In this document: one piece after another, positions 1-64,000 of the stretch
Layout of the letters: every line of letters begins with the position of its first letter
Numbering within the stretch: position 1 is the first letter of the stretch
From: Amphiscolops sp. MND2022
Lineage: Eukaryota
NCBI GenBank assembly: GCA_964187785.1
Contig: OZ076409.1
Location: forward strand, 45,510,001-45,574,000
Length of the DNA stretch: 64,000 nucleotides
Direction: 5' to 3'
Program-made: the position numbers and the translations under genes
The notes under the pieces: model-generated
Databases searched by the model: none
What the model was told of the DNA's origin: nothing
What the model saw: only the letters and a program-made list of their open reading frames with translations

Positions 1-1230
1 TATAGAGATATTATCAGAATAAGGACTGAATTTAAAGAAAAAAGGTTCAAACTCTGGAATGACAACAAAAATCGATGAAGATACGTCAAAACACCGGAAA
101 AACAGCTAACATCAATGCGTACAGTAAAAGTTGGCCTTGACCAACTTAAAGTATTTTTAGGTGTTATTCCTCCACCGAAGTGATTTTTCCAAAACGAGGA
201 CTAAAGTTTAAGAAAAAAGGTCCAATCTCTGGAATAACAACTAAAATCGATGAGGATACGTCTAAACACGGGAAAACAGCTGAAATCAATGCGTACAGTA
301 GAACTAGGCCTTAGTTTATCCAATTAAAGTCATATAAGGCGTTATTCTACCACAACAGTGGTTTATCAGAATAAGGACTAAAAGAAAAGAAAAAAAGTCC
401 AAACTATGGAATGACGACAAAAATCGATGAAGATACGTCTAAACACCGGAAAACCGCTAAAATCAATGCGTACATTAGAATTAGGCCTAAGTTTATCACA
501 TTAAAGCAATTTTAGGCGACTCGACGACTATAGAGATATTATCAGAATAAGGACTGAATTTAAAGAAAAAAGGTTCAAACTCTGGAATGACAACAAAAAT
601 CGATGAAGATACGTCAAAACACCGGAAAAACAGCTAACATCAATGCGTACAGTAAAAGTAGGCCTTGACCAACTTAAAGTATTTTTAGGTGTTATTCCTC
701 CACCGAAGTGATTTTTCCAAAACGAGGACTAAAGTTTAAGAAAAAAGGTCCAAATTCTGGAATAACAACTAAAATAGATGAGGATACGTCTAAACACGGG
801 AAAACAGCTGAAATCAATGCGTACAGTAGAATTAGGCCTTAGTTTATCCAATTAAAGTCATATAAGGCGTTATTCTACCACAACAGTGGTTTATCAGAAT
901 AAGGACTAAAAGAAAAGAAAAAAGGTCCAAACTATGGAATGACAACAAAAATCGATGAAGATACGTCTAAACACCGGAAAACCGCTAAAATCAATGCGTA
1001 CATTAGAATTAGGCCTAAGTTTATCACATTAAAGCAATTTTAGGCGACTCGACCACTTTAGAGATATTATCAGAATAAGGACTGAATTTAAAGAAAAAAG
1101 GTTCAAACTCTGGAATGACAACAAAAATCGATGAAGATACGTCAAAACACCGGAAAAACAGCTAACATCAATGCGTACAGTAAAAGTAGGCCTTGACCAA
1201 CTTAAAGTATTTTTAGGTGTTATTCCACCA
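1..1230 (+). repeat. 3-monomer HOR, period 528 bp
   Basis: The variant GGACTGAATTTAAAGAAAAAAGGTTCAAAC recurs at 23, 551 and 1079. Confidence 0.9.
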
Positions 1231-4200
1231 CTGAATTGAATTTTCCAAAACACGGACTAAAATTTCAGAAAAAAGGCCCGAACTCTGGAATAACAACTAA
1301 AATCGATGAGGATACGTCTAAACACCGGAAAACCGCTAAAATCAATGCGTACATTAGAATTTGGCCTTAGTTTATTACATTAAACAGTTTTAGGCGATTT
1401 CACCACTATAATGATTTTATCAGAATTAGGACTAAAAATAAAGGAAAAAGTTCCATACTAATGAATGACGACAAAAATCGATGAAGATACGTCTAAACAC
1501 GAATAGCGGCTAACTTCAATTTTTACAGTACAATAACGCCTTGTTTTACAAAATTAAAGTAATTTTAGGTGTTATACCACCACTGAAGTAATATTTCCGA
1601 AACAAGGACTAAAATTTAAGAAAAAAGGTCCAAATTCTGGAATAACAACTAAAATCGGCGAGGATACGTCTAAACACCGGAAAACAGCTAAAATCAATGC
1701 GTACAGTAGAATTAGGCCTTGTTTTATCAGATAAAAGTGATTTTAGGCGATTCCACCACAATAGTGATTTTATCAGAATAAGGACTAAAAGCAAAGAAAA
1801 AAGGTCCAAACTCTAGAATGACGACAAAAATCGATGAAGATACGTCTAAACACGAATAACGGCTAACATCAATGCTTACAGTACAATAAGGCCTTGTTTT
1901 ACCAAATTGAAGTGATTTTAGGTGTTATTCCACCACTGAAGTTGTATTTCCAAAACAAGGACCAAAATTAAAGAAAAAAGGTTTGAACTCTGGAATGACG
2001 ACTAAAATCGATGAAGATTGGTCCAAACACTGGGATAACGGCTAAGATCAATGCGTACAGTATAAGTAGGTCTTTACCATTTTAAAGTATCTTTAGGTGT
2101 TATTCCACCACTGAAGTGATATTTCCAAAACAAGGACTAAAATTTAAGAAAAAAGGTCCAAACTCTGGAATAACAACTAAAATAGATCAGGATACGTCTA
2201 AACACCGGAAAACCGCTAAAATCAATGCGTACAATAGAATTAGGCCGAAGTTTATCACATTAAAGCGATTTTAGGCGACTCGACCACTAAAGGGATTTTA
2301 TAGGAAATCGGACTAAAATTAAAGAAAAAAAGGTCCAAACGCTGGAATGACGACAAAAATCAATGAAGATACGTCTAAACACGGATAACGGCTAACATCA
2401 ATGCTTACAGTACAATAAGGCCTTGTTTTACCAAATTGAAGTGATTTTAGATGTTATTCCACCACTGAAGTTGTATTTCCAAAACAAGGACCAAAATTAA
2501 AGAAAAAAGATTCAAACTCTGGAATGACGACTAAAATCGATGAAGATTGGTCCAAACACTGGAATAACGGCTAAGATCAATGCCTACAGTATAAGTAGGT
2601 CTTGACCATTTTAACGTATCTTTAGGTGTTATTCCACCACTGAAGTGATATTTCCAAAACAAGGACTAAAACTTAAGAAAAAAGGTCCAAACTCTGGAAT
2701 AACAACTAAAATCGGCGAGGATACTTCTAAACACCGGAAAACAGCTAAAATCAATGCGTACAGTAGAATTAGGCCTTATTTTATTAGAAAAAAGTGATTT
2801 TAGGCGATTCCACCACAATAGTGATTTTATCAGAATAACGACTAAAAATAAAGAATAAAGGTCCAAACTCTAGAATGACGACAAAAATCGATGAAGATAG
2901 GTCTAAACACGAATAACGGCTAACATCGAGGCTTACAGTACAATAAGGCCTTGACCATTTCAAAGTATCTTTAGGTGTTATTCCACCACTGAACTGAATT
3001 TTCCAAAACACGGACTAAGATTTCAGAAAAAAGGCCCGAATTCTGGAATAACAACTAAAATCGATGAGGTTACGTCTAAACACCAGAAAACCGTTAAAAT
3101 CAATGCGTACATTAGAATTTGGCCTTAGTTCATTACATTAAACAATTTTAGGCAATTTCACCACTATAATGATTTTATCAGAATTAGGACCAAAAATAAA
3201 GGAAAAAGTTCCATACTAATGAATGACGACAAAAATCGATGAAGATACGTCTAAACACGAATAGCGGCTAACATCAATTCTTACAGTACAATAACGCCTT
3301 GTTTTACCAAATTAAAGTAATTTTAGGTGTTATACCACCACTGAAGTAATAGTTCCAAAACAAGGACTAAAATTTAAGAAAAAAGGTCCAAATTCTGGAA
3401 TAACAACTAAAATCGGTGAGGATACGTCTAAATACCGGAAAACAGCTAAAATCAATGCGTACAGTAGAATTAGGCCTTGTTTTATCAGATAAAAGTGATT
3501 TTAGGAGATTCCACCACAATAGTGATTTTATCAGAATAAGGACTAAAAGCAAAGAAAAAAGGTCCAAACTCTAGAATGACGACAAAAATCGATGAAGATA
3601 CGTCTAAACACGGATAACGGCTAACATCAATGATTACAGTACAATAAGGCCTTGTTTTAACAAATTGAAGTGATTTTAGGTGTTATTCCACCACTGAAGT
3701 TGTATTTCCAAAACAAGGACCAAAATTAAAGAAAAAAGGTTCGAACTCTGGAATGACGACTAAAGTCGATGAAGATTGGTCCAAACAATGGAATAACGGC
3801 TAAGATCAATGCGTACAGTATAAGTAGGTCTTGACCATTTTAAAGTATCTTTAGGTGTTATTCCGCCACTGAAGTGATATTTCCAAAACAAGGACTAAAA
3901 TTTAAGAAAAAACGTCCAAACTCTGGAATAACAACTAAAATCGGCGAGGATACGTCTAAACACCGGAAAACAGCTAAAATCAATGCGTACAGTAGAATTA
4001 GGCCTTGATTTATCAGAAAAAAGTGATTTCAGGCGATTCCACCACAATAGTGATTTTATCAGAATGAGGACTAAAATTAAAGAAAAAAGGTCCAAACTCT
4101 AGATTGACGACAAAAATCGATGAAGATAGGTCTAAACACGAATAACGGCTAACATCAATGCTTACGGTACAATAAGGCCTTGACCATTTTAAAGTATCTT

Positions 4201-6100
4201 TAGGTGTTATTCCACCACTGAATTGAATTTTCCAAAACACGGACTAAAATTTTAGAAAAAAGGCCCGAACTCTGGAATAACAACTAAAACGATGAGGTTA
4301 CGTCTAAACACCGGAAAACCGCTAAAATCAATGCGTACATTAGAATTTGGCCTTAGTTTATTACATTAAACAATTTTAGGCGATTTCACCACTACAATGA
4401 TTTTATCAGAATTAGGACTAAAAATAAAGGAAAAAGTTCCATACTAATGAATGACGACAAAAATCGATGAAGATACGTCTAAACACGAATAGCGGCTAAC
4501 ATCAATTCTTACAGTACAATAACGCCTTGTTTTACCAAATTAAAGTAATTTTAGGTGTTATACCACCACTGAAGTAATATTTCCAAAACAAGGACTAAAA
4601 TTTAAGAAAAAAGGTCCAAATTCTGGAATAACAACTAAAATCGGTGAGGATACGTCTAAACACCGGAAAACAGCTAAAATCAATGCGTACAGTAGAATTA
4701 GGCCTTGTTTTATCAGATAAAAGTGATTTTAGGCGATTCCACCACAATAGTGATTTTATCAGAATAAGGACTAAAAGCAAAGAAAAAAGGTCCAAACTCT
4801 AGAATGACGACAAAAATCGATGAAGATGCGTCTAAACACGGATAACGGCTAACATCAATGCTTACAGTACAATAAGGCCTTGTTTTAACAAATTGAAGTG
4901 ATTTTAGGTGTTATTCCACCACTGAAGTTGTATTTCCAAAACAAGGACCAAAATTAAAGAAAAAAGGTTCGAACTCTGGAATGACGACTAAAATCGATGA
5001 AGATTGGTCCAAACAATGGAATAACGGCTAAGATCAATAAGTACAGTATAAGTAGGTCTTGACCATTTTAAAGTATCTTTAGGTGTTATTCCACCACTGA
5101 AGTGATATTTCCAACACAAGGACTAAAATTTAAGAAAAAAGGTCCAAACTCTGGAATAACAACTAAAATCGGCGAGGATACGTCTAAACACCGGAAAACA
5201 GCTAAAATCAATGCGTACAGTAGAATTAGGCCTTGATTTATCAGAAAAAAGTGATTTCAGGCGATTCCACCACAATAGTGATTTTTATCAGAATAAGGAC
5301 TAAAAATAAAGAAAAAACGTCCAAACTCTAGAATGACGACCAAAATCGATGAAGATAGGTCTAAACACGAATAACGGCTAACATCAATGCTTACGGTACA
5401 ATAAGGCCTTGACCATTTCAAAGTATCTTTAGGTGCTATTCCACCACTGAATTGAATTTTCCAAAACACGGACTAAAATTTTAGAAAAAGGCCCGAACTC
5501 TGGAATAACAACTAAAATCGATGAGGATACGTCTAAACACCGGAAAACCGCTAAAATCAATGCGTACATTAGAATTAGGCCTTAGTTTATCACATTAAAC
5601 AATTTTAGGCGATTTCACCACTATAATGATTTTATCAGAATTAGGACTTAAAATAAAGGAAAAAGTTCCATACTAATGAATGACGACAAAAATCGATGAA
5701 GATACGTCTAAACACGAATAGCGGCTAACATCAATTCTTACAGTACAATAACGCCTTGTTTTACCAAATTAAAGTAATTTTAGGTGTTATACCACCACTG
5801 AAGTGATATTTCCAAAACAAGGACTAAAATTTAAGAAAAAAGGTCCAAATTCTGGAATAACAACTAAAATCGGTGAGGATACGTCTAAACACCGGAAAAC
5901 AGCTAAAATCAATGCGTACAGTAGAATTAGGCCTTGTTTTATCAGATAAAAGTGATTTTAGGCGATTCCACCACAAAAGTGATTTTATCAGAATAAGGAC
6001 TAAAAGCAAAGAAAAAAGGTCCAAACTCCAGAATGACGACAAAAATCGATGAAGATAGGTCTAAACACGACTAGCGGCTAACATCAATGCTTACAGTACA
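1230..6100 (+). repeat. 7-monomer HOR, period ~1229 bp (with one 10-mer unit); boundaries approximate
   Basis: Near-identical spurious ORFs used as markers recur at 2666/3895 and 2784/4013 (offset 1229) and at 3367/4595/5824 (1228, 1229). 1609 to 3367 is 1758 bp, i.e. 10 monomers. Confidence 0.85.
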
Positions 6101-9100
6101 ATAAAGCCTTGACCATTTTAAAGTATCTTTGAGTGTTATTCCACCACTGAATTGATTTTTCCAAAACAAGGACTAAATTTTAAGAAAAAAGGCCCGAACT
6201 CTGGAATAACAACTAATATTGATGAGGATACGTCTAAACACCGGTAAACCGCTAAAATCAACGTACATTAGAATTAAGCCTTAATTTATCACATTAAACA
6301 ATTTTAGGCGATTTCACCACTTTAATGATTTTATCAGAATTAGGACTAAAAATAAAGGAAAAAGTTCCGTACTAATGAATGACGACAAAAATCAATGAAG
6401 ATACGTCTAAACACGAATAGCGGCTAACATCAATTCTTACAGTACAATAACGCCTTGTTTTACCAAATTAAAGTAATTTTAGGTGTTATACCACCACTGA
6501 AGTAATATTTCCAAAACAAGGACTAAAATTTAAGAAAAAAGGTCCAAATTCTGGAATAACAACTAAAATCGGTGAGGATACGTCTAAACACCGGAAAACA
6601 GCTAAAATCAATGCGTACAGTAGAATTAGGCCTTGTTTTATCAGATAAAAGTGATTTCAGGCGATTCCATTACAATAGTGATTTTATCAGAATAAGGACT
6701 AAAAGCAAAGAAAAAAGGTCCAAACTCTAGAGTGACGACAAAAATCGATGAAGATAGGTCTAAACACGACTAGCGGCTAACATCAATGCTTACAGTACAA
6801 TAAGGCCTCGACCATTTTAAAGTATCTTTGAGTGTTATTCCACCACTGAATTGATTTTTCCAAAACAAGGACTAAAATTTAAGAAGAAAGGCCCGAACTC
6901 TGGAACAACAACTAAAATCGATGAGGATACGTCTAAACACCGGTAAACCACTAAAATCAATGCGTACATTAGAATTAGGCCTTAGTTTATCACATTAAAC
7001 AAATTTAGGCGATTTCACCACCATAGTGATTTTATCAGAATTAGGACTAAAAATAAAGAAAAAAATTCCAAACTAATGAATGACGACAAAAATCGATGAA
7101 CATACGTTTAAACACGAATAGCGGCTAACATCAAAGCGCACAGTACAATAACGCCTTGTTTTACCAAATCAAAGTAATTTTAGGTGTCATACCACCACTG
7201 AAGTGATATTTCCAAGACAAGGACTACAATTTAAGAAAAAAGGTCCAAACTCTGGAATAACAACTAAAATCGGTGAGGATACGTCTAACAACAGGAAAAC
7301 AGCTAAAATCAATGCGTACAATAGAATTAGGCCTTATTTTATCAGAAAAAAGTGATTTTAGGCGATTCCACCACACTAGTGATTTTATCAGAATAAGGAC
7401 TAAAATTAAAGAAAAAAGGTCCAAACTCTAGAATGACGACAAAAATCGATGAAGATAGGTCTAAACACGAATAACGGCTAACATCAATGCTTACAGTACA
7501 ATAAGGCCTTGTTTTACTAACTTAAAGTATCTTTAGGTGTTATTCCACCACTGCAGTGATTTTTCCAAAACAAGGACTGAAATTTCAAAAAAAGGTCCAA
7601 ACTCTGGAATAACGACTAAAATTGATGAAGATACGTCTAAACACCGGAAAAACAGCTAAGATCATTGCGTACAGTATACGTAGGCCTTGACCAACTTAAA
7701 GTATCTTGAGGTTTTAATCCTCCACCGAGGTGATTTTTCCAAAACGAGGACTAAAACTCAAGAAAAAGGTCCAAACTCTGGAATAACAACTAAAATCGAT
7801 GAGGATACGTCTGAATACCGGAAAACCGCTAAAATCAATGCGTACATTAGAATTAGGCCTAATTTTATCACATTAAAGCGATTTTAGGCGATTCGACCTT
7901 TAAAGAGATTTTTTCGGAATTAGGACTGAAATTGAAGAAAAAAACGTCCAAACTCTGGAATGACGACAAAAATCGATGAGGATACGTCTAAACACGAATA
8001 ACGACTAACATCAATGCATACAGTACAATAAGGCCTTGTTTTACCAAATTAAAGTGAATTTAGGTGTTATTCCACCACTGAAGTGAATTTTCCAAAACAA
8101 GGACTAAAATTTAAAAAAAAGGTTCAAACTTTGGAATGACGACTAAAATCGATGAAGATTGGTCCAAACACTGGAATAACGGCTAAGATAGATGCGTACA
8201 GTATAAGTAGGCCTTGACCATTTTAAAGTATCTTTAGGTGTTATTCCACCACTGAAGTGATATTTCCAAAACAAGGACTAAAAATTAAGAAAAAAGGTCC
8301 AAACTCTGGAATAACAACTAAAATCGGCGAGGATACGTCTAAACACCGGAAAACAGCTAAAATCAATGCGTACACTATAAGTAGGCTTTGACCAACTTAA
8401 AGTAGTTTTAGGTAATATTCCACCACTGAAGTGATTTTTCCAAAACGAGAACTAAAATTTAAGAAAAAAAGTCCAAACTCTGGAATAACAACTAAAATCG
8501 ATGAGGATACGTCCAAACACCGGAAAACCGCTAAAATTAATGCGTACATTAGAATTAGGCCTCAGTTTTTCACATTAAAGCGATTTCACTACTATAATGA
8601 TTTTTTCAGAAATAGGACTGAAAATAAAGAAAAAAAGTCCAAAGTCTAGAATGACAACAAAAATCGATGAAGATACGTCTAAACACGAATAGCGGCTAAC
8701 ATCAATGCTTACAGTACCATAACGCCTTGTTTTACCAAACTAAAGATTTTTTAGGTGTTTTATCACCACTGAAGTGATATTTCCAAAACAAGGACTAAAA
8801 TTTAAGAAAAGAAGTCCAGACTCTGGAATAACAACTAAAATCGATGAGGATACGTCTGAACACCGGAAAACCGCTAAAATCAATGCGTACATTAGAATTA
8901 GGCCTAAGTTTATCACATTAAAGCGATTTTAGGCGATTCGACCACTATAGTGATTTTATCGGAATTAGGACTGAAATTGAAGAAAAAAACGTCCAAACTC
9001 TGGAATGACGACAAAAATCGATGAAGATACGTCTAAACACGAATAACGACTAACATCAATGCTTACAGTACAATAGGGCCTTGTTTTACCAAATTAAAGT

Positions 9101-12024
9101 GATTTTAGGTGTTATTCCACCACTGAAGTGATTTTTCCAAAACAAGGACTAAAATTTTAAAAAAAAGGTTCAAACTTTGGAATGACGACTAAAATCGATG
9201 AAGATTGGTCCAAACACTGGAATAACGGCTAAGATAGATGCGTACAGTATAAGTAGGCCTTGACCATTTTAAAGTATCTTTAGGTGTTATTCCACCACTG
9301 AAGTGGTTTTTCCAAAACGAGGACTAAAATTTAAGAAAAAAAGTCCAAACTCTGGAATAACAAACTAAAATCGATGAGGATACGTCCAAACAGCGGAAAA
9401 CCGCTAAAATTATTGCGTACATTAGAATTAGGCCTCAGTTGTTCACATTAAAGCAATTTCACTAATATAATGATTTTTTCAGAAATAGGACTGAAAATAA
9501 AGAAAAAAGTCCAAAGTCTAGAATGAAAACAAAAATCGATGAAGATACGTCTAAACACGAATAGCGGCTAACATCAATGCTCACAGTACCATAAAGCCTT
9601 GTTTTACCAAACTAAAGTAATTTTAGGTGTTTTATCACCACTGAAGTGATATTTCCAAAACAAGGACTGAAATTTATGAAAAAAAGTCCAGACTCTGGAA
9701 CAAACAACTAAAATCAATGAGGATACGTCTAAACACCGGAAAACAGCTAAAGTCAATGCGTACAGTAGAATTAGGCCTTATTTTATCAAATAAAAGTGAT
9801 TTTAGGCTATTCCACCACTATAGTGATTTTATCAGAAAAAGGACTAAAATTTAAAAAAGTCCAAACTCTAGAATAACGACAAAAATCAATGAAGATAGGT
9901 CTAAACACGAATAACGGCTAATATCAATGCTTATAGTACAATAAGGCCTTGTTTTACCAACCTAAAGTATCTTTATGTGTTATTCCACTACTGAAGAGAT
10001 ATCAAAACAAGGACTAAAACAAAAAGAAAAAAGGTTCAAACTCTGGAATGACAACTAAAATCGATGCAGATACGTCTAAATACCGTCAAAACAGCTAAGA
10101 TCAATGCGTACACTATAAGTAGGCTTTGACCAACTTAAAGTAGTTTTAGGTAATATTCCACCACTGAGATGATTTTTCCAGAACGAGAACTAAAGTTTAA
10201 GAAAAAAGGTCCAAACTCTGGAATGACAACTAAAATCGATGATGATACGTCTAAACACCGGAAAACCGCTAAAATCAAAGCGTACAATAGAATTAGGCAT
10301 TAGTTTATCACAATAAAGCGGTTTTAGGCGATTCCACCACAATAGTGGTTTGGTCCAAACTATGGAATGACAACAAAAATCGATGAAGATACGTCTAAAC
10401 ACGAATAGCGGCTAAAATCAATGCTTACAGTACAAGAACGCCTTGTTTTACCAAACTAAAGTAATTTTAGGTGTTATACCACCACTGAAGTGATTTTTAC
10501 AATACAAAAACTGAAATTTAAGAAAAAAAGTCCAAACTCTGGAATAACAACTAAAATCGATGAGGATACGTCTAAACACCGGAAAACAGCTAAAGTCAAT
10601 GCGTACAGTAGAATTAGGCTTTATTTTATCAAATAAAAGTGATTTTAGGCGATTCCACCACTATAGTGATTTTATCAGAATAAGGACTAAAATTAAAGAA
10701 AAAAGGTCCAAACTCTGGAATGACCACAAAAGTCGATGAAGATACGTCTAAACACGAATAATGGCTAACAATAATGCCTACAGTCCCATAAGGCCTTGTT
10801 TTACCGAATCAAAGTGATTTTAGGTGTTTTCCACTACTGAAGTGATATTTCCAAAACAAGGACTAAAATAAAAGAAAATTGGTCCAAACTCTGGAATAAC
10901 AACTAAAATCGGTGAAGATACGTCTTAACACCGGAAAAACAGCTGCAATCGATGCGTAAAGTTGCATTAGGCCTCAGTTTATCAAATTAAAGCGACTTTA
11001 GGCAATCCCACGGCAATAGTGATACTATCAGAAAGAAACTGAAATTAAAAGAATAAGGTCCAAACTCTGGAATAACGACTAAAGTCGATGAAGATACGTC
11101 TAAACACCTGAAAAACAGCTAAAATCAATTCCTAAAGTAGAATTTTATCAAATTAAAGTGATTTTAGGCGATTCCAACACTACAGTGTTTTTATCAGAAG
11201 AAGTGCTAAAATTGAAGAAAAAAGGTCCAAACTGGATTGACGACAAAAATCGATGAAGATACGTCTAAACACGAATAACGGCTAACATCAATGCTTACAA
11301 TACAATAAGGCCTGGTTTTATCAAATTAAAGTTATTTTAGGTGTTATTCCACCACTGGAAACATTTTTCCAAAACAACGACTAAAATTTAAGACAAAAGG
11401 TCCAAACTCTGGAGTAACGACTAAAATCGATGAAGATACGTCTAAACACCGGAAAAGCAACTAAAATCAATGCGTAAAACAGAATTAGGCCTTGGTTCAT
11501 CAAATTGAAGTGATTTTAGGCGATTTCACCACTATTGTGATAATATCAAAATAAGGACTAAAAATAAAGAAAAAAGGCCCAAATACTGGAATAGCGGCTA
11601 AAATCGATGCTTACGAAACAATTAGGCCTTTGATTAGCAAATTAAAGTAATTTTAGGTGTTATTCTTCCACTGAAAAGATTTTTCCAAAACAAGGACTAA
11701 AATATAAGAAAAAAAAGGTCCAAACTCTGGATTAACGACTAAAATTGATGAAGATACGTCTAAACACCGGAAACGCAGCTAAAATCAATGCGCAAAGTAC
11801 AATTAGGCCTTGGTTCATTGAATTAAAGTGATTTTAGACGATTCCTCCACTAGTGTGATACTATCAAAATAAGGACTAAAATTGAAGAAAAAGGCCCAAA
11901 TACTGGAATAGCGGCTAAAATCGATGCTTACAAAACAATTAGGCCTTGGTTTAGCAAATTAAAGTGATTTTAGGTGTTATTCCTCCACTGAAAAGATTTT
12001 TCCTAAACAAGGACTAAAATTTAG

Positions 12025-12040
12025 GAGAGAGAGAGAGAGA
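12025..12040. repeat. (GA)8 microsatellite, the 3' tail of the LINE
   Basis: GAGAGAGAGAGAGAGA lies directly at the satellite/LINE junction. Confidence 0.9.
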
Positions 12041-12161
12041 CAACACTATATTATTGTAAGGGAATAGCTGGCAGCTTACCATACAATAGGTGTAGATGAC
12101 TTATGCAAGCATAAGTAGTTTTCTCGAACTTTACAACAATTAAAAAGAAAGACAGATAAGT

Positions 12162-12576
12162 TTATTTGAATCGGAAATCACGCCAGGTACTAGATACTTG
12201 AAGAGGAACTGCATTTGACTCTTTTTTCAGATGAATTTTCAATCTACTTTTGAATACATGTAAATTCACACTTGGATCTCGCATATGTAGTGGTAGTGAG
12301 TTCCACTTCAGAGCAGTACAATGAAAGAATGATGAAGTTGAAACAGATGAAAAATTACCCGTATGAATAACTTGATTCGTACGGGAATTCCATCGATATG
12401 TTGCTGTAGGTAACTTCAACTGGTTTTGGAAAGCTTTTTTTTATTATCAATGTACTGAAAGAAGTAAATCAGGGATTTAAACATAATCAGGTGACGTATA
12501 CTGATTATACCTTTGTTTTTTCTCAATTCATGAGATGACTTGATACTCGAACGAAAAATTACGCTCTTCAAAGACC
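12162..12576 (-). pseudogene. LINE ORF2 C-terminal fragment with one frameshift
   Basis: ORFs 12416-12607 and 12162-12419 join into one peptide (SLKSVIFRSS...QYIDNKK/AFQNQLKLPTATYRW...WRDFRFK*) if the T8 run at 12435-12442 is changed by one base. Confidence 0.75.
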
Positions 12577-15500
12577 AAGAAAAAACGTCCAAACTCTGGA
12601 AAAACAACTAAAATTGATGAAGATACCTCTTAACACCGATAAAACAGCTGCAATCAATGCGTAAAGTAGAACTAGGCCTTAGTTCATCAAATTAATGTGA
12701 TTTCAGGCGATTCCACCACCATTGTGCTACTATCAAAATAAGGACTAAAATTAAAGAAAAAAGGCCCAAATACTGGAATACCGGCTAAAATCGATGCTTA
12801 CAAAACACTTAGGCCTTGGTTTAGCAAATTAAAGTGATTTCAGATGTTATTCCATCACTGAAAAAATTTTTCCAAAACAAGGACTAAAATATAAGAAAAA
12901 AGGTCCAAACTCTGGAATAACGACTAAAATCGATGAAGATACGTCTAAACAACAGAAAAACAGCTAAAATCAATGCGTGAAGTGATTTTAGGCGATTCGA
13001 CTACTATAGTGATTTTTTCAGAACAAGGACTGAAATTAAAGAAAAAAGGTCCAAATTCTGGAATGACAACAAAAATCAATGAAGATACGTCTAAACACGG
13101 GAATAAAGGCTAACATCAATGCTTACATTACAATTAGGCCTTGTTCTACCAAATTAAAGTGATTTTAAGTGTTATTCCACCATTGAAAAGGTTTTTCTAA
13201 TACAAGGACTAAAATTCAATGAAAAAATCCAAACTCTGGAATAACGACTAAAATCGAAGAAGATACGTCTAAACACCGGAAAAACAGCTGAAATCAATGC
13301 TTACAGTACAATTAGGCCTTATTGCACCAACTTAAAGTAATTTTAGGTGTTATTTCACCACTGAAAAGATTTTTCCAATAAACAAGGACAAAAATTCAAG
13401 AAAAAAGGTCTACACTCTGGAATGACGACTAAAATCGATGAAGATACGTCTAAGCACGAATAACGGCTAACCTCAATGCTTACAGTACAATAAGGCCTTG
13501 TTTTACCAAATCAAACTGATTTTAGGTTTTCTTTCACTACCGAAGTGATATTTCCAAAACAAGGACTAAAATAAAAGAAAAAAGGTTCAAACTCTGGAAT
13601 GACGACTAAAATCGATGAAGATAGGTCCAAACACTGGAATAACGGCTAAGATCGATGCGTACAACAGAATTAGGCCTTAGTTTATCAAAGTAGAGTGATT
13701 TTAGGCGATTTCAATACTATAGTGATTTTATCAGAATAAGGACTAAAATTTAAGAAAAACGGTCCAAACTCTGGAATGACTACAAAAATCGGTGAAGATA
13801 CGTCTAAGCACGAATAACGGCTAACCTCAATGCTTACAGTACAATAAGGCCTTGTTTCACCAAATTAAAGATGTTTTAGGTGGTATTCCACCACTGAAAA
13901 GGTTTTTCCAAAACAAGGTCTAAATTTGAGACAAAAGGTCCAAATTCTGGAATAACAATTAAAATCAATGAGGATACATCTAAGCACCGGAAAACAGCTG
14001 GAATCACTGCGTACAGTAGAATTAGGCCATTGTTTATCAAATTGAAGTGATTTTAGGTGTTATTCCACCACTATAATGATAGTATCAGAATAAGAACTAT
14101 AAACAATGAAAAAAGGTCCAGACACTGGAATATGGGCTAAAATCCTTGCCTACGGTATAAATTGGCCTTGGTTTACCAAATTAAAGTAACTTTAGGTGTT
14201 ATTCCACCACTGAAATGATTTTTCCAAAACAAGGACTAAAATTTACGAAAAAAGGTCCAAACACTGGAATGACAACAAAAATCGATGGATATACGTCTAA
14301 ACATCGGAAAAACAGCTAAACTCAAAGCGTACATCAGAATTAGGCCTCAGTTTATCAAATTAAAGTATTTTTAGGTGTTATTTAACCACTGAAAAAAATT
14401 TCCTAAAACAAGGACTAAAATTCAAGAAAAAAGGTCCATACTCTGGAACAACGACTAAAATCGATGAAGATACGTCTAAACATCAGAAAAACAGCTAAAA
14501 TAAATGCGTAAAGTAGAATTAAGCCTTAGTTTATCAAATTGAGGTAATTTTGGGCGATTCCACTACAATAGTGATATTATCAGAATGAGGACTAAAATTA
14601 AAGAAAAAAAGGTCCAAACACCAGTATAACAGCTAAAATCAATGCGTACAGTGTAATTAGGCCTTGGTTTACCAAATTAAAGTAACTTTGGGTTTTCTTC
14701 CACCACTGATATGATTTTCCCAAAACAAGGACAAAAACTAACGCAAAAATGTCCAAGATCTGGAATAAAAACTAAAATCGATGAAGATACGTCTAAACAC
14801 CGGTAAAACAGCTATTATAGGTGCTCACAGTACAATTAAGCCTTGTTCTACCAAATTAAAGTGATTTTAGGTGTTATTCCACCACTGAAGTGATTTTTCT
14901 AAAACAAGGACTAAAATATAAAGAAAAAAGGCCCAAACTTTGGAATAACAACTAAAATCAATCGTGATACGTCTGAACACTGGAATAAAAATTAAAATCA
15001 ACGCGTACAGTAGAACTAGGCCTTTGTTCATCAAATCAAAGTGATTTTAGGCGTTATTCCACTACTATAGTGATTTTATCAAAGTAAGGACTAAAATTGA
15101 AAGAAAATGGTCCAAACTCTGTAATGACAACAAAATCGATGGAGATACGTCTAAACATTGGAATAACGGCTAAAATCAATGCGTAGAGTAGAATTGGGCC
15201 TTATTTTGTCAGATTAAAGTGATTTTAGGCGATTCCACCGCTATAGTGATTTTATCAGATTAAGGACTATAATTAAAGAAAAAAGATCCAAACACTGGAA
15301 TAACGGCTGAAGTCATTGCGTACAGTATATTTAGGTCTTGGTTCACCAAATTGGAGTAACTTCGGGTTGTATTTTACCACTGAAGTGATTTTTCCAAAAC
15401 AAGGACTGATATTAACGAAAAAAGGTCCAGACCCTGGAATAACAACTAAAATCGATGAAGATACGTCTAAACACCGGTAAAACAGCTATTATAGGTGCTC

Positions 15501-16799
15501 ACAGTACAATTAAGCCTTGTTCTACCAAATTAAAGTGATTTTAGGTGTTATTCCACCACTGAAGTGATTTTTCCAAAACAAGGACTAAAATATAAAGAAA
15601 AAAGGTCCAAATTTTGGAATAACAACTAAAATCAATCGTGATACGTCTGAACACTGGAATAACAATTAAAATCAACGCGTACAGTAGAACTAGGCCTTTG
15701 TTCATCAAATCAAAGTAATTTTAGGCGTTATTCCACCACTAAAAGTATCAGAATAAGGACTATGAATAACGAAAAAAGGTCCAAACACTGAAATAACGGC
15801 TAAAATCAATGAGTACAGTATAATTTGACCGTGGTTTACCAAATTGAAAGTGCAAGTTTTATTCCGCCACTGAAATTAATTTTCCAAAACAAGGATCAAA
15901 ATTTAGGAAAAAAGGTCCAAACTCTAGATTGACAACTAAAATCGATGAAGATAGGTTCAAACACTAGAATAACGTCTGAGATCAATGCGTACAGTATAAT
16001 TGGGCCTTGGTTTACCAAATTAAAGCAACTTTAGGTGTTATTCCTCCACTGAAGTGATTTTTCCAAAACAAGGACTAAAACTTGAGAAAAAAGGTCCAAA
16101 CTCTGCAATAACAACTAAAATCGATGAGGATACGTCTAAACACCGAAAAACCGCTAAAATCAATGCGTACAGTAAAATTAGGCCTTAGTTTATTAGATTA
16201 AAGTGATTTTAGGGGTTATTCCACCACTATTATTATCAGAGTAAGGACTATAATTAACGAAAACAGGTCCAAACACTGGAAAAACGGCTAAAATCAATTC
16301 GTACAGTACAATTAGGCCTTGTTTTACCAAATGAAAGTAACTTTAGGTGTTATTCCTCCACTGAAGTGATTTTTCCAAAACAAGGACTAAAACTTACGAA
16401 AAAACGTCCAAACTCTGCAATAACAACCAAAATCGACGAGGATACGTCTAAACACCGAAAAACCGTTAAAATCAATGCGTACACTAGAATTAGGCCTTAG
16501 TTTAATAAAACACTGGAATAACGGCTAAAATCAATCAGTACAGTATAATTTGGCCGTGGTTCACCAAAATAAAGTAACTTTAGGTGTTATTCCACCAGTG
16601 AAGTGATTTTTCCAAAACAAGGAATAAAATTTAAAAAAGGTCCAAACTCTGGAGTGACGACTAAAATCAATGAAGATAGGTCCAAACACTAGAATAACGT
16701 CTAAGATCAATGCGTACAGTATACGTGGGCCTTGGTTTACCAAATTAAAGTAACTTTAGGTGTTATTCCTCCACTGAAGTGATTTTTCCAAAACAAGGA

Positions 16800-19700
16800 C
16801 TAAAACTTACGAAAAAAGGTCCAAACTCTGCAATAACAACTAAAATCGATGAGGGTACGTCTAAACACCGAAAACCCGCTAAAATCAATGCGTACAGTAA
16901 AATTAGGCCTTATTTTATTAGATTAAAGTGATTTTAGGCGTTATTCCACCACTATTATTATCAGAGTAAGTACTATAATTAACGAAAACAGGTCCAAACA
17001 CTAGAATGACGGCTAAAATCAATGAGTAAAGTATAATTTGACCGTGGTTTACCAAATTAAAATGATTTCAAATTTTATTTCACCACTGAAATTATTTTTC
17101 CAAAACAAGGATCAAAATTTAAGAAAAAAAGTCTAAACTCTGGAAAGACAACAAAAATCGATAAAGATACGTGTAAACACTGGAAAAACGGCTAAAATCA
17201 ATTCGTACAGTACAATTAGGCCTTGTTTTACCAAATTAAAGTAACTTTAGGTGTTATTCGTCCACTGAAGTGATTTTTCTAAAACAAGGACTAAAACTTA
17301 CGAAAAAACGTCCAAACTCTGCAATAACAACCAAAATCGACGAGGCTACGTCTAAACACCGAAAAACCGTTAAAATCAATGCGTACACTAGAATTAGGCC
17401 TTAGTTTAATAAAACACTGGAATAACAGCTAAAATCAATCAGTACAGTATAATTTGGCCGTGGTTCACCAAAATAAAGTAACTTTAGGTGTTATTCCACC
17501 AGTGAAGTGATTTTTCCAAAAAAAGGAATAAAATATAAAAAAAGGTCCAAACTCTGGAGTGACAACTAAAATCAATGAAGATAGGTCCAAACACTAGAAT
17601 AACGTCTAAGATCAATGCGTACAGTATACGTGGGCCTTGGTTTACCAAATTAAAGTAACTTTAGGTGTTATTCCTCCACTGAAGTGATTTTTCCAAAACA
17701 AGGACTAAAACTTACGAAAAAAGGTCCAAACTAAGGTGCAATAAAAACTAAAATCGATGAGGATACGTCTAAACACCGAAAACCCGCTAAAATCAATGCT
17801 ACAGTAAAATTAGGACTTAGTTTGTTATTGTAAAATGATTTTGGGCGGTATTCCAACACTATAGTAATTTAATTAGAATGAGAACTGAAATTAAAGAAAA
17901 AACGTCCCAACTCTGCAATGACAACAAAAATCGCTGAAGATACGTCTAAGCATCGGAATAATGGCTAAGCTCAATGCGTACAGTACAATTAGGCCTTGGT
18001 TCACCAACATAGTGATTTTAGGTGGTATTCCACCACTGAAAATTTTTTTTCCAAAACAAGGACTAAAATTCAAGAAAAAAGGTCCAAACTCTGGAATGAC
18101 AACAAAAATCGATGAAGATACGTCTAAACATCGGAAAAGCAGGTAAACTCAAAGCGTACAGCAGAATTAGTTCTTAGTTCATCAAATTAAACTGATTTTA
18201 GGCGTTATTCCACCACTATTATGATAGTATCAGAATAAGGACTATATTTAAAGAAAAAAGATCCAGACACTGGAATAACGGCTAAAATCATTGCGTACAA
18301 AAGAAATTGGCCGCGGTTTACCAAATTAAAGTACCTTTAGGCGTTATTCCACCATTGAAGTGATTTTTCCAAAACAAGGACTAAATTTTACGACAAAAGG
18401 TCCAAACTCTGGAATGACAACAAAAATCGATGAAGATGCGTGTAAACACTGGAATAACAGCTAAAATCAATTCTTACAGTACAATTAGGCCTTGTTTCAC
18501 CAACATAAAGTGATTTTAGGTGTTATTCCACCACTGAAAAAAAATTTCCAAAACAAGGACTAAAATTCAAGAAAAAAGGTCCAAACTCTGGAATAACGAC
18601 TGAAATCGATGAAGATACGTCTAAACATCGGAAAAACAGCTAAAAAAAAGCGTAAAGTAGAATTAGGCCTTAGTTTATCAAATTGAGGTAATTTTAGGCG
18701 ATTCCACTACTTTAGTGATATTATCAGAATGAGGATCAAAATTAAAGAAAAAAGGTCCAAACACCAGTATAACGGCTAAAATCAATGTGTACAGTGTAAT
18801 TAGGCCTTGGTTTACCAAATAAAAGTAACTTTGGGTGTTCTTCCAGCACTGAAGTGATTTTCCCAAAACAAGCACTAAAACTCACGAAAAAAGGTCCAAG
18901 ATATGGAGTAAAAACTAAAATCGATCATGATACGTCTAAACACTGGAATAACAGCTAAAATCAACGCGTACAGTAGCACTATGCCTTTGTTCATCAAATC
19001 AAAGTGATTTTATGCGTTATTCCACCACTATAGTGATTTTATCAGAGTAAGGACTAAAATTGAAGAAAATTGGTCCAAACTCTGTAATGACCTTAAAAAT
19101 CAATGAAGAAACGTCTAAACACTGGAATAACGGCTAACATCAATGCTTACACTACAATTAGGCCTTGTTTTACCAAATTAAAGTGATTTTAGGTGTTATT
19201 CCACCACTGAAATATTTTTCTATTACAAGGACTAAAATTCAAGAAAAAAATCCAGACTCTGGAATAACGACTGAAATTGATGAAGATACGTCTAAACACC
19301 GGAAAAACAGCTAAAATCAATGCGTAAAGTAGAAATAGGCCTTATTCTGTCAAATTGAAGTGATTTTAGGCGATTCCACTACTATAAGGATTTTATCAGA
19401 ATAAAGACTATAATTAAAGAAAAAAATGTCCAAACACTAGAATAACGGCTAAAATCAATGCGTACAGTACTCTTAGGTCTTGGTTTACCAAATTGGAGTA
19501 ACTTTGGGTGTTATTTTACCACTGAAGTGATTTTTCCAAAACAAGGACTAAAATTTACGAAAAAAGGTCGAAACTCTGGAATGACAACAAAAATCAATGA
19601 AGATACGTGTAAACACTGGAATAACAGCTAAAATCAAATCTTACAGTACAATTAGGCCTTGTTTTACCAACATAAAGTGTTTTTAGGTGTTATTCCACCA

Positions 19701-22700
19701 CTGAAAATTTTTTTCCAAAACAAGGACTAAAAATTAAGAAAAAAAGTACAAACTCTGAAGTGACGACTAAAATCGATGAAGGTAGGTCCAAACACTAGAA
19801 TAACGTCTAAGATCAATGCGTACAGTACAATTAGGCATTGGTTCACCAACATAGTGATTTTAGGTGTTATTCCAGCACTGAAAAAATTTTTCCAAAACAA
19901 GGACTAAAATTCAAGAAAAAAGGTCCAAACTCTGGTATGACAACAAAAATTGATGAAGATACGTCTAAACATCGGAAAAGCAGCTAAACTCATAGCGTAC
20001 AGCAGAATTAGGCCTTAGTTCATCAAATTAAAGTGATTTTAGGCGTTATTCCACCACTATAGTGATAGTATCAGAATAAGGACTATATTTAAAGAAAAAA
20101 GATCCAGACAATGGAATAACGGCTAAAATCATTGCGTACAAAATAAATTGGCCGCGGTTTACCAAGTTAAAGTATCTTTAGGCGTTATTCCACCATTGAA
20201 GTGATTTTTCCAAAACAAGGACTAAATTTTACGACAAAAGGTCCAAACTCTGGAATGACAACAAAAATTGATGAAGATGCGTGTAAACACTGGAATAACA
20301 GCTAAGATCAATGCTTACAGTACAATTAGGCCTTGTTTTACCAACATAAAGTGATTTTAGGTGTCATTCCACCACTGAAACTTTTTTTCCAAAACAAGGA
20401 CTAAAATTTAAGAAAAAAGGTCCAATTTCTGGAATAACAACTAAAATCGATGAGGATACGTCTAAACACCGAAAAACCGCTAAAATCAATGCGTACAGTA
20501 AAATTAGGCCTTATTTTATTAGATTAAAGTGATTTTAGGCGTTATTCCACCACTATTATTATCAGAGTAAGTACTATAATTAACGAAAACAGGTCCAAAC
20601 ACTGGAATGACGGCTAAAATCAATGAGTACAGTATAATTTGACCGTGGTTTACCAAATTAAAATGATTTCAAGTTTTATTTCACCACTGAAATTATTTTT
20701 CCAAAACAAGGATCAAAATTTAAGAAAAAAAGTCTAAACTCTGGAAAGACAACAAAAATCAATAAAGATACGTGTAAACACTGGAAAAACGGCTAAAATC
20801 AATTCGTACAGTACAATTAGGCCTTGTTTTACCAAATTAAAGTAACTTTAGGTGTTATTCGTCCACTGAAGTGATTTTTCCAAAACAAGGACTAAAACTT
20901 ACGAAAAAACGTCCAAACTCTGCAATAACAACCAAAATTGACGAGGCTACGTCTAAACACCGAAAAACCGTTAAAATCAATGCGTACACTAGAATTAGGC
21001 CTTAGTTTAATAAAACACTGGAATAACGGCTAAAATCAATCAGTACAGTATAATTTGGCCGTGGTTCACCAAAATAAAGTAACTTTAGGTGTTATTCCAC
21101 CAGTGAAGTGATTTTTCCAAAACAAGGAATAAAATTTAAAAAAAAGTCCAAACTCTGGAGTGACAACTAAAATCAATGAAGATAGGTCCAAACACTAGAA
21201 TAACGTCTAAGATCAATGCGTACAGTATACGTGGGCCTTGGTTTACCGAATTAAAGTAACTTTAGGTGTTATTCCTCCACTGAAGTGATTTTTCCAAAAC
21301 AAGGACTAAAACTTACGAAAAAAGGTCCAAACTAAGGTGCAATAAAAACTAAAATCGATGAGGATACGTCTAAACACCGAAAACCCGCTAAAATCAATGC
21401 TACAGTAAAATTAGGACTTAGTTTGTTATTGTAAAATGATCTTGGGCGGTATTCCAACACTATAGTAATTTAATTAGAATAAGAACTGAAATTAAAGAAA
21501 AAACGTCCCAACTCTGCAATGACAACAAAAATCGCTGAAGATACGTCTAAGCATCGGAATAATGGCTAAGATCAATGCTTACAGTACAATTAGGCCTTGT
21601 TTTACCAACATTAAGTGATTTTAGGTGTCATTCCACCACTGAAATTTTTTTCCAAAACAAGGACTAAAAATTAAGAAAAAAGGTCCTAACTCTGGAGTGG
21701 CGACTAAAATCCATGAAGATAGGTCCAAACACTAGAATAACGTCTAAGATCAATGCGTACAGTACAATTGGCCTTGGTTCACCAACATAGTGATTTTAGG
21801 TGGTATTCCACCACTGAAAATTTTTTTTCCAAAACAAGGACTAAAATTCAAGAAAAAAGGTCCAAACTCTGGAATGACAACAAAAATCGATGAAGATACG
21901 TCTAAACATCGGAAAAGCAGGTAAACTCAAAGCGTACAGCAGAATTAGTTCTTAGTTCATCAAATTAAAGTGATTTTAGGCGTTATTCCACCACTATTAT
22001 GATAGTATCAGAATAAGGACTATATTTAAAGAAAAAAGATCCCGACACTGGAATAACGGCTAAAATCATTGCGTACAAAATAAATTGGCCGCGGTTTACC
22101 AAATTAAAGTACCTTTAGGCGTTATTCCACCATTGAAGTGATTTTTCCAAAACAAGGACTAAATTTTACAACAAAAGGTCCAAACTCTGGAATGACAACA
22201 AAAATCGATGAAGATGCGTGTAAACACTGGAATAACAGCTAAAATCAATTCTTACAGTACAATTAGGCCTTGTTTCACCAACATAAAGTGATTTTAGGTG
22301 TTATTCCACCACTGAAAAAAATTTTCCAAAACAAGGACTAAAATTCAAGAAAAAAGGTCCAAACTCTGGAATAACGACTGAAATCGATGAAGATACGTCT
22401 AAACATCGGAAAAACAGCTAAAAAAATGCGTAAAGTAGAATTAGGCCTTAGTTTATCAAATTGAGGTAATTTTAGGCGATTCCACTACTTTAGTGATATT
22501 ATCAGAATGAGGACCAAAATTAAAGAAAAAAGGTCCAAACACCAGTATAACGGCTAAAATCAATGTGTACAGTGTAATTAGGCCTTGGTTTACCAAATAA
22601 AAGTAACTTTGGGTGTTCTTCCAGCACTGAAGTGATTTTCCCAAAACAAGGACTAAAACTCACGAAAAAAGGTCCAAGATATGGAGTAAAAACTAAAATC

Positions 22701-24200
22701 GATCATGATACGTCTAAACACTGGAATAACAGCTAAAATCAACGCGTACAGTAGCACTATGCCTTTGTTCATCAAATCAAAGTGTTTTAATGCGTTATTC
22801 CACCACTATAGTGATTTTATCAGAGTAAGGACTAAAATTGAAGAAAATTGGTCCAAACTCTGTAATGACGTTAAAAATCAATGAAGAAACGTCTAAACAC
22901 TGGAATAACGGCTAACATCAATGCTTACACTACAATTAGTCCTTGTTTTACCAAATTAAAGTGATTTTAGGTGTTATTCCACCACTGAAATATTTTTCTA
23001 ATACAAGGACTAAAATTCAAGAAAAAAATCCAAACTCTGGAATAACGACTAAAATTGATGAAGATACGTCTAAACACCGGAAAAACAGCTAAAATCAATG
23101 CGTAAAGTAGAAATAGGCCTTATTCTGTCAAATTGAAGTGATTTTAGGCGATTCCACTACTATAAGGATTTTATCAGAATAAAGACTATAATTAAAGAAA
23201 AAAATGTCCAAACACTAGAATAACGGCTAAAATCAATGCGTACAGTACTCTTAGGTCTTGGTTTACCAAATTGGAGTAACTTTTGGGTGTTATTTTACCA
23301 CTGAAGTGATTTTTCCAAAACAAGGACTAAAATTTACGAAAAAAGGTCGAAACTCTGGAATGACAACAAAAATCAATGAAGATACGTGTAAACACTGGAA
23401 TAACAGCTAAAATCAAATCTTACAGTACAATTAGGCCTTGTTTTACCAACATAAAGTGTTTTTAGGTGTTATTCCACCACTGAAAATTTTTTTCCAAAAC
23501 AAGGACTAAAAATTAAGAAAAATAGTACAAACTCTGGAGTGACGACTAAAATCGATGAAGGTAGGTCCAAACACTAGAATAACGTCTAAGATCAATGCGT
23601 ACAGTACAATTAGGCCTTGGTTCACCAACATAGTGATTTTAGGTGTTATTCCACCACTGAAAAAATTTTTCCAAAACAAGGACTAAAATTCAAGAAAAAA
23701 GGTCCAAACTCTGGTATGACAACAAAAATTGATGAAGATACGTCTAAACATCGGAAAAGCAGCTAAACTCATAGCGTACAGCAGAATTAGGCCTTAGTTC
23801 ATCAAATTAAAGTGATTTTAGGCGTTATTCAACCACTATAGTGATAGTATCAGAAAATTAACTATTTTTAAAGAAAAAAGATCCAGACACTGGAATAACG
23901 GCTAAAATCATTGCGTACAAAATGAATTGGCCGCGGTTTACCAAGTTAAAGTATCTTTAGGCGTTATTCCACCATTGAAGTGATTTTTCCAAAACAAGGA
24001 CTAAATTTTACGACAAAAGGTCCAAACTCTGGAATGACAACAAAAATTGATGAAGATGCGTGTAAACACTGGAATAACAGCTAAAATCAATTCTTACAGT
24101 ACAATTAGGCCTTGTTTCACCAACATAAAGTGATTTTAGGTGTTATTCCACCACCGAAAATTTTTTTTCCAAAACAAGGACTAAAATTCAAGAAAAAAGG
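16800..24200 (+). repeat. Tandem block duplication of ~3.6-3.8 kb within the satellite; boundaries approximate
   Basis: Private markers recur at offset 3601: CTAAGGTGCAATAAAA at 17731/21332 and the deletion junction TTTAATAAAACACTGG at 17405/21006. The offset becomes 3778 (ORF markers 18678/22456) after one extra monomer near 21.6-21.8 kb. Confidence 0.85.
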
Positions 24201-27200
24201 TTCAACTTCTGTAATAACGACTGAAATCGATGACGATACGTCTAAACATCGGAAAAACAGCTAAAAAAATGCGTAAAATAGAATTAGGCCTTAGTTTATC
24301 AAATTGTGGTAATTTTAGGCGCTTCCACTAATTTAGTGATATTATCAGAATGAGGATCAAAATTAAAGAAAAAAGGTCCAAACACCAGTATAACGGCTAA
24401 AATTAATGTGTACAGTGTAATTAGGCCTTGGTTTACCAAATAAAAGTAACTTTGGGTGTTCTTCCACCACTGAAGTGATTTTCTCAAAACAAGGACTAAA
24501 ATTCAAGAAAAAAGGTCCAAGATATGGAATAAAAACTAGAATCGATCATGATACGTCTAAACACTGGAATAACAGCTAAAATCAACGCGTACAGTAGAAC
24601 AATGCCTTTGTTCATCAAATCAAAGTGTTTTAATGCGTTATTCCACCACTATAGTGATTTTATCAGAGTAAGAACTAAAATTGAAGAAAAAAGGTCCAAA
24701 CTCTGTGATGACGTTGAAAATCGATGAAGAAACGTCTAAACACTGGAATAACGGCCAACATCAATGCTTAAACTACAAATTGGCCTTGTTTTACCAAATT
24801 AAAGTGATTTTAGGTGTTATTCCACCACTGAAAAATTTTTCTAAAACAGGACTAAAATTCAAGAAAAAAATCCAAACTCTGGAATAACGACTAAAATTGA
24901 TGAAGATACGTCTAAACACCGGAAAATCAGCTAAAATCAATGCGTAAAGTAGAAATAGGCCTTATTCTGTCAAATTGAAGTGATTTTAGGCAATTCCACT
25001 ACTATAAGGATTTTATCAGAATAAAGACTATAATTAAAAAAAAAATGTCCAAACACTGGAATAACGGCTAAAATCAATGCGTACAGTACTCTTAGGTCTT
25101 GGTTTACCAAATTGGAGTAACTTTGGGTGTTATTTTACCACTGAAGTGATTTTTCCAAAACAAGGACTAAAATTTACAAAAAAGGTCGAAACTCTGGAAT
25201 GACAACAAAAATCAATGAAGATACGTCTAAACACGGGAATAATGGCTAACATCAATGTCCACAGTACAATTAGGCCTTGTTTTACCAAAACAAAGTGATT
25301 TGAGATGTTATTCCACCACTGAAAATTTTTTTCCAAAACAAGGACTAAAAATTAAGAAAAAAGGTACAAACTCTGGAGTGACGACTAAAATCGATGAAGG
25401 TAGGTCCAAACACTAGAATAACGTCTAAGATCAATGCGTACAGTACAATTAGGCCGTGGTTCACCAACATAGTGATTTTAGGTGTTATTCCACCACTAAA
25501 AAAAATTTTCCAAAACAAGGACTAAAATTTAAGAAAAAAGGTCCAAACTCTGGTATGACTACAAAAATTGATGAAGATACGTCTAAACATCGGAAAAGCA
25601 GCTAAACTCATAGCGTACAGCAGAATTAGGCCTTAGTTCATCAAATTAAAGTGATTTTAGGCGTTATTCCACCACTATAGTGATAGTATCAGAATATTAA
25701 CTATATTTAAAGAAAAAAGATCCAGACACTGGAATAACGGCTAAAATCATCGCGTACAAAATAAATTGGCCGCGGTTTACCAAATTAAAGTATCTTTAGG
25801 CGTTATTCCACCATTGAAGTGATTTTTCCAAAACAAGGACCAAATTTTACGACAAAAGGTCCAAACTCTGGAATGACAACAAAAATCGATGAAGATGCGT
25901 GTAAACACTGGAATAACAGCTAAAATCAATTCTTACAGTACAATTAGGCCTTGTTTCACCAACATAAAGTGATTTTAGGTGTTATTCCACCACTGAAAAC
26001 ATTTTTCCAAAACAATGACTAAAATTCAAGAAAAAAGGTTCAACCTCTGGAATAACGTCTGAAATCGATGACGATACGTCTAAACATCGGAAAAACAGCT
26101 AAAAAAATGCGTAAATTAGAATTAGGCCTTAGTTTATCAAATTGAGGTAATTTTAGGCGCTTCCACTACTTTAGTGATATTATCAGAATGAGGATCAAAA
26201 TTAAAGAAAAAAGGTCCAAACACCAGTATAACGGCTAAAATCAATGTGTACAGTGTAATTAGACCTTGGTTTACCAAATAAAAGTAACTTTGGGTGTTCT
26301 TCCACCACTGAAGTGATTTTCCCAAAACAAGGACTAAAATAAAAGAAAAAAGGTCCAAGATATGGAATAAAACTAGAATCGATCATGATGCGTCTAAACA
26401 CTGGAATAACAGCTAAAATCAACGCGTACAGTAGAACTATGCCTTTGTTCATCAAATCAAAGTGTTTTAATGCGTTATTCCACCACTATAGTGATTTTAT
26501 CAGAGTAAGAACTAAAATTGAAGAAAAAAGGTCCAAACTCTGTAATGACGTTAAAAAACGATGAAGAAACGTCTAAACACTGGAATAACGACCAACATCA
26601 ATGCTTAAACTACAAATAGGCCTTGTTTTACCAAATTAAAGTGATTTTAGGTGTTATTCCACCACTGAAAAATTTTTCTGAAACAGGACTAAAATTCAAG
26701 AAAAAAATCCAAACTCTGGAATAACGACTAAAATTGATGAAGATTCGTCTAAACACCGGAAAAACAGCTAATATCAATGCGTACAGTAGAATTAGGCCTT
26801 ATTTTGTCAAATTGAAGTAATTTTAGGCGATTCCACCACTATAGGGATTTTATCAGAATAAAGACTATAATTAAACAAAAAATGTCCGAACACTGGAATA
26901 ACGGCTAAAGTCAATGCGTACAGTACTGTTAGGTCTTGGTTTACCAAATTGGAGTACCTTTGGGTGTTATTTTACCACTGAAGTAATTTTTCCAAAACAA
27001 GGACTAAAATTTACGAAAAAAGGTCCAAACTCTGGAATGACAACAAAAATCAATGAAGATACGTGTAAACACTGGAATAACAGCTAAAATCAATTTTTAC
27101 AGTACAATTAGGCCTTGTTTCACCAACATAAAGTGATTTTAGTTGTTATTGCACCACTGAAAAAAATTTTCCAGATAAGGACTAAAATTCAAGAAAAAAA

Positions 27201-27400
27201 GGTCCAAACTCTGAAATAACGACTGAAATCGATGAAGATACGTCTAAACATCGGAAAAACAGCTAAAATAAAGGCGTAAAGTAGAATTGGACTTAGTTTA
27301 TCAAATTGAGGTACCTTTAGGCGATTCCACTATTTTAGTGATATATCAGAATGAGGACTAAAATTGAAGAGAAAAGGTCCAAATACCAGTATAACGGCTA
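21800..27400 (+). repeat. ~1840 bp HOR (about 11 monomers); boundaries approximate
   Basis: Marker ORFs at 22456, 24299 and 26137 (offsets 1843, 1838). 8x178 + 3x139 = 1841. Confidence 0.75.
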
Positions 27401-30400
27401 AAATTAATGCGTACAGTGTAATTAGGCCTTGGATTACCAAATAAAAGTAACTTTGGGTGTTCTTTCACCACTGAAGTGATTTTCCCAAAACAAGGAGCAA
27501 GGAGTAAAACTCACGAAAAAACGTCCAAGATTTGGAATAACAACTAAAATTGATCGTGATACGTCTAAACACTGGAATAACAGCTAAAATCAACGCGTAC
27601 AGTAGAACTAGGCCTTTGTTCATCAAATCAAAGTGATTTTAGGCGTTGTTCCACCACTATAGTGATTTCATCAGAGTAGAGACTAAATTTGAAGAAAAAA
27701 TGGTCCAAACTCTGTAATGACGTTAAAAATCGATGAAGATAGGTCTAAACACTGGAATAACGGCTAACACCAATGCTTACACTACAATTAGGCCTTGTTT
27801 TATCAAAATTAAGTGTTTTTAGGTGTTATTCCACGACTGAAAAGATTTTTCTAAAACAAGGACTAAAATTCAAAAAAAATCCAAACTCTTGAATAACGAC
27901 TAAAATTGATGAAGATACGTCTAATCATCGGAAAAACAACTAAAATTAATGCGTACCAAAGAATTAGGCCTTAGTTTATCAAATTAAAGTGATTTTAGGC
28001 GTTTTTCCACCACTATAATTATCAGAAGAAGGATTTAATTAAATAAAAAAGGTGCAAACATTGGAATAACGGCTAAAATCAATGAGTACAGTATAATTCG
28101 ACTGTAGTTTACCAAATTAAAATGATTTAAGTTTTATTCCATCACTGAAATTATTTTTTCAAAACAAGGATCAGAATTTAAGAAAAAAAGTCCAAACTCT
28201 GGAATGACGACTAAAATCGACGAAGGCAGGTCCATACACTGGAATAACGTCTAAGATCAATGCGTACGGTATAACTGGGCCTTGGTTTACCAAATTAAAG
28301 TAACTTTAGGTGTTATTCCTCCACTGAAGTGATTTTTCCAAAACAAGGACCAAAATTCAAGAAAAAAGGTCCAAGATATGGAATAAAAACTAGAATCGAT
28401 CATGATACGTCTAAACACTGGAATAACAGCTAAAATCAACGCGTGCAGTAGAACTATGCCTTTGTTCATCAAATCAAAGTGTTTTAATGCGTTATTCCAC
28501 CACTATGGTGATTTTATGAGAGTAAGAACTAAAATTGAAGAAAAAAGGTCCAAACTCTGTAATGACGTTAAAAATCGATGAAGAAACGTCTAAACACTGG
28601 AATAACGGCCAATATCAATGCTTAAACTACAAATAGGCCTTGTTTTACCAAATTAAAGTGATTTTAGGTGTTATTCCACCACTGAAAAAATTTTCTAAAA
28701 CAGGACTAAAATTCAAGAAAAAAATCCAAACTCTGGAATAACGACTAAAATTGATGAAGATTCGTCTAAACACCGGAAAAACAGCTAATATCAATGCGTA
28801 CAGTAGAATTAGGCCTTATTTTGTCAAATTGAAGTGATTTTAGGCGATTCCACCACTATAGGGATTTTATCAGAAAAAAGACTATAATTAAACAAAAAAT
28901 GTCCAAACACTGGAATAACGGCTAAAATTGTTGCGTACAGTGTAATTAGGCCTTGGATTACCAAATAAAAGTAACTTTGGGTGTTCTTCCACCACTGAAG
29001 TGATTTTCCCAAAACAAGGAGCAAGGAGTAAAACTCACGAAAAAACGTCCAAGATTTGGAATAACAACTAAAATTGATCGTGATACGTCTAAACACTGGA
29101 ATAACAGCTAAAATCAACGCGTACAGTAGAACTAGGCCTTTGTTCATCAAATCAAAGTGATTTTAGGCGTTGTTCCACCACAATAGTGATTTCATCAGAG
29201 TAGAGACTAAAATTGAAGAAAAATGGTCCAAACTCTGTAATGACGTTAAAAATCGATGAAGATACGTCTAAACACTGGAATAACGGCTAACACCAATGCT
29301 TACACTACATTTAGGCCTTGTTTCATCAAAATTAAGTGTTTTTAGGTGTTATTCCACGACTGAAAAGATTTTTCTAAAACAAGGACTAAAATTCAAAAAA
29401 AATCCAAACTCTGGAATAACGACTAAAATTGATGAAGATACGTCTAATCATCGGAAAAACAACTAAAATCAATGCGTACCAAAGAATTAGGCCTTAGTTT
29501 ATCAAATTAAAGTGATTTTAGGCGTTTTTCCACCACTATAATTATCAGAATAAGGATTTAATTGAACAAAGAAGGTGCAAACATTGGAATAACGGCTAAA
29601 ATCAATGAATACAGTATAATTCGACTGTAGTTTACCAAATTAAAATGATTTAAGTTTTATTCCATCACTGAAATTATTTTTTCAAAACAAGGATCAGAAT
29701 TTAAGAAAAAAGGTCCAAACTCTGGAATGACGACTAAAATCGACGAAGACAGGTCCAAACACTGGAATAACGTCTAAGATCAATGCGTACGGTATAACTG
29801 GGCCTTGGTTTACCAAATTAAAGTAACTTTAGGTGTTATTCCTCCACTGAAGTGATTTTTCCAAAACAAGGACTAAAACTTAAGAAAAAAGGTCCAAACT
29901 CTGCAATAACAATTAAAATTGATGAAGATACGTCTAAACATCGGAAAATAACTAAAATCAATGCGTACAAAAGAATTAGGCCTTAGTTTATCAAATCAAA
30001 GTGATTTTAGGCGTTATTCCACCACTACAAGATATTATCGGAATAATGACTATAATTTGAAAAAAAAGGTCCAAACACTGGAATAACGGCTAAAATCAAT
30101 GAGTACAGTATAATTTGACTGTGGTTTACCAAATTAAAATGATTTCAAGTTTTATTTCACCACTGAAATTATTTTTCCAAAACAAGGATCAAAATTCAAG
30201 AAAAAAGGTCCAAACTCTGGAATGACGACTAAAATCGATGAAGACAGGTCCAAACACTAGAATATCGTCTAAGATCAATGCGTACGGTATAATTGGGCCT
30301 TGGCTTACCAAATTAAAGTAATTTTAGGTGTTATTCCTCCACTGAAGTAATTTTTCCAAAACAAGGACTGAAATTAACGAAAAAAGGTCCAGACTCTGGA

Positions 30401-33160
30401 ATAATAACTAAAATCGATGAAGATACTTCTAAACATCGGAAAAACAACTAAAATCAATGCGTACAGTAGAGTTAGGCCTTAGTTTATCAAATCAAAGTGA
30501 TTTTAGGTGTTATTCCACCACTATGAGATATTATCAGAATAAGGACTATAATTAAAGAAAAAAGGTCCAAACACTGGAAAAACGGCCGAAATCAATCAGT
30601 ACAGTATAATTTGGCCGTGGTTCACCAAAATAAAGTAACTTTGGGTGTTAATCCACCAGTGAAGTGACTTTTCCAAAACAAAGACAAAAACTCGAGAAAA
30701 AAGGTCCAAACTCTGGAATGACAACAAAAATCGATGAAGTTGCGTGTAAACACTGGAATAACAGCTAAAATCAATTCTTACAGTACAATTAGGCCTTGTT
30801 TCACCAACATAAAGTGATTTTAGGTGTTATTCCACCACTGAAAACATTTTTCCAAAACAATGACTAAAATTCAAGAAAAAAGGTTCAACCTCTGGAATAA
30901 CGTCTGAAATCGATGACGATACGTCTAAACATCGGAAAAACAGCTAAAAAAATGCGTAAATTAGAATTAGGCCTTAGTTTATCAAATTGAGGTAATTTTA
31001 GGCGCTTCCACTACTTTAGTGATATTATCAGAATGAGGATCAAAATTAAAGAAAAAAGGTCCAAACACCAGTATAACGGCTAAAATCAATGTGTACAGTG
31101 TAATTAGACCTTGGTTTACCAAATAAAAGTAACTTTGGGTGTTCTTCCACCACTGAAGTGATTTTCCCAAAACAAGGACTAAAATAAAAGAAAAAAGGTC
31201 CAAGATATGGAATAAAACTAGAATCGATCATGATGCGTCTAAACACTGGAATAACAGCTAAAATCAACGCGTACAGTAGAACTATGCCTTTGTTCATCAA
31301 ATCAAAGTGTTTTAATGCGTTATTCCACCACTATAGTGATTTTATCAGAGTAAGAACTAAAATTGAAGAAAAAAGGTCCAAACTCTGTAATGACGTTAAA
31401 AATCGATGAAGAAACGTCTAAACACTGGAATAACGGCCAATATCAATGCTTAAACTACAAATAGGCCTTGTTTTACCAAATTAAAGTGATTTTAGGTGTT
31501 ATTCCACCACTGAAAAATTTTTCTAAAACAGGACTAAAATTCAAGAAAAACATCCAAACTCTAGAATAACGACTAAAATTGATGAAGATTCGTCTAAACA
31601 CCGGAAAAACAGCTAATATCAATGCGTACAGTAGAATTAGGCCTTATTTTGTCAAATTGAAGTGATTTTAGGCGATTTCACCACTATAGGGTTTTTATCA
31701 GAATAAAGACTATAATTAAACAAAAAATGTCCAAACACTGGAATAACGGCTAAAATCAATGCGTACAGTACTGTTAGGGTTTGGTTTACCAAATTGGAGT
31801 ACCTTTGGGTGTTATTTTATCACTGAAGTAATTTTTCCAAAACAAGGACTAAAATTTACGAAAAAAGGTCCAAACTCTGGAATGACAACAAAAATCAATG
31901 AAGATACGTGTAAACACTGGAATACCAGCTAAAATCAATTTTTACAGTACAATTAGGCCTTGTTTCACCAACATAAAGTGATTTTAGTTGTTATTGCACC
32001 ACTGAAAAAATTGTTCCAGATAAGGACTAAAATTCAAGAAAAAAAGGTCCAAACTCTGAAATAACGACTGAAATCGATGAAGATACGTCTAAACATCGGA
32101 AAAACAGCTAAAATAAAGGCGTAAAGTAGAATTGGACTTAGTTTATCAAATTGAGGTACCTTTAGGCGATTCCACTTTTTTAGTGATATATCAGAATGAG
32201 GACTAAAATTAAAGAGAAAAGGTCCAAATACCAGTATAACGGCTAAAATTAATGCGTACAGTGTAATTAGGCATTGGATTACCAAATAAAAGTAACTTTG
32301 GGTGTTCTTTCACCACTGAAGTGATTTTCCCAAAACAAGGAGCAAGGAGTAAAACTCACGAAAAAACGTCCAAGACTTGGAATAACAACTAAAATTGATC
32401 GTGATACGTCTAAACACTGGAATAACAGCTAAAATCAACGCGTACAGTAGAACTAGGCCTTTGTTCATCAAATCAAAGTGATTTTAGGCGTTGTTCCACC
32501 ACTATAGTGATTTCATCAGAGTAGAGACTAAAATTGAAGAAAAATGGTCCAAACTCTGTAATGACGTTACAAATCGATGAAGATACGTCTAAACACTGGA
32601 ATAACGGCTAACATCAATGCTTACACTACAATTAGGCCTTGTTTTATCAAAATTAAGTGTTTTTAGGTGTTATTTCACGACTGAAAAGATTTTTCCGAAA
32701 CAAGGACTAAAATTCAAAAAAAGGAATAACGACTAAAATTGATGAAGATACGTCTAATCATCAGAAAAACAACTAAAATCAATGCGTACCAAAGAATTAG
32801 GCCTTAGTTTATCAAATTAATGTGATTTTAGGCGTTTTTCCACCACTATAATTATCAGAATAAGGATTTAATTAAACAAAAAAGGTGCAAACATTGGAAT
32901 AACGGCTAAAATCAATGAGTACAGTATAATTCGACTGTAGTTTACCAAATTAAAATGATTTAAGTTTTATTCAATCACTGAAATTATTTTTTCAAAACAA
33001 GGATCAGAATTTAAGAAAAAAGGTCCAAACTCTGGAATGACGACTAAAATCGACGAAGACAGGTCCAAACACTGGAATAACGTCTAAGATCAATGCGTAC
33101 GGTATAACTAGGCCTTGGTTTACCAAATTAAAAGTAACTTTAGGTGTTATTCCTCCACTG
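25860..33160 (+). repeat. Block duplication with offset 4845 bp (~25860-28330 copied at ~30705-33160)
   Basis: Identical ORF translations at 26137/30982 and 26201/31046. The private duplication CAAGGAGCAAGGAG occurs at 27491 and 32336 (offset 4845), with a third copy at 29015. Confidence 0.85.
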
Positions 33161-36100
33161 AAGTGATTTTTCCAAAACAAGGACTAAAACTTAAGAAAAA
33201 AGGTCCAAACACTGCAATAACAATTAAAATTGATGAAGATACGTCTAAACATCGGAAAATAACTAAAATCAATGCGTACAAAATAATTAGGCCTTAGTTT
33301 ATCAAATCAAAGTGATTTTAGGTGTTATTCCACCACTATAATTATCAGAATAAGGATTTAATTAAACAAAAAAGGTGCAAACATTGGAATAACGGCTAAA
33401 ATCAATGAGTACAGTATAATTCGACTGTAGTTTACCAAATTAAAATGATTTAAGTTTTATTCCATCACTGAAATTATTTTTTCAAAACAAGGATCAGAAT
33501 TTAAGAAAAAAGGTCCAAACTCTGGAATGACGACTAAAATCGACGAAGACAGGTCCAAACACTGGAATAACGTCTAAGATCAATGCGTACGGTATAACTA
33601 GGCCTTGGTTTACCAAATTAAAAGTAACTTTAGGTGTTATTCCTCCACTGAAGTGATTTTTCCAAAACAAGGACTAAAACTTAAGAAAAAAGGTCCAAAC
33701 ACTGCAATAACAATTAAAATTGATGAAGATACGTCTAAACATCGGAAAATAACTAAAATCAATGCGTACAAAATAATTAGGCCTTAGTTTATCAAATCAA
33801 AGTGATTTTAGGTGTTATTCCACCACTATAATTATCAGAATAAGGATTTAATTAAACAAAAAAGGTGCAAACATTGGAATAACGGCTAAAATCAATGAGT
33901 ACAGTATAATTTGACTGTGAAGTACCAAATTAAAATGATTTCAAGTTTTATTCCACCACTGAAATTATTTTTCCAAAACAAGGATCAAAATTCAAGAAAA
34001 AAGGTCCAAACTCTGGAATGACGATTAAAATCGATGAAGACAGGTCCAAACACTAGAATAACGTCTAAGATCAATGCGTACGGTATAATTGGGCCTTGGC
34101 TTACCGAATTAAAGTAATTTTAGGTGTAATTCCTCCACTGAAGTGATTTTTCCAAAACAAGGACTGAAATTAACGAAAAAAGGTCCAGACTCTGGAATAA
34201 TAAGTAAAATCGATGAAGATACTTCTAAACGTCAGAAAAACAACTAAAATCAATGCGTACAGTAGAGTTAGGCCTTAGTTTATCAAATTAAAGTGGTTTT
34301 AGGCGTTATTCCACCACTATAAATATCAGAATAAGGACTACAGTTAAAGAAAAAAGGTCCAAACACTGGAATAACGGCTAAAATCAAAGAGTACGGGCAT
34401 AATTTGACCGTGGTCTACCAAATTAAAATGATTTCAAGTTTTATTCGACCACTGAAATTATTTTTCCAAAACAAGGATCAAAATTTAGGAAAAAAGGTCC
34501 AAACTCTGGAATGACGACTAAAATCGATGAAGACAGGTCCAAACACTTAAATAACGTCTAAGATCAATGCGTACAGTAAAATTGAGCCTTGGTTTACCAA
34601 ATTAAAGTAAATTTAGGTGTTATTCCTCCACTGAAGTTTTTTTTTCCAAAACAAGGACTAAATCTTAAGAAAAAAATCCAGACTCTGGAATAATAACTAA
34701 ATTCGATGAAGATACGTCTAAACATCGGAAAAACAACTAAAATCAATGCGTACAGTAGAATTAGGCCTTAGTTTATCAAATTAAAGTGACTTTAGGCGTT
34801 ATTCCACCACTATAAATATCAGAATAAGGACTATAGTTAAAGAAAAAAGGTCCAAACACTGGAATAACGGCTAAAATCAAAGAGTACGGGCATAATTTGA
34901 CCGTGGTCTACCAAACTAAAATGATTGCAAGTTTCATTCGACCACTGAAACTATTTTTCTTCCAAAACAAGGATCAAAATTTAGGAAAAAAGGTCCAAAC
35001 TCTGGAATGACGACTAAAATCGATGAAGACAGGTCCAAACACTTAATTAACGTCTAAGATCATTGCGTACAGTAAAATTGAGCCTTGGTTTACCAAATTA
35101 AAGTAAATTCAGGTGTTATTCCTCCACTGAAGTTTTTTTCCAAAACAAGGACTAAATCTTAAGAAAAAAGATCCAGACTCTGGAATAATAACTAAATTCG
35201 ATGAAGATACGTCTAAACATCGGAAAAACAACTAAAATCAATGCGTACAGTAGAATTAGGCCTTAGTTTATGAAATTAAAGTGACTTTAGGCGTTATTCC
35301 ACCACTATAAATATCAGAATAAGGACTCTAATTAAAGGAAAAAGGTCCAAACACTAGAATAACGGCTAAAATCAAAGAGTACAGCATAATTTGGCCGTGG
35401 TTTACCAAATTAAAATGATTTCAAGTTTTATTCGACCACTGAAATTGTTTTTCCAAAACAAGGATCAAAATTTAGGAAAAAAAGGCCAAACGCTGGAATG
35501 ACGACTAAAATCGATGAAGACAGTTCCAAACACTAGAATAACGTCTAAGATCAATGCGTACGGTATAATTGGGCCTTGGCTTACCAAATTAAAGTAACTT
35601 TAGGTGTTATTCCTCCACTGAAGTGATTTTTCCAAAACAAGGACTGAAACTAACGAAAAAAGGTCCAGACTCTAGAATAATCACTAAAATCGATGAAGAT
35701 ACTTCTAAACATCGGAAAAACAACTAAAATCAATGCGTACAGTAGAATTAGGCCTTAGTTTATCAAATTAAAGTGACTTTAGGCGTTATTCCACCACTAT
35801 AAATATCAGAATAAGGACTATAATTAAAGAAAAAAGGTCCAAACACTGGAATAACGGCTAAAATCAAAGAGTACAGCATAATTTGACCGTGGTTCACCAA
35901 ATTGAAATGATTTCAAGTTTTATTCTACCACTGAAATTATTTTTCCAAAACAAGGATCAAAATTGAGGAAAAAAGGGCCAAACTCTGGATTGACGACCAA
36001 AATCGATGAAGACAGGTCCAAACACTAAAATAACGTCTAAGATCAATGCGTACAGTATAATTGAGCCTTGGTTTACCAAATTAAAGTAAATTTAGGTGTT

Positions 36101-38100
36101 ATTCCTCCACTGAAGTGATTTTTCCAAAACAAGGACTAAATCTTAAGAAAAAAGATCCAGACTCTGGAATAATAACTAAAATCGATGAAGATACGTCTAA
36201 ACATCGGAAAAACAACTAAAATCAATGCGTACAGTAGAATTAGGCCTTAGTTTATCAAATTAAAGTGACTTTAGGCGTTATTCCACCACTATAGGATATT
36301 ATCAGAATAATGACTATAATTAAAGAAAAAAGGTCCAAACACTGGAATAACGGCTAAAATCATTGAGTACAGTATAATTTGACTGTGGTTCACCAAATTA
36401 AAATAATTTCAAGTTTTATTCCACCACTGAAATTATTTTTTCAAAACAATGATCAAAGTTTAAGAAAAAAGGTCCAAACTCTGGAATGACGACTAAAATC
36501 GATGAAGATACGTCTAAACATCGGAAAAACAACTAAGATCAATGCGTACGGTATAATTGGGCCTTTGTTTATCAAATTAAAGTAACTTTAGGTGTTATTC
36601 CTCCACTGAAGTGATTTTTCCAAAACAAGGACTGAAACTAACGAAAAAAGGTCCAGACTCTGGAATAATAACTAAAATCGATGAAGATACGTCTAAGCAT
36701 CGGAAAAACAACTAAAATCAATGCGTACAGTAGAATTAGGCCTTAAATTATCAAATCAAAGTGATTTTAGGTGTTATTCCACCACTATAAGATATTATCA
36801 GAATAATGACTATAATTAAAGAAAAAAAGGTCCAAACACTGGAGTAACGGCTAAAATCAATGAGTACAGTATAATTTGACTGTGGTTTACCAAATTAAAA
36901 TGATTTCAAGTTTTATTCCACCACTGAAATTGTTTTTCCAAAACAAGGATAAAAATTTAAAAAAAAGGTCCAAACTCTGGAATGACGACTAAAATCGATG
37001 AAGACAGGTCCAAACACTAGAATAACGTCTAAGATCAATGCGTACGGTATTATTGGGCCTTGGTTTATCAAATGAAAGTAACTTTAGGTGTTATTCCTCC
37101 ACTGAAGCGATTTTTCCAAAACAAGGACTGAAACTAACGAAAAAAGGTCCAGACTCTGGAATAATAGCTAAAATCGATGAAGATACGTCTAAACATCGAA
37201 AAAACAACTAAAATCAATGCGTACAGTAGAATTAAGCCTTAGTTTATCAAATTAAAGTGATTTTAGGCGTTATTCCACCACTATAAATATCAGAATAAGG
37301 ACTATAATTAAAGGAAAAAGGTCCAAACACTGGAATAACGGCTAAAATCAAAGAGTACAGCATTATTTGACCGTGGTTTACCAAATTAAAATGATTTCAA
37401 GTTTTATTCGACCACTGAAATTATTTTTCCAGAACAAGGATCAAAATTTAAGAAAAAAAGTCCAAACTCCGGAGTGACGACTAAAATCGATGAAGACAGG
37501 TCCAAACACTAGAATAACGTCTAAGATCAATGCGTACGGTATTATTGGGCCTTGGTTTCTCAAATTAAAGTAATTTTAGGTGTTATTCCTCCACTGAAGT
37601 GATTTTTCCAAAACAAGGACTGAAACTAACGAAAAAAGGTCCAGACTCTAGAATAATAACTAAAATCGATGAACATACGTCTAAACATCGGAAAAACAAC
37701 TAAAATCAATGCGTACAGTAGAATTAGGCCTTAGTTTATTAATTTAAAGTGATTTTAGGCGTTATTCCACCACTATAAATATCAGAATAAGGACTATAAT
37801 TAAAGGAAAAAGGTCCAAACACTGGAATAACGGCTAAAGTCAAAGAGTACAGCATAATTTGACCGTGGTTTACCAAATTAAAATGATTTCAAGTTTTATT
37901 CGACCACTGAAATTACTTTTCCAAAACAAGGATCAAAATTTAAGAAAAAAGGCCCAAACTCTGGAATGACGACTAAAATCGATGAAGACAGGTCCAAACA
38001 CTAAAATATTGTCTAAGATCAATGCGTACAGTATAATTAATCCTAGGTTTACCAAATTAAAGTAACTTTAGGTGTTATTCCTCCACTGAAGTGATTTTTC
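33100..38100 (+). repeat. Trimer HOR (long-long-short), period ~490 bp; similar units reappear at ~39.8-41.2 kb
   Basis: Identical ORFs at 33115 and 33605 (offset 490). The variants GAAGACAGGTCCAAACACT and AAAATGATTTCAAGTTTTATT recur about every 490 bp. Confidence 0.85.
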
Positions 38101-41100
38101 CAAAACAAGGACTAAAATTTACGAAAAAAGTCCAAACTCTGGAATGACAACAAAAATCGATTAGGATACGTCTAAACATCGCAAAAACAGCTAAACTCAA
38201 AGCGTAGAGCAGAATTAGGCCTTAGTTTCTTAAATTAAAGTGATTTTAGGTGTTATTCCACCACTATAATGATAGTATCAGAATAAGGACTATAATTAAA
38301 GAAAAAAGATCCAGACACTGGAATAACGGCTAAAATCATTCCGTACAGTTTCATTTGGCCTTTGTTTACCAAATTAAAGTAACCTTAGGTGTTATTCCAC
38401 CATTGAAGTGATTTTTCCAAAACAAGGTTTAAAAATTACGAAAAAGGTCCAAACTCTGGAATGACCACAAAAATCAATGAAGGTACGTGTAAACACTGGA
38501 ATAACAGCTAAAATCAATTCTTACAGTACATTTAGGCCTTGTTTCACCAACATAAAGTGATTTTAGGTGTTATTCCACCACTGAAAATTTTTTCCAAAAC
38601 AAGGATTAAAAATTAAGAAAAAAAGTCCAAACTCTGGAGTGACGACTAAAATCGATGAAGATAGGTCCAAACACTAGAATAACGTCTAAGATCAATGCGT
38701 ACAGTATAATTGGGCCTTGGTTTACCAAATAGAGTAACTTCAGGTTATTCCACAACTGAAATTTTTTTTCAAAACAAGGACTAAAAATTAAGAAAAAAGG
38801 TCCAAACTCTGGAATAACGACTGAAATCGATGAAGATACTTCTAAACATTGGAAAAACAGCTGAAATAAATGCGTAAATGAGAATTAGGCCTTAGTTCAT
38901 CAAATTGAGGTAATTTTAGGCGATTCCACTACTTTAGTGATATTATCAGAATGAGGACTAAACTTAAAGAAAAAAGGTCCAAACAGAAGTATAACGGCTA
39001 AAATCAATGTGTACAGTTTAATTAGGCCTTGGTTAACTAAATAAAAGTAACTTTGGGTGTTCTTCCACCACTGAAGTGATTTTTCCAAAACAAGGACTAA
39101 AGCTCACGAAAAAAGGTCCAAGATTTGGAATAAAAACTAAAATCGATCATGATACGTCCAAACACGGGAATAACAGCTAAAATCAACGCGTACAGTAGAA
39201 CTAGGCCTTTGTTCATCAAATCAAAGTAGTTTTATGCGTTATTCCACCACTATAGTGATTCTATCAGAGTGAGGACTAAAATTGAAGAAAAATGGTCCAA
39301 ACTCTGTAATGACGTTAAAAATCGATGAAGAAATGTCTAAACACTGGAATAACGGCTAACATCAATGCCTATGCTACAATTAGGCCTTGTTTTACTAAAT
39401 TAAAGTGATTTTAGGTGTTATTCCACCACCGAAAAGATTTTTCTAAAACAAGGACTAAAATTCAAGAAAAAAATCCAGACTCTGGAATAACGAATAAAAT
39501 TGATGAAGATACGTCTAAACACCAGAAAAACAGCTAAAATCAATGCGTAAAGTAGAATTAGGCCCTACTTTGTCAAATTAAAGTGATTTTAGGCGATTCC
39601 ACCACTATAGTGATTTTATCAGAATAAGGACTATAATTAAAGAAAAAAGGTCCAAACACTGGAATAACGGCTAAAATCAATGCGTACAGTATACTTAGGT
39701 CTTGGTTTACCAAATTGGAGTAACTTTGGGTGTTATTTTACCACTGAAGTGCTTTTTCCAAAACAAGGACTGAAGCTAACGAAAAAAGGTCCAGACTCTG
39801 GAATAACAACTAAAATCGATGAAAATACGTCTAAACATCGGAAAAACAACTAAAATCAATGCGTACAAAAAAATTAGGCCATAGTTTTTCAAATTAAAGT
39901 GATTTTAGGCGTTATTCCACCACTATAATTATCAGAATAAGGACTATAATTAAATAAAAATGGTCCAAACATTGGAATAACGGCTAAAATCAATGAGTAC
40001 AGTCTAATTTGACTGTGGTTTACCAAATTGAAATGATTTCAAGTTTTATTCCACCACTGAAATTATTTTTCCGAAACAAGGATCAAAGTTTAAGAAAAAA
40101 GGTCCAAACTCTGGAATGACGACTAAAGTCGATGAAGACAGGTCCAAACACTAGAAAAACGTCTAAGATCAATGCGTACGGTATAATTGGGGCTTGGTTT
40201 ACCAAATTGAAGAAACTTTAGGTGTTATTCCTCCACTGAAGTGATTTTTCTAAAACAAGGACTGAAACTAACGAAGAAAGGTCCAGACTCTGGAATAACG
40301 ACTAAAATCAATGAAGATACGTCTAAGCACCGGAAAAACAACCAAAATCAATGCGTAAAGTAGAATTAGGCCTTAGTTTATCAAATTAAAGTGATTTCAG
40401 GCGTTATTCCACCACCATAATTATCAGAATAAGGACTATAAATAAAGAAAAAAGGTACAAACCCTAGAATAACGGCTAAAATCAATGAGTGCAGTATAAT
40501 TTGACCGTGGTTTACCGAATTAAAATGATTTCAAGTTTTATTCCACCACTGAAATCATTTTTCCAGAACAAGGATCAAAACTTAAGAAAAAAGGTCCAAT
40601 TTCTGTAATGACAACTAAAATCGACGAAGACAGGTTCAAACACTAAAATAACGTCTAAGATCAATGCGTACGGTATAATTGGGCCTTGGCTTACCAAATT
40701 AAAGTAATTTTAGGTGTTATTCCTCCACTGAAGTGATTTTTCCAAAACAAGGACTGAAACTAACGAAAAAAGGTCTAGACTCTAGAATAATCACTAAAAT
40801 CGATGAAGATACTTCTAAACATCGGAAAAACAACTAAAATTAATGCGTATAGTAGAATTAGGCCTTATTTTATCAAATTAAAGTGACTTTAGGCGTTATT
40901 CCACCACTATAAATATCAGAATAAGGACTATAATTAAAGAAAAAAGGTCCAAACACTGGAATAACGGCTAAAATCAAAGAGTACAGCATAATTTGACCGT
41001 GGTTTACCAAATTAAAATGATTTCAAGTTTTATTCGACCACTGAAATTATTTTTCCAAAACAAGGATCAAAACTTAAGAAAAAAGGTCCAATTTCTGGAA

Positions 41101-41423
41101 TGACAACTAAAATCAATGAAGACAGGTCCAAACACTAAAATAACGTCTAAGATCAATGCGTACAGTATAATTGAGCCTTGGTTTACCAAATTAAAATAAT
41201 TTTAGGTGTTATTGCTCCACTGAAATGATTTTTCCAAAACAAGGACTAAAATTTAAGAAAAAAGGTCCAAATTCTGGAATAACATCTAAAATCGGTGAGG
41301 ATACGTCTAAACACCGGAAAACAGCTAAAATCAATGCGTACAGTAGAATTAGGCCTTGTTTTATCAGATAAAAGTGATTTTAGGCGATTCCACCACAATA
41401 GTGATTTTATCAGAATAAGGACT

Positions 41424-43600
41424 TTATTTAAATAAAAAAGGTCCGAACACTGGAAAAACGGCTAAAATCAAACAGTACAGTATGGTTTGGCCGTGGCTCA
41501 CCAAAGTAAAGTAACTTTAGGTGTTATTCCACCAGTGAAGTGATTTTTCCAAAACAAGGACAAAAACTCAAGAAAAAAGGTCCAAACTCTGCAATAGCAA
41601 CGAAAATCGATGAAGATACGTCTGAACACTTGAATAATGGCTATCATCAATGCCCACAGTACAATTAGGCCTTTTTAATCAAATCAAAGTGGTTTTTGGT
41701 CTTATTCCACCACTATAATGATATTATCAGAATAAGGACTTTATTTAAATAAAAAAGGTCCAAACACTGGAAAAACGGCTAAAATCAATCAGTACAGTCT
41801 AGTTTGGCCGTGGCTCACCAAAGTAAAGTAACTTTAGGTGTTATTCCACCAGTGAAGTGATTTTTCCAAAACAAGGACAAAAACTCAAGAAAAAAGGTCC
41901 AAACTCTGCAATAGCAACGAAAATCGATGAAGATACGTCTAAACACTTGAATAATGGCTATCATCAATGCTTACAGTACAATTAGGCCTTTTTAACCAAA
42001 TCAAAGTGGTTTTTGGTCTTATTCCACCACTATAATGATATTATCAGAATAAGGACTTTATTTAAACAAAAAAGGTCCAAACACTGGAAAAACGGCTAAA
42101 ATCAATCAGTACAGTATAGTTTGGCCGTGGCTCACCAAAGTAAAGTAACTCTAGGTGTTATTCCACCAGTGAAGTGATTTTTCCAAAACAAGGACAAAAA
42201 CTCAAGAAAAAAGGTCCAAACTCTGCAATAGCAACGAAAATCGATGAAGATACGTCTAAACACTTGAATAATGGCTATCATCAATGCTTACAGTACAATT
42301 AGGCCTTTTTTACCAAATCAAAGTGGTTTTAGGTGTTATTCCACCACTATAATGATATTATCAGAATAGGACTTTAATTAAATAAAAAAGGTCCAAACAC
42401 TGGAAAAACGGCTAAAATCAATCAGTACAGTATAGTTTGGCCGTGGTTCACCAAATTGAAGTTACTTTAGGTGTTATTCCACCAGTGAAGTGATTTGTCC
42501 AAAACAAGGGCTAAAACTTAGGAAAAAAGGTCCAAACTCTGGAATAACAACTAAAATTAATGAAAATACGTCTAAGCACCGGAAAAACAGCCAATGCCTA
42601 AAGCCAATGCGTAAAACAGCCAATCAATGCGTACAGTAGAATTAGGCCTTGGTTTAATAATGTAATATGATTTTAGGCGTTATTCCCCCACTAGAGTATT
42701 TTTATTAGAATAAGGCCTGAAATTAAAGAAAAAAGGTCCAAACTCTTCAATGACAACGAAAATCGATGAAGATACGTCTAAACACTGGAATAGTGGCTTA
42801 AGGAATAATCAATGCTTTCAGTACAATTAGGCCTTGTTTTACCAAATCAAAGTGATTTTAGGTGTTATTCCACCACTATAAGATATTATCAGAATAAGGA
42901 CTATAATTAAAGAAAAAAGGTCCAAACACTGGAAAAACGGCCGAAATCAATCAGTACAGTATAATTTGGCCGTGGTTCACCAAAATAAAGTAACTTTGGG
43001 TGTTAATCCACCAGTGAAGTGACTTTTCCAAAACAAAGACAAAAACTCAAGAAAAAAGGTCCAAACTCTGCAATAACAACGAAAATCGATGAAGATACGT
43101 CTAAACACTTGAATAATGGCTAACATCAATGCTTTCAGTACAATTAGGCCTTGTTTTACCAAATCAAAGTGATTTTAGGTGTTATTCCAACACTATAAGA
43201 TATTATCAGAATAAGGACTACAATTAAAGAAAAAAGGTCCAAACACTAGAAAAACGGCCGAAATCAATCAGTACAGTATAATTTGGCAGTGGTTCACCAA
43301 AATAAAGTTACTTTGGGTGTTATTCCACCAGTGAAGTGACTTTCCCAAAACAAGGACTAAAAATTAAGAAAAAAGGTTCAAACTCTGCAATAACAACAAA
43401 AATCGATGGAGATACGTCTAAACACTGGAATAAGGGCTAACATCAATGCTTACAGTACAATTAGGCCTTGCTTTACCAAATCAAAGTGATTTTAGGTGTT
43501 ATTCCATCACTATAATGATATTATCAGAATAAGGACTATAATTAAAGAAAAAAGGTCCAAACTCTAGAATAACGGATAAAATCAATGCGTACAGTATAAT
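41424..43600 (+). repeat. Dimer HOR (short+long), period ~317 bp
   Basis: GGTCC anchors at 41440/41757 and 41579/41896 differ by 317, with shared variants such as GGCCGTGGCTCACCAAAGTAAAG. Confidence 0.85.
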
Positions 43601-43999
43601 TTAGCCTTGGTTTACCAAATTAAAAAGATTTCAAGTGTTATTCCACCACTGAAATGATTTTACCAAAACAAGGATCAAAATTTAAGAAAAAAAGTCCAAA
43701 CTCTGGAATGACGATTAAAATCAATGAAGATACGTCTAAGCACCGGAAAAACAGCCAAAATCAATGCGTAAAGTACAATTAGGCCTTGATTTATCAAATC
43801 AAAGTGATTTTAGGTGTTATTCCACCACCGAAATGATTTTTCCAGAACAAGGACTAAAATTAAGAAAAAAAGTCCAAACTCTGGAATAACGACTAAAATT
43901 ATAGAAAAGACGTCTAAGCACCGGAAAAACAGCCAATGCGTAAAGCCAATGCGTAAAACAGCCAATCAATGCGTAAAGTAAAATTAGGCCTTAGTTTAT

Positions 44000-46900
44000 C
44001 AAATTAAAGTGATTTTAGGCGTTATTCCACCACCATAATTATCAAAATAAGGACTATAATTAAAGAAAAAAGGTCCAAACACTGGAATAACGGCTAAAAT
44101 CAATGAGTACAGTATAATTTGACCGTGGTTTACCAAATTAAAATGATTTCAAGTTTTATTCCACCACTAAAATTTTTCCAAAACAAGGATCAAAATTTAA
44201 GAAAAAGGTCCAAACTCTGGAATGACGACTGAAATCGATGAAGATAGGTCCAAACACTAGAATAACGTCTAAGATCAATGCGTATAGTATAATTGGGCCT
44301 TGGTTTACCAAATTAAAGTAACTTTAGGTGTTATTCCTCCACTGAAGTGATGTTTCCAAAACAAGGACTAAAACTTAAGAAAAAAGGTCCAAACTCTGCA
44401 ATAACAACTAAAATCGATGAGGATACGTCTAAACACCGAAAAACCGCTAAAACTAATGTGTACAGTAGAATTAGGCCTTAGTTTATTATTGTAAATTGAT
44501 TTTAGGCGTTGTTCCCCCACTATAGTATTTTTAATAGAACAAGGACTGAAATTAAAGAAAAAAGGTCCAAACTCTGCATTGACAACAAAAATCGATGAAG
44601 ATACGTCTAAACACTGGAATAATAGCTAACATCAATGTTTACAGTACCATTAGGTCTTGTTTTACTAAATCAAAGTGATTTTAGGTGTTATTCCACCACC
44701 ATAACATATTATAGTCAGAATTAGGGCTATAATTAAAGAAAAAAGGTCCAAACAATGTAATAACGGCTAAAATCAATCAGTACAGGTACAGTATAATTTG
44801 GCCGTGGTTCACCAAAATAAAATACTTTTAGGTGTTATTCCACTGGTGAAGTCATTTTTCCAAAACAAGGACTAAAACTTAAGAAAAAAGTTCCAAACTC
44901 TCCAATTACAACAAAAAACGATGAAGATACGTCTAAACACTGGAAAAATGGCTAACATCAATGCTTACAGTACATTTAGGACTTGTTTTGCCAAATCAAA
45001 AAACAAATTAGGTGCTATTCCACCACTATAATGATATTATCAGAATAAGGACTATAATTAAAGAAAAAAGGTCCAAACACTAGAATAACGGCTAAAATCA
45101 ATCAGTACATTATAATTTGGCCGTGGTTCACCAAAATAAAGTGACTTAAGTGTTATTCCACAGGTGAAGTGATTTTTCCAAAACAAGGACTAAAACTTAA
45201 GAAAAAAGGTCCAAACTCTGCAATAACAACAAAAAACGATGAAGATACGTCTAAACACTGGAAAAATGGCTAACATCAATGCTCACAGTACAATTAGGAC
45301 TTGTTTTACCAAATCAAAAAAAATAGGTGCTATTCCACCACTATAATGATATTATCAGAATAAGGACTATAATTTAAGAAAAAAGGTCCAAACACTAGAA
45401 TAACGGCTAAAATCAATCAGTACATTATAATTTGGCCGTGGTTCACCAAAATAAAGTGACTTTAGGTGTTTTTCCACAGGTGAAGTGATTTTTCCAAAAC
45501 AAGGACTAAAACTTAAGAAAAAAGGTCCAAACTCTGCAATAACAACTAAAATCGATGAGGATACGTCTAAACACGGAAAAACCGCTAAAACTAATGTGTA
45601 CAGTAGAATTAGGCCTTAGTTTATTATTGTAAATTAATTTTAGGCGTTGTTCCCCCACTATAGTATTTTTAATAAAACAAGGACTGAAATTAAAGAAAAA
45701 AGGTCCAAACTCTGCATTGACAACAAAAATCGATGAAGATACGTCTAAACACTGGAATAATAGCTAACATCATTGCTTACAGTACCATTAGGTCTTGTTT
45801 TACTAAATCAAAGTGATTTTAGGTGTTATTCCACCACCAAAACATATTATAGTCAGAATTAGGGCTATAATTAAAGAAAAAAAGGTCCAAACAATGTAAT
45901 AACGGCTAAAATCAATCAGTACAGGTACAGTATAATTTGGCCGTGGTTCACCAAAATAAAATAACTTTAGGTGTTATTCCACTGGTGAAGTCATTTTTCC
46001 AAAACAAGGACTAAAACTTAAGAAAAAAGTTCCAAACTCTCCAATAACAACAAAAAACGATGAAGATACGTCTAAACACTGGAAAAATGGCTAACATCAA
46101 TGCTTACAGTACAATTAGGACTTGTTTTACCAAATCAAAAAAAAATTAGGTGCCATTCCACCACTATAATGATATTATCAGAATAAGGACTATAATTAAA
46201 GAAAAAAGGTCCAAACACTAGAATAACGGCTAAAATCAATCAGTACATTATAATTGGCCGTGGTTCACCAAAATAAAGTGACTTAAGTGTTATTCCACAG
46301 GTGAAGTGATTTTTCCAAAACAAGGACTAAAACTTAAGAAAAAGGTCCAAACTCTGCAATAACAACAAAAAACGATGAAGATACGTCTAAACACTGGAAA
46401 AATGGCTAACATCAATGCTTACAGTAGACTTAGGCCTTGTTTTATCAAATTAAAGTGATTTTAGGCGTTATTCCACCACCATAATTATCAAAATAAGGAC
46501 TATAATTAAAGAAAAAAGGTCCAAACACTGGAATAACGGCTAAAATCAATGAGTACAGTATAATTTGACCGTGGTTTACCAAATTAAAATGATTTCAAGT
46601 TTTATTCCACCACTGAAATTTTTCCAAAACAAGGATCAAAATTTAAGAAAAAGGTCCAAACTCTGGAATGACGACTGAAATCGATGAAGATAGGTCCAAA
46701 CACTAGAATAACGTCTAAGATCAATGCGTATAGTATAATTGGGCCTTGGTTTACCAAATTAAAGTAACTTTAGGTGTTATTCCTCCACTGAAGTGATTTT
46801 TCCAGAACAAGGACTAAAACTTAAGAAAAAAGGTCCAAACTCTGCAATAACAACTAAAATCGATGAGGATACGTCTAAACACCGAAAAACCGCTAAAACT

Positions 46901-49700
46901 AATGTGTACAGTAGAATTAGGCCTTAGTTTATTATTGTAAATTGATTTTAGGCGTTGTTCCCCCACTATAGTATTTTTAATAGAACAAGGACTGAAATTA
47001 AAGAAAAAGGTCCAAACTCTGCATTGACAACAAAAATCGATGAAGATACGTCTAAACACTGGAATAATAGCTAACATCAATGCTTACAGTACCATTAGGT
47101 CTTGTTTTACTAAATCAAAGTGATTTTAGGTGTTATTCCACCACCATAACATATTATAGTCAGAATTAGGGCTATAATTAAAGAAAAAAGGTCCAAACAA
47201 TGTAATAACGGCTAAAATCAATCAGTACAGGTACAGTATAATTTGGCCGTGGTTCACCAAAAGAAAATACTTTTAGGTGTTATTCCACTGGTGAAGTCAT
47301 TTTTCCAAAACAAGGACCAAAACTTGAGAAAAAAGTTCCAAACTCTCCAATTACAACAAAAAACGATGAAGATACGTCTAAACACTGGAAAAATGGCTAA
47401 CATCAATGCTTACAGTACATTTAGGACTTGTTTTGCCAAATCAAAAAAAAATTAGGTGCTTTTCCACCACTATAATGATATTATCAGAATAAGGACTATA
47501 ATTAAAGAAAAAAGGTCCAAACACTAGAATAACGGCTAAAATCAATCAGTACATTATAATTTGGCCGTGGTTCACCAAAATAAAGTGACTTAAGTGTTAT
47601 TCCACAGGTGAAGTGATTTTTCCAAAACAAGGACTAAAACTTAAGAAAAAAGGTCCAAACTCTGCAATAACAACAAAAAACGATGAAGATACGTCTAAAC
47701 ACTGGAAAAATGGCTAACATCAATGCTCACAGTACAATTAGGACTTGTTTTACCAAATCAAAAAAAAAATAGGTGCTATTCCACCACTATAATGATATTA
47801 TCAGAATAAGGACTATAATTTAAGAAAAAAGGTCCAAACACTAGAATAACGGCTAAAATCAATCAGTACATTATAATTTGGCCGTGGTTCACCAAAATAA
47901 AGTGACTTTAGGTGTTATTCCACAGGTGAAGTGATTTTTCCAAAACAAGGACTAAAACTTAAGAAAAAAGGTCCAAACTCTGCAATAACAACTAAAATCG
48001 ATGAGGATACGTCTAAACACCGAAAAACCGCTAAAACTAATGTGTACAGTAGAATTAGGCCTTAGTTTATTATTGTAAATTGATTTTAGGCGTTGTTCCC
48101 CCACTATAGTACTTTTAATAGAACAAGGACTGAAATTAAAGAAAAATGGTCCAAACTCTGCATTGACAACAAAAATCGATGAAGATACGTCTAAACACTG
48201 GAATAATAGCTAACATCAATGCTTACAGTAAAATTAGGTCTTGTTTTACTAAATCAAAGTGATTTTAGGTGTTATTCCACCACCAAAACATATTATAGTC
48301 AGAATTAGGGCTATAATTAAAGAAAAAAGGTCCAAACAATGTAATAACGGCTAAAATCAATCAGTACAGGTACAGTATAATTTGGCCGTGGTTCACCAAA
48401 ATAAAATAACTTTAGGTGTTATTCCACTGGTGAAGTCATTTTTCCAAAACAAGGACTAAAACTTAAGAAAAAAGTTCCAAACTCTCCAATAACAACAAAA
48501 AACGATGAAGATACGTCTAAACACTGGAAAAATGGCTAACATCAATGCTTACAGTACAATTAGGACTTGTTTTACCAAATCAAAAAAAAATTAGGTGCTA
48601 TTCCACCACTATAATGATATTATCAGAATAAGGACTATAATTAAAGAAAAAAGGTCCAAACACTAGAATAACGGCTAAAATCAATCAGTACATTATAATT
48701 TGGCCGTGGTTCACCAAAATAAAGTGACTTAAGTGTTATTCCACAGGTGAAGTGATTTTTCCAAAACAAGGACTAAAACTTAAGAAAAAGGTCCAAACTC
48801 TGCAATAACAATAAAAAACGATGAAGATACGTCTAAACACTGGAATAATAGCTAACATCAATGCTTACAGTAAAATTAGGTCTTGTTTTACTAAATCAAA
48901 GTGATTTTAGGTGTTATTCCACCACCAAAACATATTATAGTCAGAATTAGGGCTATAATTAAAGAAAAAAGGTCCAAACAATGTAATAACGGCTAAAATC
49001 AATCAGTACAGGTACAGTATAATTTGGCCGTGGTTCACCAAAATAAAATAACTTTAGGTGTTATTCCACTGGTGAAGTCATTTTTCCAAAACAAGGACTA
49101 AAACTTAAGAAAAAAGTTCCAAACTCTCCAATAACAACAAAAAACGATGAAGATACGTCTAAACACTGGAAAAATGGCTAACATCAATGCTTACAGTACA
49201 ATTAGGACTTGTTTTACCAAATCAAAAAAAAATTAGGTGCTATTCCACCACTATAATGATATTATCAGAATAAGGACTATAATTAAAGAAAAAAGGTCCA
49301 AACACTAGAATAACGGCTAAAATCAATCAGTACATTATAATTTGGCCGTGGTTCACCAAAATAAAGTGACTTAAGTGTTATTCCACAGGTGAAGTGATTT
49401 TTCCAAAACAAGGACTAAAACTTAAGAAAAAGGTCCAAACTCTGCAATAACAATAAAAAACGATGAAGATACGTCTAAACACTGGAAAAATGGCTAACAT
49501 CAATGCTTACAGTACAATTAGGACTTGTTTTACCAAATCAAAAAAAAAGTAGGTGCTATTCCACCACTATAATGATATTATCAGAATAAGGACTATAATT
49601 AAAGAAAAAAGGTCCAAACACTAGAATAACGGCTAAAATCAATCAGTACATTATAATTTGGCCGTGGTTCACCAAAATAAAGTGACTTTAGGTGTTATTC
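44000..49700 (+). repeat. Nested HOR: ~1139 bp sub-unit inside a ~2445 bp unit
   Basis: The private duplication TACAGGTACAG occurs at 44781, 45920, 47226, 48365 and 49007 (spacings 1139, 1306, 1139, 642). CACCATAATTATCAAAATAAGG occurs at 44031/46477. Confidence 0.85.
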
Positions 49701-50199
49701 CACAGGTGAAGTGATTTTTCCAAAACAAGGACTAAAACTTAAGAAAAAAGGTCCAAACTCTGGAAAAACAACAAAAATCGATGAAGATACGTCTAAACAC
49801 GGGAATAATGGCTAACATCAATGTCCACAGTACAATTAGGCCTTGTTTTACCAAAACAAAGTGATTTGAGATGTTATTCCACCACTATAATGATATTATC
49901 AGAATAAGGACTATATTTAAAGAAAAAAGGTCCAAACACTGGAATAACGGCTAAAATCAATCAGTACAGTATAATTTGGCCTTGGTTCACCAAAACAAAA
50001 CAACTGTAGGTGTTATTCCACCGGTGAAGTGATTTTTCCAAAACAAGGACTAAAACTTAAGAAAAAAGGTCCAAACTCTGCAATGACAAATAAAATCGAT
50101 GAAGATACGTCTAAACACTAGAATAATGGCTTACATCAATGCTTACAGTACAATTAGGTCTTGTTTTACCAAATCAAAATGATTCTAGGTGTTATTCCA

Positions 50200-53100
50200 C
50201 CACTACAATGATATTATCAAAATAATGACTATAACTAAAGAAAAAAGTCCAAACACTGGAATAACGGCTAAAATCAATGCGTACAAAAGAATTAGGCCTT
50301 AGTTGATCAAATTGAGAAGTGATTTTAGGCGTTATTCCACCACTATAATTATCAGAATAAGGACTATAACTAAAAAAAGGTCCAAAAATTGGAATAACGG
50401 CTAAAATTAATGAGTACAGTATAATTTAACTGTGGTTTACCAAATTAAAATGATTTCAAGTTTTATTCCACCACTGAAAATATTTTTCCAAAACAAGGAA
50501 CAAAATTTGAGAAAAGAGGTCCAAACTCTGGAATGACGACCAAAATCGATGAAGACAGGTCCAAACACTAGAATAACGTCTAAGATCAATGCGTAGGGTA
50601 TAATTGGGCCTTGGTCTACCAAATTAAAGTAACTTTAGGTGTTATTCCTCCACTGAAGTGATTTTTCCAAAACAAGGACTAAAACTTAAGAAAAAAGGTC
50701 CAAACTCTGCAATAACAACTAAAATCGATGAGGATACGTCTAAACACCGAAAAACCGCTAAAATCAATGCGTACAGTAGAATTTGACCGTGGTTTACCAA
50801 ATTAAAATGATTTCAAGTTTTATTCCACCACTGAAATTATTTTTCCAAAACAAGGATCCAAATTTAAGAAAAGAGGTCCAAACTCTGGAATGACGACTAA
50901 AATCGATGAAGACAGGTCCAAACACTAGAATAACGTCTAAGATCAATGCGTACGGTATAATTGGGCCTTGGTTTACCAAATTAAAGTAACTTTAGGTGTT
51001 ATTCCTCCACTGAAGTGATTTTTCCGAAACAAGGACTAAAACTTAAGAAAAAAGGTCCAAACTCTGCAATAACAACTAAAATCGATGAGGATACGTCTAA
51101 GCACCGAAAAACCGCTAAAATTAATGCGTACAGTAGAATTTGACCGTGGTTTACCGAATTAAAAAGATTTCAAGTTTTATTCCACAACTGAAATTATTTT
51201 TCCAAAACAAGGATCAAAACTTAAGAAAAAAGGTCCAATTTCTGGAATGACAACTAAAATCGATGAAGACAGGTCCAAACACTAAAATAACGTCTAAGAT
51301 CAATGCGTACAGTATAATTGAGCCTTGGTTTACCAAATTAAAGTATTTTTAGGTGATATTCCTCCACTGAAGTGATTTTTCCAAAACAAGGACTAAAACT
51401 TAAGAAAAAGGTCCAAACTCTGCAATAACAACAAAAAACGATGAAGATACGTCTAAACACTGGAAAAATGGCTAACATCAATGCTTACAGTACAATTAGG
51501 ACAGGACTTGTTTTACCAAATCAAAAAAAAAGTAGGTGCTATTCCACCACTATAATGATATTATCAGAATAAGGACTATAATTAAAGAAAAAAGGTCCAA
51601 ACACTAGAATAACGGCTAAAATCAATCAGTACATTATAATTTGGCCGTGGTTCACCAAAATAAAGTGACTTAAGTGTTATTCCACAGGTGAAGTGATTTT
51701 TCCAAAACAAGGACTAAAACTTAAGAAAAAGGTCCAAACTCTGCAATAACAACAAAAAACGATGAAGATACGTCTAAACACTGGAAAAATGGCTAACATC
51801 AATACTCACAGTACAATTAGGACTTGTTTTACCAAATCAAAAAAAAATTAGGTGCTATTCCACCACTACAATGATATTATCAGAATAATGACTATAACTA
51901 AAGAAAAAAAGTCCAAACACTGGAATAACGGCTAAAATCAATGCGTACAAAAGAATTAGGCCTTAGTTGATCAAATTGAAGTGATTTTAGGCGTTATTCC
52001 ACCACTATAATTATCAGAATAAGGACTATAACTAAAAAAAGGTCCAAACATTGGAATAACGGCTAAAATTTATGAGTACAGTATAATTTAACTGTGGTTT
52101 ACCAAATTAAAATGATTTCAAGTTTTATTCCACCACTGAAAATATTTTTCCAAAACAAGGAACAAAATTTGAGAAAAGAGGTCCAAACTCTGGAATGACG
52201 ACTAAAATCGATGAAGACAGGTCCAAACACTAGAATAACGTCTAAGATCAATGCGTAGGGTATATTTGGGCCTTGGTCTACCAAATTAAAGTAACTTTAG
52301 GTGTTATTCCTCCACTGAAGTGATTTTTCCAAAACAAGGACTAAAACTTAAGAAAAAAGGTCCAAACTCTGCAATAACAACTAAAATCGATGAGGATACG
52401 TCTAAACACCGAAAAACCGCTAAAATCAATGCGTACAGTAGAATTTGACCGTGGTTTACCAAATTAAAATGATTTCAAGTTTTATTCCACCACTGAAATT
52501 ATTTTTCCAAAACAAGGATCCAAATTTAAGAAAAGAGGTCCAAACTCTGGAATGACGACTAAAATCGATGAAGACAGGTCCAAACACTAGAATAACGTCT
52601 AAGATCAATGCGTACGGTATAATTGGGCCTTGGTTTACCAAATTAAAGTAACTTTAGGTGTTATTCCTCCACTGAAGTGATTTTTCCAAAACAAGGACTA
52701 AAACTTAAGAAAAAAGGTCCAAACTCTGCAATAACAACTAAAATCGATGAGGATACGTCTAAGCACCGAAAAACCGCTAAAATTAATGCGTACAGTAGAA
52801 TTTGACCGTGGTTTACCGAATTAAAAAGATTTCAAGTTTTATTCCACAACTGAAATTATTTTTCCAAAACAAGGATCAAAACTTAAGAAAAAAGGTCCAA
52901 TTTCTGGAATGACAACTAAAATCGATGAAGACAGGTCCAAACACTAAAATAACGTCTAAGATCAATGCGTACAGTATAATTGAGCCTTGGTTTACCAAAT
53001 TAAAGTAATTTTAGGTGATATTCCTCCACTGAAGTGATTTTTCCAAAACAAGGACTAAAACTTAAGAAAAAAGGTCCAAACTCTGCAATAACAACTAAAA
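50200..53100 (+). repeat. Block duplication with offset 1662 bp, containing 357 bp long-long dimers
   Basis: Marker ORFs at 50437/52099 and 50794/52456 (offset 1662). 50437 to 50794 is 357 bp. Confidence 0.85.
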
Positions 53101-56100
53101 TTGGTGAGGATACGTCTAAACACCGGAAAACCGCTAAAATCATTGCGTACAGTAGAATTAGGCCTATGTTTAATATGATTTTAGGCGTTTTTCCCCCACA
53201 AGAGTATTTTTATTAGAATAAGGCCTGAAATTAAAAAAAAAAGGTCCAAACTCTGCAATGACAACAAAAATCGATGAAAATACGTCTAAACACTGGAATA
53301 AATGGCTAACATCAATGCTTACAGTACAATTAGGCCTTTTTTTACCAAATTGAAGTGGTTTTAGGTGTTATTCCACCACTTTATTGATATTATCAGAATA
53401 AGGACTTTAATTAAATAAAAAAGGTCCAAACACTGGAAAAACGGCTAAAATCAACGCGTACAGTCGAATTTGACCGTTGTTTACCAAATTAAAATGATTT
53501 CAAGTTTTATTCCACCACTGAAATTATTTTTCCAAAACAAGGATCAAAATTTAAGAAAAGAGGTCCAAACTCTGGAATGACGACTAAAATCGATGAAGAC
53601 AGGTGCAAACACTAGAATAACGTCTAAGATCAATGCGTACAGTATAATTGGGCCTTGGTTTACCAAATTAAAATAACCTTAGGTGTTTTTCCTCCACTGA
53701 AGTGATTTTTCCAAAACAAGGACTAAAATTTAAGAAAAAAGGTCCAAACTCTGCAATAACAACTAAAATCGATGAGGATACGTCTAAGCACCGAGAAACC
53801 GCTAAAATCAATGCGTACAGTAGAATTTGACCGTGGTTTACCAAATTAAAATGATTTCAAGTTTTATTCCACCACTGAAATTGTTTTTCCAAAACAAGGA
53901 TCAAAATTTAAGAAAAGGGGTCCAATTTCTGGAATGACAACTAAATTCGATGAAGACAGGTCCAAACACTAAAATAACGTCTAAGATCAATGCGTACAGT
54001 ATAATTGAGCCTTGGTTTACCAAATTAAAGTAATTTTAAGTGTTATTCCTCCACTGAAGTGATTTTTCCAAAACAAGGACTAAAACCTAAGAAAAAAGGT
54101 CCAAACTCTGCAATAACAACTAAAATCGATGAGGATACCTCTAAACACCGGAAAACCGCTAAAATCAATGCGTACAGTAGAATTAGGCCTAAGTTTAATA
54201 TGATTTTAGGCGTTATTCCCCCACTAGAGTATTTTTATTTGAATAAGGACTGAAATTAAAGAAAAAAGGTCCAAACTCTGCAATGACAACAAAAATCGAT
54301 GAAAATACGTCTAAACACTGGAATAAATGGCTAACATCAATGCTTACAGTACAATTAGGCCTTGTTTTACCAAATCGAAGTGATTTTAGGTGTTATTCCA
54401 CCACCATAAGATATTTTCAGAATAAGGACTATATTTAAAGAAAAGAGGTCCAAACACTGGAATAACGCCTAAAATCAATCAGTACAATATAGTTTGGCCG
54501 TGGTTCACCAAAATAAAGTAACTTTAGGTGTTATTCCATCAGTGAAGTGATTTTTCCAAAACAAGGACTAAAACTTAAGAAAAAAGGTCCAAACACTGCA
54601 ATAACAACTAAAATCGATGAGGATACGTCTAAACACCGAAAAACCGCTAAAATCAATGCGTACAGTAGAATTTGACCGTGGTTTACCAAATTAAAATGAT
54701 TTCAAGTTTTATTCCACCACTGAAATTATTTTTCCAAAACAAGGACTAAAACTTAAGAAAAAAGGTCCAAACTCTGCAATGACAACAAAAATCGATGGAG
54801 ATACGTCTAAACACTAGAATAATGGCTAACATCAATGCTTACAGTACAATTAGGTCTTGTTTTACCAAATCAAAATGATTCCAGGTGTTATTCCACCACT
54901 ACAATGATATTATCAGAATAATGACTGAAACTAAAGAAAGAAGTCCAAACACTAGAATAACGGCTAAAATCAATGAGTACAGTATAATTTTACTGTGGTT
55001 TACCAAATTAAAATGATTTCAAAATTTATTCCACCACTGAAATTATTTTTCCAAAACAAGGATCAAAATTTAGGAAAAGAGGTCCAAACTCTGGAATGAC
55101 GACTAAAATCGATGAAGACAGGTCCAAACACTAGAATAACGTCTAAGATCAATGCGTACGGTATAATTGGGCCATGCCGTGGTTTACCAAACTAAAGTAA
55201 CTTTAGGTGTTATTCCTCCACTGAAGTGATTTTTCCAAAACAAGGACTAAAACTTAAAAAAAAAGGTCCAAACTCTGCAATAACAACTAAAATTGATGAA
55301 GATACGTCTAAACACCGGAAAACCGCTAAAATCAATGCGTAAAGTAGAATTTGACCGTGGTTTATCAAATTAAAATGATTTCAAGGTTTATTCCACCACT
55401 GAAATTGTTTTTCCAAAACAAGGATCAAAATTTAAGAAAAGAGGTCCAAAATCTGGAATGACGACTAAAATCGATGAAGACAGGTCCAAACATTAGAATA
55501 ACGACTAAGATCAATGCGTACGGTATAATTGGGCCTTGATTTACCAAATTAAAGTAACTTGAAGTGTTATTCCTCCACTGAAGTGATTTTTCCAACACAA
55601 GGACTAAAACTTAAGCAAAAAGGTCCAAACTCTGCAATAACAACTAAAATCGATGAGGATATGTCTAAGCACCGAAAAACCGCTAAAATCAATGCGTACA
55701 GTAGAATTTGACCGTGGTTTACCAAATTAAAATGATTTCAAGTTTTATTCCACAACTGAAATTATTTTTCCAAAACAAGGATCAAAACTTAAGAAAAAAG
55801 GTCCAATTTCTGGAATGACAACTAAAATCGATGAAGACAGGTCCAAACACTAAAATAACGTCTAAGATCAATGCGTACAGTATAATTGAGCCTTGGTTTA
55901 CCAAATAAAAGTAACTTTAGGTGTTATTCCTCCACTGAAGTGATTTTTCCAAAACAAGGACTAAAACTTAAGAAAAAAGGTCCAAACTCTGCAATAACAA
56001 CTAAAATCGCTGAGGATACGTCTAAACACCGGAAAACCGCTAAAATCAAGGCGTACAGTAGAATTAGGCCTAAGTTTAATATGATTTTAGGCGTTAATCC

Positions 56101-57433
56101 CCCACTAGAGTATTTTTATTTGAATAAGGACTGAAATTAAAGAAAAAAGGTCCAAACTCTGCAATGACAACAAAAATCGATGAAGATACGTCTGGAATAA
56201 ATGGCTAACATCAATGCTTACAGTACAATTAGGCCTTGTTTTACCAAATCAAAGTGATTTTAGGTGTTATTCCACCACTATAAAGATATTATCAGAATAA
56301 GGACTTTAATTAAAGAAAAGAGGTCCAAACACTGGAATAACGGCTAAAATCAATCAGTACAGTATAGTTTGGCCGTCGTTCACCAAAATAAAGTAACTTT
56401 AGGTGTTATTCCATCAGTGAAGTGATTTTTCCAAAACAAGGACTGAAAATTAGAAAGGACCAAACTCTAGAATAACGGCTAAACTCAATGCGTGCAGTAT
56501 AAGTTGGCCTCGGTTTACCAAATTAAAGTAACTTTGGGTGTTATTCCTCCACTGAAGTGATTTTTCCAAAAAAGGACTAATATCTAAAAAAAGGTCCAAA
56601 CACCGCAATAACAACTAAAATTGATGAGGATACGTCTAAATCCTGGAATAATGGCTAACATCAGAGCTTACAGTACAATTAGGCCTTGTTTGTCTAAATC
56701 AAAGTGATTTTCGGTGTTTTTCTACCACCATAACATATTATAATCAGAATAAGTGCAATAATTAAAGAAAAAAGGTCCAAACACTGGAATAACGGCTAAA
56801 ATCAATCATTACAGTATAATTTGGCCGTGGTTCACCAAAATAAAGTAATTTTAGGTGTTATTCCACCGGTGAAGTGATTTTTCCAAAACAAGGACTGAAA
56901 CTTAAGAAAAAAGATCCAAACTCTGCAATGACAACAAAAATCGATGATGATACGTCTAAACACTGGAATAATGGCTAACATCAATGCTTACAGTACAATT
57001 AGGTCTTGCTTTACCAAATCAAAATGATTTTAGATGTTATTCCACCACTATATTGATTTTATCAGAATAAGGACTATAATTAAAGAAAAAAGGTCCAAAC
57101 ACTGGAATAACGGCAAAAATCAATGCCTACAGTATAATTGGGCCTTGGTTTACCAAACTAAAGTGATTTTGGGTGTTATTCCACCACTGAAGTGATTTTG
57201 CTAAAACAAGGAAAAACAATTTAAGAAAAAAAAGGTCCAAACCCTGGAATAACAACTAAAGTCGATGAAGTTACGACTAAACAGTTTTTCTATACTATCT
57301 TTTATGTTTTTTTTTTCATTTTAGATTGTATGAACTCCGTTGCGATCACTAAGTTAAATATAATCTTTAATGTTTTCATTTTGGTGTGGAGAAGAAAGAA
57401 ATGATCATATTTGCGAAAATGTTTTTGTTTCAG

Positions 57434-57632
57434 ATTTAGACTAGTATGGAAATTTCAGAAGATGAAACCGGAAGCAGAAAATACGGTTAGATGTGAAAAC
57501 ATTAGACCGAAAGATTCAGCTATCCTAGAATTATTTCAAAAAATATTCCGTAGTGCTTACGTTAGATTTCGTGTTTTTAAAATTATCTACAAGTAATTTG
57601 GCTGAACTGTAACTAGAATTAAACTAAATAAA
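57434..57632 (+). other. Possible terminal exon of a spliced gene truncated at the satellite edge
   Basis: A pyrimidine-rich acceptor TTTTTGTTTCAG ends at 57433, followed by an open frame (FRLVWKFQKMKPEAENTVRCENIRPKDSAILELFQKIF...) to a stop at 57596 and AATAAA at 57627-57632. No homology recognised. Confidence 0.3.
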
Positions 57633-57690
57633 GTCAAGTTTACCAGTACTTGTAGTAGCCTCTTCCATGTCCTCTCCCGAAGCCTGGTAT

Positions 57691-58345
57691 TCAAGAGCAG
57701 CATAAGAAACTGCCACCGGGAGCGGGTCGCGACAGAATCCCTCTCGCACGAAGCGCTTGCACAGCGTGGCAGTGGCGTATTGCTCGGGTGATTGATACTG
57801 GCTGTTGCCTGGGTTTCATTACTCTTGTAGGGCGATGACATCGACCACGGCCAATTGTCGCATAAAATTCCCTATCTTCCAGCTCTAGTCTATACATTGC
57901 TTTCATTACTTTGAGTGAGGGCTCGTCCAGGTCATTCAGCTCGTTTTCTTCGTCGCTAACTCACTTTCAGCTGAGAGAATGATAGAAATTTTTCTTGGTA
58001 CTGGAGCGCGCCGCAGAGGAGGGTGTTGCCGTGGCGTCTCTGGTTCTTCAAAGTAGTCGTCTTCCGAGTCAGTATCCAGTTCATTCCCGATGCAAACGTG
58101 ATTTTGGCATTTTGTTTTTTGATAGGTGTATTTCCGATCTTCTTCGGTGATCAGCCGGATTCGAAGGTAGAAGCGGAGAAGGTTGACGAATCTAGGTCGG
58201 CTTCGCTGCCTCTCCAAACTTCTACGGGGGAGTCGCTTAGGTTTAGCGTTCGGACCATTTTGACTGGGATGGTCTTTATAGCCGTGCTATATCTTTGATT
58301 TTCTTCATCAGACGAAATGTCTATGACTAAGGCGTAATTGTCCAT
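57691..58345 (-). pseudogene. Frameshifted acidic, probably disordered protein with an N-terminal SIM-like motif; function unknown
   Basis: Three successive frames link through two frameshifts: MDNYALVIDISSDEENQRY...STFES / RLITEEDRKY...DTDSEDDYFEEPETPRQHPPLRRAP...IILSAES / VSDEENELNDLDEPSLKVMKAMYRLELEDREFYATIGRGR... Real ATG start and consistent composition throughout. Confidence 0.5.
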
Positions 58346-58399
58346 TTCAGTTCAGGTTAAAACTGTTTTCCTTTTCTTTCCTTTAAATTGTAGAGGTTT

Positions 58400-58640
58400 C
58401 AAGATAATTTAGTCAAGCTGTTCGCAAGTGGAATTGGACGACAAATGAACGTTTCAGTTTCCTTTTTTTCCCGTGATTTTACTGACTTTTTATTGGCTGT
58501 CATCCCTTCTTCGTTCCGGTCCGCCTTGACAGCTTGAAACCGTTCTATTCCCGTTTGAGCTGTGATTGGCCAAAAACGGGAAAAAATTGATTTAATCTTC
58601 ATTTTCTTCAGCTACGTTGTTATGACGTCATCAGCTTCTC
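58400..58640. promoter_or_regulatory. Candidate bidirectional RNA Pol II promoter
   Basis: Lies between divergent ATGs (58345 on -, 58936 on +). ATTGG (reverse CCAAT) at 58433, 58492 and 58565; TTCCGGT (ETS core) at 58514-58520; palindromic ATGACGTCAT (CRE) at 58622-58631. Confidence 0.5.
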
Positions 58641-60088
58641 TTCGGAGGAGTTACGTCCTTGCGACGTTTCTTTGAAATGACTTCCCTTTAAATCTTTCCT
58701 TCAAAACTTTTTGATGACTTCTGATTCATCCGTAGGGTTTTTGGAAACGTTTTGTTCTGTCAATGCCATAATAGGCTTTGGATGAAGTTGAAGAGTTTAT
58801 AATTTTTAAAATACGCAAGGATAACGTTGTTAATTTTCTTTAATTACTGTTTTTGTTGTAAATTTCTTGGTTTTCTTCTTATTTTCTTTCTTCTTTTAGA
58901 TTCTTTGACGATTTCATTGTTCTCTGTTTGTGGAGATGGAAAACGAAGAGTCCGAACGTCCTGCCACCGTAGCCACTGGCTTTGTGAGTGGTAATGAAAC
59001 TGGTTACAATTATTCCGAAGATGACGTGGTGCATTCGGGAGGAGTGATTGGGATGTCCACTTCAGGTTGGTAAAATTTGTCCGACTTCCATGGGTATTTG
59101 GACTGTTTTTTTTGTGATCAGCCTGATAGTCTTACCCGATCTTCTGACGCTTCTGAATCCGGATCTTGATTTTCAGTACCTCAATCTGGTAGTTCTTTCG
59201 CTGTTCCCGGAATGGTTACGGATATTTCTACTGCTGTGTTGCCACCGGCTGTTACTTGGCTGTCAATTGGTTCTCCACCAGGATTTGGAGCTTCTTCCGA
59301 AAAGGCTACAAACCTTGAGACTCCTGAGCTTTTCCTTCCTATTAAGGATATCGTTGGATCTAGTTCTCGGACCCATTCTCGAGATTGAGTCTCATGGAGG
59401 TGAGACGGATTCCCCCTCCGAAGAAGGAACGGGTTTATGTGGTATTCGATGTAGGTTTGTGCAACTAAAGGAATGAATGGAGAGTGTGATGTTGTTGTTT
59501 AGGGTCCCCCGCACGTCGGGGTCGAACTCAGTTCGTGAGTTTTGCAACGCCTCCCAAACGTGTTAAGGGAAACGCACTGCCTCCTCGCCCACCATTGACT
59601 CCTGCCCCACGAGCGAGGATTAGTTAGTATTATATTGTTGTATTGGTAAAATTGTTTGGGGTGAACAATCGTTTGGGAAGTGATTAAGTGGGTGCTATGT
59701 TTATAGGTTATGACGATGACTTGCTAGGGCTGGGTCTGAGTCCGAGGAATTTGATGCGCCTGAGTCAGCAGATTGTCGAAGAGGTTGATACGTGGACTTC
59801 GCGGACTATTCGAAATTTTTTGTTTTTTTGTTTATCATTGTTGTGGCACCTTTGTTGTGTGTTGATTTCGGAGTTGTTTGTATCTTTTGTTTCGTTGATA
59901 TTATGTAGTTTGTATGTTGTTGTAGGCTTCAGTGAATTGACTGTGAGGGTGGCTGAGCATGTTGGATCTCAACCAAGGATGAAAAATACAGCCGCACGAA
60001 TATGTTGCATAGACGTATGTTGGATTCGCACCCTGCATATCGCGACTTTGTGAGTGGTTCAAAGACCGGAGCTGGGACGCACTTTCAT

Positions 60089-60169
60089 TGTCTTGTGTGT
60101 AGGCGCGACGTGGCCATGAGAGCGCATGGATCGCGAGAATTTGCTTGTCATTTTCAATCTGACGCTCAT
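60089..60169 (+). other. C2H2-type zinc finger (BED/TTF/U1-like spacing)
   Basis: FHCLVCRRDVAMRAHGSREFACHFQSDAHW within ORF 60002-60514. Confidence 0.75.
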
Positions 60170-60505
60170 TGGCTCAAAGATGTCGTGTATCGCGTTCACA
60201 TGGGTATGCCGGTGCTGAATAGGCTGATGGAGCCCACGGATTTGAGTGAGAAGCAACTCGCCGAATACCGTGCGCAGCCTTTCGTGGAACTGGGCGAGGG
60301 GTATTCTTTTCCCGAGGAGCTGCTTCCGAAACACTGTCGTGTGGGTTCGAGGATTCCATTTATGACGTTCGTGGACTGTCTATGTGATCTGTTACGTTGT
60401 GGAGGAGACTTCGATCTAGTTCGGCAACTCTGGACCCATTTCTGTCTTTCGTTGGACAAACAGAAGGCTGAATTTTATTTGAGTTGGAGTCGGTCTGAGA
60501 GTGTG

Positions 60506-60650
60506 GTAAGTTAGGAATTCCCTTTTTTCTCTTTGTCTTTTTTACTCTCATTCCCCTCTTCCTCTTTTTTCCTCTTTTGTTTTTTTTTCGTTGGGGTTCC
60601 AATCTGGGGCGTTGATAGTTGCCTGTAATCGTTTTTGCTTGTTGTTTCAG
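60506..60650 (+). other. Spliceosomal GT-AG intron (145 bp)
   Basis: GTG|GTAAGT donor, T-rich interior and TTGTTGTTTCAG acceptor. Phase 0 on both sides joins ORFs 60002 and 60591 in frame. Confidence 0.8.
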
Positions 60651-61311
60651 TCATTCTTTTGCCAAGGCTTTGCTCCTCGAGTGGTCCGTTTGGTAATTAA
60701 TGCAGGAAGACCTCTTCAGTTCAAAGATTACATTACGTTCAAAGTTTACAGTGTGCAATTTGAGAAGGTCGATTCGTGGAACACTGCTAGGTTCTTTTCT
60801 GGGCAACTCAAAAACGTTTGTGTAGAGAGTGAGTTACTCGATGAGCCCGTCCCGACTGCGGAATTAGTGCCTTTGTCGCGACTTATTCACTGCTTGGAGT
60901 CGAAACAGATGCCACTTGCCATTCGTGGGTCTAGTCCTAGTTTTTTACGAGTGCTGGGCGATAATCGTACTGATGATCGCCATTTCATAGTATATCAGGA
61001 ATTTACTGACGAGGTCTTCCTGCAGTGTGTTTGGCAGGCCCATGAGGGCATATTCGGGATGGTGGAAGTTACTACCATCGTAGAATATGTTGTTCATTGT
61101 CTCAGAAGTGCAGTGTATGAGGAATGGACTGAAAATAAGATCGTGCTGCGCCGATGTCTCCGAAAGGGGTCCGTGGACTTCAATGAGTATCGTGAGTTGC
61201 TGACGGACTCAATTGAACTTTGACCATTAGTTCGTCCCAACATCCGTTGTGCTGTGAATCCAGAAGCTCGTGGCAAATCAGCTAGTGTTAGTATAATATT
61301 CGAAATATGTG

Positions 61312-61511
61312 NNNNNNNNNNNNNNNNNNNNNNNNNNNNNNNNNNNNNNNNNNNNNNNNNNNNNNNNNNNNNNNNNNNNNNNNNNNNNNNNNNNNNNNNN
61401 NNNNNNNNNNNNNNNNNNNNNNNNNNNNNNNNNNNNNNNNNNNNNNNNNNNNNNNNNNNNNNNNNNNNNNNNNNNNNNNNNNNNNNNNNNNNNNNNNNNN
61501 NNNNNNNNNNN
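61312..61511. other. Assembly gap (exactly 200 N)
   Basis: A round-number run of N, typical of a scaffold join of unknown true size. Confidence 0.97.
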
Positions 61512-63162
61512 TTCCAGATGTTGGGGTCAGATTGGCATTTAATTGCTGCTAAAAAGATCGTGCAACGCTTTGGCTTGCTGCGGTTTGTCCTCGATACTTG
61601 TGAGTATGATGTTTTGATTTTTCTGATTGTTTCCGTTTGGTTCGATTTGTGTCCGTAGTATTTGAATTGTGTTTCTTTTGTGTTATCCGTCTGGTTTCTG
61701 CTTATTCTTTCTTGGTAGTTTTGATGTTGTTTTCGATCACTTAAATTTCGTGAAGATGCGTCAGCAGCGGAGTGATTACGGATTTCATGGGTACAATGAG
61801 ATGTGCCACTTTTTCTACTGTCTGTTGTTGAAAACTCGCGTACCATTGTCGTTTCCTGGCATTCATGATTGGGAGGACTACATGGATGTGCTGAAAGTTT
61901 CCGTTTATGCCTTTTCTTCAATGGATACTTTTTTGGACAACTGTGATTTCGGTCGCGAGTTACTTGCGTTGAAAACAACTGGGGCTCAGGAGTTCCGCGT
62001 ACATTGTCGTTAGTTTTTGGACCAATTGATTACAATTGTGCTAAACAGTCCTAGTGTGTCTTCGAAGATTACGAAAGGGCTCTGTAGTTCCAGTCCTGAG
62101 ATTTTGTTGGAAGGTGACGAGCATGCCGTTTTTTCATTCTTTGCTGATCTGGCGAAAGTGCTGGTTACATGTGGGGTGTTATCTTCTGACGAGTCGAATG
62201 CTGCTGTTACTCAGTTCAGTAGTTATGTTGTGAAGAAGTGGAGATTGCACGATAGATCAGATATCAATGCTAGTGAGATTCCAGATATTGTTCAGTACTT
62301 GCGATTTTAGTTTTACTGGTCGTCCAGAAGTTTGTCGCGTATTGAAATTGTGTTGCCTAGTCGTTGGTTTGCCTCGCGTTACCTACCCTCCAGTGTCTTT
62401 TGATTTGAGTGGTAGTTCGTTAAGTGAAGCTGCTTCCCAGTGTTGTCTACGATTAGTACAGTCCTACGTGATGAATGCGGGATTTGAACACCAGCAGTTC
62501 TTTACTGATTTGATTCTGGATGCCGTCCGTGATGCTATTGCAGATGCTGGTTTGTTTTATGTTACTCCTGGGTTCGACGTCTGAACTATTGTGATCCTGT
62601 TGTTGAGTCCTTTATTTCCGACTACCAGAAGTTATACAGTTCGTTTTTACAGGAGCAACGTAGTTCTTCCGAAGCTTATTATGTGGGATGTAACAAAGCT
62701 AAGAGACTTGCTCGTTCCAATATTGGGGCTTCCGGATCGGAAACAGGTAGTACCATTAGTGCTACTTCCAAAAAGATGAAGGATGGAGCCTCATCGTCTC
62801 GCGGTGTTGCATCTACATCAAAACCCGTAAGCAAGAGCGAGGGGCAGTCTGGTACGCTGAAGAAACCGGAGGGTAGTAAGAAGCAAATTAAGGGTTCCAG
62901 TGAAGAAAGAGACCCTGATGTCCATCATCGTGTCAAGTGGCATAAAAACTGTTACAGGCTTTGTTGTTTCGTTTTTATGTGCTTCTTTGATAATCTTGAG
63001 TTATTTTATTGTATACTTTGTCTGTTGAGGCACATTTGTTTTCCGTCGGATTTACTTTAGATTAGACAGTTCGAAAAAATTTAACGTGGTCACTCCGGTT
63101 CGGTTTAGTGTGCTGGTTTTTTTCAGTTAGTTCTGAGTTTGACGTGAGTCTTCCGTAGTACC

Positions 63163-64000
63163 TCAGTCGAGCATTCTGAAGACAGGATTCACCTTAGGTT
63201 TTGGGTTAGGTCTCAAGTTGTATCTCCCACGTTTCTAGGATTGTATCCAACAACTGTAGGAGGTAGTTCGGGAGTTTTGGGAGAGTTTGTATAAGCGGTG
63301 GAGTCAAATTGTAGGGATTGTCACTGACATCCAGATTGAATGACGTAACCTTATCGGGGGACGTTTTATCACCATCAGAATTTTCAACTGTGGTTGTTTT
63401 GACCACTTCATTTCCTGTTGTAGTTGCGTTATCTTCTGTCTTGTCTGTGGTTTCTGTAATTGTAGCTTCTTCCGACGACTTTTTCGTAGGTGTTCCGATT
63501 AGAACTTCTCCGAATTCGATTTCCCAAGCTTGCGCGTCCCAATCACTGTGGATTGTTTTAACCTCTGGATCTGGAAGGTAATCTTCCCCTGTGACTGTTA
63601 CGTCAGGTATTCGCTGATTGGATGCGTATAGCCTTAGGCGAATTCTATGGAGGGTTTGTGTGTATCTTGTACCCGTTCTGCGTACGACGTAGTTGTTATT
63701 TGAGAAAACTTTGACTACTATGTAAAGTCTAGTCTAAGTGCAATCTTTGAATGCAAATTTCATTGACTGGTTGTCAGCTTTCGGATTAAGGACGTAGCAG
63801 CAGTCGTTGATTTTGAGTCGCGTAGCAGTCGCTTTCTTATCGTAATACTGTTTGTATTTGAGATATGACCGCATTAGATTGTCTTTGGCGGCTTGGTGTA
63901 TTTTGCGAATTGTTTCTGCAGTTCATCCGTTAGGTCTTCGTTGTTGTCTTTTTCCATTCAGGCTTTAATCCGAGTTTGATGTCCAGAATATTGTACGGGA
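63163..64000 (-). mobile_element. Ty3/Gypsy LTR retrotransposon pol 3' end (integrase C-terminal GPY/F region), degenerate; continues off the right edge
   Basis: Manual - strand translation with frameshifts: PYNILDIKLGLKP...DELQKQ...IHQAAKDNLMRSYLKYKQYYDKKATATRLKINDCCYVLNP...KFAFKDCT*TRLYIVVKVFSNNNYVVRRTGTRYTQTLHRIRLRLY...acidic/Thr-rich linker...RYNLRPNPKP. This follows the K..YD / L..GD.V / (W.GPY).V / H..RL pattern of Gypsy integrases. Confidence 0.88.

Follow-up and report, generated by a model that had tools for sequence, protein, structure and literature searches.

Antisense extra open reading frames (ORFs) located between pol and the 3' LTR have been described in plant Ty3/Gypsy retrotransposons, such as maize Grande gene23, rice RIRE2, and Retand (Transposase_28/PF04195), and their function is unsettled but probably nuclear (PMC7264820; accessible part of PMC11963269). 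Both the function and the origin of such antisense ORFs in LTR elements have been stated as open (PMC7264820). Introns are unmentioned in the accessible part of PMC11963269, and PMC7264820 merely asks for a search for spliced antisense transcripts. Large Gypsy-type elements with captured accessory domains include bdelloid LTR elements with extra ORFs, orchid Gypsy elements with a 2-ODD demethylase domain, and planarian Burro; the additions reported in the available portions of these papers are recognisable enzymes or in-frame domains, and no antisense multi-intron gene is described in those portions (PMC5408684, PMC9289625, PMC6431247). The Plant Mobile Domain PMD-A (related to MAIL1/MAIN), which is also encoded by Gypsy elements, is common to Gypsy, DNA transposons, and silencing pathways, and its capture by MULEs has been proposed to be anti-silencing (PMC5418596, available part). 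In HTLV-1, the antisense accessory gene HBZ encodes a nuclear regulator of its own element (PMC11963269, accessible part). Literature searches confined to openly accessible papers revealed no LTR element with an antisense gene that has several introns or derives from a hAT transposon.

The locus considered here lies in the window, a 64,000-nucleotide stretch of Amphiscolops sp. MND2022 (contig OZ076409.1, positions 45,510,001 to 45,574,000), in which positions 57284-64000 represent the 3' part of a decayed Gypsy copy. The family carrying this cassette is abundant and recently active, and consists of 16.5-kb Gypsy LTR retrotransposons with LTRs of 2.1-2.35 kb, 5-bp target site duplications (TSDs), and LTR pairs up to 100% identical. 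The following features were assigned:

1..57283, no strand: array of a ~179-bp satellite with higher-order repeats, context only, which truncates the 3' LTR
57284..57735, minus: inner 452 bp of the 3' LTR, starting TGTCGCGAC on the minus strand, with ~1.9 kb lost on the satellite side
57640..58345, minus: sense, intronless acidic ORF, frameshifted in the window copy, 214-301 aa when intact
57736..57750, minus: polypurine tract (PPT), degenerate in the window copy, GAGGAGAGGGGCCC in young copies
58346..58935, no strand: putative divergent promoter region and 5' UTR, conserved across 13 aligned copies
58936..59065, plus: predicted coding exon 1, with the ATG at 58936
59066..59176, plus: intron 1, with an in-frame stop and imperfect two-fold symmetry about TGATCA
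59177..59432, 59503..59622, and 59707..59817, plus: exons 2, 3, and 4, a Ser/Pro/Thr-rich low-complexity N-terminus
59926..60505, plus: exon 5, the zinc finger, whose C, C, H, and H are invariant across all three clades
60651..61286, plus: exon 6, predicted to form an alpha/beta core and then helices (RNase-H-like on visual inspection), with no conserved acidic triad
61312..61511, no strand: 200-N assembly gap, wholly in intron 6
61518..61599, plus: exon 7, 82 bp
61736..62949, plus: exon 8, a predicted all-helical domain and a Lys/Ser-rich tail
63081..63106, no strand: conserved motif TTAACG..TCCGGTTCGGTTT, within the ~210 bp that separate the two converging stops
63163..64000, minus: 3'-terminal part of Gypsy pol, encoding the integrase C-terminus and an acidic tail, with the stop at 63163-63165

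A first-pass annotation had proposed that a cargo cassette downstream of the integrase travels inside the LTR element. Its integrase stop at 63163-63165 on the minus strand, with neither a PPT nor an LTR immediately beyond it, was borne out; its statement that no LTR is visible was wrong, as 57284-57735 belongs to the 3' LTR and is bordered by the purine tract at 57736-57750, and its possible plus-strand terminal exon turned out to be 3' LTR sequence. The pol, gag, primer binding site (PBS), and 5' LTR of the same element lie outside the window (L021:1-6553, with the 5' LTR ending at L021:6553), and 336 bp of the 3' LTR could be compared with the 5' LTR 12.8 kb away (87% identity, K2P 0.137). 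Both LTRs of this copy are damaged and no TSD is readable there, and no satellite monomer matches were detected past the far LTR. Paired LTRs with TG...CA ends and 5-bp TSDs were found in relatives of the window's copy, and LTR pairs 97.4-100% identical with 5-bp TSDs enclosed the cassette in at least 8 of 19, 4 of 5, and 8 of 12 neighbourhoods of three samples, which agrees with the proposed travel within the element. The gene order is gag followed by protease, RT, RNase H, and integrase, with a weak dUTPase-like match (E 0.07-0.13) between protease and RT; the PBS TGGTGACAGGAG is common to all three clades, and a purine tract precedes the 3' LTR. In LTRs and TSDs, gag-pol order, and PBS and PPT, the family is a member of Ty3/Gypsy.

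The cassette is tightly linked to the integrase. When loci were picked by cargo, a count restricted to top-scoring loci, the integrase adjoined the cargo gene on the opposite strand at 25/25 clade-A loci and was located beside it at 8/8 clade-B and 7/8 extended clade-C loci; when loci were picked by integrase, cargo exon 8 was adjoining at all nine. The junction is therefore not unique to the window's locus, and none of the observations that the first-pass annotation had listed as contrary to its proposal, such as free-standing hAT-like copies, was made among the loci examined. No free-standing cargo copies outside Gypsy were observed among these top-scoring loci, and at all loci seen the cargo gene moves only within the LTR element. 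The minus-strand (sense) AATAAA at 63005-63010, previously raised as a possible early end of the pol transcript, is indeed present, and AATAAA was detected in 10 of 12 copies checked; as these include LTR-paired copies, it is no bar to full-length copying. The claim that introns occur only antisense to pol also held: in young copies, the reading frames of gag, pol, and the acidic ORF run without a break, and predicted introns are confined to the antisense gene. The cassette is enclosed by the LTRs, multiplies together with the element, and is under purifying selection, with splice sites conserved only on the antisense strand. Being antisense to pol, placed between it and the 3' LTR in most copies, and conserved by selection, the cassette gene classes as an antisense extra ORF of LTR elements (aORF-3R).

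The antisense gene, modelled from conservation across copies, is predicted to contain eight coding exons and seven coding introns between the integrase and the 3' LTR, and to encode a protein of 1,036 aa with a CxxC-H-H zinc finger. Its GT..AG splice sites are conserved in copies 54-72% identical to the window, in line with the convergent plus-strand multi-intron gene proposed earlier. A spliced frame of 1,036-1,038 aa is uninterrupted in 6 of 17 aligned copies, four of which have every GT/AG site intact; in the window copy, the intron-4 donor and the intron-7 acceptor are mutated and the exon-8 frame is broken. The 200-N gap, cited before as a caveat, was considered as an assembly artefact affecting the gene, which was rejected because it is confined to intron 6 and harmless to the gene model; among the 16 other copies aligned, 15 have an intron 6 of 71-120 bp and one has lost it, and in close copies it measures ~80-90 bp. 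The conserved region at 58346-58935 contains two conserved ATTGG (CCAAT) boxes, TTCCGGTCCG, and TGACGTCA, and may be the divergent promoter suggested previously, whereas a conserved splice acceptor at ~58899, upstream of the ATG, likely marks a 5' UTR intron. Intron 1 is the most conserved stretch of the cassette (mean identity 82% versus 46-52% in other introns), above any exon. A conserved RNA fold was not supported for this intron (two-sided change in 1 of 17-18 predicted pairs, z-scores from -1.5 to +0.5), and Rfam gave 0 matches at E <= 0.5 across L058:900-9100.

The minus-strand intronless acidic ORF was confirmed at 57640-58345. Its N-terminus carries a SIM-like V-I-D-I-S-S-D-E-E, with a basic run in some subfamilies, and its RG-rich C-terminus extends ~95 bp into the 3' LTR. 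A motif of this type (hydrophobic core, then a Ser/acidic run, as in the SIM consensus) was detected in 9/9 intact acidic ORFs from two clades, making it a candidate SIM by motif conservation. The possibility of an errantivirus-like env gene was rejected: the ORF is acidic and RG-rich, matches no env family, and has no transmembrane stretch (peak hydropathy over 19 residues 0.3-0.6 for clade-A and 1.3-1.5 for clade-B ORFs). No long sense ORF was found in the five clade-C copies inspected, implying that the acidic gene is dispensable in some clades, a point against the regulatory reading given below.

Both cassette ORFs are under purifying selection, with dN/dS of 0.07-0.21 for the antisense gene (exons 5, 6, and 8) and 0.21-0.26 for the acidic ORF in unsaturated pairs, and bootstrap intervals below 0.5 for both; 138 of 150 exon-5 matches scored were stop-free. 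Two distant Gypsy clades of the same genome (RT 82% and 70% identical) harbour cargo homologues only 17-25% identical, at the same position within the element, in the same orientation, and with the same PBS, but with different intron positions. At amino-acid sites, cargo divergence is ~8-fold that of RT (pN 0.25-0.28 versus 0.03), and the cargo family falls into more than 1,000 sequence clusters when grouped at 50% identity. Within the window's clade, the RT and cargo trees are mutually incompatible (AU p < 1e-29), and therefore cassettes have been swapped between backbones. Such fast divergence and tree conflict are expected of an accessory module engaged in host conflict, but they also fit relaxed constraint plus template switching.

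Compared with the plant antisense ORFs, the cassette gene shares position, orientation, and family-wide conservation, and their own internal promoter is paralleled here by a predicted one; it differs in having no PF04195 match, in having seven predicted coding introns and a likely UTR intron, and in encoding a zinc-finger protein of ~1,036 aa paired with a sense ORF that carries a SIM-like motif. HBZ, which is spliced, is a short bZIP protein driven from the 3' LTR, whereas the cassette gene encodes an unrelated protein and has a predicted internal promoter. Intron loss is expected of genes that retroelements move, and an eight-exon gene that has passed through reverse transcription a great many times while under selection would parallel, in nature, the polarity trick of indicator genes. 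With hundreds of open copies, three deep clades, and two discrete proteins, the family also lends itself to the study of how introns are gained and lost within a retroelement. No PMD match was found in the cassette, and PMD passed from host genes into MULEs by capture (PMC5418596, available part), whereas here a transposase-like gene sits inside Gypsy.

On balance, the two cassette proteins may well be the element's own nuclear regulators against host silencing. An internal divergent promoter would produce a spliced antisense mRNA for the ~1,036-aa zinc-finger protein and, in the other direction, a short sense transcript that encodes the acidic protein with its SIM-like motif and ends in the 3' LTR. 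The introns would outlast reverse transcription because genomic RNA holds them as their reverse complement, following the polarity logic given for retroelements in the available part of PMC5071640. More tentatively, the large protein could derive from a hAT-type transposase whose catalytic residues were lost but whose DNA binding was retained; its target might be element DNA, and the small protein might engage silencing factors marked by SUMO. The same protein could instead be a copy-number brake that binds its own element DNA (e.g., the symmetric intron-1 element) and dampens expression, with intron-1 retention as a tissue-specific switch. This is suggested by an intron 1 that is conserved above any exon and carries an in-frame stop, by the transposase-derived repressors and regulated intron retention of P elements, and by convergent transcription, which could by itself limit genomic RNA; however, each of the three cargo-bearing clades has a high copy number and was active recently, and a brake alone does not predict fast divergence and cassette exchange, making it unlikely. 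A zinc finger and a basic tail would also suit a protein that works with the integrase complex in integration targeting or nuclear import and has no part in antagonising silencing, a role similar to one proposed for plant antisense ORFs (PMC7264820), but integrase and RT are near-invariant while freely exchanged cargo versions are 50-60% identical, which argues against a tight co-evolving contact, and informal inspection of TSD sequences revealed no obvious target motif; we regard this role as quite improbable. A neutral passenger, i.e., a dead DNA transposon inserted in one Gypsy copy and passively amplified, is hardly credible: nested insertions are common and the window's copy is broken, but this reading is refuted by the open frames, dN/dS values far under 1, the saturation of synonymous sites, the conservation of splice sites, and the occurrence of the cassette in three deep clades.

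As to origin, the large gene is probably a captured DNA-transposase derivative, although unproven, and a hAT source is plausible by eye, while the "hAT-like" label applied earlier lacks statistical support, Pfam and PDB profile searches of the cargo being negative or weak. The likely order of zinc finger, alpha/beta core, helical insertion, and helical C-terminus, together with spaced motifs, looks like the hAT pattern; possible resemblances to Hermes and ZBED derivatives are a BED-like finger (ZBED2, E 0.73, with no zf-BED match in the Pfam search) and a structural echo. For the exon-6 model, Hermes ranked 10 of 48,161 chains in the expected register (Z 3.7, rmsd 5.4, 74 aligned); the echo of Hermes 265-347 is weak (Foldseek E 0.68; models pLDDT 42.5 and 41.1), and fold searches with these low-confidence models pointed to no clear family, with nothing for exon 8. 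It is less probable, but a serious contender, that the gene is a captured host zinc-finger gene or a family without a described relative. PF05699 (hAT C-terminal dimerisation) matched neither 14 genome copies nor 46 diverse relatives, though a diverged domain might escape; PF14291 matched nothing, the controls being likewise silent. A conserved DDE triad is absent, F130 and E152 alone being invariant in exon 6 across three clades, and 50 diverse C-terminal halves contain no near-invariant acidic column. CxxH is missing from the cargo alignments, and neither TIRs nor 8-bp TSDs were noted at the loci seen, unlike in hAT elements; membership is unproven. Searching the six-frame peptides from 30, and then from 50, hAT loci of the same genome with the cargo profiles gave best E values of 0.11-0.2; profile-profile scores against 10 genome hAT proteins (mostly Ac-like) were 17.5, 18.3, and 1.2, within shuffles, and a deep exon-8 comparison reached 18.0 versus a shuffle maximum of 14.6 and a reversed score of 15.8 (probability 0.25%). 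No transposase cluster appeared in the ESM Atlas, where recognition is low. No homologues of exon 8 were found among longer proteins, the exon-6 homologue search returned one family member, and the zinc-finger profile had 215 matches, the best 120 of which were all unnamed, without Pfam, and of one source type. If the hAT origin is true, one transposon class has domesticated the enzyme of another. A more far-reaching scenario, rather doubtful at present, is that an LTR retrotransposon lineage long ago domesticated an entire DNA transposase gene, introns included, held it in reverse orientation, which lets the introns survive reverse transcription, and removed catalysis to leave a DNA-binding anti-silencing factor, whose interchangeable cassettes now gain and lose introns via the RNA intermediate, with the conserved intron 1 as an expression switch.

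In the spacer that separates the two converging stops, TCCGGTTCGGTTT is conserved in 9 of 10 clade-A copies, and the tenth carries a one-base variant.

The 3' part of the cargo-bearing Gypsy element occupies the last 6.7 kb of the window (G000:C1:45510001-45574000; assembly size 1.07 Gb), where composition shifts abruptly at 57284. Its pol lies on the minus strand, and the interval from integrase to the 3' LTR holds the cassette, namely an antisense zinc-finger gene (plus strand, eight predicted coding exons) and a sense acidic ORF. The first-pass annotation had seen no LTR here; however, a similarity search revealed a partial second copy of 57284-58000 at a distance of 12.8 kb along the same contig, and since this second repeat, the rest of pol, gag and the PBS sit in the neighbouring stretch (L021), 57284-57735 represents the innermost portion of the 3' LTR.

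Features at the LTR boundary of the element
1-57283: satellite, 57 kb of ~179-bp monomers, higher-order units of 139, 313-318, 357 and 490-496 bp
57284-57735: innermost portion of the 3' LTR; its repeat match is 12.8 kb away
57736-57750: purine tract adjoining the 3' LTR

The satellite adjoins and truncates the 3' LTR, of which ~1.9 kb has been lost, and is absent past the far LTR. About 0.9-1.1 kb is missing from the interior of the 5' LTR, and the two LTRs show a K2P of 0.137 over 335 bp, compared with 0-0.020 in 11 other LTR pairs. Young relatives are 16.5 kb long, with LTRs of 2.1-2.35 kb bearing TGT...ACA ends, 5-bp target duplications, the PBS TGGTGACAGGAG and the PPT GAGGAGAGGGGCCC. In two further stretches of the assembly (L058/L059), the frames of gag and pol are open, and pol encodes protease, RT, RNase H and integrase, arranged as in Gypsy elements; a weak dUTPase-like match (E 0.07-0.13) lies in the protease-RT interval (L059:3-4265, aa 444-523). 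In the window's clade (A) and in two distant cargo-bearing clades of the same genome (B and C), the gag frame starts several hundred bases within the LTR (L059:4084-5622; L021:5096-5450), and therefore the gag N-terminus is present in both LTRs.

The cassette is carried within the LTRs, in agreement with the earlier proposal that it travels inside the element, and its junction with integrase recurs at many loci. Exon 8 adjoins integrase on the opposite strand in all 19 neighbourhoods first fetched, 17 of which retain the complete succession from the acidic ORF through exons 5-6-8 to integrase (one of the others is internally deleted and one truncated). The cassette is bracketed by clean TSDs in at least 8/19 and in 4/5 neighbourhoods. 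Integrase adjoins cargo in 25/25 loci picked by cargo (sets of 10 and 15), and exon 8 was present at 9/9 loci picked by the integrase end (L002-L010). An exon-5 protein search found at least 150 places, 138 of the 150 scored being without a stop. The sense AATAAA past integrase (63005-63010), suspected of ending the pol transcript early, is real; it occurs in 10/12 copies checked and is therefore no block to full-length copying. A TTCCGGT(T/C)CG motif is kept at two sites, the spacer after the integrase stop (63081-63106) and the divergent promoter region (58505-58522).

Retrotransposition removes introns that are sense to the genomic RNA, because splicing excises them, whereas those on the opposite strand are invisible to the spliceosome in that RNA. 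Sense-intron splicing is exemplified by a reverse-oriented Ty1 indicator gene between RT and the 3' LTR (PMC5071640). Seven introns have conserved GT donors and pyrimidine-AG acceptors when 17 copies, sharing 54-72% identity with the window, are aligned; joining the eight exons gives an unbroken frame of 1,036-1,038 aa in six copies, which span two subfamilies (67% DNA identity) and in four of which all splice sites are canonical. One more acceptor, conserved at ~58899, points to a probable intron in the 5' UTR. The predicted gene model rests on sequence conservation; at that level a one-sided pattern was demonstrated, with predicted introns only on the antisense strand. Selection on the predicted gene was likewise demonstrated; in unsaturated pairs, dN/dS was 0.15-0.19 for exon 8, 0.17-0.21 for exon 6 and 0.07 for exon 5 (synonymous sites are saturated between subfamilies). 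In the window's own copy, six indels shift the frame and two splice sites are mutated, and the 200-N gap raised earlier as a caveat is present but confined to intron 6. No other part of the cassette is as well conserved as intron 1 (59066-59176; L058:4843-4957), at 82% versus 46-52% in other introns and 51-65% in exons; across 24 diverged copies its mean column identity is 86%, above every exon. It contains an in-frame stop, two-fold symmetry and the palindromes TGATCA and GACGCGTC; structure analysis gave no support for an RNA fold and an Rfam search no match. It may serve as a binding site or act as a splicing switch.

A hAT origin of the antisense gene product is somewhat favoured. On visual inspection, its domain succession (zinc finger, alpha/beta core, helical region, helical C-terminus) and several spaced motifs resemble a hAT transposase. 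Tests add weak support, namely a ZBED2 BED-finger match (E 0.73) and the Hermes transposase, which ranked 10th among 48,161 chains searched with a model of exon 6 (Z 3.7 and rmsd 5.4 over 74 aligned residues, 113-196 of the model on 265-347 of the chain; model pLDDT 42.5) and which the same model also retrieved with Foldseek (E 0.68). On the other side, Pfam searches matched no relevant family, PDB profile searches no match, and fold searches with the exon-8 model returned nothing, the folded units being single exons; profile-profile comparison with 10 hAT proteins of this genome, mostly Ac-like, gave shuffle-level scores, one marginally above. Whatever its origin, the protein most likely binds without catalysing, because no DDE or CxxH is conserved in it and its four zinc ligands are invariant. 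Also present in the genome are several hAT transposase ORFs (L081, L083, L110, L111, L112), each a single open frame of 580-640 aa, and some occur as multiple identical copies.

The acidic ORF is continuous (214-301 aa; dN/dS 0.21-0.26), starts with V/I-I-D-I-S-S-D-E-E in 7/7 clade-A copies and V-I-Y-I-S-S-S-E in 2/2 clade-B copies, a type of motif that we take to be a SUMO-interacting motif (SIM), and contains no transmembrane stretch in nine copies of both clades. In clade A its RG-rich C-terminal tail is located in the LTR; the clade-B sense ORF shares the SIM-like start, and its C-terminus differs in not being RG-rich. Across 13 copies, the interval separating the two start codons retains two ATTGG boxes and a TGACGTCA, as expected of a putative divergent promoter. 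Such a promoter would drive two mRNAs, one antisense and spliced, the other sense and short, and both proteins would be nuclear. Our best guess is that they protect the element from silencing; rival roles are a brake by which the cargo restrains its own element and a partner in integration.

A Gypsy family with a multi-intron antisense gene as cargo is well supported, and is otherwise of a kind already described in plants, where Gypsy lineages carry antisense extra ORFs in the same position, between pol and the 3' LTR, with function and origin left open (PMC7264820; PMC11963269). Gypsy-borne PMD domains tie such cargo to silencing (PMC5418596), and captured domains are described in elements of bdelloids, orchids and planarians (PMC5408684, PMC9289625, PMC6431247). 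Searches of an open-access library turned up no LTR element whose antisense gene is multi-intron or hAT-derived.

Clades B (LTR 1.75-1.95 kb, RT 82% identical) and C (0.9-1.1 kb, 68-70%) were discovered by chance in flanking DNA. Their cargo homologues, at 17-25% pairwise identity, have the position and orientation of clade A, and searches with them found 115 and at least 150 places; extended loci showed LTR pairs in 9/12 and 5-bp TSDs in 8/12, with the clade-A PBS. Five clade-C loci (L147, L151, L152, L154, L155) have the antisense gene and no long sense ORF before the 3' LTR. The clade-A exon 6 stretch has one extra intron in B and C, and the intron preceding exon 7 is absent from C. The RT tree, ((A,B),C), is in line with a putative single ancient acquisition. 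Within clade A, sequence comparison demonstrates exchange of cassettes: the RT tree is rejected by the cargo data and the cargo tree by the RT data (AU p < 1e-29 in each case). In eight elements RT has pN 0.03 and pS 0.50, compared with pN 0.25-0.28 and saturated pS in cargo exons, pS being saturated even in pairs at RT pS 0.13-0.25. The acidic ORF assorts separately from the antisense exons: L048 and L090 are 92% identical in the former and 51-58% in the latter. In public data, matches to the exon-8 profile form 1,070 clusters at 50% identity when E <= 0.001 is required (556 at 1e-10), and 41 of the best 150 matches fall below 40% identity to every one of the 14 copies from this genome that were compared. 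One clade-A element (L024) hosts a nested clade-B element (L025:1427-10000 with L144:1-7357), both with cargo genes, and three near-identical tandem elements (L131-L135; G000:C9:54612001-54662000) share LTRs, with an integrase segment duplicated in each.
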